The notes: generated by a model not told the origin, from the sequence alone. A DNA stretch of 64,000 nucleotides from Cyclobacteriaceae bacterium (GCA_039961455.1 JBDVJN010000097.1:1049-65048); one strand, 5' to 3'. Counted from the first letter of the stretch, positions 1 to 64,000 are shown. Numbers and translations are program-made.

Positions 1-246
1 AGTGTAATCAGCTCTCAGGTCCTCAACCTGCTCTTCGAGCTTGGAGATAGACCTGATTTTTTTCTCGGCATAATGACGATTTCCTATATATAGGACGCAT
101 AGAAATGTTAGGAATAGTATCTGAGGAAGGAAGCGTACGTGTATCACTTCACTAATCGAACTATCCATCCGAAGAAAACGATTGATAAGTCGGAACAAAC
201 CTCCTCGTTCTTCTTGCTGGGGTAATCTATAGGTGTTTTCAGCCAT
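1..246 (-). CDS. FtsL-like cell-division protein, N-terminal 82 codons (gene runs off the left edge)
   Basis: Absent from the ORF track because there is no stop in the window. ATG at 246-244 on the minus strand, then 82 open codons: MAENTYRLPQQEERGGLFRLINRFL..LFLTFLCVLYIGNRHYAEKKIRSISKLEEQVEDLRADYT. This gives a short head, one TM segment and a coiled coil. It lies directly downstream of mraZ-rsmH, as in dcw clusters. Confidence 0.6.
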   Translation of the reverse strand, partial: MAENTYRLPQQEERGGLFRLINRFLRMDSSISEVIHVRFLPQILFLTFLCVLYIGNRHYAEKKIRSISKLEEQVEDLRADYT

Positions 247-319
247 ATTTTTAAGTAGTTAGATAATTAGTAGTTAGACTTTAGACCTTCCGATACTAAA
301 ATCCGGTTACCAAATACCA

Positions 320-1249
320 TCACCTCTTTCTGCCAATTCTCAGCTTCGCACTTCTTGCTCGGCTGTTCTTATTTACTTCTGCCATGGTCGGGACGATTGG
401 TTTTCGGTTTACCGGATCTAATATCCGGATTGGGTTACCATAAAAATCCTTCTCGTCCGTCCCCTTGAAATTTCCTTTATTAATAAAGTTTTTCACGGGT
501 CTGTCTTCTAAAGAGTGATAGCTCAACACAACCAGTCTGCCATCTTTCTTCAGAACTTCTCCTGCTTGAGTCAAAAATTCTTTTAATACTTCGATTTCCT
601 CGTTTACCTCGATTCTGATTGCCTGAAAAACCTGTGCCAGGTATTTCATTTCCCTTCCTCTGGGTGCATTTTTCAATGCGATCTCCTTCAACTGCTCGTT
701 CGTTGTGATTTCTGCATTCAACTTGAAGTTCTCGATTTCCCGAACCAAGGTTCTTGCATTTTTCACTTCACCATAAGCGCTGAAGATATGGATCAGATCG
801 TTTTCCGAATATTCGTTTAGTACCTCATGTGCACTTTTGCTGGCTCCTTGATCCATTCGCATATCCAGAACGCCCTCAGCTCGTGTGGTAAAACCACGCT
901 CCGGCTCATCAAACTGGTGAGACGAAACACCAAGGTCAGCTAAAATGCCATCTACTTCGGTGATCCCATGAAATCGCAAGAACTTCTTGAGGTATCGAAA
1001 ATTTGACTCAATAAATGTGAAAGAACTTTTGCCCCCCTTTGCGCTATTCGCTTTGGTGAGCTCTTGTGCATTTTTCTCAGCATCTTTATCCTGATCGAAT
1101 GCAAGTAAATGTCCTGTCGTTAGCTCATTTAAGATCTCACGACTGTGTCCCCCTCCTCCAAACGTCACATCGACATATACACCATCCGGTTTTATGTCAA
1201 GGCCTTCCAAACTCTCCTGCAGCATTACAGGATTGTGGTACTCAGACAT
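320..1249 (-). CDS. rsmH: 16S rRNA (cytosine1402-N4)-methyltransferase RsmH/MraW
   Basis: 309-aa ORF with the typical N-terminus HNPVMLQESLEGL and SAM-binding DVTFGGGGHSREIL. ATG verified at 1249-1247. It follows mraZ. Confidence 0.95.
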   Translation of the reverse strand: MSEYHNPVMLQESLEGLDIKPDGVYVDVTFGGGGHSREILNELTTGHLLAFDQDKDAEKNAQELTKANSAKGGKSSFTFIESNFRYLKKFLRFHGITEVDGILADLGVSSHQFDEPERGFTTRAEGVLDMRMDQGASKSAHEVLNEYSENDLIHIFSAYGEVKNARTLVREIENFKLNAEITTNEQLKEIALKNAPRGREMKYLAQVFQAIRIEVNEEIEVLKEFLTQAGEVLKKDGRLVVLSYHSLEDRPVKNFINKGNFKGTDEKDFYGNPIRILDPVNRKPIVPTMAEVNKNSRARSAKLRIGRKR

Positions 1250-1332
1250 GGTTAGACCTCATCCCTAACCCTTCTCCTACTAAGAGAAGGGAACCGTTCT
1301 CTGGTCCAAACTTCACTCCTTCAATTCCTATC

Positions 1333-1776
1333 CTATTCATCCAAGAATTTTTGAGCCAGCTCTGAGTATTCCTCCATATCCTCGATCAGATGATCGTTGA
1401 ATACGGCCGGGTTCCACATTTCAATATAATTGCCCATGCCGATCAGAATTGCTTCTTTCTCTATTTGTGCATGAGCGAGCATGGTCTTCGGTACTAAAAT
1501 TCGGTTGGCTGTATCCAACTCTACCTGGGCTATGCTCCTGAAAAAATTTCTTTTCAGCTTACGCTGTTCGGGGTTGAATTCACTCAGTGATGAAATCTTG
1601 TGGTGTATTTTTTTGTATTCCACCATCGGGTACAGAATGAGATTCGGTTCGAATCCCTTCCGGATGACTAGTTCGGTAGTGGAGACCTCAGGGAGATTGG
1701 TTTTAATCTTTGCAGGTAAAACCAACCTACCCTTGGTATCCAACTTACACTCATACTCGCTTGTAAAAAACGCCAT
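1333..1776 (-). CDS. mraZ: transcriptional regulator MraZ
   Basis: 147 aa with two SpoVT/AbrB-like DxxxR(L/I)xxP repeats (DTKGRLVLP and DTANRILVP). It is the first gene of the dcw-type cluster. Confidence 0.95.
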   Translation of the reverse strand: MAFFTSEYECKLDTKGRLVLPAKIKTNLPEVSTTELVIRKGFEPNLILYPMVEYKKIHHKISSLSEFNPEQRKLKRNFFRSIAQVELDTANRILVPKTMLAHAQIEKEAILIGMGNYIEMWNPAVFNDHLIEDMEEYSELAQKFLDE

Positions 1777-1822
1777 ACTGAGCCTTGAAAAATATAAACC
1801 ACCGAGACAAATGTAATCAACT

Positions 1823-1870
1823 TTTCACATTTTCAGACACTTTCCCCCACTTTCACACACAAATGTGAAA
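1823..1870 (-). promoter_or_regulatory. phased direct repeats upstream of mraZ (candidate MraZ operator)
   Basis: The plus strand has TTTCACA, TTTCAGA, TTTCCCC and TTTCACA starting at 1823, 1831, 1841 and 1851 (8, 10, 10 bp apart), plus an inverted TGTGAAA at 1864-1870. On the mraZ strand this reads ..GAAAGTGG..GAAAGTGT..AAAATGTG... The repeats lie 47-94 nt upstream of the mraZ ATG. Confidence 0.45.
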
Positions 1871-2295
1871 AAAATAAGCATAATTCACCCATGAGTAATG
1901 TTTTAGGGGTGTTTATTACGGGTAGCAAGTCAGAGGATTAGTATGCTTTGCAGCACTAAATGGTTGCTTTTGAGATTTAAGCGCTTAAGAAACTACACTC
2001 ATTGAGGTTTCGTGGGAGCTGGTGGGGGAATGGAGAATTACTAGTTTGTAGAGCACTTGTACTTAACCAAGTAAATTGTTGTGTATCGATTTTCAGTAGA
2101 TTCAGTTATCGTGTAATTCCCGTCATCTTGTACACGAAATAAGTTCAAGAGGCAATGGAAATAGGCGCTTGTTCAACAATCAATTTGATCATTACAATAG
2201 TGAAACCACCGTTTTATTAGACTTTAATGCTGCTTCTCTTTTGTAGTAAACCAAACCATTCCCTGGATAGTTGGTTATGTTTTAAAAGTATTTCT

Positions 2296-2997
2296 ATGTC
2301 CAAATCATATCTGGTAGTCGGTGCAAGTACCGGAATTGGCCTGGAGCTCACCAAACAACTGACAGGGACGGGGAACAAAGTCTATGCCGTTGCCAGGACT
2401 CAGGGCGAACTAGCTAATGTGCAAGCCACCACCTTCATTTCATTCGACGTACTCTCGGATGAGGTTTTTGAATTTGATATTGAAGTTTTAGACGGATTCG
2501 TCTACTGCCCGGGCACAATTAATCTAAAACCATTTCATCGATTAAAAAAAGAGGATTTTCTCTATGACTTCAGCGTAAACGTGCTGGGCGCAGTAAAAAT
2601 GCTACAACACGTTCTTCCCGCTCTCAAAAAAGGAAAAGATCCATCGGTACTTTTTTTTAGTACAGTTGCTGTTCAACCAGGAATGGGATTCCATACCAGC
2701 GTTGCGGCAAGTAAAGGGGTTGTCGAGGGTCTTGTCAGATCCCTGGCCGCAGAATTGGCTCCCGCCATCAGAGTCAATTGCATTGCACCATCCGTTACAG
2801 ATACCCAGCTAGCAGCACGTCTCCTTTCATCTGATGAAAAAAGGAAAGTCTCAGGAAAGCGCCACCCCATGCAGCGAATAGGAAGCTCAACTGACATTGC
2901 AAATGCAGCTGAATTTCTTCTCTCGGACAAGGCTGGATGGATAACGGGACAAATACTTGCTGCTGATGGTGGCTTGTCTACATTACGTACACTATGA
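2296..2997 (+). CDS. short-chain dehydrogenase/reductase-fold protein with catalytic Tyr not conserved
   Basis: Rossmann motif VVGASTGIGLEL and SDR-like IRVNCIAPSVTDT. The YxxxK position reads VAASK (2701-2715). The ORF opens at 2227, but ATG 2296 (MSKSYLVVGAS) fits SDR N-termini better. Confidence 0.8.
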   Translation: MSKSYLVVGASTGIGLELTKQLTGTGNKVYAVARTQGELANVQATTFISFDVLSDEVFEFDIEVLDGFVYCPGTINLKPFHRLKKEDFLYDFSVNVLGAVKMLQHVLPALKKGKDPSVLFFSTVAVQPGMGFHTSVAASKGVVEGLVRSLAAELAPAIRVNCIAPSVTDTQLAARLLSSDEKRKVSGKRHPMQRIGSSTDIANAAEFLLSDKAGWITGQILAADGGLSTLRTL

Positions 2998-4463
2998 AAA
3001 TCCTTCTTACTGGCTCCACGGGTTATATTGGAAGACGATTGCTACCTGAACTGGTTAATGCTGGACATCATGTCACTTGCCCTGTAAGGGACAAACGAAG
3101 ATTTGATTTTGAGGATTTTGATGAAGAATTTCTTAAATCCGTTCATGTCATTGAGATGGATTTTCTTTTGGTTGAGGATCTAAAGAAATTGCCTGATAAC
3201 GTTGAGGCAGCATATTACCTCATCCATTCTCTTACATCCGACAGCAAAGCGTTTAGTAGTCTGGAGGCTACAACAGCAAATAATTTTGCATCGTATTGTG
3301 CGCAAACAGCAATTGATCAGATCATTTATCTCGGAGGAATTGCGAATGACGATCTACTTTCAGAACATCTATCCTCGCGACAAAATGTAGAGGAGATCTT
3401 GAAAACAAGTGGAAAATCTTTAACAATCTTGCGTTCGGCAATCATCATAGGCTCCGGAGGAGCTTCCTTTGAGATTATAAGAGATCTGGTTGAAAAACTT
3501 CCCATAATGATGGCTCCAAAATGGCTGCTGAGCAGATGTCAACCGATTGGGGTTTTAAATGTCCTGCAGTACCTGATGGGCGTTCTACAAAATAGAAAGG
3601 CCTATGACAGAACTTTCGACATTGGCGGTGATGACATTCTGACTTATCGGGAAATGCTTCTTCAGTTTGCTCAGGTTCGTGGTTTAAGGCGATGGATCAT
3701 CACCGTGCCTGTCCTGACCATCAGATTATCGTCCTTATGGCTATACATAGTCACCGCCACCTCTTACCGATTAGCAAGAAATTTGGTAGACAGCATGCGA
3801 AATGAAGTCATTTGTAAGGACAGCTCCATCGATGAAATCGTGAAAGTTGAAAAATTAACTTACAAGGAATCTTTGCAAAGGACATTCCTGAAAATAGATC
3901 AGAAGCAGGTCATATCAAGCTGGAAGGATTCCTTTGCAAATCCAGACTTTAACAATCACTTTCTTCATCAAGTAGAAGCACCCAAGGATGGATGTTTTCT
4001 GGATCTGAGAGAAATAAGCTTCAGTCGTGACCCTTCAGAAGTGATTGAGAATATTTGGCAAATTGGGGGAGAACGTGGTTGGTACTATGGAAACTTCCTC
4101 TGGAGAATTAGAGGGTTCCTGGACAAACTTGTTGGAGGTGTTGGTCTACGGAGAGGTAGAAGAAGCCCTAATGAACTCAAAGGTGGTGACGCGTTGGACT
4201 TTTGGCGTGTGTTATATGCCAGCAAAACAGACAAGAGGCTTCTGCTATTCGCAGAAATGCGCCTTCCTGGCGATGCATGGTTGGAATTCAAAATTCGCAA
4301 TCGAGGTGAGCAATATCAGCTGATCCAGACAGCCACTTTCAGGCCGTTGGGGGTGTGGGGGCGAGTTTACTGGTTTCTAGTTTGGCCATTTCACGGTTTC
4401 ATTTTTAAGAACATGGCAAAGAATTTAATTGAATTCTCATCACCACCTAACGATCATGGTTGA
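2994..4463 (+). CDS. NAD(P)-binding (NmrA/atypical-SDR-like) protein with C-terminal DUF2867-like domain
   Basis: N-terminus MKILLTGSTGYIGRRL (GxxGxxG) plus a long C-terminal extension with a WYYGNFLWRIRGFLDKLVGG-type segment that I recognise as DUF2867-like. Its ATG overlaps the upstream stop as ATGA (2994-2997). Confidence 0.7.
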   Translation: MKILLTGSTGYIGRRLLPELVNAGHHVTCPVRDKRRFDFEDFDEEFLKSVHVIEMDFLLVEDLKKLPDNVEAAYYLIHSLTSDSKAFSSLEATTANNFASYCAQTAIDQIIYLGGIANDDLLSEHLSSRQNVEEILKTSGKSLTILRSAIIIGSGGASFEIIRDLVEKLPIMMAPKWLLSRCQPIGVLNVLQYLMGVLQNRKAYDRTFDIGGDDILTYREMLLQFAQVRGLRRWIITVPVLTIRLSSLWLYIVTATSYRLARNLVDSMRNEVICKDSSIDEIVKVEKLTYKESLQRTFLKIDQKQVISSWKDSFANPDFNNHFLHQVEAPKDGCFLDLREISFSRDPSEVIENIWQIGGERGWYYGNFLWRIRGFLDKLVGGVGLRRGRRSPNELKGGDALDFWRVLYASKTDKRLLLFAEMRLPGDAWLEFKIRNRGEQYQLIQTATFRPLGVWGRVYWFLVWPFHGFIFKNMAKNLIEFSSPPNDHG

Positions 4464-4476
4464 AAAGGAAGAACCT

Positions 4477-5769
4477 ATGAAAGTTGCCATTTTTTGGTTT
4501 CGGAGAGATCTCCGTCTAGACGACAATATGGCGCTTTTCGAAGCTCTAAATTCTGAGTTACCAGTACAACCAATTTTCATTTTCGACAAAGAAATTCTCG
4601 AGAAGTTGGAAGATGACGATGACGCCAGAGTGAGCTTCATTCATAAGGAAATATTGCGATTAGGGAAGGAAATCCAACGCAAAGGGGGAGCCTTTGATGT
4701 CAGGTATGGTGATCCCGTTCAGATATGGATCCGACTACTTGAAGACTACAACGTTGGAGCCGTGTATGCTAATTCTGATTATGAACCATATGCCACTGTC
4801 CGGGATAAGGAAGTTTCAAAATTGCTAGCCTCCAAAGGAATTCCATTTGTGATGACGAAGGATCATGTAGTATTCCAAAAAGACGAGGTGGTGAAGGCAA
4901 ACGGGGAGCCTTATATTGTTTACACGCCTTACAGTAAACTTTGGAAAGCAAAGCTATCGACCTGCGACCTTCGTGCTTGTCGTTCCGAATCGATCAGAAA
5001 TTGGTATTCATCAGAGGTCAGACCTATCACATCTCTGGAAAGATTAGGCTTCCGACAAACCGCGATTCGTTTCCCTGATCGATCTTTGAGTAGCGAAATT
5101 GCAAAGAACTACGATCAAACAAGAGACATACCATCCATTCAAGGAACCTCTAGACTGAGCGTTCACCTTCGCTTCGGGACTATTAGTATCCGAAAGCTCA
5201 CAGCTTTCGCTGAGAAATTCAATTCAAAATTTTTGAATGAACTGATCTGGCGAGATTTCTATCAGTCCATTCTTTGGCATTTCCCTCATGTAGTTTCTGA
5301 GAACTTTAGCAAAAAATATGATGGTATCGAGTGGAGAAACAATGAGACAGAATTTGAAAAATGGTGTGAGGGAAGAACAGGGTATCCGATTGTAGATGCG
5401 GGAATCAGAGAACTTAATACTACCGGGTTTATGCACAACAGAGTTAGAATGATCACCGCCAGCTTTCTGACTAAACACCTACTTATCAACTGGCAATGGG
5501 GTGAAGCATACTTTGCTACTAAACTTCTGGACTATGAATTGGCCAGCAACAATGGTGGATGGCAGTGGGCTGCAGGAACTGGTGTGGATGCCGCACCTTA
5601 TTTTCGAATTTTCAACCCATATACACAGACCGAGAAGTTTGACCCACACCTGCGCTACATAAAAAAGTGGGTTCCCGAAGTTGGCACAACTCACTATCCT
5701 GCCCCGATTGTGGATCACCGATTCGCAAGGCAACGTGCACTAGATACTTATGCTAAGGGACTTCGCTGA
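4477..5769 (+). CDS. photolyase/cryptochrome-family FAD protein (deoxyribodipyrimidine photolyase-like)
   Basis: IFWFRRDLRLDDNMAL N-terminus and an FAD-binding block, TGYPIVDAGIRELNTTGFMHNRVRMITASFLTKHL..NNGGWQWAAGTG. ATG 4477 is preferred, and an in-frame ATG at 4456 is also possible. Subclass (CPD class I versus Cry-DASH) cannot be decided by eye. Confidence 0.9.
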   Translation: MKVAIFWFRRDLRLDDNMALFEALNSELPVQPIFIFDKEILEKLEDDDDARVSFIHKEILRLGKEIQRKGGAFDVRYGDPVQIWIRLLEDYNVGAVYANSDYEPYATVRDKEVSKLLASKGIPFVMTKDHVVFQKDEVVKANGEPYIVYTPYSKLWKAKLSTCDLRACRSESIRNWYSSEVRPITSLERLGFRQTAIRFPDRSLSSEIAKNYDQTRDIPSIQGTSRLSVHLRFGTISIRKLTAFAEKFNSKFLNELIWRDFYQSILWHFPHVVSENFSKKYDGIEWRNNETEFEKWCEGRTGYPIVDAGIRELNTTGFMHNRVRMITASFLTKHLLINWQWGEAYFATKLLDYELASNNGGWQWAAGTGVDAAPYFRIFNPYTQTEKFDPHLRYIKKWVPEVGTTHYPAPIVDHRFARQRALDTYAKGLR

Positions 5770-6180
5770 CTTTCGCAGCCCATAGCAATGATTGGCTGTG
5801 TCTCAGAATGTAAGTGTATTGAAGGTAAGAGAGTTTTGAAATGCACCCATCTCTTCTGATGAACGGATTGAATTGCTAGCTTTATTAAACCCTCCTTTTG
5901 TGAGATCTCTCCTTAGTCAAGTAAATGAACATTATTTATTTTAGGAGTAAATAAAGTGAACATTTTTACTCCTCTTTCACACGGAAAGTGAACATTATTG
6001 ATTATGCATGACAGGTGAGACTAAACTAACCTTTTGACACACGTTTCAACCCGAGCTAGTCGAAACACTTTAATTATTGAGGAAAATTATCCATCCGAAA
6101 GCATTAAATCTCCATTTTAATGGCCAGTAGCCCTCCCTAGGTTTGTATCATAATAATTATTCAACAAAAAATAAAGAGTT

Positions 6181-6477
6181 ATGATTAAAGTAGCATTATT
6201 GGTTAGACTTCAAGCTAAACCTGGTAAAGAAAGTGAAGTAGAAAAATTTATTCAAGGTGCTCTTCCCCTGGCAGAGGCTGAACCAGATACTATCAGCTGG
6301 TATGCACTAAAGATGGAGAATTCGAATTTTGGAATATTTGATACGTTCCCACATAATGATGGTCGTTCGGCACATTTAGCCGGGAAAATCGCTGAAGCCC
6401 TTATGGCAAATGCTTCTGAACTACTGGCAAAGGATCCAGTAATAGAACATGTAGACGTATTGGCTGCCAAACGCTGA
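6181..6477 (+). CDS. antibiotic-biosynthesis-monooxygenase (ABM)-fold protein, putative quinol monooxygenase-like
   Basis: 98 aa with the ferredoxin-like ABM pattern: VALLVRLQAKPGKESEVEKFI..WYALKM..FGIFDTF. Confidence 0.65.
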   Translation: MIKVALLVRLQAKPGKESEVEKFIQGALPLAEAEPDTISWYALKMENSNFGIFDTFPHNDGRSAHLAGKIAEALMANASELLAKDPVIEHVDVLAAKR

Positions 6478-6555
6478 AATTGAAGGAGTTTTGATTTGCA
6501 AGATTAACTGAGTTAAGGATAGGTAAAGTCAACTTATCCTTAACTTTAAATAACA

Positions 6556-7428
6556 ATGGGAAAGAATAGTCACACCTTGGTAAATCGTCAAAACGGAGAA
6601 CTAGCCTTCAAAATATTTTCCTTTGAGGATGCTAGCTATTTCGATCATATACAGAGACAGAACTATTACTCTATTATTCTCATTTTTCATGGAGATGTTG
6701 AATTACAGGTGGATTTTACAACGTACTCGCTTCCTCATAAATCCATACTTTGCTTGTCACCGTATCAGCCATACCTTTTAAAATCTGATGCGGAGTTATC
6801 TGGCATTACACTAAATTTTCATCCTGATTTTTTTTGCACATATAAACATCAAAATGAAGTAGAAAGTGAAGGAGTTTTATTCAACAACATCTACGAACCA
6901 CCTTTTTTTCCTATTGGTGATGAGCAGCCATTAGTAGACAAGCTAAACCAAATGAAAGAAGAGATTGAAAGTGCTGGTTTAGCTCAGCACGAATTATTGG
7001 TATCGCTTTTAAAAATATTTCTTATTACTGTTTTACGAATAAAAGTAAGTCAAACACCAAGAATAAGAGAGCAACTATGTGAAAACAGCGGACCTCTCAT
7101 TTTGCAAAAATTAACCGACAGTATCGAACAAAATTATAAGAATAAGCACTCTGCAAGTGACTATGCGGGGTTACTAAATATTTCCCCAAATGCACTGGCA
7201 AAGCTGGTCAAAAACTACTTCCACAAAACGCTAACCGATTTAATAGCCCAGCGTATCATGATAGAAGCAAAACGTGAATTATATCTAACTCCTAAATCCG
7301 TTAAAGAAATCTCGCATTTACTTGGTTATAACGACGAATATTATTTTAGCAGATTTTTTAAGAATCAAGCCGGTATTTCACCACAGATTTACCGAAATAC
7401 AGTTGGATTTGCGAAGCAAGAAAAGTAG
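6556..7428 (+). CDS. AraC-family transcriptional regulator (soluble, cupin-like N-terminus)
   Basis: C-terminal double HTH (SASDYAGLLNISPNALAKLVK..EISHLLGYNDEYYFSRFFKNQAGISPQIYR). Confidence 0.85.
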   Translation: MGKNSHTLVNRQNGELAFKIFSFEDASYFDHIQRQNYYSIILIFHGDVELQVDFTTYSLPHKSILCLSPYQPYLLKSDAELSGITLNFHPDFFCTYKHQNEVESEGVLFNNIYEPPFFPIGDEQPLVDKLNQMKEEIESAGLAQHELLVSLLKIFLITVLRIKVSQTPRIREQLCENSGPLILQKLTDSIEQNYKNKHSASDYAGLLNISPNALAKLVKNYFHKTLTDLIAQRIMIEAKRELYLTPKSVKEISHLLGYNDEYYFSRFFKNQAGISPQIYRNTVGFAKQEK

Positions 7429-7560
7429 TCATAGAACTCAAGTATCAGCTAAACGATGTACGTGAAATCATATGTTGCACTGATTGTGATTTAAATCGCT
7501 AGAGTTACCATTCGTTTTGTGAGACTAATTCATGAAGTTTAGAATATGAGTTCAGATTAG

Positions 7561-7863
7561 TCATTTCGATAATTCTCTAATCACTTTTTCAATTCGTTTT
7601 CGCCTACTTTCCTTCTCGATTTCTGGAAGTCTCGCGCTCAAAGCTTTGAGGAATACTTCCTTGTTCTGTCCGTTTACTACCGGCAATGATCTTTCGGCGT
7701 ACATCGCAAATTGATTCAATGGACAATTTTTTAATTGTTCTAGAAGCAAACTGAGAGCATCAGAAGAGTAGTCAGGAACTGAAGCTAAACTGACAAGTAT
7801 GTTGACTGCATGATCTTTAGTTATAACTGAACCTTTGTCAGCTGCACTCAAGATTTGAGACAA
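7561..7863 (-). CDS. hypothetical helical protein (possibly a C-terminal gene fragment)
   Basis: The 100-codon ORF has only TTG (7863-7861) as a start. The frame is closed 12 codons upstream with no ATG. No motif recognised. Confidence 0.3.
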   Translation of the reverse strand: MSQILSAADKGSVITKDHAVNILVSLASVPDYSSDALSLLLEQLKNCPLNQFAMYAERSLPVVNGQNKEVFLKALSARLPEIEKESRRKRIEKVIRELSK

Positions 7864-7931
7864 ATTTTTCTTATAGTCCGGGTCGCTTTGAAAATTTCTT
7901 CAGACCCAAAAATCCCGTTATCAACTCCTCC

Positions 7932-10184
7932 TCAAAGATTCAGCCAATAGGTGATCTTAAATGTCAAGGCCCTGGTACGTGGCTGACCAATACTGAACCC
8001 GCCTTCATGATCCGCAAAATAATTATCCGTATACACCAGAAATATATCTGAGACCGGCTTGAACCTCCACTGGAACCGGGTATTAATATTCAGATTTTCG
8101 ATTTGACTATTGTACTGAATAAATGTGGTTAAAAACACCTTTTTTGAAAACGTAAAATCGAAGCGAGGGCCAATCAAATAAAGGGAGGTAGTAGTGTACG
8201 GTTCTGGCAAAATGATTCGATTAAACGCAAAGTCTATGGACGTAAAACCAAGAGGTTGATATCTATATCCCACAGAGCCCTCAAGATTAATCCGGTCTCC
8301 ATTAAAGTATTGACCGGATCGGGTGTTTAACCGATAAAAAAACTTCTTTCGTTGATCTGATTCATATCGTGCAATGAATTGATAATTGGTGTATTCTGTA
8401 TCTTCCGGGAGCTCCACTCCGTCTGTGCCACTCGGATCAAAAGAATTAAACAGGTAGGTATACTGCTTTCGGAGGCGCGTGAAAAAAGTGGCCGTATTTC
8501 TAAATGCAATCTCATACTGAAGATTAAAATCCCAGTCCAGGAAGCCAAAGGTGTCATTTCCAACCATGTCAAAATCTAATGCTGGTCCATGTCGTTGAAT
8601 ACTACCTCTCTTCGGAAACCACCGGTACTTGATCGTGGTTGCTAATTGCCTAATGTCATTTCTTCTGACAAAACCAACCTCCGGGTTATATTCTTCTCCA
8701 ACCAATTGGGAAAATACATCCAATGACCATTTTTGGATATCATAATTCAAAGTAAGCCCTGCCGCATATGGTGATGTCAGCGTTTCCGGCCCAAATGTTC
8801 GATGGTAGAATACTTTCCCGTTCCATACATTATTGATGCTTGCCAGGCGATATTCCACACCCAGGGTTCGGTTGAATTCATTCAAAGAAGCAGTGTCATA
8901 TTCACTTGAAGATTCAAATGTCTGCTTATTCACTGCGAACAGACTCACATTCGACCGACTAAAAACCTTCTGCTGCAAACTCACCATCGAATAGTTGTAA
9001 GTGGGCAGCCCGATGGAAGCGTCTCTTCCTGCCTGCATGGATAAAACTCCTAACCGTAAATCATCAGAAACTTTACCATTCAAACGCACACCAAAAGGAA
9101 TCTGATTTTGAACATTCTGACCTGTCAGCGTATCTATCGCTATTCCAATTCGTCTGGAAAAAAAGGGTCTGGTACTTCGTGTGCCAAAACCGGAAAACAG
9201 GTCTGCATTTTCAAGGAAAAATTGGCGTCTCTCGGGAAAGAAAATCTCAAATCGATCGAGATTTGTCACCTGCTGATCTACTTCCACCTGCGAAAAATCA
9301 GGATTTACGGTTAAGTCGAGATTTAATCCAGGGGTTATCGCATACTTTAGATCAAACCCAACAGATGGATCAAAATCTTCCTCTGTATTTTCTTCAAAAT
9401 CACGCTGCGTACTGCTGGCTGCATATGGTATCACTGAGATATTTCTTCCCGGCTTTTTGGTAGGAGTATCCCAAATTAATTCACGGTTGGTTGCCAGATT
9501 GAAAACAGGAAAAGTCCTTTTGATAGGTGCCCATGTACTTCTTTCCGCATATTCGCTATCCACTCGATAAAAGTTTACCAACCAGGAATCAGCATCTTCG
9601 CTGAAGCGCAGTGTTTTAAATGGAATAGCCATCTCAACCACCCAGTAGTCTTCATGCTGACGGGCTTCTGCATACCACTTGTTGTCCCAATCCATGCTAA
9701 AGCTGCCTCTACCCGACCCGCCATTCACAATGAGTGCTTCCCTCATTACACCATAAGGATTAACACCAAACAACACTCCATTCGTGCGATCTGAAAATGG
9801 ATCAAAAATGACAGAGAAACTGTCATTTGCAGCTCCGGCAAAATCCCGTCTCAGGGAAGGTGTGACATAGGACCGCGACCCGGACAAATTATGCATGATA
9901 CCAAGTACATAGATGTTGTTATCATCGTACAATATTTTGGCAATCGTTTGTGCCCGAGCAGGAAGCGAATCCGTTGGAAAATTCTGGGTAAAATTAAAGG
10001 CAGAATCAGCCGCCTGCCAGGCAGTCTCATCCGGTATCCCATCTATCGTTATGGCTTGTGGTGTTCGGCGAATCTCAATAGCCTGAGCTACAGCCTGAAT
10101 CGCCGTACAACAAAAAAGCATGGAAATTAGGAGTTGTTTCGGTCTCTTCATTCTTAGGCGCAAAAATAGCAGTTGGAACTTCAT
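7932..10184 (-). CDS. DUF5916 / carbohydrate-binding-family-9-like outer-membrane protein
   Basis: 750 aa with a signal peptide, then the IDGIPDETAWQAA..WDNKWYAEA..EDYWVVEMAIPFKTLRF pattern typical of CBM9-like/DUF5916 proteins. A long beta-rich C-terminus ends in an aromatic residue. Alternative start at 10151. Confidence 0.65.
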   Translation of the reverse strand: MKFQLLFLRLRMKRPKQLLISMLFCCTAIQAVAQAIEIRRTPQAITIDGIPDETAWQAADSAFNFTQNFPTDSLPARAQTIAKILYDDNNIYVLGIMHNLSGSRSYVTPSLRRDFAGAANDSFSVIFDPFSDRTNGVLFGVNPYGVMREALIVNGGSGRGSFSMDWDNKWYAEARQHEDYWVVEMAIPFKTLRFSEDADSWLVNFYRVDSEYAERSTWAPIKRTFPVFNLATNRELIWDTPTKKPGRNISVIPYAASSTQRDFEENTEEDFDPSVGFDLKYAITPGLNLDLTVNPDFSQVEVDQQVTNLDRFEIFFPERRQFFLENADLFSGFGTRSTRPFFSRRIGIAIDTLTGQNVQNQIPFGVRLNGKVSDDLRLGVLSMQAGRDASIGLPTYNYSMVSLQQKVFSRSNVSLFAVNKQTFESSSEYDTASLNEFNRTLGVEYRLASINNVWNGKVFYHRTFGPETLTSPYAAGLTLNYDIQKWSLDVFSQLVGEEYNPEVGFVRRNDIRQLATTIKYRWFPKRGSIQRHGPALDFDMVGNDTFGFLDWDFNLQYEIAFRNTATFFTRLRKQYTYLFNSFDPSGTDGVELPEDTEYTNYQFIARYESDQRKKFFYRLNTRSGQYFNGDRINLEGSVGYRYQPLGFTSIDFAFNRIILPEPYTTTSLYLIGPRFDFTFSKKVFLTTFIQYNSQIENLNINTRFQWRFKPVSDIFLVYTDNYFADHEGGFSIGQPRTRALTFKITYWLNL

Positions 10185-10440
10185 GTCCAGTTACCACGCA
10201 TACAAATTTGATGTAATCAAAAAAAGGTGGCCTGGCTTATCGGGCTGGTCGATTTACAATTCGATTCCTCTTCCAGCCAGCACCGGTCTGCGGCAAGGCG
10301 GCTTTGCAACACGCGCAATAACATATTTACTAGTTCGATTTAACGATCGTTTTTTCGGAATCCAATTTTGAATACGAAATCAATCTTTGGTCTCACTAAG
10401 TGGGTTCGAAAAACTAGTTCCATTAACAAGTCAAATAAAA

Positions 10441-10671
10441 CAACCCAACCTTCAACTATGATAACCTGACCTTCAACTGAGACTACCCAATCTTCAACTT
10501 AAACAACCCAGCCTTCAACTATGATAACCCAGCCTTCAACTAGAACTCCCCAATCCTCAACTGAGATTACCCAGCCTTCAACTATAACTCCTCAACCCTC
10601 AACTCAAACTACCCAGCTATCAACTATAACTCCCCAACCCTCAACTTAAACTACCCAGCTTTCAACTAAGG
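10441..10671. repeat. non-coding tandem repeat, 11 units of exactly 21 bp (consensus about CTACCCAGCCTTCAACTATAA)
   Basis: Hand-aligned units start at 10441, 10462, 10483 and so on up to 10651, with a partial 12th unit from 10672. The invariant core is TCAACT. Stops occur in all six frames. Confidence 0.95.
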
Positions 10672-10790
10672 AAACCCAATGAATAGCTGCGATTCCATGA
10701 CCATCTTCTGGCCATTTCCCGTTTTGCACAAATTTCTATATGTTTGTTTCGTCACTACTAATTAGATGTTTAACACAATAATTAGTAGCA

Positions 10791-11498
10791 ATGAGTACTG
10801 AAATTTATCGTAAGTACAACATTCCGGATGGGATCTTGCTCGCACACGTCGGCAAGGTCGCCGAAACTTTACCTAACGACCTTTCTACGTTCGAAGCGGG
10901 TTTTTCCATGATCAACCAATCTTTTCTGGACGGTCTAATAGCTGACCACGAGAACGCTCTGGAAGAAGGTGGTGATAATGTGTCCAAGGGACAAGTGGGA
11001 GAAAAGACACAGGCGTTGGTAGGAGAAATGGAAAAATCGCAAAAGATCATTAAACAATTGCGATTCTGGGTCAATGAGGCTTTTGGTGGAAATCCCGCCA
11101 AACGCAAGGCCTTCAACCTAACCAAATTTTGGAAGATCGCCTACAGTCAGTCGAAGCTGATCCAGTTTATGAACAGCTTGCAAACGATCGCGTCAGAAAA
11201 TGGTCAGCCGCTGTTGGATGCAGGTATGAACCCACAAATCCTGACGGATTTGGAAGACAACGCTGAAGCACTGGCAGAAGCAGACGCTGAACAGGAAAGT
11301 AGCAAGGGAGGCAGAAGTAGTGCAACTCAGGAGCGGATCATCTCACTCAACTTGCTGTTTGAGCGTAGTCAGAAACTTGACGCCATCGCCGACATCCTCT
11401 ACGAGGACAATCCAGCCAAGCGAGATTTCTACAGCATACCTGTGATTTCGCCAAAAGCTGAGGACCTGGAGGACGATGAAGAGGAACCTGAAGTGTAA
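10791..11498 (+). CDS. hypothetical all-helical acidic protein
   Basis: 235-aa ORF with ATG verified and a strong terminator right after it. The C-terminal tail is AEDLEDDEEEPEV. No family recognised. Confidence 0.6.
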   Translation: MSTEIYRKYNIPDGILLAHVGKVAETLPNDLSTFEAGFSMINQSFLDGLIADHENALEEGGDNVSKGQVGEKTQALVGEMEKSQKIIKQLRFWVNEAFGGNPAKRKAFNLTKFWKIAYSQSKLIQFMNSLQTIASENGQPLLDAGMNPQILTDLEDNAEALAEADAEQESSKGGRSSATQERIISLNLLFERSQKLDAIADILYEDNPAKRDFYSIPVISPKAEDLEDDEEEPEV

Positions 11499-11507
11499 AG
11501 AAAGAAA

Positions 11508-11530
11508 GGCGGCCAATGGTCGCCTTTTTT
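11508..11530 (+). terminator. rho-independent terminator
   Basis: GGCGGCC (11508-14), loop AAT, GGTCGCC (11518-24, one G-U pair), then TTTTTT (11525-30). Confidence 0.75.
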
Positions 11531-11757
11531 CATACATCAGACTACCTGGCACATCGAATATTATAATTTGCTGGTTCGAATTAACAAGATTTGATTTACT
11601 ATCTATTGAAAGTTTATTCGAACACCACTCGATTTGTGCTCTGGAATAGAAATACAGAATGGAGTTCAAGCAAACCACCGTTTTGCAAACTTCTCCCAGT
11701 CAAATGGACTTACCACCGTCTTCAAAAACGAATTAAGGCCAAGTAGCACCCCATGTG

Positions 11758-14397
11758 CTATTCTTCCTTGAGCCCTCTGGTTGGGTTTATAAGGCCTGCT
11801 CTCAATGATTCAAAACTAACCGTCACTAGAGAAATGACGGTGATGGTAATGCCTGCAATCAAATAGACATCCCAGGATATTCCTACAGCGTACTCAAAAT
11901 CTTCCAACCATCTACTCATGATCACCAATGAAAAAGGAATGGCAATAACCAAAGAAAGCACGATCATCTTCAGAAAATTGAAGGTAAGCAGGTTGAATAT
12001 GTTTTGAAGACTTGCACCAAATACCTTACGGATGCTGATCTCCTTACGGCGTTGTTCTACCATGAACGCTGATAGTCCAAATAAACCCAGACAGGCCACA
12101 ATAAGAGCCAAAACAGCAAAGGCTGCAAATACAATGGCTGCTCGAGTTACATTCTCATACATTATCTCGAATGAATCATCCAGGAATGTGTAGCGAATTG
12201 GCTGATTCGGCATTAAGTTGTCCCATTTTGCGGAGATGTCAGTAAGTGATTCTTTTAGATCTTCAGACTGAAGTTTGACAATCATTGCAGCGCCATTTGT
12301 TGTCGGACATAATGCCAATGGTTCTATTTCCATTTTCATTGACTCGAAATGAAAATCCTGAATCAATCCGATTACTGTCCAGGTGCCCAGATAATTCTCG
12401 ATACGAGCACCAATAGGTTCCTGCAAATTCAACTTGCTGGCCAATGCTTGATTAATGATGATGGAAGAGGAATCCTGAGCCATATCACCAAAATTTCTCC
12501 CTTCCAACAGGTTCATTCCCATCGTTTCTATATAATCCCCGTCAACGGTCCACCTCTGCGTCCCCACCTGCTTGTCCAGATCCTGTCTTCCTTCTAACCA
12601 AAACCCGTTGCCATCACGCTTCGTCCCAGATATGGGTATGAAATTGCTCAAGGAAGCGCTGCGAACGTTCGACAGGCTCTTCAGCTCATTCTTGAAAATA
12701 TCACTTTTCTCTCCCATCGTACTCACTCCCTGAATGACAACAACTTGTTCCCGGTCAAATCCGACGTCTTTGTTCAGAATAAAATCCAACTGCCGATAGA
12801 CGAGTAGCGCACTCACCATCAAGACAATGGATGCACTAAACTGAAAAACAACCATAACAGATCTGAGTCTTGAATTTTTACTACCCTGGCTCAGACTACT
12901 TTTGAGGACATCTACAGGCCGGAAGGCCGACAGATAAAACGAGGGATAAAGGCCTGAAAAAAATGTAATGAGCAAGATGAACCCCAAAACTCCTGGAATG
13001 AACCACCACGAGAGAAAAGGAATTGATAGAGATTTTTGAGCTACCTCGTTAAATGATGGTAGAAAAAGAGCAGCTAACGAGATCCCTATCGAAACGGAAA
13101 CAAAACAGATCAGAAAAGACTCGGTCAGAAACTGCTGTATAAGGTTTTTCCTTCGGGAGCCAAGTACTTTCCGTACTCCCACTTCTTTCGATCGATTTGC
13201 AGATTTGGCTGTAGAAAGGTTGATGAAATTGACGCAGGCCAGCAACAGTACTAAAGTTGCAATGGCTACAAAGAGCCAAACTATTTGAAGGTTTCCATGC
13301 TTTCCACTGTCATGGATATCATCGGATTTGAGATATATATCAGCGACGGGCTGCAGTATAAATGTATGATACTTTTTTGTGTCTTCTGCCTGGCTGGGGT
13401 TGTTTCTTTCCTGGTATTGGGCAACGTAATCCCGGATTGTGAGCAGCTGCTCTTCCAACTCTTCAGGGTTTGTTGTTGATTTAAGTCTAACATAAATATT
13501 GTAATTCCAGCAGCACCAATTTGTTTGTTCTCCCGGCCAAAATTCGTGTTGGTACAGACTAATTAAATAGTCGAAATCAATATGTGACTGAGAAGGAAAA
13601 TTTTTCATCACTCCTCCTACCACGTAAGGCTCCTCGAGGTTATCGTTCAGAATAATGGTTTGTCCCACCGGATCCTGATTCGGGAAATATTTTTGAGCCT
13701 TTCGCTCCGAAATCACTATGGATCTCGGTACTGAAAGAGCTTCCTCCTGATTTCCGTAAACCATCGGAATCTCGAGAATCGCCAACAGCTCGGGATCGGC
13801 GTATGCAAACCCTTCCTCATAGAAATTGGTTGGACTGCTCGAAGTTCGTAGCTGATTGTCACCCGATTGAAACCAGCCGCTTTGAGGTATTAATCGACCT
13901 ACCTTTTCTATCCCTGGGTAGTTCGAGCGAATAATCTCCGCGGCAGGGCCTGGAAATGATGTCCATTTTTCTTCTCCTTTGTAATCATTTGCAATTCGAT
14001 AAATCCTGTTTCCATTTTCATAATGCTTGTCGTAATTGAGCTCATCAAGAATAAAGAACGAGATTAGCGTGAATGCTGCAATGCCGATGGCGAAACCACC
14101 TACCTTGATTGTAGAAAACATTTTGTTTTTCTTTAGTGACCTCCAAGCCACTTTTAAGTAATTTCTTATCATAATTTGATTATCTAGTTTGGATGAAAAA
14201 CGTCTAATTGCAAAAGGTCGAAGGAATTTCAACGCATGCCATGCATACAGCTGGTTGGCTTTTTTGCGACCTAAGGTTGTGACCCATTCATCGTAAAATT
14301 CAAGTAAATCACCCTCGATCTCTTCGAACAGGTCATCCTTGCATACGACACGCAAAAGTTTGCTAATCCATTCGGGTGGATGTGGCCTCACATTCAT
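11758..14397 (-). CDS. MacB/FtsX-type permease with N-terminal cytoplasmic 'permease prefix' domain
   Basis: Prefix PPEWISKLLRVVCKDDLFEEIEGDLLEFY, pre-TM1 motif IRNYLKVAWRSLKKNK, and two FtsX 3-TM blocks with large loops. The start is taken at ATG 14397-14395, overlapping the PadR stop as ATGA. The ORF track opens at 14430. Confidence 0.85.
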   Translation of the reverse strand: MNVRPHPPEWISKLLRVVCKDDLFEEIEGDLLEFYDEWVTTLGRKKANQLYAWHALKFLRPFAIRRFSSKLDNQIMIRNYLKVAWRSLKKNKMFSTIKVGGFAIGIAAFTLISFFILDELNYDKHYENGNRIYRIANDYKGEEKWTSFPGPAAEIIRSNYPGIEKVGRLIPQSGWFQSGDNQLRTSSSPTNFYEEGFAYADPELLAILEIPMVYGNQEEALSVPRSIVISERKAQKYFPNQDPVGQTIILNDNLEEPYVVGGVMKNFPSQSHIDFDYLISLYQHEFWPGEQTNWCCWNYNIYVRLKSTTNPEELEEQLLTIRDYVAQYQERNNPSQAEDTKKYHTFILQPVADIYLKSDDIHDSGKHGNLQIVWLFVAIATLVLLLACVNFINLSTAKSANRSKEVGVRKVLGSRRKNLIQQFLTESFLICFVSVSIGISLAALFLPSFNEVAQKSLSIPFLSWWFIPGVLGFILLITFFSGLYPSFYLSAFRPVDVLKSSLSQGSKNSRLRSVMVVFQFSASIVLMVSALLVYRQLDFILNKDVGFDREQVVVIQGVSTMGEKSDIFKNELKSLSNVRSASLSNFIPISGTKRDGNGFWLEGRQDLDKQVGTQRWTVDGDYIETMGMNLLEGRNFGDMAQDSSSIIINQALASKLNLQEPIGARIENYLGTWTVIGLIQDFHFESMKMEIEPLALCPTTNGAAMIVKLQSEDLKESLTDISAKWDNLMPNQPIRYTFLDDSFEIMYENVTRAAIVFAAFAVLALIVACLGLFGLSAFMVEQRRKEISIRKVFGASLQNIFNLLTFNFLKMIVLSLVIAIPFSLVIMSRWLEDFEYAVGISWDVYLIAGITITVISLVTVSFESLRAGLINPTRGLKEE

Positions 14398-14723
14398 ATC
14401 GTAAGTGCATTCGGAGGTAATTGACTCCACAGAAGATTCCTAGCTTCCTGGATTTTTGTGAGCACCTGGCTACCAGAAGGCGTGACTTTAAAGTAGCGCT
14501 TTCGTCTCCCCCCTCGTTGAGCCGTTGCTCCCCCAAGGTGAGAAGTAACAAAACCCTTCTCCGCAAGTCTGTGTAGGGTCGCGTGAACAGCACTGACACT
14601 CATCTTACGGTCGAGTTGCTGATCTATCTCCTTTGTAATGGCTACTCCGTAAGCCTCTTCCTGTAGCATCACCACAATCAGAAGTACGACTTCTTCAAGT
14701 TCACCTATGTACACTTTTCTCAT
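14394..14723 (-). CDS. PadR-family transcriptional regulator
   Basis: 109 aa with winged-helix pattern GELEEVVLLIV..EEAYGVAITKEI..SVSAVHATLHRLAEKGFVTS..RRKRYFKVTPSG. Confidence 0.9.
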   Translation of the reverse strand: MRKVYIGELEEVVLLIVVMLQEEAYGVAITKEIDQQLDRKMSVSAVHATLHRLAEKGFVTSHLGGATAQRGGRRKRYFKVTPSGSQVLTKIQEARNLLWSQLPPNALTI

Positions 14724-14893
14724 TTCGAATTATTAGTTCAAATTATGTAGAACAAATAGTTTGCCAAAAAGGTAAGTTGCTGATTAGTTGAGATTTACGA
14801 AAATTTTAAGACTATCAGGTGTTCGGAGTTGCACACAAAATTGTACAGGAACGATCTCCAAGTAAAAGAAATTCTTAAAGATACTATTACATC

Positions 14894-14952
14894 GGCAAAA
14901 CCGAAACTAATTTATTTCGTATATATATTAGTTTGGCAAAATCGAAACTAAT
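14894..14952 (+). promoter_or_regulatory. direct and inverted repeats in the divergent PadR-PadR control region
   Basis: GGCAAAACCGAAACTAAT (14894-14911) and GGCAAAATCGAAACTAAT (14935-14952) match at 17 of 18 positions, and the second abuts the ATG at 14953. There is also an inverted pair, AAACTAAT (14904-11) and ATTAGTTT (14927-34). Confidence 0.4.
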
Positions 14953-15291
14953 ATGAAAGGGACATCACTGGGAGAATTTGAAGAGCTCTGTTTGCTAGCT
15001 GTTGGAATCTTGCAAGAAGATGCGTACGGCGTGTCTGTAAAAGAACAAGTAGAAAAACATACCGGACGTAAATCCACCCTTAGCACGATTCACTCTACCT
15101 TGATCCGTCTTGAGAAAAAGGGATTTCTGGAATCCAGGATGGGCGGGGCTACTGAGTTACGGGGTGGGCGAACAAAGCGAATTTTCCAGATTACCTCGCT
15201 TGGAAAAAAGTCTATGAATGAAGCTCGTGAACTGCGCAGTAAAATGTGGGATCATATCCCGGAAATTTTGTGGGAGGGAGGAGCCGTATGA
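14953..15291 (+). CDS. PadR-family transcriptional regulator
   Basis: 112 aa: GEFEELCLLAVGILQEDAYGVSVKEQV..LSTIHSTLIRLEKKGFLES..RTKRIFQITSLG. Confidence 0.9.
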   Translation: MKGTSLGEFEELCLLAVGILQEDAYGVSVKEQVEKHTGRKSTLSTIHSTLIRLEKKGFLESRMGGATELRGGRTKRIFQITSLGKKSMNEARELRSKMWDHIPEILWEGGAV

Positions 15292-17918
15292 AGAAGGACC
15301 AGCCACCTAAATGGATCATTCAACTGATCGAATGGTATTGTCATCCCGATTATTCAAAGGAGATCGTAGGTGACTTGCAAGAACTATTTTTCAAATGGAA
15401 GTCAGAAAAAGGTCCTTTCAGAGCTAGCATACTTTATGCCTTCAATGCTCTCCTTTTTGCCCAGACATACAATAGCAGGTTCTTACAGAATTCATCAAGA
15501 TCAAACGTAGTAATGATGATCAAGAATTACTTCATTGTATCAGTGCGCGTGCTAATGAGAAATAAGGTTACCTCTGCGATTAACATCTTAGGGTTAAGTC
15601 TGGGCTTATTAGGCTTCACTTACATTGCCATATTCATTGCCCGAGAACAAAGTTTTGACCAACACCACCAGGATCACGAAGATGTGTATCGACTGGTTCT
15701 CGGACCCCTGGATCAAAATATTGGGACGTATGCCATCACTGGGGCTGCTATGGCTCCAAGTCTACAACGAGAATACCCGGGTATAAGATCATTTGCCAGG
15801 TTTAGGCGTTTTCCGTCGCTTGTTTCTCAGGAAGACCAAATGTTTTATGAAAATGAGTTCTATTTCGCCGATTCATCTGTTTTCGATGTTTTCACTCATG
15901 AGTTCCTGGAAGGGAATGCAAAAGAGGCCTTGAAAGAACCAAATTCCCTGGTTATTACTGAGTCGCGGGCTTTAAAAATATTTGGATCAAGTAAAAATAT
16001 TGTTGGAAAAACACTCACGATCGACAATCAGCTCAATTATGTGATTACCGGTGTAATTGATGACGTTGAAAATAACTCGCACTTCAAGTATCACTATCTG
16101 GCTTCTATCGCCAGCATCCCAACGCACCACAATGAGCCATTACGGACGTACCAAATGACGTCTTGGTATGCGCACTATTTCTACACTTTTTTCAGACTTG
16201 AGAAAAATGCCGACCCGATACAGCTGGATCAGCAAATCAGATCTGCAGCCAAATACCACTCGGATCCTGATAACTATGAGTTATATGGAACCAACATGGG
16301 GCTTTTCCTACAGCCTCTATCTGAAATTCATCTGGATCCCCTTAGGGGAGAGATCAAACCGCAGGGGAATAAGGATACCTTGTCGATCCTTGGCATTATT
16401 GCCATTGTCATACTGGCGTTGGGTACATTTAATTACACCAATCTTACCACTGCCCAATCCATAAAGCGATCAAAAGAGGTCGGATTAAGAAAAACACTAG
16501 GGGCAGCCAAGGCACAGCTTATTCACCAATTTATTACAGAATCCGTCTTAATCACACTTGTTTCTTTGGGGATAGCAATTAGCATCGTGCAACTGACGCT
16601 TCCATACTTCAACAATCATTTCAACTCGCAACTAGCTATTTGGACGATAGAGACGCTTCCCATCCTGGTCTTTGTTTTTGTGTGTTCACTGGCGGCTGGT
16701 CTCTTTGGGGGTATGTACCCTGCCTTTGTTATTTCGTCTTACAAGCCAATCGCTATTTTCAGAGGGATTCAAAAAAATCAAAAAGGAATATCGTTCCGCA
16801 AATTGATAGTACTGGCTCAATTTGCCATTTCCATGATCTTAATTTCATCGACCATTATTATCTACCAGCAAGTAGCATTTATGAAAAATGCTAAGCTGGG
16901 AATAGATACTGAACAGATCATGGTCATTCCTACAAACGGTAATTCCAGCATCAACTCAACATTTGAATTGCTGAAAGAACGCCTGGAACAGCTACCGGAA
17001 GTATCACATGCGACTATTGCAGAGTTGACACCCGGGGATTCGTTTGGCGGCATCATTGCCAGGTTCGAAGGCATGCAAGACAATCGGAATTTTCCAACGA
17101 CGGGCGTCAGTTTTGATTATATGAAAACTTTCGGGCTTAAGCTACTAGCCGGAAGAGATTTTGATGTCACCATTTCATCTGACTCCACCGAACGAGCAAT
17201 TATCAACGAAACGCTGGCAAATGAATTGGGCTGGTCTCCAGGCGAGGCGATTGGAAAATCGTACGATTTTGGTGGTGACAACATCACTCCCGGACAGGTA
17301 ATTGGTGTAATGGAAGATTATCACTTTAACTCCCTCAAGTCACCCATTTTTCCCATTGTCCTGACGATCAGACCCGATTTTTATAATAAGATTTCTATTC
17401 GTCTGGCAGGAGGAAATATTGCCGATGGCGTTGAAAAAGTAAAAGAAATCTGGCAAAGTCAATATCCCAATTGGCCTTTTGAGTACTATTTTGCTGACGA
17501 CCATTTTTACAAAGAATATGAAGCTGAACAGAAATTTGGAGGGCTGATATTTTCATTTTCTTTAATGGCCCTTGTGATAGGAAGTTTTGGCCTGCTTGGA
17601 ATTGTTCTTATCGATACCCGTCATAGACTGAAGGAAATTTGCATTAGAAAGACCCTCGGTGCTGGTGTTTCCAATATCCTAAAGGTGTTGTCAGGGGAGT
17701 ATCTTAAAATAATTACTGTAAGTATTGCCATTAGCATCCCGCTCTCTGCATTGTTCGCACGCAATTGGCTTCAGGATTTCGCCTATCAGATGAAATCCTA
17801 CACATGGATAATTTTAAGTGCACCTTTCATAGTCGTTCTGGTGGCACTATTAACCGTAATTGTTCTGTCATTTAATGCTGCAAAAATTAATCCGGTAGAA
17901 ATTCTGCGAGATGAGTAG
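15288..17918 (+). CDS. MacB/FtsX-type permease with N-terminal 'permease prefix' domain
   Basis: ATG 15288 overlaps the PadR stop 15289-15291 (ATGA). Prefix PPKWIIQLIEWYCHPDYSKEIVGDLQELF, pre-TM1 motif IKNYFIVSVRVLMRNK, and two FtsX blocks. Confidence 0.85.
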   Translation: MKKDQPPKWIIQLIEWYCHPDYSKEIVGDLQELFFKWKSEKGPFRASILYAFNALLFAQTYNSRFLQNSSRSNVVMMIKNYFIVSVRVLMRNKVTSAINILGLSLGLLGFTYIAIFIAREQSFDQHHQDHEDVYRLVLGPLDQNIGTYAITGAAMAPSLQREYPGIRSFARFRRFPSLVSQEDQMFYENEFYFADSSVFDVFTHEFLEGNAKEALKEPNSLVITESRALKIFGSSKNIVGKTLTIDNQLNYVITGVIDDVENNSHFKYHYLASIASIPTHHNEPLRTYQMTSWYAHYFYTFFRLEKNADPIQLDQQIRSAAKYHSDPDNYELYGTNMGLFLQPLSEIHLDPLRGEIKPQGNKDTLSILGIIAIVILALGTFNYTNLTTAQSIKRSKEVGLRKTLGAAKAQLIHQFITESVLITLVSLGIAISIVQLTLPYFNNHFNSQLAIWTIETLPILVFVFVCSLAAGLFGGMYPAFVISSYKPIAIFRGIQKNQKGISFRKLIVLAQFAISMILISSTIIIYQQVAFMKNAKLGIDTEQIMVIPTNGNSSINSTFELLKERLEQLPEVSHATIAELTPGDSFGGIIARFEGMQDNRNFPTTGVSFDYMKTFGLKLLAGRDFDVTISSDSTERAIINETLANELGWSPGEAIGKSYDFGGDNITPGQVIGVMEDYHFNSLKSPIFPIVLTIRPDFYNKISIRLAGGNIADGVEKVKEIWQSQYPNWPFEYYFADDHFYKEYEAEQKFGGLIFSFSLMALVIGSFGLLGIVLIDTRHRLKEICIRKTLGAGVSNILKVLSGEYLKIITVSIAISIPLSALFARNWLQDFAYQMKSYTWIILSAPFIVVLVALLTVIVLSFNAAKINPVEILRDE

Positions 17919-18109
17919 AAAATGGCTTTGTGCAAGCAAAACCAATATTTTTTCACTTTAACTGTCGCACAAATTGGCTTTTTGGAGACTAAACTTTTCA
18001 ATAAGTTCTCTGCAACGAGCATACCAAAGAGGCGGGAAATAAATGAGGAGTTCATCAAATCCTGGTTTTGAGAGATTTTTAGAATGTCCTACACAAAGGT
18101 TTCAGCAAC

Positions 18110-18283
18110 TCAAATAGCTTGATATTTAAGCAATTCGAAATTTTGACTAACGTGGATAGTGTAGGGTGTTTTTACCAGTCTCCAAATGTGAAATGTAGGT
18201 GGATGAAATCCACTCTTGAGGGCTAGCTTTTCTTTCGAGAGTCCTCTATCAAGTCTTATTTGTTTAGGTAAGAAAACAAATAA
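18110..18283 (-). pseudogene. XRE-type HTH remnant without a usable start codon
   Basis: Minus-strand frame QIRLDRGLSKEKLALKSGFHPPTFHIWRLVKTPYTIHVSQNFELLKYQAI* with stop at 18112-18110. It resembles an HTH_3 domain. There is no ATG, GTG or TTG between the upstream in-frame stop and the domain. Confidence 0.3.
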
Positions 18284-18302
18284 GAATGTTACGTATACAT
18301 TC
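18270..18302 (-). terminator. candidate terminator of the DUF2911-HK-RR operon
   Basis: On the minus strand, GAATGT-ATACGTA-ACATTC (18302-18284) is followed by TTATTTGTTTTCTT. It lies 12 nt after the response-regulator stop. Confidence 0.4.
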
Positions 18303-18314
18303 TGATTTAGAGAA

Positions 18315-19127
18315 TTACTTTTTCAACACGAAAGAGTCAAGGGATTTTCTATAATTCCTGCTCCCTTTAAGTTCTGTTCCATTTTGCATCATCACTGTGA
18401 AATCTCCATTGGTTCCAGGGTGGATTGACTCGATGAATTCGGAATTGATAATATACGATTTATGGGTCCGGATAAAATGCCTGGAATCACATATTGATTC
18501 GATTAATTTCATCCTATTATTAACAAGGAATAAGCGTTCATTTTCAAGATGAATTTTAACATATGCATCATATCCTTTAAAGTAGATCACCTCCGAAAGA
18601 GAAAAGAAATGAAGAATGCCATTTGATTTTATTGCTATTCTTTGATTGTACCCAAGTTTCTGATCCCTATTCCAGATAAGACTGTTTAGATCGGTTTTTT
18701 TGTTGGTAATAAACTGATTAGCAAGTTTCTGAATGAACTTACTGTTCTCTGAATTCTTTTCACCAATACTATCTTTTGCGTATTCAAGTGCCTTGAAGAG
18801 TCTTTCCTCTTTGTAAGGCTTAAGAAGGTAATCCAGGGCATGAAATTCAAAAGCCTTTACTGCAAATTTGTCATATGCTGTAATGAATATAACCCGCGGC
18901 ATTCGATGCTCATCAATATTAGCTAATACTTCAAATCCATTGATTTCTGGCATTTGTATATCCAATAGCACAATGTCCACAGGATCAGTATTGATTACTT
19001 CGATTGCCTCAAGACCATTGGAGCAGGTTCCTTGAAGGTCGATTTCAGGATCCAATTTAAGCGATTGAACCAGGCTTTTTCTTGCCTCTGGTTCGTCGTC
19101 TACAACAAGCACATTATACTGTCTCAT
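18315..19127 (-). CDS. LytR/AlgR-family response regulator (REC + LytTR DNA-binding domain)
   Basis: REC domain (VLVVDDEPEARK..DIVLLDIQMPEINGFEV..ITAYDKFAVKAFE) and C-terminal LytTR domain (FIRTHKSYIIN). Confidence 0.9.
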   Translation of the reverse strand: MRQYNVLVVDDEPEARKSLVQSLKLDPEIDLQGTCSNGLEAIEVINTDPVDIVLLDIQMPEINGFEVLANIDEHRMPRVIFITAYDKFAVKAFEFHALDYLLKPYKEERLFKALEYAKDSIGEKNSENSKFIQKLANQFITNKKTDLNSLIWNRDQKLGYNQRIAIKSNGILHFFSLSEVIYFKGYDAYVKIHLENERLFLVNNRMKLIESICDSRHFIRTHKSYIINSEFIESIHPGTNGDFTVMMQNGTELKGSRNYRKSLDSFVLKK

Positions 19128-20157
19128 GATGGATTGGAATTTTTAATGTCGCTATTGTCATGCTTTCTTCTAACCGTATTTCAATTTTAGCATTTGAATT
19201 AAACAGCTTATCGAGGCGTTCTTCTACATTTTTTAGTCCAATTCCATAACCAATGTTGTTTTCCATATCTGTAGATCGAGGATCGGTGTTTTTAATCACA
19301 ATTATCAGTTGGTCATCAAAACATGCAGCATTTATGATAATTTCAGATGAACCGATATACTTGGAAATTCCATGTTTAACTGCATTTTCTACGATAGGTT
19401 GTAGAATTAGATTTGGAACCATCACTTCTTTTGCTGAAGGATCAATATCATAGATTACAGTTAATCGGTCTTTAAATCTGACGGATTCAATTTCGAGGTA
19501 CTGCCGAACAAATTCAATTTCTTCTTCAAGAGTAACAAACTGGGTCTTTTTCTCATCTAGAATTGTCCTTAGGAGTCCACTAAAGCCATTAATGACCTCA
19601 ATTGCATCGGAGTTCCTTTTGGAACGTACCAGAGCTGCTACAGTGTTTAATGTGTTGAATAGAAAATGAGGTTCAAATTGCCTTCGAAGCGTTTCTAAAT
19701 GTGATTTTGAAAGCTGTGCCTCAAGCTCTGCAGCGAGTTTCAGCTTTGAAAGGTACTTTCTGTAGATGTCAAATGTTAGAAGATAACCTACCATGACCCA
19801 GGCAACGATTGTGCTTTCCACATAATAGAAAGGTCTTGAGCTTACCAAAAAACCCATGAAATCAACCTGAATGGTCGGATCAATAGAAAACTGAATCGAA
19901 AAAGTGAGAATGGTCTTTAGAGACCCTACAACAAAACCTGAAATAATAAGAATTAGTAAATTGGACCCAGTCCTAAATTGACCCGACCATTCAGATATTT
20001 TTACAAATGGAATGGTAAGTAAAAGCCAAACCAAAATTCCAGGGATGTAGTAATACAGGACATAATCTTCACCTCTGTCCCAGATTGATTTCTTAACAAC
20101 ATCCAGACCTAGATATAATATCCAAAAGGCGCCTGCTAAAAGAAGCTTTAATTTCAA
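19114..20157 (-). CDS. LytS/YehU-type sensor histidine kinase, membrane-embedded with no large extracytoplasmic domain
   Basis: Four or five N-terminal TM segments, His_kinase block QFEPHFLFNTLNTV, and HATPase (ILQPIVENAVKHG..GIGLKNVEERL). TTG (20157-20155) is the only possible start. It overlaps the RR gene by 14 nt. Confidence 0.85.
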   Translation of the reverse strand: MKLKLLLAGAFWILYLGLDVVKKSIWDRGEDYVLYYYIPGILVWLLLTIPFVKISEWSGQFRTGSNLLILIISGFVVGSLKTILTFSIQFSIDPTIQVDFMGFLVSSRPFYYVESTIVAWVMVGYLLTFDIYRKYLSKLKLAAELEAQLSKSHLETLRRQFEPHFLFNTLNTVAALVRSKRNSDAIEVINGFSGLLRTILDEKKTQFVTLEEEIEFVRQYLEIESVRFKDRLTVIYDIDPSAKEVMVPNLILQPIVENAVKHGISKYIGSSEIIINAACFDDQLIIVIKNTDPRSTDMENNIGYGIGLKNVEERLDKLFNSNAKIEIRLEESMTIATLKIPIHHETV

Positions 20158-20183
20158 ATGGCTCGTCTATTTACAGTCCCAAC

Positions 20184-21314
20184 CTATAGCTCTGACTCCA
20201 GTAATGCAATCAATTGAGTCATGTTTCTAATGATTCCCTCGATTTTTGTATTCTCTCGAGCTTTATTATAATATTCAATAGCAGTTTTAATATCCTTTTT
20301 TGTTCTGCTTGGATCTGTTTCATGGAACTTGCCCATGGCAAATAAAGGAAATGCACGATTCGGATTTAGTTCAAGGGCTGCTTTGAAAGCGTCGTGTGCC
20401 TCAGACCTATTTTTCGTAAATTTTGGTCCCATGATTTCAAAACCATAGGTGGTCAAATCACCTGCGTTAGCGATCGAAAATGCTTCTTCTTTCAATTCCG
20501 TTGCCTCGGCCTCATTTCCCAATTTTTTTAGCAACCCTGATTCTGTCATTAGATACGTAAACTCACGATTATTACGTGTAGTTCTTTGACTCCAGGCCAG
20601 CCCTTTGTCCAAAGAAACGTCTCTTGTCAGGCAGTATTGGGCAGCTTGGTTGTATGCCACTGGATTTGCCAACGAAGAACCTCTTAATTCGGATTCCAAA
20701 CTTTGGATCACAATTTTGTCTACGTCGACATTTATTGGCAATTGAAGAGCTATGTCACCAAAAACCATTCTTAACTGAACCCTATCAAATTCTGGATTCT
20801 CTAAAGAATAGCTTAGCCAATTTTTAAACTCGTCCAATTTTTGCACAGTCACTTTTGTTCGAAGTGCATCATTTTTTTCATCGTAAAAAAACGACCCCCA
20901 ATCAGCATTGGCGTTAGATAAAATAATTGTCCATTCGTTTTCTTCAGGGATCATAAACAGGCCATATGTACCTGCAGCGAGTTCATTTCCATTGACTTTT
21001 ACGGCGTGTGAAAATGAAATTGTTGTGTTTTCATTTGCTCCAGCTCGCCATACCTGGTTTTTTGGAATTATTGCATCTGCTCCTCCTAATAACTCTCTTC
21101 CATAAATCCCAGGTCTATGATAATTCAGTTCTATTTCTGTAATTCCTATTACTTGCTTCACACTTGCAGACTGACTTACTCGGGGTAGAGTTAATTGAGA
21201 GGCAGAAGGCGCAGTTAAGTTGGCTGGAACATGAGGAATTTCATAATTAGTTTGAGCTAACACTGAATGAATTCCACAAAAAACTAATAGCAATACAGTA
21301 GGGTAATTTTTCAT
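20184..21314 (-). CDS. secreted DUF2911 domain protein with C-terminal TPR-like region
   Basis: Signal peptide and DUF2911 signature VWRAGANENTTISFSHAVKVNG..AAGTYGLFMIPEENEWTIILS..WGSFFYDEKNDALR. It lies 26 nt upstream of the HK gene on the same strand. Confidence 0.8.
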   Translation of the reverse strand: MKNYPTVLLLVFCGIHSVLAQTNYEIPHVPANLTAPSASQLTLPRVSQSASVKQVIGITEIELNYHRPGIYGRELLGGADAIIPKNQVWRAGANENTTISFSHAVKVNGNELAAGTYGLFMIPEENEWTIILSNANADWGSFFYDEKNDALRTKVTVQKLDEFKNWLSYSLENPEFDRVQLRMVFGDIALQLPINVDVDKIVIQSLESELRGSSLANPVAYNQAAQYCLTRDVSLDKGLAWSQRTTRNNREFTYLMTESGLLKKLGNEAEATELKEEAFSIANAGDLTTYGFEIMGPKFTKNRSEAHDAFKAALELNPNRAFPLFAMGKFHETDPSRTKKDIKTAIEYYNKARENTKIEGIIRNMTQLIALLESEL

Positions 21315-21662
21315 TTCTCTTTATGTTTTAGGACTTAGAACGGGGTTATTATTTGATGTGATCTACTTTTTAAACAAGGAGTTTGAATCGTATTGTAAAA
21401 CGTTTTTAACAGGATGTTAATGGAAGCCTCAGAATCATTTTTTCGTACGCGATTAAGAGCTGAAATAATAGCAGATGAAACACATTAAACTGTAAAACAG
21501 GAATACACTATCCGTTTCTCTTTGCTTTTAAACCTAGCTAAGCTGTTTATGCTGGATGTAACCAAAGTCGAAAACATAAGTATGCCTTTTCAAAATCTTA
21601 CTCATCGATACAACTTTTTCGCAGGCACAAGCATCTTTTGAAAAACAGTAATCCCATTCACC

Positions 21663-24104
21663 ATGTTCAAGAATTATTTCCTTATTTGTTTTCGAAACAT
21701 CAGAAAAAACAAAGTTTTTTCATTTCTAAATATCGCAGGGCTTTCTATCGGGATAGCTTCTTGCCTCACGATTCTTCAATACACCACTTTTGAATCCCGC
21801 TACGATCAGTTTCACAAAAACAAGGATCGGGTTTTCAGAATCGATGCAGAATACTATGGCAATGGCGAATACGAAGGTCGATCAAATAATAGTGCCTACA
21901 AATTGCCTGGGACTATAAAAGAAACGGTGGCTGGAGTTTCCCACTTTACTAGAACGCACCTGCAGTATGGAGGCGCAGTAATTACCTATGGAGAGGGGGA
22001 GCTCAGAAAACAGTTCTTCGAGGAGGACCATAAGTTGTATTATGTGGATCAGGACTTTTTCGACCTGTTTGATTATACCCTTATGGATGGAAATCGCGCA
22101 ACACTTCTGACGGAACCCATGTCGATTGTGATGACTCGATCGATGGTTGAGAAGTACATGCCAGATGAGACACAACCGATAGGCAAGTTCCTTGATCTGG
22201 ATGGCGGCTGGTATCCAGGAACTTACAAGATCACGGGTATTCTGGATGACTTGCCTGGTAATTCCATCTACTCTTTTGATTTTCTAATGCCCATTTCTGA
22301 TTTGCTAAAAAATGAGCAGTACCAGGACGATGATGGATGGGGTTGGGAGAATTTTACCAGCTATATCCTGTTGGAAGAGGGGGCAGATAAGGAGCAGGTA
22401 TTCGCACAAGCCAAAGACCTATTGAATGATAGAAATAGCGAAGAACATGAAACGTCAAATTCTTCTACTAATCTGGTCTTCACTGCGCTGACAGACATAC
22501 ATCTCAATGATCTGAGCGACGAGGCAGAAGCTGGAACTACAAGTCAAACCCTTTTCTTCTTTGTCATTATTGCTGTTTTTATCATCAGTATTGCTTGGCT
22601 CAACTACATCAACCTGGCTACCGCGCAAGCGCTGAAAAGAGCGAAAGAAGTAGGGATCAGGAAAGCTGTGGGCGCAGGAAAGAAACATCTCATTGCACAA
22701 TTCATGCTGGAAGCTTTTATCATCAATGGGGTTGCGTTCCTTATTGCCCTCATCATTAGCTATTTAAGCCTACCCCTTCTGAGCCGCGTGCTTGATAAAG
22801 AATTGTCGTTCGGAACCGGGATCGAGCCCATCTTCCAGGTTTACATCGTTCTGGCTTTTGTGATTGGTACACTAGTGAGTGGATTTTACCCTGCGCTAGT
22901 TCTTTCCAGGTTCAAACCTGCTGTGGTTGTGAAGGGCACTTCGTTCGGAGGAGAGCAGAAATTTGGTTTGCGACAGGGACTGGTTGTGCTACAGCTGGTG
23001 ATTGGTGTGTTTCTGATCTCCGGAACATTGGCCGTATTCAAGCAGCTAACTTTCATGAAAAGTAGAGACCTGGGAATGGATGTTGAGCATGTGCTATCCA
23101 TGCGGGGACCCCGAGTATATGACGATCGCGAAGAGCGTAACAATCAGGTGAAAGCTTTTAAAACCAAACTTGCCTCCATTCCAGGAATCTCTGAAATTGC
23201 AGGCTCTGCCGCGGTTCCTGGTGGTGATTTTAACTGGGGAACCAGTATGCGACCAGAAGGTCGGGATGAGTCTGAAGCCGAATCCGTTAAAATGATGTGG
23301 GTGGATGCCAATTTTCACAACACCTATGGGATGGAACTGATCGCGGGTCGCTTTCATCAGGAAGATCTCAAAGGTGAATCAGCTCAGGTGGTCGTAAATG
23401 AGACGCTGGTAAAGACCTTTAGTATGGGGACACCCGAAGAGGCCGTCGGTCAGAAAATGAAAGTTGGAGATCGTGCCTTTCTAATTATTGGGGTACTGAA
23501 GGACTATCACTGGTATTCGTTACGGCAAGAGAAAGAGCCGCTTTTGCTCAACTATGCAAGTATCGGCACAAGCAATATCTCTGTAAAAATAATTTCAGAG
23601 GACGTCCGAACCACCATGGACCAGATCGAAGCAGAGTATGTGGCTCACTTCCCGAACAATCCATTTGACTTCTATTTCATGGACGATTACTTCGACAGAC
23701 AGTATCAATCTGATCAGCAGTTTGGACAAATATTCAGCACGTTTTCTGTCATAGCGATCATTATCGCATGCCTTGGACTGTTTGGCCTGGCTTCCTTTAC
23801 GCTTGGCTTGAGGGTAAAAGAGATAGGTGTTCGGAAAGTGCTGGGTGCCTCGATCAAATCGATCCTGATGATGATTTACAAAGACTACATGAAGCTGATC
23901 TTGATCGCCTCTGCTGTCGGACTTCCAGCGATATATTATATCATCGACTACTGGCTGGAAAACTATGCCTATCGTATCGCTATCTCGGCGGACTTGTTCG
24001 TTGTACCGGTCGTGTTGTTGGTTGTGATTGCTTTGGGAACGGTGAGTTATCAATCTATTCGTGCCGCAGTAGCCAATCCAATTTCGAGTTTACGTACCGA
24101 GTGA
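21663..24104 (+). CDS. MacB/FtsX-type permease without prefix domain
   Basis: 813 aa. It starts directly at the pre-TM1 motif MFKNYFLICFRNIRKNKVFS and has two FtsX blocks. No PadR gene is adjacent. Confidence 0.85.
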   Translation: MFKNYFLICFRNIRKNKVFSFLNIAGLSIGIASCLTILQYTTFESRYDQFHKNKDRVFRIDAEYYGNGEYEGRSNNSAYKLPGTIKETVAGVSHFTRTHLQYGGAVITYGEGELRKQFFEEDHKLYYVDQDFFDLFDYTLMDGNRATLLTEPMSIVMTRSMVEKYMPDETQPIGKFLDLDGGWYPGTYKITGILDDLPGNSIYSFDFLMPISDLLKNEQYQDDDGWGWENFTSYILLEEGADKEQVFAQAKDLLNDRNSEEHETSNSSTNLVFTALTDIHLNDLSDEAEAGTTSQTLFFFVIIAVFIISIAWLNYINLATAQALKRAKEVGIRKAVGAGKKHLIAQFMLEAFIINGVAFLIALIISYLSLPLLSRVLDKELSFGTGIEPIFQVYIVLAFVIGTLVSGFYPALVLSRFKPAVVVKGTSFGGEQKFGLRQGLVVLQLVIGVFLISGTLAVFKQLTFMKSRDLGMDVEHVLSMRGPRVYDDREERNNQVKAFKTKLASIPGISEIAGSAAVPGGDFNWGTSMRPEGRDESEAESVKMMWVDANFHNTYGMELIAGRFHQEDLKGESAQVVVNETLVKTFSMGTPEEAVGQKMKVGDRAFLIIGVLKDYHWYSLRQEKEPLLLNYASIGTSNISVKIISEDVRTTMDQIEAEYVAHFPNNPFDFYFMDDYFDRQYQSDQQFGQIFSTFSVIAIIIACLGLFGLASFTLGLRVKEIGVRKVLGASIKSILMMIYKDYMKLILIASAVGLPAIYYIIDYWLENYAYRIAISADLFVVPVVLLVVIALGTVSYQSIRAAVANPISSLRTE

Positions 24105-24127
24105 GGAGTGTGAGTTAAGCCTTCTGT

Positions 24128-24478
24128 TCAATTAAACCAGACTGCATATCGCTTCCTTCGTAACTCTAACGATAGTTTTTTCTCCATCTTCAATGCCTCT
24201 GATCTAGTAGACATTGGCTCTATATGATTGTAGAGATTGGGGCGAAGATAGGTACCATATTTTTGAACAATGTTAGATGATAGTTTATGACCTTTCTTAT
24301 TTCTGTACCCCGCCTTATGCTGATCAAATCGTTCCTTGGGAGTCTTACTTGTCATTCCAACGTATAAACACTCCAGTACACCGTTGAATTGGGGATTGGC
24401 GGCACGAAATTTTGCATTCTCTGTAAATACGCGCTTAGATAATTCGACAACGTATACCCGGTACTTCAAACGCGACAT
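24128..24478 (-). CDS. small GIY-YIG-like (URI-domain) protein
   Basis: 116 aa. YRVYVVEL..LYVGMT..ERFDQH..ALKMEKKL..N resembles the GIY / YIG / R / E / N pattern, but with a long GIY-YIG spacer. This is a motif-level call only. Confidence 0.45.
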   Translation of the reverse strand: MSRLKYRVYVVELSKRVFTENAKFRAANPQFNGVLECLYVGMTSKTPKERFDQHKAGYRNKKGHKLSSNIVQKYGTYLRPNLYNHIEPMSTRSEALKMEKKLSLELRRKRYAVWFN

Positions 24479-24551
24479 GGAAATATATATTTATTCTAAG
24501 GCAGAAGATTCGAAGGAAGCGGAAGCCCCTTTACGAAACATGACATAATAT

Positions 24552-24583
24552 AAAAAAGGCAGCTCAATGATCCGCCTTTTTTT
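24552..24583 (-). terminator. candidate rho-independent terminator
   Basis: Minus-strand RNA AAAAAAAGGCGG-AUCAUUGAG-CUGCCUUUUUU (one G-U pair), 22 nt downstream of the gene that ends at 24606. Confidence 0.5.
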
Positions 24584-24605
24584 ATATGTTCAGACTTTGC
24601 TGGTC

Positions 24606-25196
24606 CTAAAAGCTGTAAGCTAATCCCGCATTTAGCGTTAGGGGTACCGTTAGAGTATTCTCTGTAAACACAAGGTCTGTTCTCAACTTGATAGGAACTG
24701 AAAGGCTTTCATTTAATTCGAACTTATAACCTGCTCCAATTCCTATTGCAGCATCGGTTTTTCCATCAAAGAAATATGCTCCTACTCCCCCTTCAATAAG
24801 GAGGCTTTTCTCTGGATGTAATCTTGCCATCAACATTGCCCTAGTTGCTTCTACTTCATTCTCGATGAAGATGCTTCCTATAACAGCAGTGTAAAACAAC
24901 ATATATGTATAGCCATATTCTGCACCCACACTTACAAAATCATTCCCTACTAAGAAGGCCTGTATGCTATAACCGGAAGCGAATGTTTCCCAATCTGCCA
25001 GGGGAATTCCGGCTAACTTTTCTACATCCACCAAGGTACTGCCAACTCCTCCATATACTTCCAATGATCGTTGGGCTTCAGACTGATGTGGCGCTACTAG
25101 TACCAAAAAGGAAGCAATGATGAAAAAGGACGATAGTGTAAGCCTTTTACAAACACAGGCAAAAAGTCGGGGTTTTAATATGCTGCTTTTGTTCAT
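24606..25196 (-). CDS. small outer-membrane beta-barrel protein
   Basis: Signal peptide ending in AQ, alternating beta-strand pattern and C-terminal ..AGLAYSF. ATG 25196 is preferred. The ORF opens at GTG 25232. Confidence 0.55.
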   Translation of the reverse strand: MNKSSILKPRLFACVCKRLTLSSFFIIASFLVLVAPHQSEAQRSLEVYGGVGSTLVDVEKLAGIPLADWETFASGYSIQAFLVGNDFVSVGAEYGYTYMLFYTAVIGSIFIENEVEATRAMLMARLHPEKSLLIEGGVGAYFFDGKTDAAIGIGAGYKFELNESLSVPIKLRTDLVFTENTLTVPLTLNAGLAYSF

Positions 25197-25582
25197 GAAA
25201 TTTAGTTTTTCCATAAACCTATGCACAAGCACCCTTATCCGTTCTTTTCAATAAATAAAAAAAGTTCATCTAACGCTAAGGTGAACTTTCTTCTCGCGAA
25301 GTGAACTTATGAAGGCCTTGGAAAGCATTCCTTTTCCAAAAGTCACCGGCACAATAAAGATTCATATGTCCCACACCTTCCGTGAGTTTCTAATGTAGGA
25401 ACTTCCTTCTTACCAACTCTCTGGAATGGTCTTTTCGATTGGGTACTAAATCAACTTGCTACACTAGGTAGTCAACCTCTATTTCAATCAATTCGAATTA
25501 TAGCTATTTTTATTCTCCTAAGTTAAAGGCACCTTAACCAGTTCAATATCTTGTAGACTGAAATGCGAAAGATGACTTAAGT

Positions 25583-26713
25583 ATGGTGGATATTATCTTC
25601 ATAATAGGAATATTTATATCACTATTTTACTTTATTCTACTACTCGGCAAAAAGAATAAATCACTACCAGACAGTATCCTATCTGTCTGGATGCTGGTAA
25701 TTAGCATCCATCTTACCAACTACTATTTATATTCTGAAGGATACTGGGATGTATACCCACACCTTGTTGGTATTACCGTTCCACTCCCATTCCTTTATGG
25801 CTCGTTACTCTATTTATACATATACCATTCTGTCAATAATCATCACCGGCTAAGGAAGCAAGACTACCTTCATTTCCTTCCAGTTATTAGTACTTACCTG
25901 TACATGTTTCGATTTTACTTTTTCTATTCTGAAGAAGAAAAGCGGTTGGTAGACAAGGGAGTGGTAGATGATTTCGGAACTTTCTCCAATGTTCTGGTGG
26001 TAGCATTTATCGTTTCGGGAATCGCTTATTCTGTTTATGCCTATCGACTGTTAAGGAAACACAAATCACTAATCAACAATAATTTTTCTAACACCGAGAG
26101 AATCAATCTTAATTGGCTTAGAAGTTTTATCTGGGGAGTAGGGCTTATCTTCCTTTCCGTAATCATAGTCCTCATTACGCGAGACTTCATGAAACTTACC
26201 TATCCTTTTAATCCTGATTTTATTTTTTATTCAATCATCGTCTTTGGGATTCTCAGTTTAGGATATTTTGGCATACGTCATCAAAATATATTTACAGATA
26301 ATGTGGTAATTGAAATAGAAGAAAAAACAAAAGCCACCTATCAAAAATCAAGTTTAAAAGAGGATCAGGCTATTGCAAAGCACGACTCTCTTGTGGATTT
26401 AATGGTTAACCAAAAACCATATCTCGACCCCAATTTGACTTTAAACTCTCTGGCTAATTGCCTGGAAATTTCCCCGCATCATCTCTCTCAAATTATAAAT
26501 CAGTTTGAGGAGCAAAACTTCAATGACTTTGTTAATAAATATCGGGTTGAGGAATTTATTTCCAGAGCCACACAAGTCAGTCATTTAAGTTTTCTTGGAT
26601 TAGCTCTGGACGCAGGTTTCAACTCCAAGTCAACTTTTAATACAGTGTTTAAAAAACACAAAGGAGTCACTCCCTCTCAATTCATGTCATCCCATTCTTC
26701 TAAAGCAGCTTAG
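25583..26713 (+). CDS. polytopic-membrane AraC-family regulator
   Basis: About 230 aa containing six or seven hydrophobic segments, then a C-terminal AraC HTH (LNSLANCLEISPHHLSQIIN..LALDAGFNSKSTFNTVFKKHKGVTPSQF). Confidence 0.8.
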   Translation: MVDIIFIIGIFISLFYFILLLGKKNKSLPDSILSVWMLVISIHLTNYYLYSEGYWDVYPHLVGITVPLPFLYGSLLYLYIYHSVNNHHRLRKQDYLHFLPVISTYLYMFRFYFFYSEEEKRLVDKGVVDDFGTFSNVLVVAFIVSGIAYSVYAYRLLRKHKSLINNNFSNTERINLNWLRSFIWGVGLIFLSVIIVLITRDFMKLTYPFNPDFIFYSIIVFGILSLGYFGIRHQNIFTDNVVIEIEEKTKATYQKSSLKEDQAIAKHDSLVDLMVNQKPYLDPNLTLNSLANCLEISPHHLSQIINQFEEQNFNDFVNKYRVEEFISRATQVSHLSFLGLALDAGFNSKSTFNTVFKKHKGVTPSQFMSSHSSKAA

Positions 26714-26849
26714 TCGGCTTTTGTATTATTGACAATTATCGTTTAATGTCCATCCCAATAATTCCGAACCAACAATGAGTCTCGAATTATAGGATCGGGC
26801 GATTTGGAGTTGAAAATGCGGGCTATTTGTTTCAAAAAACAATAGCGAC

Positions 26850-29213
26850 ATGATTATCAAACATAGAATAACAAAGATCTTATTCGTTTTCGTATGTATC
26901 ATAAATTTTGCGGAAGCGTCGTTTTCCCAAACGGTCACACAAACGGTCAAAGGAAAAGTAATCGACCAAAGCACTTATGAAGGTTTAATTGGGGCTCATG
27001 TAATTCTTCAGGATTCAGACCCAATTGTAGGGACATCAACAGATATAGATGGGTCATTTACTTTGCAAAATATTCCCGTTGGAAGACAGAGTTTTGAAAT
27101 CAGGATGGTTGGGTATGAAAGTTCTTTTGTGAAAGAAATTCTCATTGGTTCAGGTAAAGAAGTGGTGCTTGATATTGCCTTGAAAGAGGTAGCAACCAGC
27201 CTGACTGAGGTGGTTTTTGTATACAAAAGAGAAAGGGACAAAGCCATTAATGATATGGCTACCTTGAGTAGTAGACAATTCACTGTGGAGGAGACGCAGC
27301 GCTATGCAGGCGGTTTAAATGATCCTGCTCGTCTGGTCTCTTCATTTGCTGGAGTGGCAGCTCCCTCCATTAGTAGCAATGGTATTTCCGTTCGTGGTAA
27401 TAGTCCGGCAGGTCTTTTATGGAGAATAGAAGGTGTAGAAGTTCCCAGTCCCAATCATTTTGCTGACCTGACGATCGCGGGAGCAGGACTTATGACAGTT
27501 CTAAGTAGTCAGATGATGAGTAATAGCGATTTTTATACAGGTGCATTCCCATCTGAGTATGGTAACGCTACTTCAGGCATATTTGACATCAATCTGCGAT
27601 CAGGCAATTCCTCCAAAAGGGAAAACACCATACAGGCAGGACTACTTGGGGTAGATTTTGCAACAGAAGGTCCTTTGAAAAAAGGTTATGAAGCCTCTTA
27701 CTTACTCAATTACAGGTATTCCACGTTGGCACTTATAGGTTCATTTTTACCAAGTGACGCTGGTATTCTTAAATATCAAGATTTGTCATTCAAGGCTAAT
27801 ATGCCTACCAAAAGCGCCGGAACATTTTCGCTTTGGAGTATAGGCGCACATGATGCGATCGATACTGAGGCACTCGACTCCACAGAATGGGAAGCCAAAT
27901 CAGATAGAGAAAATTCGCAAACAGCTATGTACATGTTTGCCTCCGGACTTAATCACAAGGTAGTTTTGAATCCCACGCATTCTCTTAATACGTCGCTCGC
28001 TTTTTCAGGAAATGGCTTGTCATTCAAAGAGCAATATTTAGATGATGATCTTCAGGAACATCTACAATCGGACGCTCATAAGGACAATTATAAACTTACT
28101 TTACAATCTAGCTTAACTTCCTACTTGAGCGATAACCATATCAATCAATCCGGGTTTTACATCAATAACCTGGGTTATAATTTAGACATTGATCACGCAG
28201 AAACTGCAGAGGCTTTGCCCGAGAACATTGTCAACGAAAATGGACATTCTCTTTTACTTCAGTTTTATAGTCAATCTCAATTGTTCCTATCATCGAAACT
28301 CACCCTAAACGCTGGATTTCATTCTCAATATTTTCGTTTGAATGAAGAATTTTCGTTTGAACCCAGGATCGGTCTTAACTACCAATTAAACACAAAAAGT
28401 AATCTGGCTTTAGCTTATGGTTTACACAGCAAAACTGAATCGCTTGCACTTTATTTCCTCAAAGACGATTTGGGTAATCAACCCAACAAGCAACTGGAAT
28501 TGATGAAATCAAACCATTTGGTGTTGTCCTTTAATTCAATGCTAACTGAAAACTTAAGATTGAGTGTCGACCCATACTATCAATATCTGAATGATGTTCC
28601 GGTGTCGCCAAACAGCTATATATCCACCGTCAATGCACAGGACATTCTATTTTTCAATCATGTCTTGGTAAGCAAAGGCACAGGTAGAAATGTAGGTGTG
28701 GATTTGACGCTGGAACGCTACCTGAGCAAAGGGCTGTACTATCTATTGTCTACTTCGATTTTTGATTCAAAGTACACAGCAAATGATGGCATCGAACGTA
28801 ATACCCGATTCAATAAAAACTATGTATTGAATGCATTAGTCGGAAAGGAGTGGCAAGTAGGCCAAAACTATAACAATACCTTTAGTGCCAATTTCCGACT
28901 CAATTATCTCGGCGGTAACAGAATAGAATCCATCGACAGACAAAGTTCTCTGGATCAGCAAGATGTTGTTTATAGAGAAACTGATGGAGAACTATCGTTT
29001 TCAAAAAAACATCAAGATACTCCTATTGTATCCTTCACCCTATCGTACAGAAAGAACAAACCAAATCACTCCTCAGTATGGGCCTTACAAGTATTGAATA
29101 TTGGTCAAACGAAGGAATTTGAATCGGATATTTTTAACACAAATACTCAGATGACTGAGCAAAAATATGCCAGGATAATGGTTCCAAATCTGAGCTACAA
29201 AATTGAGTTCTAG
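26850..29213 (+). CDS. TonB-dependent receptor (CarboxypepD_reg + plug + barrel)
   Basis: VKGKVIDQSTYEGLIGAHVIL..DIDGSFTLQNIPVG, plug VEETQRYAGGLNDPARLVSSFAGV, and C-terminal LSYKIEF. Confidence 0.85.
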   Translation: MIIKHRITKILFVFVCIINFAEASFSQTVTQTVKGKVIDQSTYEGLIGAHVILQDSDPIVGTSTDIDGSFTLQNIPVGRQSFEIRMVGYESSFVKEILIGSGKEVVLDIALKEVATSLTEVVFVYKRERDKAINDMATLSSRQFTVEETQRYAGGLNDPARLVSSFAGVAAPSISSNGISVRGNSPAGLLWRIEGVEVPSPNHFADLTIAGAGLMTVLSSQMMSNSDFYTGAFPSEYGNATSGIFDINLRSGNSSKRENTIQAGLLGVDFATEGPLKKGYEASYLLNYRYSTLALIGSFLPSDAGILKYQDLSFKANMPTKSAGTFSLWSIGAHDAIDTEALDSTEWEAKSDRENSQTAMYMFASGLNHKVVLNPTHSLNTSLAFSGNGLSFKEQYLDDDLQEHLQSDAHKDNYKLTLQSSLTSYLSDNHINQSGFYINNLGYNLDIDHAETAEALPENIVNENGHSLLLQFYSQSQLFLSSKLTLNAGFHSQYFRLNEEFSFEPRIGLNYQLNTKSNLALAYGLHSKTESLALYFLKDDLGNQPNKQLELMKSNHLVLSFNSMLTENLRLSVDPYYQYLNDVPVSPNSYISTVNAQDILFFNHVLVSKGTGRNVGVDLTLERYLSKGLYYLLSTSIFDSKYTANDGIERNTRFNKNYVLNALVGKEWQVGQNYNNTFSANFRLNYLGGNRIESIDRQSSLDQQDVVYRETDGELSFSKKHQDTPIVSFTLSYRKNKPNHSSVWALQVLNIGQTKEFESDIFNTNTQMTEQKYARIMVPNLSYKIEF

Positions 29214-29465
29214 CAACGATAACAGTTCTAGACATTTGAGGTGAACTTCATACGCTGGCAAAATCAGATGAAGAAAGACAAGTTCAGAATGTGCCTATTA
29301 AGTGCCTAGGTCACACTGAAAGTCACAATCGCTTCAAGAGTTGATATATCTCATAAAGTCGCCAACTATATCTCATCATTATGATTGAATACTGGGGATA
29401 ACTTGGGGTGTAGAATTCGCTGTAGATCCAGTTGAATCCATTGTGAAAATAAAATATCCTTCAAA

Positions 29466-30380
29466 ATGAAAAAGAATAAAGTATGGGTGGTACCAATTGA
29501 TTTTTCACCCATTGATAAAGTGGTTATAGGCTATACAAAATATCTTGCAGCCCTTCAAAGTCCTGAAAAAGTCTTATTTGTCAACGTTGTAAAAGAATTC
29601 AAACCGTCTTTTTTTTCAGAATTTCAGGGTTTTCAAGAGCAAATTCTTGTCGATCAAAAGCTAAGACTTGAGAACAAAGTCGACACGCATTTCAAAGATG
29701 CAGGCGTACCGTACGAGTGCCACATCATATCTGGAACACCGTTTGAAGAAGTGATAGGTCTTGTACTCAATAAGTCCGGTTCCCTTGTAATTCTTGGTAG
29801 GAAGAAGATATCAAGTGGTTCAGGTATTGTGTCGGATAGGTTGTCTCGAAATTTGCCTTGCGACATGCTCTTAGTACCCGAAGGTTTTGAGCCGAAACTA
29901 AACAAAGTTCTCGTCACCACAGATTTCTCTGAACATGCCGACCTGGCAATGGCAGAGGCTCTGGAATTATTGAATAAAGAAGAAGACGAGAAAGAAGTGA
30001 TTGAACTATTTGCTCATCACAGCTATAGTGTTCCTCCTGAGTACTCCAAGCTTGGTAAAACAGAGGAGGAGTTTGCCGAAACTATGAGACTTAATGCTGA
30101 GAAAGAAATGTCCAAATGGCTTAGAAAATACGATTCTGATATCTCGCCAATTCTGACATTACAAGAAGGATCTTCGTTCGCTAAACAGGTGATCGATCAG
30201 GTTGAAAAGCAGGAGATAGACCTTATTGTGATGGGTTCAAAGGGGCAAACAGTAGCTTCTTTAGCACTTTTAGGGAGCAATACAATGAAAGTGTTAAAGG
30301 CGGATCCTCAGGTACCCGTATGGATCGCGAAAAAACCTGGTGAAAATATGAGCTTCATTAACGCCATAAGGAAAACATAA
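29466..30380 (+). CDS. tandem universal stress protein (2 x Usp domains)
   Basis: Two Usp halves (VVPIDFS..LVILGRK and VLVTTDFSEHA..DLIVMGSKGQT..LLGSNT). Confidence 0.85.
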   Translation: MKKNKVWVVPIDFSPIDKVVIGYTKYLAALQSPEKVLFVNVVKEFKPSFFSEFQGFQEQILVDQKLRLENKVDTHFKDAGVPYECHIISGTPFEEVIGLVLNKSGSLVILGRKKISSGSGIVSDRLSRNLPCDMLLVPEGFEPKLNKVLVTTDFSEHADLAMAEALELLNKEEDEKEVIELFAHHSYSVPPEYSKLGKTEEEFAETMRLNAEKEMSKWLRKYDSDISPILTLQEGSSFAKQVIDQVEKQEIDLIVMGSKGQTVASLALLGSNTMKVLKADPQVPVWIAKKPGENMSFINAIRKT

Positions 30381-30470
30381 ATTACTAGCATTATTTACTC
30401 GTAGTCGAAATTACGCAGGAATGCTAAGTGGCAGCGGATCAAATACTTTATTGGAAATACCTTTGAGATC

Positions 30471-31745
30471 ATGAAAATCACAACAGCGAAAGAAGCGCTC
30501 TCTGTAATAAAGTCTGGGGATAATGTATTTGTGCATAGTGCTGCCATGACGCCGGCGGCACTGCTTAAATCATTTTCAAAGAATTGCTCCGTAGAAGATA
30601 TCAGTCTCATCCATATTCATACGGAGGGAGATGCAGATTACATTAGCGATGTTTCTAGTCCATACACACTCTATAGTTGTTTCGTAGGAGCCAACGTTCG
30701 GAAATCCATCAACGAGAACGAACGAGCCAATTACATCCCTGTTTTTCTTAGCGAAATTTATCAGGTGCTTCAATCGGGGGACCACAAGGTGGATGTTGCC
30801 ATGCTTAAAGTTTCTCCACCGGATGCGCATGGGTATTGCTCATTGGGTACATCCGTAGATGTTTCCTTAGCAGCAATCGAAGCAGCCAAACATGTAATCG
30901 TTGAGATTAACCCGGATGTGCCTCGCGTACATGGGGATGGTTTTATTCATGTGAATCAGATTGATTTTGGCGTAGAGAGCGACGACCCAATGTTCACTGT
31001 GCCTTCAAAAATTCTCTCTGATGAGGAAAAGCAAATAGGTAAACATGTTGCAGCATTAATTGAAGATGGATCCACCCTTCAAATGGGAATTGGCGGAATT
31101 CCTGATGCGGTACTGGCACAACTAGGTAATCACAAAGACCTTGGTATCCATACGGAAATGTTCTCTGATGGTATTTTACCTCTTGTAGAAAAGGGAGTAA
31201 TTAACGGGAAATACAAAAAAGTGCTACCTGGCAAAATCGTTAGTTGCTTTTCTATTGGTTCCAAAAAACTCTATGATTTCATCGATAATAATCCGGCAAT
31301 TGAATTCAAGGCAGCTTCCTTCACCAATGACACAGCAATAATTCGAAAAAACCCTAAGGTGATTGCCATAAATAGTGCAATAGAAATCGATTTGACCGGT
31401 CAGGTTTGTGCAGACACCATCGGCACTTATCAATACTCTGGAGTGGGTGGGCAAATGGATTTCATTCGGGGTGCCTCGCTCTCCCAAGGGGGAAAACCAA
31501 TCATTGCCCTAAGTTCATGCACACGAAAAGGTGAAAGCAAAATTGCCCCACTCTTAAAACCTGGTGCTGGCGTAACAACCACCAGAGCACATGTACACTG
31601 GGTGGTCACAGAATTCGGAGCTGTCAACTTGTTTGGAAAGGATCTGGTAGAAAGAGCCAAATTATTGACTTCGATTGCTCATCCAGACCATCGCGAAATG
31701 CTAATAAGAGCCGCTTCAGAACGGTATCATCAAAACGGGTTTTGA
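30471..31745 (+). CDS. acetyl-CoA hydrolase/transferase family protein (4-hydroxybutyrate CoA-transferase-like)
   Basis: LQMGIGGIPDAVL, HTEMFSDG and YSGVGGQMDFIRGA blocks. Confidence 0.9.
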   Translation: MKITTAKEALSVIKSGDNVFVHSAAMTPAALLKSFSKNCSVEDISLIHIHTEGDADYISDVSSPYTLYSCFVGANVRKSINENERANYIPVFLSEIYQVLQSGDHKVDVAMLKVSPPDAHGYCSLGTSVDVSLAAIEAAKHVIVEINPDVPRVHGDGFIHVNQIDFGVESDDPMFTVPSKILSDEEKQIGKHVAALIEDGSTLQMGIGGIPDAVLAQLGNHKDLGIHTEMFSDGILPLVEKGVINGKYKKVLPGKIVSCFSIGSKKLYDFIDNNPAIEFKAASFTNDTAIIRKNPKVIAINSAIEIDLTGQVCADTIGTYQYSGVGGQMDFIRGASLSQGGKPIIALSSCTRKGESKIAPLLKPGAGVTTTRAHVHWVVTEFGAVNLFGKDLVERAKLLTSIAHPDHREMLIRAASERYHQNGF

Positions 31746-31856
31746 GATTCCAACTCTTCCATTCTTGACTGATAAGATACAGGTGCAGAACTGACAAATC
31801 TCCATTATCCGGTTGCGTAACAGGGTTAATTTGGATAGCATAAAAATTTGATCATT

Positions 31857-32708
31857 ATGAGACGAATTCTAGTTCCAACCGACTTTTCAAAACTATCTGA
31901 ACATGCCCTGAGCTTTGCAGCTCATATAGCCAAAAACATTGGCGCAGAAGTATCCATAATTCACCTGGAAGATTTGCCATTGGGCGACACCTCCCTTCAC
32001 TTAACTGGGGAAGCGAAGAAATCGGGATTCACCGAAGATGTTCTGTTTGAAGCTCAGCTATTACGGACCAACAAGACGAAACTTATCGAACTGTCTGAAA
32101 AATATACCAAAGACGGAGTTGTAGTAACCGGGCAACAGTTCGGCGGAGGATTCTTAAAAGGGATTGAGCATTACGTTGAAAAAAATGGAGCTGACCTTAT
32201 AGTGATGGGTACCACTGGGGAGGAGAGCATACAAGAGCTTTTTTCTGGTAATCACACCGAACAGCTGATTGAGCACCTTGATGTTCCGGTATTGTCTATC
32301 CAACATGAAGTGGATAAAAACATAAAGGATATTGTCCTGGGCCTTGATCTACTTGATGAAAAGTATACAAAAAAAGCTTTCCCAATGATCAAAATCTTGA
32401 GTGAAAGTCTTGATGCACATGTACATGTTATCAATGTGGTGACCGATGGAGAACCGCTCAGCTTAATGAGCGATCTAAATAAGTTAGCCCGTGGGGTTGG
32501 GCTAAAGAATTATGTAGTGGATGTTATAAGGTCAAAAAATGAAAACGAGGCATTGATGGATTTCGCTGATCAAGTACGAGCTGGATTGATCATTACTTTA
32601 TCCGAGGCACGTTCTGGTTTGTACAGGTTCTTTCAGCATTCGTTTGCCACTAAAATGACTAAGACATCTTCAATTCCAGTGTTGACAATAAACAAGCGTA
32701 ACACATAG
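31857..32708 (+). CDS. tandem universal stress protein (2 x Usp domains)
   Basis: MRRILVPTDFSKLSEHAL..DLIVMGTTGEE.. plus a second half. The track start at 31848 is TTG, so ATG 31857 is preferred. Confidence 0.85.
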   Translation: MRRILVPTDFSKLSEHALSFAAHIAKNIGAEVSIIHLEDLPLGDTSLHLTGEAKKSGFTEDVLFEAQLLRTNKTKLIELSEKYTKDGVVVTGQQFGGGFLKGIEHYVEKNGADLIVMGTTGEESIQELFSGNHTEQLIEHLDVPVLSIQHEVDKNIKDIVLGLDLLDEKYTKKAFPMIKILSESLDAHVHVINVVTDGEPLSLMSDLNKLARGVGLKNYVVDVIRSKNENEALMDFADQVRAGLIITLSEARSGLYRFFQHSFATKMTKTSSIPVLTINKRNT

Positions 32709-32748
32709 CAAAGCGGATATTAAAGGAAAATGAGCACAATCCATTGGA

Positions 32749-33924
32749 TCAGTAGGGTAGATTGTCCAGCAAAAATCGTTTGACATTTCCACCCATCACC
32801 TTGCGGATGTCTTCCTCTGAAATTGCTAGTTTCAACATTTCCTCGACATATAATGGCATCCCGGTGATATCAGTGTGCGTTCTAATGGCCCCATCGAAAT
32901 CAGAACCTAGCGCTACGTAGTCTGCTCCCACCAGGTCAATGCAGTATTTTATAGATCTGGCGGTTGCCGCTGGAGTAGCTCCGCAGGTAGCTGGTTCAAA
33001 CATCGCAATACCGATCAGCCCTTTGGACTCCGCAATTTTCATGAGGTGCGCATCACTGAGATTCCTAACCGTCTCGCAATCCCCCTGGGCTCCTGTATGA
33101 GAAGAAACAACTGGTCCGCTCTCCATCTCAAAAATTTCGTCAATGAGTTTTGTAGAAGAATGAGATATATCAAGAATAATTCGTTTCTCACGTAATTTTC
33201 GAATCGCTTTTCTACCAAAATCCGTCAGGCCCTCGTGAAGTACTCCATGGGCTGAGCTGCCCAGTTTGTTATCAAAAAAATGAGTTGGTGACATCATCCG
33301 AACGCCCGCATCAAACAACTTGTCAATATTGTCAAGATTCCCGTTGATCGCATGCATCCCCTCGATTCCTAAAAATCCTGCGGTTATGTTCTTGTTTTGT
33401 TTCTTAGCAATCAGATAGGTGTTCAAGTCTGCAACCGACTTTATGATACTGAATGAACTCTCAGATTCTGACTCAAATTCGCGCAACGCTTCACATTGGG
33501 CTATGGCTCTTTCGCAGAGATCAAACCAGGAAGAGATTGGCCTCCCTTGCAAAATATAGGGAAGTGTTATTTGATCTGTATCTCCTGTATTCTTGTCGAA
33601 GTTCATGTCCTTCGGCGATTTCGTCACAATGGTAAACCCTTGTATACCGATATTGGCATCTAACATTCTGGGGATATCTACCGCACCAAAATCATTCCTC
33701 ACAAGAAGATCACGTTTCCATAATAATGCATCGCAATGAAGATCGGCAACGAAATCCAGAGAATTGTAAAGCCTCTGCGCTCTTTCGGAAACTGTATAAG
33801 GTGGCGCTAAAGCAATGGAATTGAATTTTTGATCAAGCTTTGGTGGAAGAAGTATTGTGATCAACACATAGATTATAACTAGGGACATGCCAACTATGGC
33901 AGTGATTTTTGCTGATTTCTTCAT
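32749..33924 (-). CDS. membrane dipeptidase (peptidase family M19)
   Basis: DLHCDALLW, DISHSS and LGSDFDG motifs with an N-terminal membrane anchor. Confidence 0.85.
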   Translation of the reverse strand: MKKSAKITAIVGMSLVIIYVLITILLPPKLDQKFNSIALAPPYTVSERAQRLYNSLDFVADLHCDALLWKRDLLVRNDFGAVDIPRMLDANIGIQGFTIVTKSPKDMNFDKNTGDTDQITLPYILQGRPISSWFDLCERAIAQCEALREFESESESSFSIIKSVADLNTYLIAKKQNKNITAGFLGIEGMHAINGNLDNIDKLFDAGVRMMSPTHFFDNKLGSSAHGVLHEGLTDFGRKAIRKLREKRIILDISHSSTKLIDEIFEMESGPVVSSHTGAQGDCETVRNLSDAHLMKIAESKGLIGIAMFEPATCGATPAATARSIKYCIDLVGADYVALGSDFDGAIRTHTDITGMPLYVEEMLKLAISEEDIRKVMGGNVKRFLLDNLPY

Positions 33925-33967
33925 TTGATAGTGTAAAAGAAATTTTCTTTGTGATAGGTAAAAATTG

Positions 33968-35215
33968 TCATTTCAATTCAATGATTTCCCCATCTTTCAT
34001 CACTAGTTCTATGTTGTAGAGGTCACTAATGTTTTTTTCAGGATTTCCTTTAACAACAATAACATCAGCCAAAAAGCCTGCCTTTAACTGCCCAAGACTT
34101 TTCAAACCAAAGGCCTGTGCATTGACAGAAGTAACGGATCTAAGCACGTTGATTTCTTTCATTCCGTAATCAGCCATCAACTCCAATTCCCTTACATTTT
34201 CTCCATGTTCAAACACACCAACATCCCCTCCAGCCACAATAGTCACTCCACTGTTTAGTACTCGCTTAAACATAGCTCGCTTACTCTTAATGGCTTCTGG
34301 CTCGGTTTCATCTCTCCCGTCCCACCCTCCAAAGTATTGCTGAATTGAATGTGTGGCAGCCAGTGTCGGACAAAGGGCTACCCCTCTTTCTTTCATAAGT
34401 TGCAATACTTCATTGGAGACATCTGATCCATGTTCGATGGTTTTAACACCCGCCAAGGTTGCTCGTCGCATTCCTTCATTGGTGGCAGCATGAGCCACCA
34501 CATCTCTGCCACTGCTAGCTGCTGTTTCAACGATTAGTTTAAGTTCTTCAATCGAAAATGTAGGTCTGGCCTCTCCGTTTGGGCCCCATCGGTAATCAGC
34601 ATATACCTTGACAAAATCAGCACCTTTCCCGATCTGATCTCGGACCACTGTTTGTAAATTGGCGCCATCAGCAGGCTCTGCTCCAAGAGGGACCTCAAAA
34701 TCGGGGTGAAACCCTTTTGGCCCGTAGCTGCCCGTTGCAACAATTGCTCGACCCGCGACGAGCATTCGGGGGCCTTCGATGATTCCAAGTTCAATACTTT
34801 GCTTTATACCAACGTCCGCATATCCTGCTCCCTCAGATCCCAAGTCTCTGATTGTAGTAAATCCTGCGTAAAGATTTTTGGTTGCCATCTTAGCTCCTCT
34901 AATCGCTCGAAGGCTTCTTGATTCTTTGAGCACCTGGTCGTTCCAACCGGCTCGGTTGTATGGGTACAAAAGCACATGTGAATGACCTTCGATCATACCC
35001 GGCATTAATGTACTTCCTGAGAAATGAATGGTGCTGTCACTTTTCGAAAGTTTGCTAATAGCATTTACTTCGATAATAACATTTCCCTCCACAACAACGC
35101 CCCAGTTTGTCTGGACATTAATTCCGTCAAAAAGCCGGTCAGCAGTGATCGTGATTTTTTGAGCAGATAGAAAATAGGATGAAAGCAGAAGGGTGATGAG
35201 GGTCAGGTTTCGCAT
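33968..35215 (-). CDS. amidohydrolase-family metallohydrolase (secreted)
   Basis: Signal peptide, GMIEGHSHV (HxH), ..VVAHA.. and TIEHGS blocks. Confidence 0.85.
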   Translation of the reverse strand: MRNLTLITLLLSSYFLSAQKITITADRLFDGINVQTNWGVVVEGNVIIEVNAISKLSKSDSTIHFSGSTLMPGMIEGHSHVLLYPYNRAGWNDQVLKESRSLRAIRGAKMATKNLYAGFTTIRDLGSEGAGYADVGIKQSIELGIIEGPRMLVAGRAIVATGSYGPKGFHPDFEVPLGAEPADGANLQTVVRDQIGKGADFVKVYADYRWGPNGEARPTFSIEELKLIVETAASSGRDVVAHAATNEGMRRATLAGVKTIEHGSDVSNEVLQLMKERGVALCPTLAATHSIQQYFGGWDGRDETEPEAIKSKRAMFKRVLNSGVTIVAGGDVGVFEHGENVRELELMADYGMKEINVLRSVTSVNAQAFGLKSLGQLKAGFLADVIVVKGNPEKNISDLYNIELVMKDGEIIELK

Positions 35216-35242
35216 GGATTCTTAGTTTGGAACTAAGATATG

Positions 35243-35277
35243 AAAAAAGCCTTATCCGCTAAGAGTGGATAAGGCTT
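35243..35277 (-). terminator. rho-independent terminator of the ECF operon
   Basis: Perfect 11-bp stem AAGCCTTATCC (35247-57) / GGATAAGGCTT (35267-77). On the minus strand it is followed by TTTTTT. Confidence 0.8.
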
Positions 35278-35302
35278 CTTCATTTAATACTTGGAATATC
35301 TC

Positions 35303-36457
35303 TTAGTTATCCGTTTTCTTAACGGTTATCTCTTTGAGGGCATTGTCTCTGCTAATTTTTCCACTATCAAAGTCACTTAACGTACTACCCTTCACTGTCA
35401 ATTCTATACTTCTAGGCATCTCACATCCTTTGCACTCGGTCAATCGCACCTTGAACATTAGCATCTCTGAAGGTTTAATGCTCTTGATCGTCCGTCCGTA
35501 GTCAATCATATTCTCCTTGAACATTTTTTCAAACTCAGGATACATTGCATTGACCTTTTCATTTCGTTGCTCACGTGTCAAGCCTCTTTCACCAGTAGTA
35601 CGAATCGTGTGAAGCCCGTCGTTCTCAGAGGAAGAGTATACTCGCATCGAGAAGATTGCTCCCAAATTTTCTAGTCGTTCGTAGTTTATGTTTCTGCTGG
35701 AAGCATAGTACGTAGATGACATATCTGGTTCATAAAGCCTCGAAAAGATGCTGGAAAAAAGCTCCAGATCCCTTTCTTTAGTTTCTCCTCCACGGTCGGC
35801 AAATTTTACCTTCTTAATAGTTTCCTCTCTTGAGGATTTTCCCTGCTTATATGCAATCAAATCACTTTTCAGGATCTCAGCTGTTCTCCCTGTACTCTGT
35901 TTTGTTCTCAGGTTGCGATCACTAACCCACACTTGATTATTCGAATTCTTAACATTTACCATGATTCGATCAGTGGGTTTCAGCTGTCCAATTAGATCAG
36001 CATAGTCCACTAAAAATGTTGTCATATTCTCTTCAAGCAACTCCTTAATTTTCTCGGACAATTCCTCCCCACTAACTCTTTCGAAGCTGGAATCGCTATC
36101 GTCGCTATCCGAAATCACATAGCTATAGGAGGATGTTGAAGAGCCACTTCCACCTACGGTTGGTGCCGTCGGAGCAGTCGGAGCAATCACGGTAATCCCT
36201 CCTTTTGATCTGGATGTATAAACCAATGTGCTTTGTGGCAAAGTGAAAATCACGCCATAGTCAGGAATGTAGTTACTCTCAATACTCCTTGAAAGAGAAA
36301 AAATGTTTCTATCATTATTTGACAACGTACTCAATATGTTCTCTGCGATTTTTAAATCTCGTTCCATTCGCTTCTGATCGATTTCCTGACCAACAGCGGT
36401 CAGCGAAATCATCATGGCAAAGACTATAGTGTATATTATTTTGTTCATCTTTTTCAT
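35303..36457 (-). CDS. secreted hypothetical protein with internal two-module duplication
   Basis: Signal peptide. The two halves align by eye: ENMTTFLVDYADLIGQLKPTDRIM with ENMIDYGRTIKSIKPSEMLM, and LKSDLIAYKQGKSSREETIKKVKF with STLSDFDSGKISRDNALKEITV. Confidence 0.6.
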   Translation of the reverse strand: MKKMNKIIYTIVFAMMISLTAVGQEIDQKRMERDLKIAENILSTLSNNDRNIFSLSRSIESNYIPDYGVIFTLPQSTLVYTSRSKGGITVIAPTAPTAPTVGGSGSSTSSYSYVISDSDDSDSSFERVSGEELSEKIKELLEENMTTFLVDYADLIGQLKPTDRIMVNVKNSNNQVWVSDRNLRTKQSTGRTAEILKSDLIAYKQGKSSREETIKKVKFADRGGETKERDLELFSSIFSRLYEPDMSSTYYASSRNINYERLENLGAIFSMRVYSSSENDGLHTIRTTGERGLTREQRNEKVNAMYPEFEKMFKENMIDYGRTIKSIKPSEMLMFKVRLTECKGCEMPRSIELTVKGSTLSDFDSGKISRDNALKEITVKKTDN

Positions 36458-36495
36458 TTTTCTAGTTTTTGACTTTCACTCATTTATAGGTTAGG

Positions 36496-37287
36496 CTACT
36501 CGCTGTTTCGATAATCATTGACTGAATTTACCTCTTGATTATTCGCAAAAATGTTAAGGTGTCCTTGTATCACTTCGAGATCATTTTGTCGTTGAGATTC
36601 CATGAATTTTGCGAAATCCTGCATCATATCGTCCATGTATTGCTTTTGACTGCGACCTGAAACTTCCATCAAATTCAAAAGAATATCTCTATTTTCCTGT
36701 GTTATCTGGCTAACATATTTATCGATGATATCCTGATCAATTTTATAGTTCACCAATTGTTTGGCACTTGAATTAGCAGCTTGAAGCTGTTTTGTTTTAG
36801 CATCAAAGCTGCTTTCTACTTCACCGATTTTCCCCAAAAGATCTTCGTTATTCGCAGCAAGTGTTTCTTTCATCCAACCCTTGATGCTTTCCTCGCTAAG
36901 GCTTGTATTTGTTTCCTCGAAATCCGAATTACCAAAGCTCATCAGCAATCCATTGTCATCCGTTGAAATTCTCAATTGCGTGAAGTAGCCAATAAGAATT
37001 AGTAAGCTGAGGCTTGCGGCAACCGCAATCGTTGATCTTATGAAGTAATTGCTTGATTCACCTCTCGATACCACGACTGTAGGAGAATTGTCGAATACAA
37101 AAGAAGGCTCAACAACTTCTTTGTCTTCCAGCTTTCCCATGAACTCCCGCATCGATTGAATTTCCATCAACTCTTTCTTAGCTTCAGAATTAGCAGCTAA
37201 ATAAGCTTTTACCTTTTCATGTTCTTCCTTTGACAACTCATCATATAGATAAGAGGTCAACGTCGCTTCGTCTGGTTTATAACTCAT
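36496..37287 (-). CDS. putative anti-sigma factor (single-pass membrane protein)
   Basis: It overlaps the sigma gene by 11 nt. It has an N-terminal cytoplasmic helix pair, one TM segment (IAVAASLSLLILIGYF) and a coiled-coil periplasmic part. Confidence 0.55.
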   Translation of the reverse strand: MSYKPDEATLTSYLYDELSKEEHEKVKAYLAANSEAKKELMEIQSMREFMGKLEDKEVVEPSFVFDNSPTVVVSRGESSNYFIRSTIAVAASLSLLILIGYFTQLRISTDDNGLLMSFGNSDFEETNTSLSEESIKGWMKETLAANNEDLLGKIGEVESSFDAKTKQLQAANSSAKQLVNYKIDQDIIDKYVSQITQENRDILLNLMEVSGRSQKQYMDDMMQDFAKFMESQRQNDLEVIQGHLNIFANNQEVNSVNDYRNSE

Positions 37288-37909
37288 AATGTACTGTTTC
37301 TCTGGTAATGTTCTTACGTTCCAAAATCTCCTTCAAATTCTTTAATCCTCGATAAAGTCGCGTCTTCACCGTGTTTTCTGAAGCATCAAGCGCTTCAGCT
37401 ATTTCCGTGAACTTCAATCCCTCATATTCTTTCATTATCACAATCGTTCGTTGATCTTCATTTAGTTCACCAAGTGAGGAAAGAAGAAAACCTTCTATCT
37501 CTGTTTGCTGAAAGCTGCGTTCCGGATTGAAAAAATTTCCCTTCGCTTCGCCAACTTCTATCTGTTCTTCCGTTTCATCTTCCCTGGTAACCGTAAGGGA
37601 AACTGTCCGATTGCGCTTCTGCTTCCTGCTTTCCTCGTAGCAAAAGTTGGTCGCTATCCGATATAGCCAAGGTTTAAACCTGTCTATGTCTTTCAGCTTC
37701 TTTATGTTCTTAAACATTGCGATGAATGTCTGCTGGGTAATTTCCGCGGCAGTATCATCATCAGAACAATACTTATGGACATAGTTGTAAATACGCTTGT
37801 ACCAAAGGCTAACCAGTTGGTTCAGTGCCTTTTCCTCTCCCTTTTGGGCATTACTAATAAGCGTGTCTGCATGCAGCATGGCGATATCTAATAAACTTTC
37901 CGCATGCAT
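37277..37909 (-). CDS. ECF-type RNA polymerase sigma-70 factor
   Basis: Region 2 (ITQQTFIAMFKNI..FKPWLYRIATN) and region 4 (LNEDQRTIVIMKEYEGLKFTEIAEALDASENTVKTRLYRGLKNL). Confidence 0.9.
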   Translation of the reverse strand: MHAESLLDIAMLHADTLISNAQKGEEKALNQLVSLWYKRIYNYVHKYCSDDDTAAEITQQTFIAMFKNIKKLKDIDRFKPWLYRIATNFCYEESRKQKRNRTVSLTVTREDETEEQIEVGEAKGNFFNPERSFQQTEIEGFLLSSLGELNEDQRTIVIMKEYEGLKFTEIAEALDASENTVKTRLYRGLKNLKEILERKNITRETVHYEL

Positions 37910-38066
37910 CTAATTTACACTTTTGTCCCGGTTAGGTAATCCTTCGCGCATTGGGTATTTCAGTTAGTTACCTTTATGATGGTGGACCAGATCAAAAAGT
38001 TCTTGCTGCCATGAAAAAATATTTGAAAAGTTTGCGTGGAACTGCAATAAGACGAAGTAAGGAAGC

Positions 38067-38438
38067 TCAGCCTTCAAAACTCTCATCGTTTATTACAAGC
38101 AGCACCGATCCATCCACCAACTGAAGATAACCTTGCTCATAACAGAATCGATACTCTTCACCAGCTTTGGTGGTTAAGCTATGTGTGTAAAAATCAAAAT
38201 CGAAACCGTTTTTAAGCAGCTGATCACGATGCGTCTCATTGTTTCCATCGGCATTAAGTTTTATCAAAATTCTCCGATTCCTTCCTAGCGTATTATTAAC
38301 ATTTCTAACATAGTTCGTTGCTGGAGCATTTGTCTTATTATTGAAAGCATTCCGACAACCATCAGAACAGAATTTCTTATCTGACCTTCCTGAAATTGGT
38401 CTTCCACATTCCGGACAAGTTCTTTCTATCTCGCTCAT
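38067..38438 (-). CDS. zinc-ribbon protein (CPxC..C..GC), function unknown
   Basis: MSEIERTCPECGRPISGRSDKKFCSDGCRNAF. ATG 38438 is preferred because the track start at 38444 is TTG. Confidence 0.55.
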   Translation of the reverse strand: MSEIERTCPECGRPISGRSDKKFCSDGCRNAFNNKTNAPATNYVRNVNNTLGRNRRILIKLNADGNNETHRDQLLKNGFDFDFYTHSLTTKAGEEYRFCYEQGYLQLVDGSVLLVINDESFEG

Positions 38439-38612
38439 AAACAATTGATTTACACGTACTAATTCAATTATAAGCGACTACAAACGGTTAATAAGCGACT
38501 GTAAATGTTTAAAAACCAAGTGTGGAATTCTACTGGTCAACTTTTGCCATCGTCAAATGACAACCTCATGGTGATGACATGAGGATTTATTTCTAAAACT
38601 AAATAAAAAAGT

Positions 38613-38951
38613 ATGACAAGCTTAAAAAACAGTGTTCAATTAATCGGCAGACTTGGTATAGATCCGGAAATTAAAGCCTTTGACAGCGGAAAGAAAAAGG
38701 CATCCTTTTCACTTGCAACTAACGAAACGTACTACAACAACGAAGGTGAAAAAGTGGAAGACACGCAGTGGCATAATATTGTAGTATGGGGTAAGAGAGT
38801 AGAGGTTGTTGAGAGTTATCTCAAGAAAGGAAGCGAGATCGCACTCGAGGGAAAGCTTGTAAATCGATCATATGAGAAAGATGGTGTTACAAAATACATC
38901 ACGGAAATCAGCCTAAATGAGCTGCTGATGCTCGGCAAAAAGGAATCTTAA
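38613..38951 (+). CDS. ssb: single-stranded DNA-binding protein, short form lacking the acidic C-terminal tip
   Basis: OB-fold pattern NSVQLIGRLGIDPEIK..TQWHNIVVWGKRVEVVESYLKKGSEIALEGKL. It ends in ..LGKKES with no D-D-(I/L)-P-F tail. Confidence 0.9.
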   Translation: MTSLKNSVQLIGRLGIDPEIKAFDSGKKKASFSLATNETYYNNEGEKVEDTQWHNIVVWGKRVEVVESYLKKGSEIALEGKLVNRSYEKDGVTKYITEISLNELLMLGKKES

Positions 38952-39192
38952 CAAAGATTCCACTTTATGCAACACATATACATACTTAAAAACACATTGC
39001 GGAATGATGTACTTCTTTTTACATAGAATATGAAATATTATTCTGTTTATCAGATGATAATGTGGAAAAATAGATGAAATATTCTTTAGAATCTAGAATA
39101 GAAGCTTCTACCTTGGTTGGACATTAATTAACAATACAAGGTTTTGGTTATAATTTCTCCTTCCTACCAGTGGAAGATTTCTCACAATTCTG

Positions 39193-39220
39193 AAAGCTCA
39201 TGTTAGGCATGAGCTTTTTT
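39193..39220 (+). terminator. rho-independent terminator, plus-strand orientation favoured
   Basis: Perfect 10-bp stem AAAGCTCATG (39193-202) / CATGAGCTTT (39208-17), loop TTAGG, then the T-run continues to 39220. Confidence 0.7.
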
Positions 39221-39222
39221 AT

Positions 39223-39684
39223 TTAGTAAATCTCTGTAATCTCAAAACTTGTTTTATTAAAAGCGAACGTTTCACCTACTTGCTTTCCTAGCATCGCCTG
39301 AGCAATAGGAGCCATTGCCGAAATAACAAAATACGAATCCTTCCCTAATTCAATTTGCCCTAAAGCTGAAGAAATGAAGTATTTATTGCCAGTTGTTTGG
39401 ATGATCGCACCTAATTCCACTTTGTCAGAAACTTTCTTAGAATCTATTGATTTCAGTGGTTTTAACTGATTAAGCAACTGTTCCTTCTGCCCAAGTAATT
39501 TCTCTTTTTCTAACATAAGCATTGCCCTACCGGTTTCATACTTATCGCCGGCACTACTCTTGGTCTCCTCATTTGCGGATTTCTGCACCAATACAAGCTC
39601 CTTGTCTATGTTTGCAAGTTTTTCCTCGATCATCTGAACGCATGTGTTTACCAATGTCTCTTTAAAATGAGCTGAATTTTCCAT
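39223..39684 (-). CDS. GreA/GreB-like C-terminal-domain protein (family often labelled 3-oxoacyl-ACP synthase)
   Basis: Coiled-coil N-terminus with ETKSSAGDKYETGRAM and a GreA-like C-terminus ..SAMAPIAQAMLGKQVGE. ATG 39684 is preferred because the track start at 39729 is TTG. Confidence 0.5.
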   Translation of the reverse strand: MENSAHFKETLVNTCVQMIEEKLANIDKELVLVQKSANEETKSSAGDKYETGRAMLMLEKEKLLGQKEQLLNQLKPLKSIDSKKVSDKVELGAIIQTTGNKYFISSALGQIELGKDSYFVISAMAPIAQAMLGKQVGETFAFNKTSFEITEIY

Positions 39685-39769
39685 TTCACAGATTGTTAAA
39701 AAATCAAGATAGGAGAACATTTTATACAATCCATAATTCTTTTAACAGGTAGGGTATTCCCGCGGGCAA

Positions 39770-40330
39770 ATGTATATTCTCAAAGGAGGGATGAGTGTAT
39801 CTTTGGACTTGCGGATGGAAGTCAGTAAGTCTTTTACTAAAAACGACCTTAGAGAGGTGTACGACCTGTATTTCGAGAGCCTCAGGGGCTTCTTGTATTA
39901 CAAGACAGGTGACATAGATCTTTCTGAAGATTTGGTACAGGAAGTGTTTATTAAACTCTGGGAGAAAAGGGATAGTATTAAAAAGGATACTGTAAAGAGT
40001 TTGTTGTATACCATGAGTACTAATTTGATGATTAATCACTTCAAACATAAACAGGTGGTGATGACCCATCAAGGTGATGTAGTCGCGCAGAACAGGACAG
40101 AATTCCATTCCCCTCAGTTTGTGTTAGAGGAAAAGGAATTTGAAAAGAAGCTCAACGACGTAATTGAATCATTACCGGAAGGATGTAGGGAGGTGTTTTT
40201 AATGAATAGAATCGATAAATTGAAATACGAGGAGATTGCCGAACGACTTGAATTGAGCGTAAAAGCAATTGAAAAGCGAATGAGCAAAGCAATTGGATTG
40301 ATAAAGGAGCAATTGGGCGTAAAGATCTAA
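39770..40330 (+). CDS. ECF sigma factor (FecI-like)
   Basis: Region 2 (DLVQEVFIKLWEK) and region 4 (LPEGCREVFLMNRIDKLKYEEIAERLELSVKAIEKRMSKA). An alternative start at 39815 is likely. Confidence 0.85.
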   Translation: MYILKGGMSVSLDLRMEVSKSFTKNDLREVYDLYFESLRGFLYYKTGDIDLSEDLVQEVFIKLWEKRDSIKKDTVKSLLYTMSTNLMINHFKHKQVVMTHQGDVVAQNRTEFHSPQFVLEEKEFEKKLNDVIESLPEGCREVFLMNRIDKLKYEEIAERLELSVKAIEKRMSKAIGLIKEQLGVKI

Positions 40331-41211
40331 TGAGTGATTTAGAAAAATATCGTGATTTGATAAACCATGAGGGAGATGACCTTAAGGATGAGGTTGCTGA
40401 TTTTCTAAAAAAATCAAGCTCTCTTAAGGTACCTTCCAAAAGAAGCAAAGAAGATATTTGGGCTAGTATTTCAGACGGCATTGATGAACAAGAGGAGTCA
40501 ACCAGCAAGCAATCAGTTTGGCGTTTGATCGGCATAGCGGCTTCAATTGCATTGATTGCTACTTTTTCAGTACTTTTTTTCAATCAACCTGTACAAATTG
40601 AAGTTTTGACCGCATCAGGTGAAACATCAACTCAAACACTACCTGACGGATCACAAGTGATCCTAAACGCTTCTTCGATGATTTCCTACTCTTCGGATTG
40701 GGATCGTGAGTTGACGCTGAATGGAGAAGCTTTTTTTGAGGTAACTAAGGGAGAGAAGTTTCTTGTCAAGACCGATTTCGGAACTGTCGAGGTTTTAGGT
40801 ACTTCCTTCAATGTTTTCGCCAGAGACGGCGACTTCAATGTGGCCTGCAAGACAGGAAAAGTAAGAGTATCTGTACCCGAACGTTCTATTGTAGAAGAAA
40901 TTGAGCCTGGACAGGCAATAGCGGTCAATAGTGACACTGTCAAATTAGTATTCAGAGTTCCCGAGTCAATGGGGAACTGGCAAAAGGGTGAGTTCTATTT
41001 TGATCACCAACCAATCAGTCAGGTTTTTGAGGAGCTGCAGCGGCAATTCAGCATTGAGATAAAATTTGATGGATCCGATGAGCAGGAATTTTCAGGATAC
41101 TTCACCAACAAGAATCTGGAAAATGCTCTTCAGATGGTGTGTCTTCCGCTGGGTCTGGAATATCAAAAAACCGGACAAAGTACTTTCGCCATTAGTAAGA
41201 GTGCGGAATAA
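40330..41211 (+). CDS. FecR-family anti-sigma/sensor protein
   Basis: TAATG overlap with the sigma gene, one TM segment, FecR core (LPDGSQVILNASS..NGEAFFEV) and a C-terminal FecR_C-like part. Confidence 0.85.
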   Translation: MSDLEKYRDLINHEGDDLKDEVADFLKKSSSLKVPSKRSKEDIWASISDGIDEQEESTSKQSVWRLIGIAASIALIATFSVLFFNQPVQIEVLTASGETSTQTLPDGSQVILNASSMISYSSDWDRELTLNGEAFFEVTKGEKFLVKTDFGTVEVLGTSFNVFARDGDFNVACKTGKVRVSVPERSIVEEIEPGQAIAVNSDTVKLVFRVPESMGNWQKGEFYFDHQPISQVFEELQRQFSIEIKFDGSDEQEFSGYFTNKNLENALQMVCLPLGLEYQKTGQSTFAISKSAE

Positions 41212-41220
41212 ATTTCGATC

Positions 41221-43890
41221 ATGAGGAGTATTATTCTTTTCATCTTGATTCTTCTGTCCAGCTCATTATTAGGTCAAAAAAAGTTCGATTTTGATTTTAC
41301 AGGAAAGACACTTTTTGATGCAGTTGAGCAACTATCTAAAAAGCACAAATTCAAGTTTTCGTATAATCCTGAAGCACTTAAGACTCACAAGTTAGGCGGA
41401 AGAATAAGAGCCAATTCCGATGCCGAGTTACTTAGCAAAGTCTTCGAAGATTTACCATTTAAAATCCAACTCTCTGACGGAGTCTATCTAGTCATTCCGC
41501 GAAAAATCAAACGAACTCCGCTATCTCTAGCTGGTAAAGTATACGACAAAGACACAGGGGAACCACTGGCTTTTGCTCATGTTCAAACTTCTCAAAAAGG
41601 CACAATTAGCAATCAGGATGGCAGATTTAATCTTCCACCTCGAGAGGACACCATCACAATTCAGGTCAGTTACATAGGGTACAAGGACTTGCAGTTGAAG
41701 GTAGAGCCAGATAGAGAAGATGTCGCTCTAAATCTTGAGTTAAATCCGCGCGAACTTCAAGAGGTTATTCTAAATACGTCACAGCTTGGTGAGCTTTCAG
41801 GCAAACCAAGCTTCTTTAGTCTTAATCCAAGTCAATTTAACGCATTACCAACATTGGGTGAAACAGACGTATTCAAGTCGATTCAAATGCTCCCAGGAGT
41901 ACGGGCAACAGATGAGACAGCTTCAGGACTTTCAGTTCGAGGAGGCACACCTTCCCAAAATTTAGTAACGATGGATGGTTTTACGCTCTACCATCTAGAT
42001 CATTTTTTTGGAATTTTCTCCACTTTAAATCCCAACGTCATTAACAACGTCAGCCTTTACAAGGGTGGATTTGGACCAGAATATGGAGGAAGAATTTCTT
42101 CAGTGGTAGATGTGTCAGGCAAGACAGGGTCCAAGGAAGGATTTTCAGCAAAAGCCGGAGTTAATCTCTTATCGTTCAATGGCATGATTGAAACTCCGAT
42201 TGGCAGGAAGTCATCTTTTCTTCTTGGCGTGAGGCAATCATTTACAGGAGTCCTTAATTCCGACCTCTTTAAAGACTTTTTATCATCCAACCGCGAATCT
42301 TTCATAGAATCAATAAATCCAGAGGTAGCCACTCTGCAATTCCAACCCTCCCTAAATTTCTATGATATCAATGGAAAATTCCAACATAGGTTTAGTCCAT
42401 CCTCCATTCTTGATATTAATCTATACCTAAGTGAGGATTTCTATTCGGCGGAGTTCACCGAAACCGATGACTTTTCCGGTTTCAACATTGAAGATAGAGC
42501 TACATGGGAGAATAAAGGAATCAGCTTAAATTGGAAACTAAATCCAAACTCAAACTGGCACAGCAATTTCACCATTGCTGCTTCGGAGTTTTTTGATGAG
42601 CAACGATTGGATATTAATCAGACCTTTTTCCAAGATGTTGCTTTTCAAGAAAGCGATACCATTTTCAGTAACTCGGAAGTCACACTCTCAAATTTTGGTG
42701 TGCAAAGTTCGGTCTCTGATGTTACGATCAAATCTGATCATGAGATAGATCTCCCGAATGATGATCTTATCAAAGCAGGAATTGAGCTCAATGCAATATC
42801 CACTAGTTACGATGCCGATCAGTTTTTCTTTCAAAATTTCAGTGAGGAGATCGTCATCCGAAATGACTTGATTCTAGAATCGGCAATAGCCAGCATTCAC
42901 GGCAGTTATCAATTTGAGGGTTCCAACATAAGGTCGAGTATTGGAACTCGTGGAACATTTTATGAACCAACGGGTAAGTGGTTCCTAGAACCAAGATTTG
43001 ATTTGAATTTCAAAATCAATGAAAACTTCAACCTAAAGGGAGCTGCATCACTTCATCATCAATTTGTAAATCAAACCTCCTTGTCGCTATTCAGCAGTGA
43101 TGACAAATTCTATTGGGTGCTGGCAGATGATGCGTCCATTCCAATTCTAAAAAGTTCTCATATGATCTTTGGTGCAAACTATTCATTAGGAAAATGGTCC
43201 ATTGATTTGGAATATTACCGAAAAAATACTGCCGGAATCTTAGAGAATCTTTTTGCCATTAGAAGTCCTGGAAATTTGGACACTCAGAGTTTGAACAGTT
43301 CCATCGACTCTCTATCTTTTGACACACAAATCAATCCTTCAGGGGAAAACATTTCTGAAGGAATTGACCTCTTTGTCAAATTTAGAGATGAGACTTTCAC
43401 CTCGTGGCTTAGCTACTCTCTTGGTGCGTCAAATAATAAATTCTCATACATTGATCAAAACAATCCGTTTCCCTCCAATCAGGATCAACGCCATGAAATC
43501 AATTTGGTCAGTATTCTTAAATTAAACAACTGGGAGCTATCAAGCTCATTAATCTACGGTTCAGGAAGGCCTTACACTACACCAATTCTATTAGGTGATT
43601 CGGCACGTTACTACGATGAAACGAAAGTCAATAGCTTGCGACTACCCTCCTATTTTCGGGTGGATTTATCTGCAAAATATTCATTTCCCATTGGCAAATC
43701 TCAGTGTGAGGTAGGGATAACATTTTTCAATGTATTTGACAAAGTCAACGTAAAGTCTCGAAGATTTACGGAGCAATTCGTCTTCGACGAACAAAACGAT
43801 GCCATCACCGAGGATCAAGTCCGATTGGTTGCTATCGACACTCGCTTACTAGGTTTTACGCCCAATTTCTTTTTCAATATTCGATTCTAG
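41221..43890 (+). CDS. TonB-dependent transducer (STN signalling domain + CarboxypepD_reg + plug + barrel)
   Basis: N-terminal STN-like segment (TLFDAVEQLSKKHKFKFSYNPE..), LAGKVYDKDTGEPLAFAHVQ, plug LGETDVFKSIQMLPGV..GLSVRGG, and C-terminal FFFNIRF. Confidence 0.85.
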   Translation: MRSIILFILILLSSSLLGQKKFDFDFTGKTLFDAVEQLSKKHKFKFSYNPEALKTHKLGGRIRANSDAELLSKVFEDLPFKIQLSDGVYLVIPRKIKRTPLSLAGKVYDKDTGEPLAFAHVQTSQKGTISNQDGRFNLPPREDTITIQVSYIGYKDLQLKVEPDREDVALNLELNPRELQEVILNTSQLGELSGKPSFFSLNPSQFNALPTLGETDVFKSIQMLPGVRATDETASGLSVRGGTPSQNLVTMDGFTLYHLDHFFGIFSTLNPNVINNVSLYKGGFGPEYGGRISSVVDVSGKTGSKEGFSAKAGVNLLSFNGMIETPIGRKSSFLLGVRQSFTGVLNSDLFKDFLSSNRESFIESINPEVATLQFQPSLNFYDINGKFQHRFSPSSILDINLYLSEDFYSAEFTETDDFSGFNIEDRATWENKGISLNWKLNPNSNWHSNFTIAASEFFDEQRLDINQTFFQDVAFQESDTIFSNSEVTLSNFGVQSSVSDVTIKSDHEIDLPNDDLIKAGIELNAISTSYDADQFFFQNFSEEIVIRNDLILESAIASIHGSYQFEGSNIRSSIGTRGTFYEPTGKWFLEPRFDLNFKINENFNLKGAASLHHQFVNQTSLSLFSSDDKFYWVLADDASIPILKSSHMIFGANYSLGKWSIDLEYYRKNTAGILENLFAIRSPGNLDTQSLNSSIDSLSFDTQINPSGENISEGIDLFVKFRDETFTSWLSYSLGASNNKFSYIDQNNPFPSNQDQRHEINLVSILKLNNWELSSSLIYGSGRPYTTPILLGDSARYYDETKVNSLRLPSYFRVDLSAKYSFPIGKSQCEVGITFFNVFDKVNVKSRRFTEQFVFDEQNDAITEDQVRLVAIDTRLLGFTPNFFFNIRF

Positions 43891-43987
43891 AAACTCCCTA
43901 TAGTTCAAGGAAATCTAGAAAAAATTAAAGATTGGTAGGGTATTTTTCAAGACCCCTGTATCACTATACAAATAAGAAAAACTACAT

Positions 43988-45001
43988 ATGAAAATGAAAA
44001 AGTTTATAATCTCCGCAATTTGGATCGCAGTAGCTTCAATTATTTGGTCTTGTGCAGACGAGTCTGACGCTACCCTTCCGCAGCAAGAAAATTTATTCGC
44101 CGCAAACATTTTACAAAATTCCGGCTCGGCTATGAGCAGAGTTAGAGGTAGTGGATTTGGTGGTCCGCTTGGCGCGATATACGGGAACATTTCCGGAGCT
44201 TCTGGAAGGACTTCAGGGTCTCCTTTGAAAATGATACGAGGCGCCGCGGCGGGACGAGTGGCCACAGACAGCACAGATCAGACTCCTGAGTGCCTGACTG
44301 AAAACTGGGAAGATGATGGAAACGGTAATTACACCTACACGCTGGATTTTGGGGATGGATGTGATTACTTCGGCGAATTTATGAAAGGAAAATTAGTAGA
44401 GACCGGTACTTACTCTGAGAGCAGCTTTTCATCCACTTCCACATATACAGAATTTGGTGGAAATGATTGGTCTATCGACGGCACCTACAGCTATAGTGGA
44501 ACATGGGAAGACACGTCCGATACACAGCCAGCAAATGGCGAGGATTCCATTTTTTCATACAATGCCAGCTACAATTTCGAAGCAGATTTAACAGAACAGT
44601 ATACTGTTTATGGTCATCACGATTCCACTGAAGTTTCAACAGGTGAAACTACCGTAATTGTGGACTATGTTGCCACTGGTTCCGAAAGCATGGATGAGAA
44701 TAGCTACACAGTGAATTCAAGAACAGAAACCACCAGCATGAGTACCGGTGAGTCTTTTTCATCAAAAGTAGATACACCGCTAAAAATGGACTACACGTGT
44801 GAAAATGAAACATGGGTATTCGTCAGCGGAATGGAGTCTGGTAGTTACACCTATGAAGGTGAAACAGGAACTTATTCCATTGATTACGGGGATGGTACAT
44901 GTGATAACCTCATTTCACTCACAGAAAATGGAGTGACAGAGGAAATTGATTTGGGCGATGCCTGGGACGATTGGGAAGAAGAATGCGGCGATAACGGATA
45001 A
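43988..45001 (+). CDS. acidic lipoprotein with two Cys-bracketed repeat modules
   Basis: Lipobox IIWSC, a Gly/Ser linker and two similar modules: C102..C125 (44291-44362) and C271..C305 (44798-44902). Confidence 0.6.
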   Translation: MKMKKFIISAIWIAVASIIWSCADESDATLPQQENLFAANILQNSGSAMSRVRGSGFGGPLGAIYGNISGASGRTSGSPLKMIRGAAAGRVATDSTDQTPECLTENWEDDGNGNYTYTLDFGDGCDYFGEFMKGKLVETGTYSESSFSSTSTYTEFGGNDWSIDGTYSYSGTWEDTSDTQPANGEDSIFSYNASYNFEADLTEQYTVYGHHDSTEVSTGETTVIVDYVATGSESMDENSYTVNSRTETTSMSTGESFSSKVDTPLKMDYTCENETWVFVSGMESGSYTYEGETGTYSIDYGDGTCDNLISLTENGVTEEIDLGDAWDDWEEECGDNG

Positions 45002-45046
45002 GAATACTAAAGCAGAAGTAAGGTTCTCTTAGGTTGGTTAGTTAAT

Positions 45047-45085
45047 AGCCCCGGCTGATTCTATTGCAGCGCCGGGGCTTTTTTT
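45047..45085 (+). terminator. rho-independent terminator
   Basis: AGCCCCGGC (45047-55) / GCCGGGGCT (45071-79), followed by a T-run to 45085. Confidence 0.85.
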
Positions 45086-45275
45086 ATGTTTCACTATCTT
45101 GGTCTATATGAAAGTCAATACAGAAGTATTAAATTCTTGCAGGTACAAGGCCAGAAGCTGCTGAATGTCTTAAATTAGACACAATACTTTTTGCCGGTCA
45201 TCTCTCACCAATGGACCATTAGCTTGGGGTAAAATGAAGACAAAATGTTAAGTATAGTACAATAAATAGACGGCC

Positions 45276-46268
45276 ATGAAGAAGGTAATTATATTCATTT
45301 TCCTCGCTGCAATTTTTGCTGCATCCACTCAAGCTCAGATTAAGTCAGAACTCGTAGACACCACGAAGTACTATGCTTTTCATCTCAATTATTGGTTCAA
45401 CATGCACCATCTTCTGTGGGTAGAATCCTTCATGAATGAAAAAGCTGACAGCACGATTATGACAATAAAACTTGCTAAAAGTGATAGAGCTAAACTTGAC
45501 GCAACACTTGATTATTACAAAGAAAAATTACTCAGCGAAGATCTAAGGTTCAGCGATTACATGCAAAGTTTCAAAAAATGGATCACCGAGGATGGCTCCA
45601 ATTTGACTTCTGTACCTAAGAAGTATAAAGAGCATATCGAGGTATTGAAAGAATTTGATCCGATCTACCAGAAGTACTTCTGGGCAACACACAAAGAAGC
45701 GTGCGAAAGCATTTTAAATAATCATCTGGCACTAATCAAAAATACCGAAGAAGAATTCGTGGAGCGGATCACAACGCTAACCCGGCAGTACTGGCAATTT
45801 GAGACGGAAAAGATCAGGGTAGATCTCTCATATTTTGGGAAATCTACCACTAGAAGCTTTGGGATCAATCCTTACACAACCTTATTTCCTACACATGTTG
45901 TGATGTCTGCTTTCAAGCAAGATCGCGCAAAGGGTAGCTGGTTAGAACTTCTCTACCATGAATCTGCCCATCACTTGATTTTAGAGAATTCTTACTTTGT
46001 AGCTGGCACCATCAAAGATCTCGCACAAGTGGAGAAGTTCAAGATACCAAGACAGCTTTCGCATTCCTATCTGTTCTTCTTTACAGGTCAGATTACTAAG
46101 GAGTTGCTAGAAGAACAGGGTATCGATTACCCACAGATCTACATGGACAGAGAGAAAGTGTTCTACAACTATTTCCCCTTGCTCCAAAAGCATTTAACCC
46201 CCTACATGAATAGAGAGGTAACTCTCACAGAGGCAACACGAAGGTTCATTGCAGATTTCAATGATTAA
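45276..46268 (+). CDS. secreted hypothetical protein with HExxH motif
   Basis: Signal peptide ..STQAQ. LLYHESAHHL is encoded at 45957-45974. No family recognised. Confidence 0.55.
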   Translation: MKKVIIFIFLAAIFAASTQAQIKSELVDTTKYYAFHLNYWFNMHHLLWVESFMNEKADSTIMTIKLAKSDRAKLDATLDYYKEKLLSEDLRFSDYMQSFKKWITEDGSNLTSVPKKYKEHIEVLKEFDPIYQKYFWATHKEACESILNNHLALIKNTEEEFVERITTLTRQYWQFETEKIRVDLSYFGKSTTRSFGINPYTTLFPTHVVMSAFKQDRAKGSWLELLYHESAHHLILENSYFVAGTIKDLAQVEKFKIPRQLSHSYLFFFTGQITKELLEEQGIDYPQIYMDREKVFYNYFPLLQKHLTPYMNREVTLTEATRRFIADFND

Positions 46269-46320
46269 GTAATAACTCTACAACGTCTATTCCATAAACC
46301 AAAGAAAGCCCATTTCTAAT

Positions 46321-46423
46321 CAATTTCTACAAAAACGAAACATATGAATCTTCCTTCTCGTTGAACTGAATTACCTTATCAAATTCGACAAAAACGAAAG
46401 AAATTTGTAACTTCTTCTTGGAA
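46321..46423 (+). promoter_or_regulatory. duplicated leader/control module (box A + box B) of permease paralogue 1
   Basis: ACAAAAACGAAA occurs at 46329-40 and 46388-99. Block 46380-46423 is identical over 44 nt to 49156-49199. Confidence 0.45.
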
Positions 46424-46452
46424 CGTAAGTTTAGCTGTTAGCAGCAGTCATA

Positions 46453-49074
46453 ATGAAAGAGAAACTTCAGCCGCCAAGTTGGATTTACAAACTAGTTGAA
46501 CGCTTTTGTGATCCCTATTTATGGGAGGGTATTAGTGGTGATCTCGAAGAAGTATTTCATGAAAACGTCGAATACAGAGGTATTCACAAAGCTCGTTGGA
46601 TTTACTTATTTCAATCAATGGGTTTTTTGAGAAACACTTTTAGACAAAAAACTAAAACGCTATCAACCATGAGATCCATGTGGCTTAACTATTTCCTTAC
46701 CGCCTATCGTTCACTTCGAAGAAACAAGGCATTCTTCCTCATCAACCTTACTGGATTAATAGTAGCCGTCAGTTGCTCACTATTCGCTTTGATATACATC
46801 AATGACGAAGTTCAGTACGACAAATTTCATACCGACATCGATCAAATTCATCGCCTTTACAAACACTTTAAATATGATGCGGAGGGAGTTGACGAATTAA
46901 CTTTCGAAACTTCTGGTATGATGGGTCCAACAATGGTGGAAGAATACCCGGAGGTAGAATCAGTCGTGCGAATAAACCCAAGGAGTTATCCTGTTATTCT
47001 TTCGTACGAGAAAAAAAATATAGTAACAGAAAAGCTGTTCGTCTCAGATTCCACATTTTTTGATTTCTTCGATTTCAAAGTTATGTCTGGAAGAAAGTCG
47101 GAATTGCTAACCGCCCCTTCCTCCATCGTGCTGAGTAATTCGCTGGCCAAATCCATATTTGGAGACGTAGATCCAATTGGCAAAGTGGTTCTTGGCCTCA
47201 ATGATTTGAATTTCACTGTGACAGGCACTTTTCAGGACCCACCAAGACAATCTTCAATTCAATGTAACGCCGTGGTTTCCTGGACAACAACGGTCGCTGG
47301 CGTGGGACCGGTGAGCTATGGATGGATGAACAATTGGAGAACTCAGGGAATCCACACATTTGTGAAACTTGCTAGGGGAGCTTCGGCGGAAGGGCTTCTG
47401 CAGAAACTGCCTGAAATGATGCAAAAACACATGCCGGAAAGGGCAGACAGATACTTCCTTAAACTACTACCATTCAATAAAATGTACCTGTCCAGCGATG
47501 CAATCAATGCTAAGGAAGGAATGAATTACGGAAGCATAACTTTCTTATTGATATTGGGAGGTTCTGCATTCCTGGTATTTGTCATTGCCAGTGTGAACTA
47601 CATCAACTCGTCACTTTCAAGAGCAGCGCAAACCCAAGTGGAAGTTGGTATCAGAAAAACAATGGGCTCTACTCGAAAACAATTAATGGGGCGCTTTGTC
47701 GCAGAAACTTTAGTGAATGCCTTGGCGGCCTCCATTGTTGGATTAGCACTCCTACTCATATTTCTACCCAGCATAAATACTGTCAGCGGCAAAGAACTCC
47801 CATTAGAATTACTCTACTCGCCTCTAGCTCTTTTTTCCCTCCTCGGATTCATCTTCGGCATTTGTCTGATCGTTGGCGTGTACCCTGCCTTCGTTCTTTC
47901 CTCTCCACCAGTATCATCAATTCTTAAGTCATCTTCTGGACAGGTGGGTTCCACCGGTTGGTTCAGAAAGTCATTGCTAACGCTACAATACTTCATATCC
48001 ATTCTACTGCTCATCTGTACTGCGCTTATTAATCAGCAGACCTACTACATGGAAAACAAGTCGCTCGGATTTGACAAAGAAGGCCTTCTTGTAATCGACA
48101 TCGATAATGAAGTAAACCAAAAAGTGGAGGTATTGGAATCAAAATTATTGAGCCATCCAAACATACTGTCGGTGTCTACCTCCAGTTCTGCAATTGGAGG
48201 TGGATCCTACACCGATTCAGTATATCCTGTGGGATTTACTGGCGAGATGTCTTCTCGATTCTATAAAGTAGATGCTGACTTTTTCGATACTTATGGACTT
48301 GCAGCAAATGTTGGAAGAACATTCATCAAAAATTCAATAGCAGACACAAACAATATAATCGTCAATCAGGCCTGGATAGATTTTGTCGGTTGGGATGATC
48401 CTATTGGAAAAAAAGTGAGGATGAGTGATGAAAACAGTGAAACCTATAATGTGATTGGAGTGGTGAATGATTTCCACATACACTCTTTGGCAACATCAGA
48501 AATTGAGCCCATGATCCTCACGCTGAACACTGGAGAATCATACAATTCCACGGTCCGAATCGGCCAGGGGAATCTTCAAGAGACCATTGACCACATTGAT
48601 GAAACCTGGAGTAGTCTTGCAGATAGAACTCCACTTAATTTCTATTTCGTGGATCAATGGTTCAACGAAAACTATCAGAAAGAGAATCAGCTATTGAAAA
48701 TCGCGAATACCTATTCCACGATCAGCATTATACTATGCGGACTAGGTCTTTTCAGCCTTACGGCACTCCTTCTTCAGCAAAGAACAAAAGAAATTAGCAT
48801 CCGCAAAGTACTTGGTGCTTCCATGACCTCCATACTCTCGCTCATAAACAGACAGTTTGTATTAATCATCCTGGTAAGTTTTGCGGTAGCCACTCCGGTA
48901 GCCTATTTCCTTATATCTAAATGGTTGGATCAATTCTCATATAGCATTTCAATGACCTTGTTCCCATTCCTTTTTTCTGGAATTATTGTTCTACTGGTGA
49001 GCATCCTGATTGTGAGTTTCCTGGCAATCAAATCTGCAAATGTTAATCCTTCGACAAATCTGAGAGCGGAGTAA
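46453..49074 (+). CDS. MacB/FtsX-type permease with N-terminal 'permease prefix' domain
   Basis: Prefix PPSWIYKLVERFCDPYLWEGISGDLEEVF, pre-TM1 motif WLNYFLTAYRSLRRNK, and two FtsX blocks. Confidence 0.85.
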   Translation: MKEKLQPPSWIYKLVERFCDPYLWEGISGDLEEVFHENVEYRGIHKARWIYLFQSMGFLRNTFRQKTKTLSTMRSMWLNYFLTAYRSLRRNKAFFLINLTGLIVAVSCSLFALIYINDEVQYDKFHTDIDQIHRLYKHFKYDAEGVDELTFETSGMMGPTMVEEYPEVESVVRINPRSYPVILSYEKKNIVTEKLFVSDSTFFDFFDFKVMSGRKSELLTAPSSIVLSNSLAKSIFGDVDPIGKVVLGLNDLNFTVTGTFQDPPRQSSIQCNAVVSWTTTVAGVGPVSYGWMNNWRTQGIHTFVKLARGASAEGLLQKLPEMMQKHMPERADRYFLKLLPFNKMYLSSDAINAKEGMNYGSITFLLILGGSAFLVFVIASVNYINSSLSRAAQTQVEVGIRKTMGSTRKQLMGRFVAETLVNALAASIVGLALLLIFLPSINTVSGKELPLELLYSPLALFSLLGFIFGICLIVGVYPAFVLSSPPVSSILKSSSGQVGSTGWFRKSLLTLQYFISILLLICTALINQQTYYMENKSLGFDKEGLLVIDIDNEVNQKVEVLESKLLSHPNILSVSTSSSAIGGGSYTDSVYPVGFTGEMSSRFYKVDADFFDTYGLAANVGRTFIKNSIADTNNIIVNQAWIDFVGWDDPIGKKVRMSDENSETYNVIGVVNDFHIHSLATSEIEPMILTLNTGESYNSTVRIGQGNLQETIDHIDETWSSLADRTPLNFYFVDQWFNENYQKENQLLKIANTYSTISIILCGLGLFSLTALLLQQRTKEISIRKVLGASMTSILSLINRQFVLIILVSFAVATPVAYFLISKWLDQFSYSISMTLFPFLFSGIIVLLVSILIVSFLAIKSANVNPSTNLRAE

Positions 49075-49097
49075 GCAGAAATAACAATCTATAATAT

Positions 49098-49199
49098 CAA
49101 ATTCGACAAAAACGAAACATATAAGTAAAAAAATGCGTAAGATTGCATTGACTTCCAAATTCGACAAAAACGAAAGAAATTTGTAACTTCTTCTTGGAA
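49098..49199 (+). promoter_or_regulatory. duplicated leader/control module (box A + box B) of permease paralogue 2
   Basis: ACAAAAACGAAA occurs at 49106-17 and 49164-75. Block 49156-49199 is identical to 46380-46423. Confidence 0.45.
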
Positions 49200-49221
49200 T
49201 AACAGTTTAGCTGTTTAGCAA

Positions 49222-51840
49222 ATGAAAAAAGAGCTGCAGCCTCCACGGTGGATTTACAACATACTTGAACGATTCTGCGATCCATTTTTATGGGAAGGAA
49301 TTAGTGGGGATCTGTACGAGTCTTTTCTTGAAAATGTCGAAACAAAAGGCAAGTGGAAAGCTCAGATGACATACACACTTCAGTCAATGGGCTTTCTAAG
49401 AATGAAATTCAAGAAGAAAGAAAAAAGACTATCAAATATGAAATCCATTTGGCTCAATTACTTCCTCACAACACTCAGATCAATCAAGAAGCAAAAGGCT
49501 CTTTTTGGCATTAATTTGATTGGACTTATCATGGCTATCTCATGTTCGCTCTTTGCGCTAGTTTACATTAGCGACGAACTACTATTCGACACTCAACTTG
49601 GTGACGCAGATCGCACGTATCGTCTATACAAACGCTACATAAATATTCCGGAGGATGTAGATCACCTGACTTTTGAAACCTCTGGTTTGATGGGACCGAC
49701 AATGCAAGAAGAGTATCCTGAGGTTGAGGAGTCTATGAGAATTTGTCCGTGGTGGCACAAAGTGATCATCTCTTATGACCAGACTAACATCTCCACAGAC
49801 AAGATCTACTTTGTTGATTCTACATTCTTTGACTTCTTTGATTACGAAGTTGTGAAAGGAAACTCGTTAACGATGCTTACAGCGCCATCTTCGATAGCAT
49901 TGAGCGAGTCGTTCGCTAAAAGACTATTTGACGATGAAGATCCAATGGGAAAAGTAGTGGTTGGGTTTGAGGACCTCAACTACACTGTAACCGGCATTTT
50001 CAAGGATCCACCCCGACAATCTTCGTTGCAATTCAATGCGCTGATATCTTGGAGTACCACAGTGCCGGGAGTTGGACCACTGAGATTTCGTTGGATGAAC
50101 AATTGGCTGACGCAAGGAATTTTCACCTTCGTTAAGCTAGCAAAAGACGCTAGCCCAGTTGCACTCACAGAAAAGCTTCCCGAAATGATGAATCGTCATT
50201 TCGAGGAAAGAGGGGATCAATACTTCCTGAAGTTGATGCCTCTTGAAAGAATGTATCTACATGGAGAAAATGTACGTAGCAACCGTGGTATGAAGACGGG
50301 AAGCATAACGTTCGTGTATATGTTAGGATTTTCCGCTTTTCTGATTTTTCTGATTGCCGGAGTCAACTATGTTAACATAGCACTTTCAAGAGCGACCCAG
50401 ACCCGTACGGAAGTGGGTATTCGAAAAGTAATGGGCTCGTCTAGAAAACAACTGATGGGTCGCTTTATCTCGGAGACCTTTTTCAGCACTGTTACCGCAT
50501 CAATTTTGAGTTTGCTAATTGTAGTATTGCTCCTACCGTCGGCAAATATGCTCAGTGGAAAGGAACTGCCAATCGCCGCCTTTTTTCAACCAATAACCTT
50601 TCTCGCTTTGATAGGTTTCGTTGTTGTAATAAGTCTTTTTGTGGGACTTTACCCGGCTTTTGTACTCTCATCTCCACCAATATCAACTATTCTCAAATCT
50701 TCCGGCGGAGTAGTGGGGACAACAGGGTGGTTTCGCAAAGTGCTTTTAACACTCCAGTATGCAATTTCTATTTTTCTTATCATCTGCACAGCCGTAGTCA
50801 TCAGACAAACAGATTTTCTGGATAATAAACCCTTGGGGTTTGATAAGGAGCAGGTGTTGATTTTAGACGTTGACAATGAGGTTGCCAGTAAAATTGATGT
50901 TCTAGAAAATAATCTTCTTAGCCATCCAAATATTTTATCTGTTTCGACTACTCGATCTACCATTGGTGACGGATCCTACAGTACCACGGTATTTCCCGAA
51001 GGATATAATGCTGAGTTGGGAACGCGAATATTTGGAGTTGATCAGGAATTTTTCGAAACCTATGGAGTAGAAGCGATAGCAGGAAGAACGTTTCTAAAAG
51101 GCTCTCGTGCTGACTCAGCCAACATTATTGTAAACAAAGCCATGGTTGATTTCATGGGTTGGGATAATCCAATTGGAAAGCACATACGATTCTCTCCCGA
51201 AAGTGCCCCTCTCCCAATCATAGGTGTTATCAACGATTTTCACATTCATTCTCTGGCTACCGTCGAAATTGAACCAATGATCCTCTATTTGGATCTCTCC
51301 AGACAATGGTATACTGCGGTCAGAATGGGAAATGGAGATCTAAAAGGAACAATGAATCATGTTCAGGATACATGGGATAAGTTAGCAGACCGGACTCCGA
51401 TCAACGCCTTTTTCGCGGACGACTGGTTCAATGAGCAATACGACAAAGAACGAAAGCTGCTAAAGATCTCTTCTCTTTATTCCATGATAAGCATCATTCT
51501 ATGCTGTCTGGGGTTGTTTGGGCTCACAGCACTTCTTCTACAGCAGCGGACCAAAGAGATAAGCATTAGGAAAGTATTAGGTGCTCCCATATCGAGCATT
51601 CTGTCAATGATGAATCGGCAATTCATTATCATCATCATAATCAGTTTTGCCTTGGCTGCTCCGCTATCCTACCTTTTAATCTCAGGCTGGTTGGATCAGT
51701 TTGCATATAAGACGACCTTAAATAGTTTACCATTTATTCTAGCAGGTGGATTAACCCTCCTGCTTAGCATTTTGATCGTGAGCGGATTGTCACTAAGATC
51801 TGCTAACGCAAACCCTTCTGAAAACCTAAATACCGAATGA
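49222..51840 (+). CDS. MacB/FtsX-type permease with N-terminal 'permease prefix' domain (tandem paralogue)
   Basis: Prefix PPRWIYNILERFCDPFLWEGISGDLYESF. By hand count, 41 of the first 60 residues are identical to the upstream paralogue. Confidence 0.85.
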   Translation: MKKELQPPRWIYNILERFCDPFLWEGISGDLYESFLENVETKGKWKAQMTYTLQSMGFLRMKFKKKEKRLSNMKSIWLNYFLTTLRSIKKQKALFGINLIGLIMAISCSLFALVYISDELLFDTQLGDADRTYRLYKRYINIPEDVDHLTFETSGLMGPTMQEEYPEVEESMRICPWWHKVIISYDQTNISTDKIYFVDSTFFDFFDYEVVKGNSLTMLTAPSSIALSESFAKRLFDDEDPMGKVVVGFEDLNYTVTGIFKDPPRQSSLQFNALISWSTTVPGVGPLRFRWMNNWLTQGIFTFVKLAKDASPVALTEKLPEMMNRHFEERGDQYFLKLMPLERMYLHGENVRSNRGMKTGSITFVYMLGFSAFLIFLIAGVNYVNIALSRATQTRTEVGIRKVMGSSRKQLMGRFISETFFSTVTASILSLLIVVLLLPSANMLSGKELPIAAFFQPITFLALIGFVVVISLFVGLYPAFVLSSPPISTILKSSGGVVGTTGWFRKVLLTLQYAISIFLIICTAVVIRQTDFLDNKPLGFDKEQVLILDVDNEVASKIDVLENNLLSHPNILSVSTTRSTIGDGSYSTTVFPEGYNAELGTRIFGVDQEFFETYGVEAIAGRTFLKGSRADSANIIVNKAMVDFMGWDNPIGKHIRFSPESAPLPIIGVINDFHIHSLATVEIEPMILYLDLSRQWYTAVRMGNGDLKGTMNHVQDTWDKLADRTPINAFFADDWFNEQYDKERKLLKISSLYSMISIILCCLGLFGLTALLLQQRTKEISIRKVLGAPISSILSMMNRQFIIIIIISFALAAPLSYLLISGWLDQFAYKTTLNSLPFILAGGLTLLLSILIVSGLSLRSANANPSENLNTE

Positions 51841-51868
51841 TCGGCTTGCCGAGTAAAACTAGATACAT

Positions 51869-52201
51869 ATGAAAGGAACAAATCTTGGTGAACTTGAAGA
51901 ATTGATTCTTCTAGCTACTGCCACACTTTATGATAACGCCTACGGAATTGCCATCCAGAAGGAGATCAAAGCAAAATGTAACAGGTCCATTTCGATCTCT
52001 ACTGTACACGCAGTCCTGGCTCGCTTGGAACAAAAGGGATTCATGGATTCGCGATACGATGGCATGACCCCGGAACGCGGTGGAAGAAGAAAACACCTGT
52101 TTAGGGTGAGTAAATCCGGTCAAAAAGCCCTCCAACATGTCAAAGAACAGCGAGATTCGTTCTGGCAAGGAATTCCTTCCATTGCCTTTGAGAACAGGTA
52201 A
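51869..52201 (+). CDS. PadR-family transcriptional regulator
   Basis: GELEELILLATATLYDNAYGIAIQKEI..ISTVHAVLARLEQKGFMDS..RRKHLFRVSKSG. It starts 28 nt after the permease stop. Confidence 0.9.
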   Translation: MKGTNLGELEELILLATATLYDNAYGIAIQKEIKAKCNRSISISTVHAVLARLEQKGFMDSRYDGMTPERGGRRKHLFRVSKSGQKALQHVKEQRDSFWQGIPSIAFENR

Positions 52202-52288
52202 ATACATGTCAGTCTCCTGACTGTCAGCTCATTCTACTTTTTATTCCAATTATATGTATGTACATTTAATGGAAACACTAACTGAAAA

Positions 52289-52681
52289 ATGGAAAATTCA
52301 AAAGGAATGAGAATCGCAGCTACAGTAGCGCGATATCTACTTGGTCTTATCTTTCTGGTATTTGGACTCAATGGTTTTTTAGAATTCCTACCCGCTCCAA
52401 GTATGGGTCTAAAGGCTGGAGCATTCATGGGCGCACTTGCTAGTACTGGCTATTTCTTTCCAATGGTCAAACTGCTGGAAGTAGTATCTGGAATTATGTT
52501 ATTGACCGGAAAGTACGTTCCTCTTGCCATTGCAATTCTGGGTCCTATTACACTGAATATTTTTATGTTTCATGCCGCACTGGAACCAGGTGGACTGCCA
52601 ATTGCAATCGTCGTGTTTGGTGGAAACATCTTATTAGCGGTGGCAAACAAGGACAAATTCAAAGGAGTTTTTTCTAAATAA
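52289..52681 (+). CDS. small four-TM membrane protein (DoxX-like)
   Basis: 130 aa with four hydrophobic segments. The family call is tentative. Confidence 0.45.
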   Translation: MENSKGMRIAATVARYLLGLIFLVFGLNGFLEFLPAPSMGLKAGAFMGALASTGYFFPMVKLLEVVSGIMLLTGKYVPLAIAILGPITLNIFMFHAALEPGGLPIAIVVFGGNILLAVANKDKFKGVFSK

Positions 52682-52721
52682 GAAAAGAAAGGTTCATTAA
52701 GAACCAGTTTTACGGATTATT

Positions 52722-52750
52722 AAAGCCTGTCGAAAGATGGGCTTTTCTTT
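52722..52750 (+). terminator. rho-independent terminator (GAAA tetraloop)
   Basis: AGCCUGUC-GAAA-GAUGGGCU (two G-U pairs), flanked by AA/UU, then UUCUUUUU. It abuts the ppk1 stop codon. The reverse orientation pairs worse. Confidence 0.6.
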
Positions 52751-54847
52751 TTAGAAAAGTTGTGTCTTAAGTGCTTCGTCCTTCTCGAGATTGTAAAACT
52801 CCTTGTGAATATCAAACGGAGCTTCTTTGGGTTCGCAAGCTGCGTATGTCCCCTCTTCCTTCAACTCGTAAGAGTTTACATCGTCTTTCAAATTGAAGTA
52901 CAACATGTTAATCGACTGTTGTTTCAATAGCTCATCTTTGATAATGAACAGTGACTCAAGCCTTCGGTCAAAGGAACGAACCATCATATCGGCACTCCCG
53001 CTGTACACTTTTGGGTCGCCATCGTTGTGAAAGTAGAAGATTCGTGAATGCTCCAGATACTCCCCAACAATCGAGCGGACCGTAATGTTCTCACTCAGCC
53101 CCTTCCTGCCAGGTCGTAAACAGCAGATTCCCCGAACAATAAGTTTGATTGGCACTCCCGCCTTCGAAGCCTCATAAAATGCCTCAATTACATCTTTGTC
53201 CTGAAGAGAATTCATTTTGCATACAATCCCACAGGGCTTGCCTTCGGTAGCATTCGTTCGTTCCTGCTCAATCAGTCCAATCAATTTTGTCCGCATTTGT
53301 GTTGGAGCGGTGATTAAGCTTTCATAATCTTCAGGCATAGAGTGCCCCGTGATTACATTAAAGAATTCCTGGACATCGTTGGCATAGACTTCGTCGGAAG
53401 TCAGCAGTCCAATATCTGTATACAGTTTTGATGTTGACTCGTTGTAATTTCCACTTCCCATGTGCACGTAGCGTGTCACTTTCTCTTTTTCCTTTCTGAC
53501 AATTAGTAAAAGCTTGGTATGTGTTTTCAGTGAACCAACTCCGTAAATCACAAAACAACCTGCCTTTTGAAGCTTCAGTGCTTGCTTCATGTTGTTTTCT
53601 TCATCAAATCTTGCCTTTACCTCAAAGAGTACTGATACATGCTTGCCATTCTCCGCCGCATTCAAAAGTGCTGTAACAATTCTGGAGTCCTTCGCCAGAC
53701 GGTAAATTGTGAGCTTTATTGACAATACATTGGGATCTTCTGCCGCCTGCTCTAACAAATCTAAAAGTGGCTCGATTGTGTTGTAGGGATGATGCAGAAG
53801 GATATCACGGTTCTTTAGAATCTTAAACATGTCCTGCTGCAATACGCCTGTCATACTCATCGGAGGGACAGGGCTTGGCTTCAGTGGTTTATGCTGATCA
53901 AATTCATGATGATTCACAATTTGCCAAAGGCAGGTGTAGTCAATGAGTGCTCCGTCCGGGGTCACCATCACATTTTCTTCCTCAATTTCGTAACGCTTCA
54001 TCAGCTGCTTCATCAGCCAAGGATTAGCATGCTCTTCAACCTCCATGCGAACAACTCGTCCAGTTTTTCTGGTTTTCAATTTGGACTTCATTTCCTCTAG
54101 AAAATCAGCCTCAATGTCCTCTGACTCTTCCAGCGTGAAATCACCGTTTCTGGTCACCCGAAACAAAGTGCAAGAAAGGATGTCAACCTTCTTAAAGACC
54201 AGCCCCATATGCTCTCGAGCAATCTCTTCTAACGGAACGAAAATAAATTTGTCCCCGTCCATGATTTCGAAAAACCTTGGTAGATTTTGTGGAAGCTGAA
54301 TGAAGGACATCTTCTTCTTTTCCTTGAACATCACTGATTTTGTGACTACACCAAATATGAGGATGTTGTTCATTAGTACTGGAAAGGAATGATATGGATC
54401 AAAGACCATCGGTGTAAGCATCGGGAAAATGGTCTTCTTGAAATACGAAGCTGCTGATTTCTGCTGTTTCTCGCTTAGTTCCCTGTAGGTCTTTATCTCG
54501 AATGAATGGTCTTTGAAGGATGGCTTGAGCTCGTTCAAAAAGAGGGAATTTTGATCGTCACTAAAATTGTCCAATCCTTCCAGCAGCTCAGTCTTAAATG
54601 GCAAGGATCTTAACCCTGAGTAGTCGATACGGTCATTCCCAAAATCAATGTAGTTGTACAAACTCCCCACCCGGATCATGAAAAACTCATCCGCATTTGA
54701 AGCGGTTATAGCCAGAAATTTTAGCTTCTCAAAAAGGTTTCTGTTCTCTTTTTTGGCTTGGTCAAGCACACGGTAGTTGAAGCTGAGCCAGCTTAGGTCA
54801 CGACTGATCAAATCACTCTTATATATCAACTCCGTAAAATTCCCCAT
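52751..54847 (-). CDS. ppk1: polyphosphate kinase 1
   Basis: RDLSWLSFNYRVLDQA N-terminus and GSGNYNESTSKLYTDIGLLT block. ATG 54847 is preferred because the track start at 54856 is TTG. Confidence 0.95.
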   Translation of the reverse strand: MGNFTELIYKSDLISRDLSWLSFNYRVLDQAKKENRNLFEKLKFLAITASNADEFFMIRVGSLYNYIDFGNDRIDYSGLRSLPFKTELLEGLDNFSDDQNSLFLNELKPSFKDHSFEIKTYRELSEKQQKSAASYFKKTIFPMLTPMVFDPYHSFPVLMNNILIFGVVTKSVMFKEKKKMSFIQLPQNLPRFFEIMDGDKFIFVPLEEIAREHMGLVFKKVDILSCTLFRVTRNGDFTLEESEDIEADFLEEMKSKLKTRKTGRVVRMEVEEHANPWLMKQLMKRYEIEEENVMVTPDGALIDYTCLWQIVNHHEFDQHKPLKPSPVPPMSMTGVLQQDMFKILKNRDILLHHPYNTIEPLLDLLEQAAEDPNVLSIKLTIYRLAKDSRIVTALLNAAENGKHVSVLFEVKARFDEENNMKQALKLQKAGCFVIYGVGSLKTHTKLLLIVRKEKEKVTRYVHMGSGNYNESTSKLYTDIGLLTSDEVYANDVQEFFNVITGHSMPEDYESLITAPTQMRTKLIGLIEQERTNATEGKPCGIVCKMNSLQDKDVIEAFYEASKAGVPIKLIVRGICCLRPGRKGLSENITVRSIVGEYLEHSRIFYFHNDGDPKVYSGSADMMVRSFDRRLESLFIIKDELLKQQSINMLYFNLKDDVNSYELKEEGTYAACEPKEAPFDIHKEFYNLEKDEALKTQLF

Positions 54848-54911
54848 GGCATTCAAAAATATATAAAAAGTCGCCCTTTCGGTGTTATGATCTTTGTCGA
54901 GACATCAGCGC

Positions 54912-54939
54912 AAAAAAGCCGAGACAAAGATGTCTCGGC
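54912..54939 (-). terminator. second rho-independent terminator in the mdh-ppk1 spacer
   Basis: Minus strand GCCGAGACA-TCTT-TGTCTCGGC followed by TTTTTTG. Confidence 0.7.
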
Positions 54940-55061
54940 CATAGATTAACAACCTTGATTCCGTAAAGTATGAGTATGCAATGATCAGCATCAGATATCA
55001 CAGAGACATCACCGAAGCATTACCAAATCATTACTTTTCAAGACGCTTGGTAACCTGCAAG

Positions 55062-55094
55062 AAAAAAGGGCTAGATCTAATGATCCAGCCCTTT
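55062..55094 (-). terminator. rho-independent terminator of mdh
   Basis: Minus strand AAAGGGCUGGAUC-AUUA-GAUCUAGCCCUUU (one G-U pair) followed by UUUC. It lies 22 nt after the mdh stop. Confidence 0.8.
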
Positions 55095-55115
55095 CAGCTT
55101 AGTTATTAGAATGTC

Positions 55116-56054
55116 TTAAATCAAGCTCATCTCTACAAGGGTATCATTCATTTTCCGAACAGCAGCAGCGCTTTCTTGCATGTTCGCTTTTTCAGCGTCA
55201 TCCAATTCAATTTCTACAATTTGTTCGATACCATTTGCCCCGATAATGGCAGGTACGCCTACACAGATATCGTCCAGACCATACTCACCAGCTAAAAGCG
55301 AAGAACATGGGAACATTTTTTTCGAATCGCAAGCGATTGCTTGAACGAGCGCAGATACTGCAGCTCCTGGTGCATACCAAGCTGAAGTACCTAGCAGTTT
55401 TGTCAATGTGGCTCCTCCTACCTTCGTTTCTTCACGCACGTAATCCAGTTTGTCCTGGCTTAGAAATTCAGAAACAGGGACACTGTTTCGAGTTGCTAGT
55501 CGCGTCAATGGAATCATACCTGTATCGCTATGACCTCCGATTACCATCCCATCTACATCAGATGCCGGGCAATCCAACGCTTCCGCCAATCGATATTTGA
55601 ATCGAGCGGAATCTAAGGCTCCACCCATGCCGATGATCCTGTTCTTGGCAAGGCCTGTTGCTTTGTGCGCCAGATACGTCATCGTATCCATCGGATTGGA
55701 AACAACGATGATGATCACGTTTGGTGAATGACTCATCAAGTTCTCAGCAACAGTCTTCACAATCCCCGCATTCGTTGAGATCAGCTCCTCACGGGTCATG
55801 CCTGGCTTTCTTGGAATTCCAGAGGTGATTACCGCTACATCACTGTTGGATGTTTTTGAGTAATCTCCGGTCGTACCTGTCACCTTAGTATCAAAGCCGT
55901 TGAGCGAAGCTGTCTGCATCAGATCCATCGCCTTGCCCTCAGCAAAACCTTCCTTGATGTCGATGAGCACCACTTCCGATGCGAAATCTTTGATGGCGAT
56001 GTATTCCGCGCAACTGGCACCTACGGCTCCGGCACCTACTACTGTTACTTTCAT
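55116..56054 (-). CDS. mdh: malate dehydrogenase (LDH-like family)
   Basis: MKVTVVGAGAVGASCA Rossmann motif and ..VIGGHSDTGMIPL... ATG 56054 is preferred because the track start at 56081 is TTG. Confidence 0.95.
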   Translation of the reverse strand: MKVTVVGAGAVGASCAEYIAIKDFASEVVLIDIKEGFAEGKAMDLMQTASLNGFDTKVTGTTGDYSKTSNSDVAVITSGIPRKPGMTREELISTNAGIVKTVAENLMSHSPNVIIIVVSNPMDTMTYLAHKATGLAKNRIIGMGGALDSARFKYRLAEALDCPASDVDGMVIGGHSDTGMIPLTRLATRNSVPVSEFLSQDKLDYVREETKVGGATLTKLLGTSAWYAPGAAVSALVQAIACDSKKMFPCSSLLAGEYGLDDICVGVPAIIGANGIEQIVEIELDDAEKANMQESAAAVRKMNDTLVEMSLI

Positions 56055-56403
56055 TTTATTTTCGTTTTGAAATTTCCACAATTAAGAGGCTGCAAAAGTA
56101 GTAAGCAAAGTGGGATTATTTAGTCGTCATGGCGATGAGTTTGATCATACCTTGACAGCCTCGTTATTGTGGAAAGTCCGGCGAGAAGACCCTTAACCCT
56201 CAAGAGAGAACGTCACCGCTTCGTTTCAACTGATATCCGCGCTATCGGCAGTATCTTTTCTTCCCACTCACAATCTCAGCCAAAGTCATCATGAATCTAT
56301 TTCACGATCTTAAAACCCCTCCACGAAAAGGATACTCGCCTCTATTCCGTCTGGATTGAAGGCGATATACTTCGAGCAAAAGAAGTTGGAAGCCTTTCAA
56401 AAA

Positions 56404-57981
56404 TTATCGATTTCCGTTTCTGACTCTTAGCAACTTACCCTGCTCTTCATCTGTCAAAAGATAGAGTTGCCCTCGTGGCGACATTACTGCTTTTCTTAGT
56501 CTTACCCTATCATTGATGAACAACTCCTCGGCTCCAACGACAGTATCGTAGGAAATGATCATCCTCCACAAACTTCCTTTGCTCAATCCCGGGACAATCA
56601 GGTTTCCATTCCATTGAGGAAATTCGCGTCCATGGTAAAAGGTCAGTCCCGTCGGAGCAATAGTTTGGTCCCATAAATAGACGGGATCTGTGAATGTTGT
56701 TCCAGGTAAGATTGGTGGGTTGTAGTCCGGTGATCGATATCCCCCACTCGTACGATGCGGCCATCCATAGTTAGTACCTGCAGTGAGTATATTCAATTCA
56801 TCTCCCTGAATTGTGCCATGTTCACTGAACCAGATTTTATTGGTCACGGGATCAATCGCAAAACCCTGCGAAGCCCTGATCCCCGTCGCGTAAAGTCCCT
56901 TAATGGCATCAGGTCCAAAATCGGGATTATCTGACGGAATGGACCCATCAGGGTTGATTCTGATTATTTTTCCCCTTTTATCTCCAACATCCTGGGACAG
57001 TGGAGGTACAGGGTTAAGATGTTCATATAGGTTACGTTCTCCAATTGTAATGTACAATTTTCCGTCAGGACCGAAGATCATTCCTCCACCATAGTGAAAT
57101 AACCCATGTGTATAAGGTTCAGCTAAAAAGAGGGTTTCCACTTCTGTTAGGGACCTTCCATCTAGCTTCCCCCTAATCACTTTCGTGGTGCTGGCTCTCT
57201 CTCGATTTTCAGCAGAGTAGGACAAGTAGATATAAGAGTTACTTTGAAAATTTGGATCTAATAGTACTTGAAACCATCCGGCATTGAAACTCCTAGTTTG
57301 TCCGTGAGCATTTGGTGGAAGTACTCCCCATTCATGTCTGGACGTGTCAATGCGAATCTTCCTTCCAACATCCGTAGGCAATCCCGTAATCTTCGACCGT
57401 TCTTTCGTAGACAAATTAGCTAAAAGCAAATCGCCATCTTTTTCAGCGATGATCACCTCTTCCTCGGACAAGAACGACATGCTCCAGGGACGATTTAGAT
57501 TATCCAACACCACCTCTTTCATCGGTTCGGCAATCATATCTTGAGGTCTTTTTGGTATGGGCTCCGCAGAGGTACACTTCGCAACAATTTTCCAATCACC
57601 CTGGATTTTCTTTAAAAGAAGGAGGTCATAGTATCGATTTCCAAATGAGGGGATGACAAACTGGACTTTGGCAAATGCTACATCCTTCTCAATATCTATA
57701 CTGCTAATGCTTCCAACTCTTCCATTGCTTACCCCTGCTTCACCTCTTTGATACCAGGAAGCATACTCGTCCGAAGTAACCATCCAGACGGTGTCACTTC
57801 CATTATACAAAAACATACGAGTGTCAGGGTAGAATGCAGAGGATATTGTGTCAGGATAGTTATAGGTTGTACCATCGATGAAATTGTACAACGTTTCTTT
57901 GATCAAATCCTGGTCGGTCTGACCCTTGATCGACAGGACAAAAATCAATGATGATATAAAAGTGAAAATAGCTCGTTTCAT
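56404..57981 (-). CDS. PQQ-dependent sugar dehydrogenase (GSDH beta-propeller) with N-terminal NTF2-like domain
   Basis: Signal peptide and a ~130-aa NTF2/SnoaL-like head (..RYYDLLLLKKIQGDWKIV). The propeller has GGMIFGPDGKLYITIGE and GTNYGWP motifs. Confidence 0.8.
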   Translation of the reverse strand: MKRAIFTFISSLIFVLSIKGQTDQDLIKETLYNFIDGTTYNYPDTISSAFYPDTRMFLYNGSDTVWMVTSDEYASWYQRGEAGVSNGRVGSISSIDIEKDVAFAKVQFVIPSFGNRYYDLLLLKKIQGDWKIVAKCTSAEPIPKRPQDMIAEPMKEVVLDNLNRPWSMSFLSEEEVIIAEKDGDLLLANLSTKERSKITGLPTDVGRKIRIDTSRHEWGVLPPNAHGQTRSFNAGWFQVLLDPNFQSNSYIYLSYSAENRERASTTKVIRGKLDGRSLTEVETLFLAEPYTHGLFHYGGGMIFGPDGKLYITIGERNLYEHLNPVPPLSQDVGDKRGKIIRINPDGSIPSDNPDFGPDAIKGLYATGIRASQGFAIDPVTNKIWFSEHGTIQGDELNILTAGTNYGWPHRTSGGYRSPDYNPPILPGTTFTDPVYLWDQTIAPTGLTFYHGREFPQWNGNLIVPGLSKGSLWRMIISYDTVVGAEELFINDRVRLRKAVMSPRGQLYLLTDEEQGKLLRVRNGNR

Positions 57982-58097
57982 ACAATCCGAATTTTGTTAA
58001 GGTCAAGGTTACGGATTGTATTCCTTCTCGGTCAGCCAAATGAGTACCAAGAAGTATCGGATGATAATTCTGGACAACTTTGGTGTCAAAATGAAGA

Positions 58098-59105
58098 TTA
58101 CTCGCCTGCTTTCTTGAACTCTGCTGGAGTGCAATGAGCAATTTTTTTGAACGCTTCGAAGAAAGCAGATTTAGAGCTAAAGCCTGCCTCATATCCAATG
58201 CCTTCCAGGGAAAGTTCAGGTCGGGAGTGAATAAGCTGCTTCGCTTCATTCACTCGATGTTTCTTGACATAGTGAGAGAAACCATGCTCATACTCCTCAT
58301 TCAGCACTCTTGACAACAAATGCTTGGACATTCCAACTCGCTCAGCAAGAAGATCAAGTTTCAACCCTTGGTTCATGTACAGCTTTTCCTTATCCATCAG
58401 ATTATCAACTTGTCTCAGCAATTCTGCACTATTTTCCAAAGGTGGAAGAACTTTGGGAGCAATCGATTTTCTGGAAAGAAAAGCCCTTCCTCCTAAGTAA
58501 TAGAAAGTGAAAGAGAAGGTTAGTGCACCCCAGATATAGGCAAATCCAAAAAAAAGAGCAATCTGATAGGTCGTGGTGATAAAGAGCACCGCAACAACGA
58601 TTGCTCCAAAGTATCTCTCACTCGCACCGATTCTATTTGCCAACGTAGTCTTCGTTTTAAACAGTTTGACACTTTGATAAAGACCTAGAAGAGTAAATAG
58701 AATCCAGAAACTGTAGATCCAATAGATTATGCTTCCATTCCATATTTCAGGAAAAATTCGATATGGAAATATTACTCCGACTACTACAATTGCTGCCAGA
58801 AGAACCAGAAGAATCAAAATGTCAAATGGATTGAAATTTTGCTCGTTCTTTCGTAGTGATTTGGCGTACAGGTAAAAGAATGGACCAATAAATACACATG
58901 CCGAGAGGCCCACTTGAAGGATCAACTGGTCCACTTCTTCACTGAAGTAGAAAAACACAGATTTACCAATGCGAATACTTAATGCAAGCAGCAGTCCACC
59001 AAAGTAGCTATCGGATACTGACCTTGGCTTCCTAACGATTAGGAACACGCCGACCAGTAGTCCATTAACTACGCCAAGGCTCGCAAACAAAAACAGAATC
59101 GACAT
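58098..59105 (-). CDS. polytopic-membrane AraC-family regulator
   Basis: About 200 aa of TM segments, then an AraC HTH (LDLLAERVGMSKHLLSRVLN..IGYEAGFSSKSAFFEAFKKIAHCTPAEF). Confidence 0.8.
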   Translation of the reverse strand: MSILFLFASLGVVNGLLVGVFLIVRKPRSVSDSYFGGLLLALSIRIGKSVFFYFSEEVDQLILQVGLSACVFIGPFFYLYAKSLRKNEQNFNPFDILILLVLLAAIVVVGVIFPYRIFPEIWNGSIIYWIYSFWILFTLLGLYQSVKLFKTKTTLANRIGASERYFGAIVVAVLFITTTYQIALFFGFAYIWGALTFSFTFYYLGGRAFLSRKSIAPKVLPPLENSAELLRQVDNLMDKEKLYMNQGLKLDLLAERVGMSKHLLSRVLNEEYEHGFSHYVKKHRVNEAKQLIHSRPELSLEGIGYEAGFSSKSAFFEAFKKIAHCTPAEFKKAGE

Positions 59106-59265
59106 ATCAGATCATGGTATTGATTATTCCTGAAATAAAAGTACTACTGAAATTCAAACCTGTTAGTGCTCCTTGATTGTCTGGACCGTTTTGCCATTCC
59201 AAATCCGAAACACTGCACCCCCAACCCTTAACACTTTACTTACGTAACAGCACAAAACAACAATC

Positions 59266-60312
59266 TTGATCACACAGGTTTCTGCACTTCAAATCTTCAT
59301 CCTCATCGGTGCTGCACAGGGGTTTATTTTGGCTGCTCATATTTTCCTGTACCAACGAAGAGAATCAGCCAATATCTTTTTGGCAACCGGGCTTTTTGTG
59401 CTATCCATCCGTTTGTTGATTTATCCTTTCCGCGAAATTTCAATTGAACCTGGTTGGACCTTCATTCAAAATTTGAGCCTTATTTCTCTTCTTTTGGTTG
59501 GGCCTGCGCTCTTTCTGTTTATTCGCGGGAAACTGGGAACGAATGCAATTAGACCCTCAGTGTCCTGGCTTCATTTCGTGCCATTTTTGGTCTACCTGAC
59601 GCATATCATCTATCCACATTTCCAACTGCCCGTCTGCTACTCTTATGCTACGCTGTACTCAGGTATTTTTTATGGATTCATTGGTATGTGGACAATCAAC
59701 GGAACGCATTTTGCGAGTCTTTTTAGGCAAAGAAATTATCAACTAAACTCCTTTGCATTTCCGCTCTTGATCATTCCCACCTCCATTTACGGATTGAGTT
59801 ACTTAGAAGAACGGCTACTGGATCTCCATCCTGCTACTTTTCCCTATCTGGTGCTCACTTTTCTATTCTATAGAATGAGTTTTAAAAGCCTTCAAGGTTC
59901 AAAGAAGTTTCTAGGTGATCTTCTTTCTCAATCAGAGGCCAAACTCTCAATAGACCCTGATCATCTTGCTCAACTCATGGCAGTTGTTGAAAGAGATCAG
60001 GTTTATCTTGATAACAAGCTTTCAGTAGTAGAGTTAGCAAACCGAACAGGTTTTAGTCGGCATGAGATTTCACAACTCATAAATGTAGGCCTTGGCACCA
60101 ATTTCCATGACTTCATCAATAGTTATCGTATCAAAGTGATCAAGGAAAGACTTGCTGATCCCACCTCTCGACATTTGTCGATCGCAGGCATCGCACAGGA
60201 GTCCGGGTTTAGATCAAAATCCACTTTTCATCAAGTCTTCAAAGAAATGACCGGAGTAACACCAGGAGAGTACCAAAAGAGCGTCTCGAAGAAGAAGTCC
60301 GAAATGGCCTGA
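59266..60312 (+). CDS. polytopic-membrane AraC-family regulator
   Basis: TM-rich N-terminus plus AraC HTH (VVELANRTGFSRHEISQLIN..IAQESGFRSKSTFHQVFKEMTGVTPGEY). The start codon at 59266 is TTG. Confidence 0.75.
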   Translation: MITQVSALQIFILIGAAQGFILAAHIFLYQRRESANIFLATGLFVLSIRLLIYPFREISIEPGWTFIQNLSLISLLLVGPALFLFIRGKLGTNAIRPSVSWLHFVPFLVYLTHIIYPHFQLPVCYSYATLYSGIFYGFIGMWTINGTHFASLFRQRNYQLNSFAFPLLIIPTSIYGLSYLEERLLDLHPATFPYLVLTFLFYRMSFKSLQGSKKFLGDLLSQSEAKLSIDPDHLAQLMAVVERDQVYLDNKLSVVELANRTGFSRHEISQLINVGLGTNFHDFINSYRIKVIKERLADPTSRHLSIAGIAQESGFRSKSTFHQVFKEMTGVTPGEYQKSVSKKKSEMA

Positions 60313-60382
60313 ACGGAGCAATCCAGTACTTAAAAGCTCTCTCACCAAATACCTTCGCACGTACACTTATTTCAAAAAAATT

Positions 60383-61261
60383 ATGCGACAAATTCTTCCC
60401 ACAACTTTCTTGTTAGCCTCACTGGTTGTTTCTGCCCAGCTAAACACCCCTGAACCCAGCACACATTCTGAGCTTATTCAGCATATTGGTTTCACCGAAG
60501 TAGAATTGGTTTATTCCAGACCTAACCTGGACGGTCGAAATCTATTTGGGGAAATGCTACCTTGGGGAACCGTCTGGCGTACGGGAGCAAATGCCAATAC
60601 CAAAATTTCCTTTTCAAAGGATGTCTTCGTGCAAGGAAATCGAGTAAGCAAAGGGATTTATGGTCTATACTCTATTCCCAATGAAAACGAATGGACCATT
60701 ATTCTAAATTCTGATACTTCGTTGTGGGGTGCCTATGGCTATGATGAGAAATTTGATGTACTTCGGTTCTCAGTGAAGCCTAAGTCGGTCAAAGAGAACG
60801 TTGAAACACTTCACATTTTCATTCGAGATATCACCGATAAAAGTGGTGTGCTGGATCTTCGGTGGGGAACTCTAAGTGTTCCTATTAACGTCGAAATTGA
60901 TTGGGAGGCCCAGGACCAGCAAATACTGGCAGATATCGACTCTGTCTTGGCACTACCGCTTGATCGCGACAGTGATATGAGGGTGGCACATGATTACCTC
61001 CATGCATCTATGTATTATTTGAAGTACAACAAAGACCTGGAACAAGCACTCAAGTGGGTCAACAAAGCCATAGATATTGAAGTAGTGAGCTACTTCCCTT
61101 TGTACAAAGCTGAAATTCTTGCAAAGTTGAAACGATATGATGAGGCTATTGAAGCTTCCAATCAAGGGCTTGATATTTTCATGGTAACCGGAAACAATAA
61201 AGAATGGATTTGGAGATACAAGCAACAAATCGAGTTATGGAATAAGCTTAAGAAAGGATAG
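60383..61261 (+). CDS. secreted DUF2911 domain protein with C-terminal TPR-like region
   Basis: VWRTGANANTKISFSKDVFVQGN..KGIYGLYSIPNENEWTIILN..WGAYGYDEKFDVLR. It starts 70 nt downstream of the AraC gene on the same strand. Confidence 0.8.
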   Translation: MRQILPTTFLLASLVVSAQLNTPEPSTHSELIQHIGFTEVELVYSRPNLDGRNLFGEMLPWGTVWRTGANANTKISFSKDVFVQGNRVSKGIYGLYSIPNENEWTIILNSDTSLWGAYGYDEKFDVLRFSVKPKSVKENVETLHIFIRDITDKSGVLDLRWGTLSVPINVEIDWEAQDQQILADIDSVLALPLDRDSDMRVAHDYLHASMYYLKYNKDLEQALKWVNKAIDIEVVSYFPLYKAEILAKLKRYDEAIEASNQGLDIFMVTGNNKEWIWRYKQQIELWNKLKKG

Positions 61262-61338
61262 TTATTTGATCCGATAGAATAACCATTCATTGATCAGGGT
61301 TTTGCTTTATCTATTTTAGTAGCAGAAACCTAATCTCA

Positions 61339-62712
61339 ATGAAAAAGAAACCAATCGTTTTTCTCCTGGCGCTAGTTCTCACCAGCACGCTGTTTAGTCA
61401 AAACCTCTACGTCACTGGCGGATGGATATTTACAGGACTCGAAGATGATGTGATTCAAAACCCAGGCATAATTATTCAACGTGGGAAGATCGTTTCAATC
61501 GGAGCTGAATTACCTCCGGAAAATTATGAAACGCTTCAACTTACAAATGAAGACTATGTACTCCCAGGGCTGATTGATTTACATGCGCACTATCGGGTAC
61601 AAGCAGAAGGTGCCGTCCGGGATGATACGATCGCAATGCCAAAAATTTTTCTTGCGAATGGTGTCACAACTACTTTTCCCGCTGGCGAGATCCAGCCACA
61701 TAAAATGCGTGACCTTCGGATTCAAATTGACAAAGGGAATCGAACGGGGCCTAGAATTTTGAATTCGGGGCCTTACTATGGTTCAGCGGCACCTGATTGG
61801 AACAACAATTTTACGGTAGAGGACGTCCATGCACGCGTCGACAAATGGGCGGCTTTGGGTGCGAAGGGCTTTAAGGCGAAAAATATTAATCCTGAACTTT
61901 TGCAAGCACTTATCGAGCGAGCACATCAACATGGGTTAACGGTAACTGCTCATTTGAATTCGGGAGTTGGCAATTCTGTAAACCCACAAGACGCCATCCT
62001 TATGGGAATCGACCGGATTGAGCATTTCCTGGGAGGGGATCTCCTCTCGGATACCACAGCTGCATACAACAGTCTGGCAAAAATGGATCCGGCAGATCCA
62101 CGTTTGGAGGAGATTATTCAACTGTATGTGAACAGGAAGGTCTACTTTGACCCTACTATCAATACCTACGGTTCTATTGCTCAATTGAAGGAAGATGCGT
62201 TTGAATTTTGGATAGATGAAAAAGAATTCCTTACCCCCTACTACAGAAAGGTTATAGGAAATCCGGAACGAGGCAATTTTGGAGATTTGTCAGAAAAGCT
62301 GTTTGCGGTGAAAATGAAGGTGATCAAACGGTACTATGATGCGGGAGGCTTAATCACTCTCGGCACTGATCGTCCCTATTTACAAAGATCTTTTCTAGGA
62401 TTCCAAATGGGTGGATTTAGCGATCATCGGGAAATGCAATTGCTTTCTGAGGCAGGGATACCTAATCCAGACGTTATTCGCATAGCGACTTTGAACAGCG
62501 CACAAGCAATTGGACTGAGTGACAAACTTGGAACGATCGAAGTAGGTAAATGGGGAGATTTGATGGTGATCAAGGGTAATCCAATTCAATCGATAAAAAA
62601 TACGAGGTCTGTCCACACAGTAATTAAAGGAGGTGTTCTTTACTCAACCAAGGAGTTGTTAGATGCAGCCAAAGGCAAACTTGGTCCTGTCAGTGCGACT
62701 GACTGGAAATAG
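61339..62712 (+). CDS. amidohydrolase-family metallohydrolase (secreted)
   Basis: Signal peptide, PGLIDLHAHY (HxH), TAHL and IEHF blocks. Confidence 0.85.
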   Translation: MKKKPIVFLLALVLTSTLFSQNLYVTGGWIFTGLEDDVIQNPGIIIQRGKIVSIGAELPPENYETLQLTNEDYVLPGLIDLHAHYRVQAEGAVRDDTIAMPKIFLANGVTTTFPAGEIQPHKMRDLRIQIDKGNRTGPRILNSGPYYGSAAPDWNNNFTVEDVHARVDKWAALGAKGFKAKNINPELLQALIERAHQHGLTVTAHLNSGVGNSVNPQDAILMGIDRIEHFLGGDLLSDTTAAYNSLAKMDPADPRLEEIIQLYVNRKVYFDPTINTYGSIAQLKEDAFEFWIDEKEFLTPYYRKVIGNPERGNFGDLSEKLFAVKMKVIKRYYDAGGLITLGTDRPYLQRSFLGFQMGGFSDHREMQLLSEAGIPNPDVIRIATLNSAQAIGLSDKLGTIEVGKWGDLMVIKGNPIQSIKNTRSVHTVIKGGVLYSTKELLDAAKGKLGPVSATDWK

Positions 62713-62726
62713 TTAACTTTCTTTTC

Positions 62727-63560
62727 ATGCGAAAACTCATTCCGTTTATCTTCTTACTAGTTACCTCAATCATATCGTGCAAGCAATCAGCTTCGCATCA
62801 ATCCTTCAACTACGGAACGGAAAATGATTCTGCCCTTTACTACTTCAACAAAGGTTGGGAGCAAATTTTGGACCTGGGTCAATGGTCGCTCTCAGAACAA
62901 TCATTTCGAAAAGCTGTCGCCTTTGACGATAATTTCATGATCGGGAAAAGTCTGGTAGGCAGAATCAGTGGGGATCTTGCAGAAAGACAAGACCTGTTTG
63001 AGGAAATCTGGCTGGGAAGAGATCAAGTTTCGGATGACGAAAGGTTATTGTTAAACATCTTCATCTCGAATATCAACATTATGAATTTGAGAGGCACAAG
63101 TAGCAGTGTGAGCACGGAGGTGCGAGAAAAACATACTTCGCTGGCGGAACGGAATTTTAGGAATTTCATTCATAAATATCCAGGTGAATCATACATGAAA
63201 GCCGAGTACATTGAAACGCTTCATGCATTATATGGCGCCGAACAAGCCCTCGACTCGTTAACCAAACTTGCTAGCCCAGAGCAGGCGACGCTACCGTTCT
63301 ACATTACCTATTCTGCTATTCTCCAAACAGAGCTTGGAGATTTTCGCGACGCATTAGCAAATGCCGAAAAAGTAAAAACTGTTTTCAATGATGCAAACAT
63401 TCCCCAGCAATACGTTCTCCTATCGGAGATCTACTATGCCATGGATAGTCTTGAGACCGCCAAGGTAAACATCGATCGAGCCGTCGAACTCGACCCTAAA
63501 CATCTCATCGCCCAAGGAATGAAAACTCGAATCGAACGTCAAATGTCAGTCAACGAATAG
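62727..63560 (+). CDS. lipoprotein with TPR-like helical repeats
   Basis: Lipobox SIISC and helical repeat texture. No specific family recognised. Confidence 0.5.
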   Translation: MRKLIPFIFLLVTSIISCKQSASHQSFNYGTENDSALYYFNKGWEQILDLGQWSLSEQSFRKAVAFDDNFMIGKSLVGRISGDLAERQDLFEEIWLGRDQVSDDERLLLNIFISNINIMNLRGTSSSVSTEVREKHTSLAERNFRNFIHKYPGESYMKAEYIETLHALYGAEQALDSLTKLASPEQATLPFYITYSAILQTELGDFRDALANAEKVKTVFNDANIPQQYVLLSEIYYAMDSLETAKVNIDRAVELDPKHLIAQGMKTRIERQMSVNE

Positions 63561-63577
63561 CTTGCCATTTCTAAGAA

Positions 63578-64000
63578 ATGTTAGAACAGTTAGATAGTTA
63601 TTTCAATCGATACGCTTCTTTTTCGGTAAGCGAAATTGAGTCCATTTTTGAAAGTCTTAAGATTGAGACCTACGATAAAAAGTCTTTTCTACTTGAAGCT
63701 AGTCAAACTTGTCACTACAAATTTTTCATTTTTAGTGGTTTGGTACGTACCTATTATCTGGAGGCAGGTTCGGAATTTGTCACGCAATTCGCCATAGAAA
63801 ATTGGTGGGTAACCAATATGGAAAGCTTCGTCCTTCAAGAACCCTCACTACTCAATATTCAGGCTCTGGAACCGTCAAAAATTGGCCTGTTACACCGAGA
63901 CAAGCTCGAACAACTCTACAAAACGTCTCCAAATCTTGAACGAGCTTTTAGGATGATGGCAGAAAACATGCTAATAGCAGTGCAAAGGAAAAGTGATTTC
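63578..64000 (+). CDS. Crp/Fnr-family regulator, cNMP-binding-domain part (runs off the right edge)
   Basis: Absent from the ORF track because there is no stop. ATG 63578, then 141 open codons: MLEQLDSYFNRY..KKSFLLEASQTCHYKFFIFSGLVRTYYLEAGSEFVTQFAIENWW.., the typical Bacteroidetes Crp-like pattern. Confidence 0.7.
   Translation, partial: MLEQLDSYFNRYASFSVSEIESIFESLKIETYDKKSFLLEASQTCHYKFFIFSGLVRTYYLEAGSEFVTQFAIENWWVTNMESFVLQEPSLLNIQALEPSKIGLLHRDKLEQLYKTSPNLERAFRMMAENMLIAVQRKSDF

Follow-up and report, generated by a model that had tools for sequence, protein, structure and literature searches.

The 64-kb window (the whole stretch of DNA that was analyzed) contains two divergent two-gene units, each consisting of a gene for a PadR-family repressor followed by a gene for a large membrane permease (PadR-A with PermA, and PadR-B with PermB, Table 1). 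The gene coordinates agree with the divergent arrangement that had been predicted from the sequence, and a spacer of 229 bp separates the units. The predicted fusion of the PadR stop codon to the permease start codon is present in both of them: positions 14394–14397 read TCAT on the plus strand, that is, ATGA on the minus strand, where the stop codon of PadR-A (TGA) overlaps the start codon of PermA (ATG), and positions 15288–15291 read ATGA on the plus strand, where PadR-B and PermB overlap in the same way. In the ORF listing, the reading frames of PermA and PermB extend to upstream GTG codons (14430 and 15246, respectively), but the ATG starts are preferred because homologues start 3 to 9 residues ahead of the PP motif of the N-terminal domain described below. 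PadR-A and PadR-B, together with a third repressor of the window, PadR-C, pass the gathering threshold of Pfam PF03551 (27 bits), and solved PadR relatives in the PDB include 5DYM, LmrR (3F8B), and Rv3488 (5ZHC). PadR-A ends in a C-terminal W-x-x-[ILV]-P tail that is common to most, not all, PadRs of its subgroup. A borderline match of PadR-A to Penicillinase_R (BlaI) suggested a BlaR1/BlaI-type proteolytic relay; this candidate was rejected, the permease having no protease motif or domain. Neither two-gene unit encodes a histidine kinase, as BceS-type signaling would require. A LytTR/PF06580 pair lies near the units (18315–20157) on the opposite strand and is of a different type from BceS kinases.

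Table 1. Permease, repressor, and candidate regulatory features of the window, with positions counted from its first nucleotide.
Feature	Position	Strand	Description
PermA	11758..14397	-	Duplicated Type VII ABC permease, 879 aa; prefix and MacB_PCD-FtsX twice, 8 predicted TM helices
PermA second coupling-helix motif RKEISIRKVFGA	12013..12048	-	Between TM6 and TM7
PermA first coupling-helix motif SKEVGVRKVLGS	13156..13191	-	Between TM2 and TM3
PermA prefix	14200..14397	-	Residues 1-66, predicted cytoplasmic three-helix bundle; NF038404 (perm_prefix_2) 72.1 bits, above cutoff
PadR-A	14394..14723	-	PadR-family winged-helix repressor, 109 aa; PF03551 41.3 bits
Spacer between units	14724..14952	.	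Putative shared divergent promoter/operator region, 229 bp; holds repeat families
Candidate PadR-A operator/promoter footprint GGCAAACTATTTGTTCTACAT	14742..14769	-	In gene orientation; putative function
Candidate PadR-B operator, inverted repeat ATATTAGTTT-N10-AAACTAATAT	14925..14954	+	Overlaps PadR-B ATG; putative function
PadR-B	14953..15291	+	PadR-family repressor, 112 aa; PF03551 33.2 bits
PermB	15288..17918	+	Prefix-bearing duplicated permease, 876 aa; Pfam and NCBIfam matches
PermB prefix	15288-15485	+	NF038404 43.9 bits
PermB coupling motifs	16470-16505 and 17628-17663	+	
PermC	21663..24104	+	Prefix-less paralogue, 813 aa; no NF038404 match; MacB_PCD twice, FtsX twice
Direct ACAAAAACGAAA repeats upstream of PermD	46329-46341, 46388-46400	+	Candidate third-unit operator; putative function
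PermD	46453..49074	+	Prefix-bearing permease, 873 aa; MacB_PCD twice, FtsX twice
PermD prefix	46453-46650	+	NF038404 50.8 bits
PermE	49222..51840	+	Prefix-bearing permease, 872 aa; MacB_PCD twice, FtsX twice
PermE prefix	49222-49419	+	NF038404 46.8 bits
PadR-C	51869..52201	+	110 aa; PF03551 29.2 bits; starts 28 nt past the PermE stop

Profile searches with prefix, MacB_PCD, and FtsX models, which had been proposed together with the original prediction, found MacB_PCD and FtsX twice in all five permeases of the window (Pfam) and the prefix profile perm_prefix_2 in four of them. The AlphaFold model of PermA (pLDDT 87.6) shows three helices bundled at the N terminus, before TM1, which begins at approximately residue 92, and 8 predicted TM helices. 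Its closest fold in the PDB is that of YbbP (E = 2e-22), and it also matches MacB, LolCDE, BceAB, and HrtBA (E 1e-22 to 1e-8 over the set), in agreement with the MacB/FtsX topology that had been noted for the two permeases of about 880 amino acids, PermA and PermB. The best full-length NCBIfam match of the window permeases is ADOP (TIGR03434), at 228 to 339 bits (339 for PermA) and thus below the cutoff of 622.3, and other ADOP traits are present, namely internal duplication, five copies in the 64-kb window, and rare adjacent ATPases. This identifies the window permeases as ADOP-like duplicated Type VII ABC permeases. The huge extracytoplasmic loops, originally put forward as sensor domains, turned out to be standard MacB_PCD parts of such permeases rather than unusual sensor domains. 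Coupling motifs are found in both halves of the protein (KEVGxRKxLG and KEIxIRKxxGA). In the first one of PermA, SKEVGVRKVLGS, residues E405, G407, K410, and G413 are invariant among 120 homologues and a short helix is modeled at 408–413; in the second one, RKEISIRKVFGA, R783, E786, R790, G794, and A795 are invariant among the same number of homologues and the modeled helix spans 784–792.

A cytoplasmic N-terminal extension ahead of the permease had been predicted at about 85 amino acids; it is present and measures 77 to 78 amino acids relative to prefix-less paralogues. Judged by its profile matches, the window prefix is an already curated domain, NCBIfam NF038404 (perm_prefix_2), and the four prefixes score above its curated cutoff of 35 bits (Table 1) while PermC gives no match. 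Residues P7, P8, W10, I11, C19, I27, G29, D30, L31, and E33 are invariant across the four window copies, which confirms the signature ascribed to them. All of these positions except I11 and I27 are 87% to 100% conserved in 150 family members (column 11 is mostly A, at 0.57, and I27 stands at 0.49), so the N-terminal motif is a family signature and not chance; family-wide it reads PPxW..C..GDLxE..G..A..Y..F.RP. In the AlphaFold model of PermA the prefix helices span residues 9–18, 21–42, and 44–57 (pLDDT 84–91), with a conserved G43 at the turn between helices 2 and 3 and a conserved P61 after helix 3. An exhaustive profile search matched 2062 clusters, 401 of them at E ≤ 1e-10, and among the best 150 of the 2062 matches the domain is confined to MacB_PCD/FtsX permeases. 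A short-query search with the 85-aa prefix alignment returned 3 matches only, the word index being weak for short queries.

The window holds a third unit in which the order of genes is PermD, PermE, PadR-C, that is, with the PadR gene last, downstream of the permeases. The claim that the window has four PadR-linked permeases therefore stands as far as the signature is concerned, which all four carry, but PermD is tied to PadR-C only via PermE. As an internal control, the prefix-less PermC has no PadR neighbor and is flanked by a DUF2911 gene and a LytTR two-component pair.

The repeats found at each PadR promoter are, from their sequence and position, candidate operators. The GGCAAACTATTTGTTCTACAT footprint of PadR-A is nearly identical to the region upstream of the PadR gene in one orthologous locus (L081), and its ATTTGTTCTACA element is palindromic in another (L084). 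The arms of the PadR-B inverted repeat (I6), ATATTAGTTT and AAACTAATAT, are 10 nt each and 100% complementary. ATTAGTTT has 6 matches in the window, 3 of them at 14904–14952, and the ACAAAAACGAAA repeats of the third unit resemble GGCAAAAyCGAAAC upstream of PadR-B. A sigma-70 promoter scan gave fewer sites than shuffled controls, the sigma-70 model not being applicable to Bacteroidota promoters.

The association between prefix and PadR was analyzed in a sample made up of the window and 80 related loci, which contain 316 permease segments, and a PadR gene was considered adjacent when located within 400 nt. This count, which the original prediction had called for, gave PadR adjacency for 13 of the 22 prefix-bearing permeases versus 1 of the 255 prefix-less ones (Fisher p = 1e-15). 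Among arrays with a visible 5' boundary, PadR was present in 12/13 prefix arrays versus 0/51 prefix-less arrays, and no PadR is in view for seven prefix-bearing permeases that belong to two tandem arrays truncated by the ends of their loci (L029 and L066). PadR lies directly upstream of the prefix-bearing permease in 6 out of 6 orthologue contexts, with the 4-bp overlap of the window units recurring at the junction in L081, L082, and L085, an 11-bp overlap in L086, and abutting genes in L083 and L084. The prefix-PadR pairing is real and specific. In 16 pairs, PadR correlated with the prefix at r = 0.76 versus r = 0.29 with the permease body; the partial Mantel correlation of PadR and prefix given the body was 0.735 (p = 0.0002), and the reverse partial correlation was not significant (-0.08). 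This indicates that it is the prefix, not the permease body, with which PadR has co-diverged.

We propose with moderate confidence that each unit forms a self-contained and probably autoregulated operon, in which the prefix acts as cognate partner to the PadR of that operon and relays the state of the permease to it. PadR would repress its own operon from the repeats in its promoter region, and the permease, presumably powered by a LolD/MacB-type ATPase encoded elsewhere, would work on an envelope-associated compound by mechanotransmission. The conformational or occupancy state of the permease would then reach PadR via the prefix, by capture or release, with the contact, the direction of control, and the signal all presumed in the model. 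Because permease state would be relayed to PadR, expression would follow demand, and the net logic would be analogous to that of BceAB flux sensing, but without a kinase.

A different reading is that PadR is a conventional ligand-sensing autoregulator, itself binding the compound that is transported or toxic, to which the prefix is unrelated, the prefix serving in ATPase docking or regulation or in assembly, and that the two co-occur as one inherited or recombined DNA block. LmrR and other characterized PadR proteins bind their ligands directly, and all prefix_2-linked PadRs form one subclade, which is compatible with a single ancestral fusion. Moreover, since the PadR gene and the prefix DNA are contiguous, the co-divergence could stem from recombination of whole blocks or from gene conversion affecting the permease bodies, with breakpoints inside the permease gene producing the Mantel result, instead of co-adaptation; and the confinement of prefix_2 to MacB_PCD/FtsX permeases among the best 150 matches could mean that it is an accessory specific to these permeases, serving, for instance, in ATPase docking. 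However, a second, sequence-unrelated prefix type (with a weak perm_prefix_1 match) follows its own PadR subtype in two loci (L024 and L053), and in L016 three mutually unrelated multi-TM proteins, all encoded behind a single PadR, carry this second type, which points to a functional link rather than inertia. The lack of PadR in all 51 prefix-less arrays also argues against an unrelated prefix, and we consider a purely ligand-sensing repressor possible.

Contrary to the initial assumption that no mechanism had been described for this architecture, both the architecture and the signaling hypothesis are already published, and the window units are further examples of a proposed mechanism. [quoted passage not shown] (mSystems 2024; PMC11237479), with ACP_2125/ACO32024.1 of Acidobacterium capsulatum as an example, and the N-terminal helical domain was proposed to relay a conformational change to PadR, resulting in PadR release (PMC11237479), which is also the net logic of the relay proposed here. 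Literature searches on permease prefix domains, on PadR with MacB in Acidobacteria, and on PadR with FtsX-like proteins in Bacteroidetes found only this PSP/HAAS paper. Common to both systems are a cytoplasmic N-terminal domain of three helices, predicted ones in the window prefix, and a PadR as obligatory neighbor, and in both a conformational relay to PadR is proposed as an alternative to two-component systems; as in HAAS systems, the window-type prefix stands beside a stand-alone PadR in the arrays and orthologue contexts counted above (12/13 and 6/6) and is N-terminal to an 8-TM permease. The domains differ in that HAAS is promiscuous and has its helix 3 kinked at a conserved GxP, whereas perm_prefix_2 has three predicted helices with no GxP in the 150-member family and, among its best 150 matches, occurs on FtsX-type permeases only.

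Homology between prefix_2 and HAAS was not demonstrable by Pfam, by PDB sequence, or by hhalign against the perm_prefix_1-like domain. The Pfam models DUF1700, DUF1129, and DUF1048 did not match the window prefix even at E ≤ 10, the PDB sequence relatives of the prefix_2 and prefix_1-like profiles were noise only, and hhalign of the two prefix types gave no support (probability 0.5% to 0.6%), also after adding 9 homologues. An alignment of both types by eye (D30/D31, G43/G44, F58/F58) was suggestive only and was discarded as evidence. Kunitz_BPTI and UxaC matches on the prefix (E 0.007–0.2, under the cutoffs) were regarded as noise, and a Foldseek search of the PDB with a single-sequence AlphaFold model of residues 1–101 (pLDDT 71.5) gave no match at E < 2, an outcome that carries no information for a helical domain of this size. 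It is conceivable, although we find it doubtful, that perm_prefix_2 is an independent non-HAAS PadR-docking domain of Type VII permeases and that the permease acts as a kinase-free flux or occupancy sensor capturing or releasing the repressor. In Listeria, the PadR repressors of the LftR-LftS and LstR-Lmo0421 pairs autoregulate small operons encoding DUF1048/HAAS-type partners, which are separate proteins in some cases and fusions with a membrane protein in others; these bacteria are Firmicutes and the partner domains are other ones (DUF1048; FtsW/RodA body). LftR repression of lieAB did not require its HAAS-type partner LftS, so the relay is unproven even in Listeria.

No ABC ATPase was found in the 64-kb window, either by a motif scan or by an HMM built from family ATPases, and none was found within 8 kb in the six orthologue contexts. 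The units thus lack an ATPase partner in the window, as originally noted, but this is not distinctive: 24 of 25 prefix-less singletons are likewise without an adjacent ATPase, so the missing ATPase does not set the PadR-linked permeases apart. An ATPase gene lies at most 900 nt upstream in 1 of 13 prefix arrays versus 12 of 51 prefix-less arrays; a single such gene directly upstream heads 9 of the 18 prefix-less arrays of at least 4 genes, and 12/51 overall, which indicates that ATPase sharing is normal in this permease family. The absence of a nearby ATPase in the window and in the orthologues, and the lower frequency of a close upstream one in prefix arrays, would also fit permeases that have lost transport and ATPase coupling and work as receptors, with periplasmic domains that sense and a prefix that sequesters PadR. 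Such ATPase-independent receptors appear unlikely in view of the coupling-helix motifs, which in both halves are conserved equally in prefix-bearing and in prefix-less, ATPase-headed paralogues, of one locus (L074) in which an HlyD-like adaptor, an ABC ATPase, PadR, and a prefix-bearing permease form one cluster, and of the prefix-less singletons, which make the absence a family trait. The invariant coupling motifs, the L074 cluster, and the ATPase-headed arrays favor a putative ATPase dependence of the window permeases. Finally, the idea that the extension is upstream sequence wrongly included in the gene and that the nearby PadR is of no significance, which could appeal to the alternative upstream GTG starts and to one database gene call (P0001) that merges a PadR C-terminus with the prefix, is effectively refuted by the 2062 clusters that match the prefix profile (401 at E ≤ 1e-10), the curated NCBIfam model, the confidently predicted fold, and the extreme adjacency statistics (13/22 versus 1/255).

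TIGR03434 and the Acidobacterial PadR TIGR03433, two families that we take to be linked from the TIGRFAMs descriptions, are the best NCBIfam matches of the window permeases and PadRs. The window permeases resemble ADOP proteins in the duplicated MacB_PCD-FtsX architecture, the usual lack of an adjacent ATPase, the large paralogous families, and the PadR neighbor; they differ in their scores (228–339 versus a cutoff of 622 bits for the permease, and 26–35 versus 102 bits for PadR) and in belonging to a Bacteroidota (Cytophagales-like) lineage and not to Acidobacteria. ADOP copies have been reported from Bacteroidota genomes. E. coli YbbAP-TesA (9GE6/9GE7; PMC12646458), whose YbbP subunit is the closest solved fold to PermA, is a Type VII ABC transporter. 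In YbbP, one chain combines a pair of MacB-like modules, a pair of periplasmic Porter/Sabre domains, and a pair of coupling helices to which two copies of the YbbA ATPase dock (PMC12646458). These helices are the equivalents of the coupling helices of PermA. YbbP has 10 TM helices, including a linker pair, versus the 8 predicted for PermA, its gene is adjoined by ybbA, and unlike PermA it has no N-terminal prefix or PadR partner. In BceAB-BceRS, a permease of related fold (7TCG, 8G3A) acts as sensor for its own operon, which we propose for the window permeases as well. However, BceB has 10 TM helices and one large loop and signals via a membrane-bound histidine kinase, whereas the window units have no kinase in the operon and the one-component repressor PadR is the presumed output.

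For Bacteroidota, our analysis adds a clean dichotomy between prefix-bearing and prefix-less permeases in PadR linkage and the co-divergence of PadR specifically with the prefix. It further adds that PadR-linked prefix units are isolated and without a local ATPase, and that prefix-less arrays are without PadR and lie behind one ATPase gene in about a quarter of cases and in half of the large ones. If the prefix is a non-HAAS docking domain, PadR-linked "sentinel" copies might also set the expression of these ATPase-headed prefix-less arrays. ADOP-type duplicated orphan permeases occur in tens of copies per genome and rank among the largest paralogous families of Bacteroidota and Acidobacteria that still lack an explanation; to our knowledge, neither a function nor a regulatory logic has been demonstrated for them. 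The compact two-gene module makes the published HAAS-PadR idea directly testable and, if the prefix couples permease state to PadR, it would represent a kinase-free counterpart of BceAB and the first experimental handle on the ADOP-type family.

All 3 small proteins exceeded the Pfam PadR threshold, and the 5 permeases of the family present in the window, PermA to PermE, each contain 2 copies of MacB_PCD and FtsX. The nearest NCBIfam model for the permeases is TIGR03434 (ADOP family duplicated permease), and for the PadRs it is TIGR03433 or the Rv3488 family model NF053635, the top match of PadR-B; all of these scores lie below cutoff. The N-terminal extension of PermA, PermB, PermD, and PermE scored above cutoff for the curated NCBIfam model NF038404, "permease prefix domain 2" (prefix_2), which the NCBIfam scan did not find in PermC. 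The 2 divergent units in which the PadR stop codon is fused to the permease start, as described in the original prediction, are present in the sequence. ORF listing showed that longer PermA and PermB frames are possible from upstream GTG codons. However, the ATG starts are supported because family N-termini begin a few residues ahead of the PP motif. The alternative PermB start, a GTG at 15246, extends the frame 42 nt into PadR-B (window 15246–15291), and in P0001, a 117-aa public gene call from a close relative, the prefix is merged with similar upstream sequence in the permease frame, which runs across the 3′ end of the PadR gene region. Automatic annotation may thus mis-start these permeases.

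Coordinates of the permease units and of other gene clusters
Feature	Position	Strand	Remarks
PermA	11758-14397	minus	start ATG within the ATGA overlap with the PadR-A stop
PadR-A	14394-14723	minus	TGA stop inside the ATGA that starts PermA
PadR-B	14953-15291	plus	stop inside the ATGA at 15288-15291
PermB	15288-17918	plus	start ATG within the ATGA at 15288-15291
PermC	21663-24104	plus	no extension, no PadR neighbour
ECF sigma factor	39770-40330	plus	by sequence appearance
FecR-like anti-sigma protein	40330-41211	plus	by sequence appearance
CarboxypepD_reg/TonB-dependent receptor-like protein	41221-43890	plus	by sequence appearance
PermD	46453-49074	plus	N-terminal extension present
PermE	49222-51840	plus	N-terminal extension present
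Third PadR	51869-52201	plus	begins 28 nt past PermE
PadR and three-gene run of comparison locus L016	L016 706-3058; PadR 706-1035		consecutive genes

The predicted N-terminal signature is invariant across the 4 prefix-bearing permeases of the window. Among 150 family members, its positions P7, P8, W10, C19, G29, D30, L31, and E33 are 87–100% conserved, as are G43, A47, Y51, and F58 beyond it; its positions I11 and I27 fall outside this set. An exhaustive profile search returned 2062 clusters matching the prefix profile at E ≤ 1e-3. Because the full-length matches were all 855–897 aa long and 10 of 10 intermediate-length matches scanned run on into MacB_PCD, prefix_2 looks specific to the duplicated permease family.

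To analyze the link with PadR, we scanned the window and 80 related loci (contigs from one genome per species) with HMMs built from the PadRs, prefixes, and permease bodies of the window, and with an ATPase HMM derived from family ATPases that had been defined by motif. Counting only permeases with a visible N-terminus, a PadR gene lay within 400 nt of 13 of 22 prefix-bearing permeases (12 loci) but of only 1 of 255 prefix-less ones (73 loci; Fisher's exact test, p = 1e-15), and this single prefix-less permease adjoins a PadR-permease unit on its upstream side. Two more prefix-bearing permeases have a PadR in the same tandem array, and the 7 with none in view all belong to 2 arrays cut by locus ends (L029 and L066). 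Among arrays with a visible 5′ boundary, PadR was found inside 12/13 prefix-bearing and 0/51 prefix-less arrays. In 6 independently retrieved orthologue contexts with precomputed Pfam annotation (L081–L086), PadR is directly upstream in every case, with the identical 4-bp overlap in L081, L082, and L085, an 11-bp overlap in L086, and abutting genes in L083 and L084. The expected enrichment of PadR beside prefix-bearing permeases is therefore clear. Most prefix_2-linked PadRs end in a common C-terminal W-x-x-[ILV]-P tail.

The prefix rather than the permease body tracks PadR. Across 16 PadR-permease pairs, PadR distance correlated with prefix distance (r = 0.76) far better than with permease-body distance (r = 0.29); the partial Mantel correlation of PadR with prefix given body was 0.735 (p = 0.0002), and that of PadR with body given prefix was −0.08. 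In comparison loci L024 and L053, the permease bears a different N-terminal domain, with only a weak match to NF038403 perm_prefix_1, directly preceded by a PadR of another subtype. In L016, a PadR of this subtype is followed by 3 genes that carry the same perm_prefix_1-like helical domain (ExxDH...E...G..F..A...F) on unrelated multi-TM bodies; no Pfam domain was found in these 3 proteins or their homologues. Association and co-divergence of PadR and prefix are real, and block recombination could yield the same pattern of co-divergence because the PadR gene directly adjoins the DNA that encodes the prefix.

An AlphaFold model of PermA built with a 120-sequence alignment was confident (pLDDT 87.6, pTM 0.80). 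It shows an N-terminal three-helix bundle (9–18, 21–42, 44–57), a basic amphipathic helix (70–90) running into TM1 (92–120), 8 TM helices, 2 periplasmic domains, and short cytoplasmic helices after TM2 (408–413) and TM6 (784–792). Of the solved structures, E. coli YbbP (9GE6/9GE7, E = 2e-22) matched best, ahead of MacB, LolCDE, BceAB, and HrtBA. The large extracytoplasmic loops, previously proposed as sensor domains, are ordinary MacB-type periplasmic domains. The 2 short helices are counterparts of the coupling helices that dock 2 YbbA ATPases in YbbAP; their motifs in PermA, SKEVGVRKVLGS and RKEISIRKVFGA, include residues invariant in 120 homologues and are equally retained in prefix-bearing and prefix-less paralogues.

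Motif and family-ATPase HMM scans found no ABC ATPase in the 64-kb window, and none was found within 8 kb of the unit in 6/6 orthologue contexts. The original prediction took the missing ATPase as a special trait, but 24 of 25 prefix-less singletons also have no adjacent ATPase, so its absence is a trait of the family and not peculiar to prefix-bearing copies. Prefix-less permeases frequently form tandem arrays of up to 10 genes, and a single LolD/MacB-type ATPase gene directly upstream heads 9 of the 18 arrays of at least 4 genes with a visible start; it therefore seems usual in this family for one ATPase to serve many duplicated permeases. Arrays of 6–10 prefix-less ADOP-like permeases, each gene of approximately 2.4 kb, fill the full 22-kb loci of L005, L006, L008, L014, L020, L038, L039, and L079. 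In L013, the array-heading ATPase is split over 2 overlapping frames (9247–9929; HMM positions 1–114 and 112–222), pointing to a frameshift or a pseudogene in the leading position of an array that is otherwise intact. Among the loci examined, only L074 (1–5463, minus strand), from a MAG labelled Eubacteriales, has a prefix-permease with a local ATPase: one co-directional cluster encodes an HlyD-like adaptor (2 adjacent ORFs, possibly frameshifted), an ABC ATPase, PadR, and a divergent prefix_2 permease. Together with the conserved coupling helices, this cluster makes an ATPase encoded in trans more likely than an ATPase-independent receptor.

The 229-bp spacer between the 2 divergent units contains an inverted repeat, ATATTAGTTT-N10-AAACTAATAT, whose 10-nt arms are fully complementary and which overlaps the start codon of PadR-B. 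ATTAGTTT has 6 matches in the window, 3 of them inside 14904–14952. The 45 bp upstream of PadR-A are almost identical to the region upstream of its L081 orthologue, which is itself 64% identical to PadR-A; both contain a ATTTGTTCTACA element, which is palindromic in L084. Two ACAAAAACGAAA repeats precede PermD, and other PadR-permease units carry repeats of their own. We infer from these sequences that the repeats are candidate paralogue-specific operators, for which such unit-specific repeats are expected.

A LytTR response regulator and a PF06580 histidine kinase (18315–20157, minus strand) adjoin the PadR-permease unit, convergent with PermB. The same pair lies on both sides of the orthologous unit in L081 (4719–7447 and 13083–14725) and beside that in L086 (10690–12332), and in both loci a CarboxypepD_reg/OMP_b-brl_3 outer-membrane protein is encoded close by. 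The arrangement may represent a conserved envelope-response neighbourhood. PermC, a singleton with neither ATPase nor PadR, is flanked upstream by an oppositely oriented DUF2911/TPR gene and also by the LytTR two-component pair described above, a possible regulator of PermC. The 39770–43890 cluster is, by sequence appearance, a typical Bacteroidota trans-envelope signalling cassette.

PMC11237479 introduced both the HAAS (HTH-associated alpha-helical signalling) domain and the HAAS-PadR dyad. According to its proposal, HAAS relays a conformational change to PadR, which is then released; such signalling would be an alternative to two-component systems. The statement that no mechanism had been described for this architecture is therefore incorrect. 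From the interpretation that the prefix may be the surface by which the permease sequesters or releases its cognate PadR, the PadR association and co-divergence stand, but not the novelty of the concept or the missing ATPase as a special feature. Membership of prefix_2 in the HAAS superfamily is not supported: no Pfam match to DUF1700/1129/1048 was obtained at E ≤ 10, no PDB sequence relative was found, hhalign against the prefix_1-like domain gave a probability of 0.5–0.6%, and the GxP motif is absent from the 150-member family alignment. By analogy, we propose that prefix_2 and PadR may work like the HAAS-PadR dyad, the units being a further case of the hypothesised kind with a possibly non-homologous type of prefix. 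In the literature, Listeria PadR operons with HAAS-type partners are autoregulated in experiments while the relay is unproven, and ADOP permeases are abundant in Bacteroidota with no function assigned. The main value of the case is a compact two-gene module on which the HAAS-PadR idea can be tested cleanly and which gives a handle on the ADOP family.
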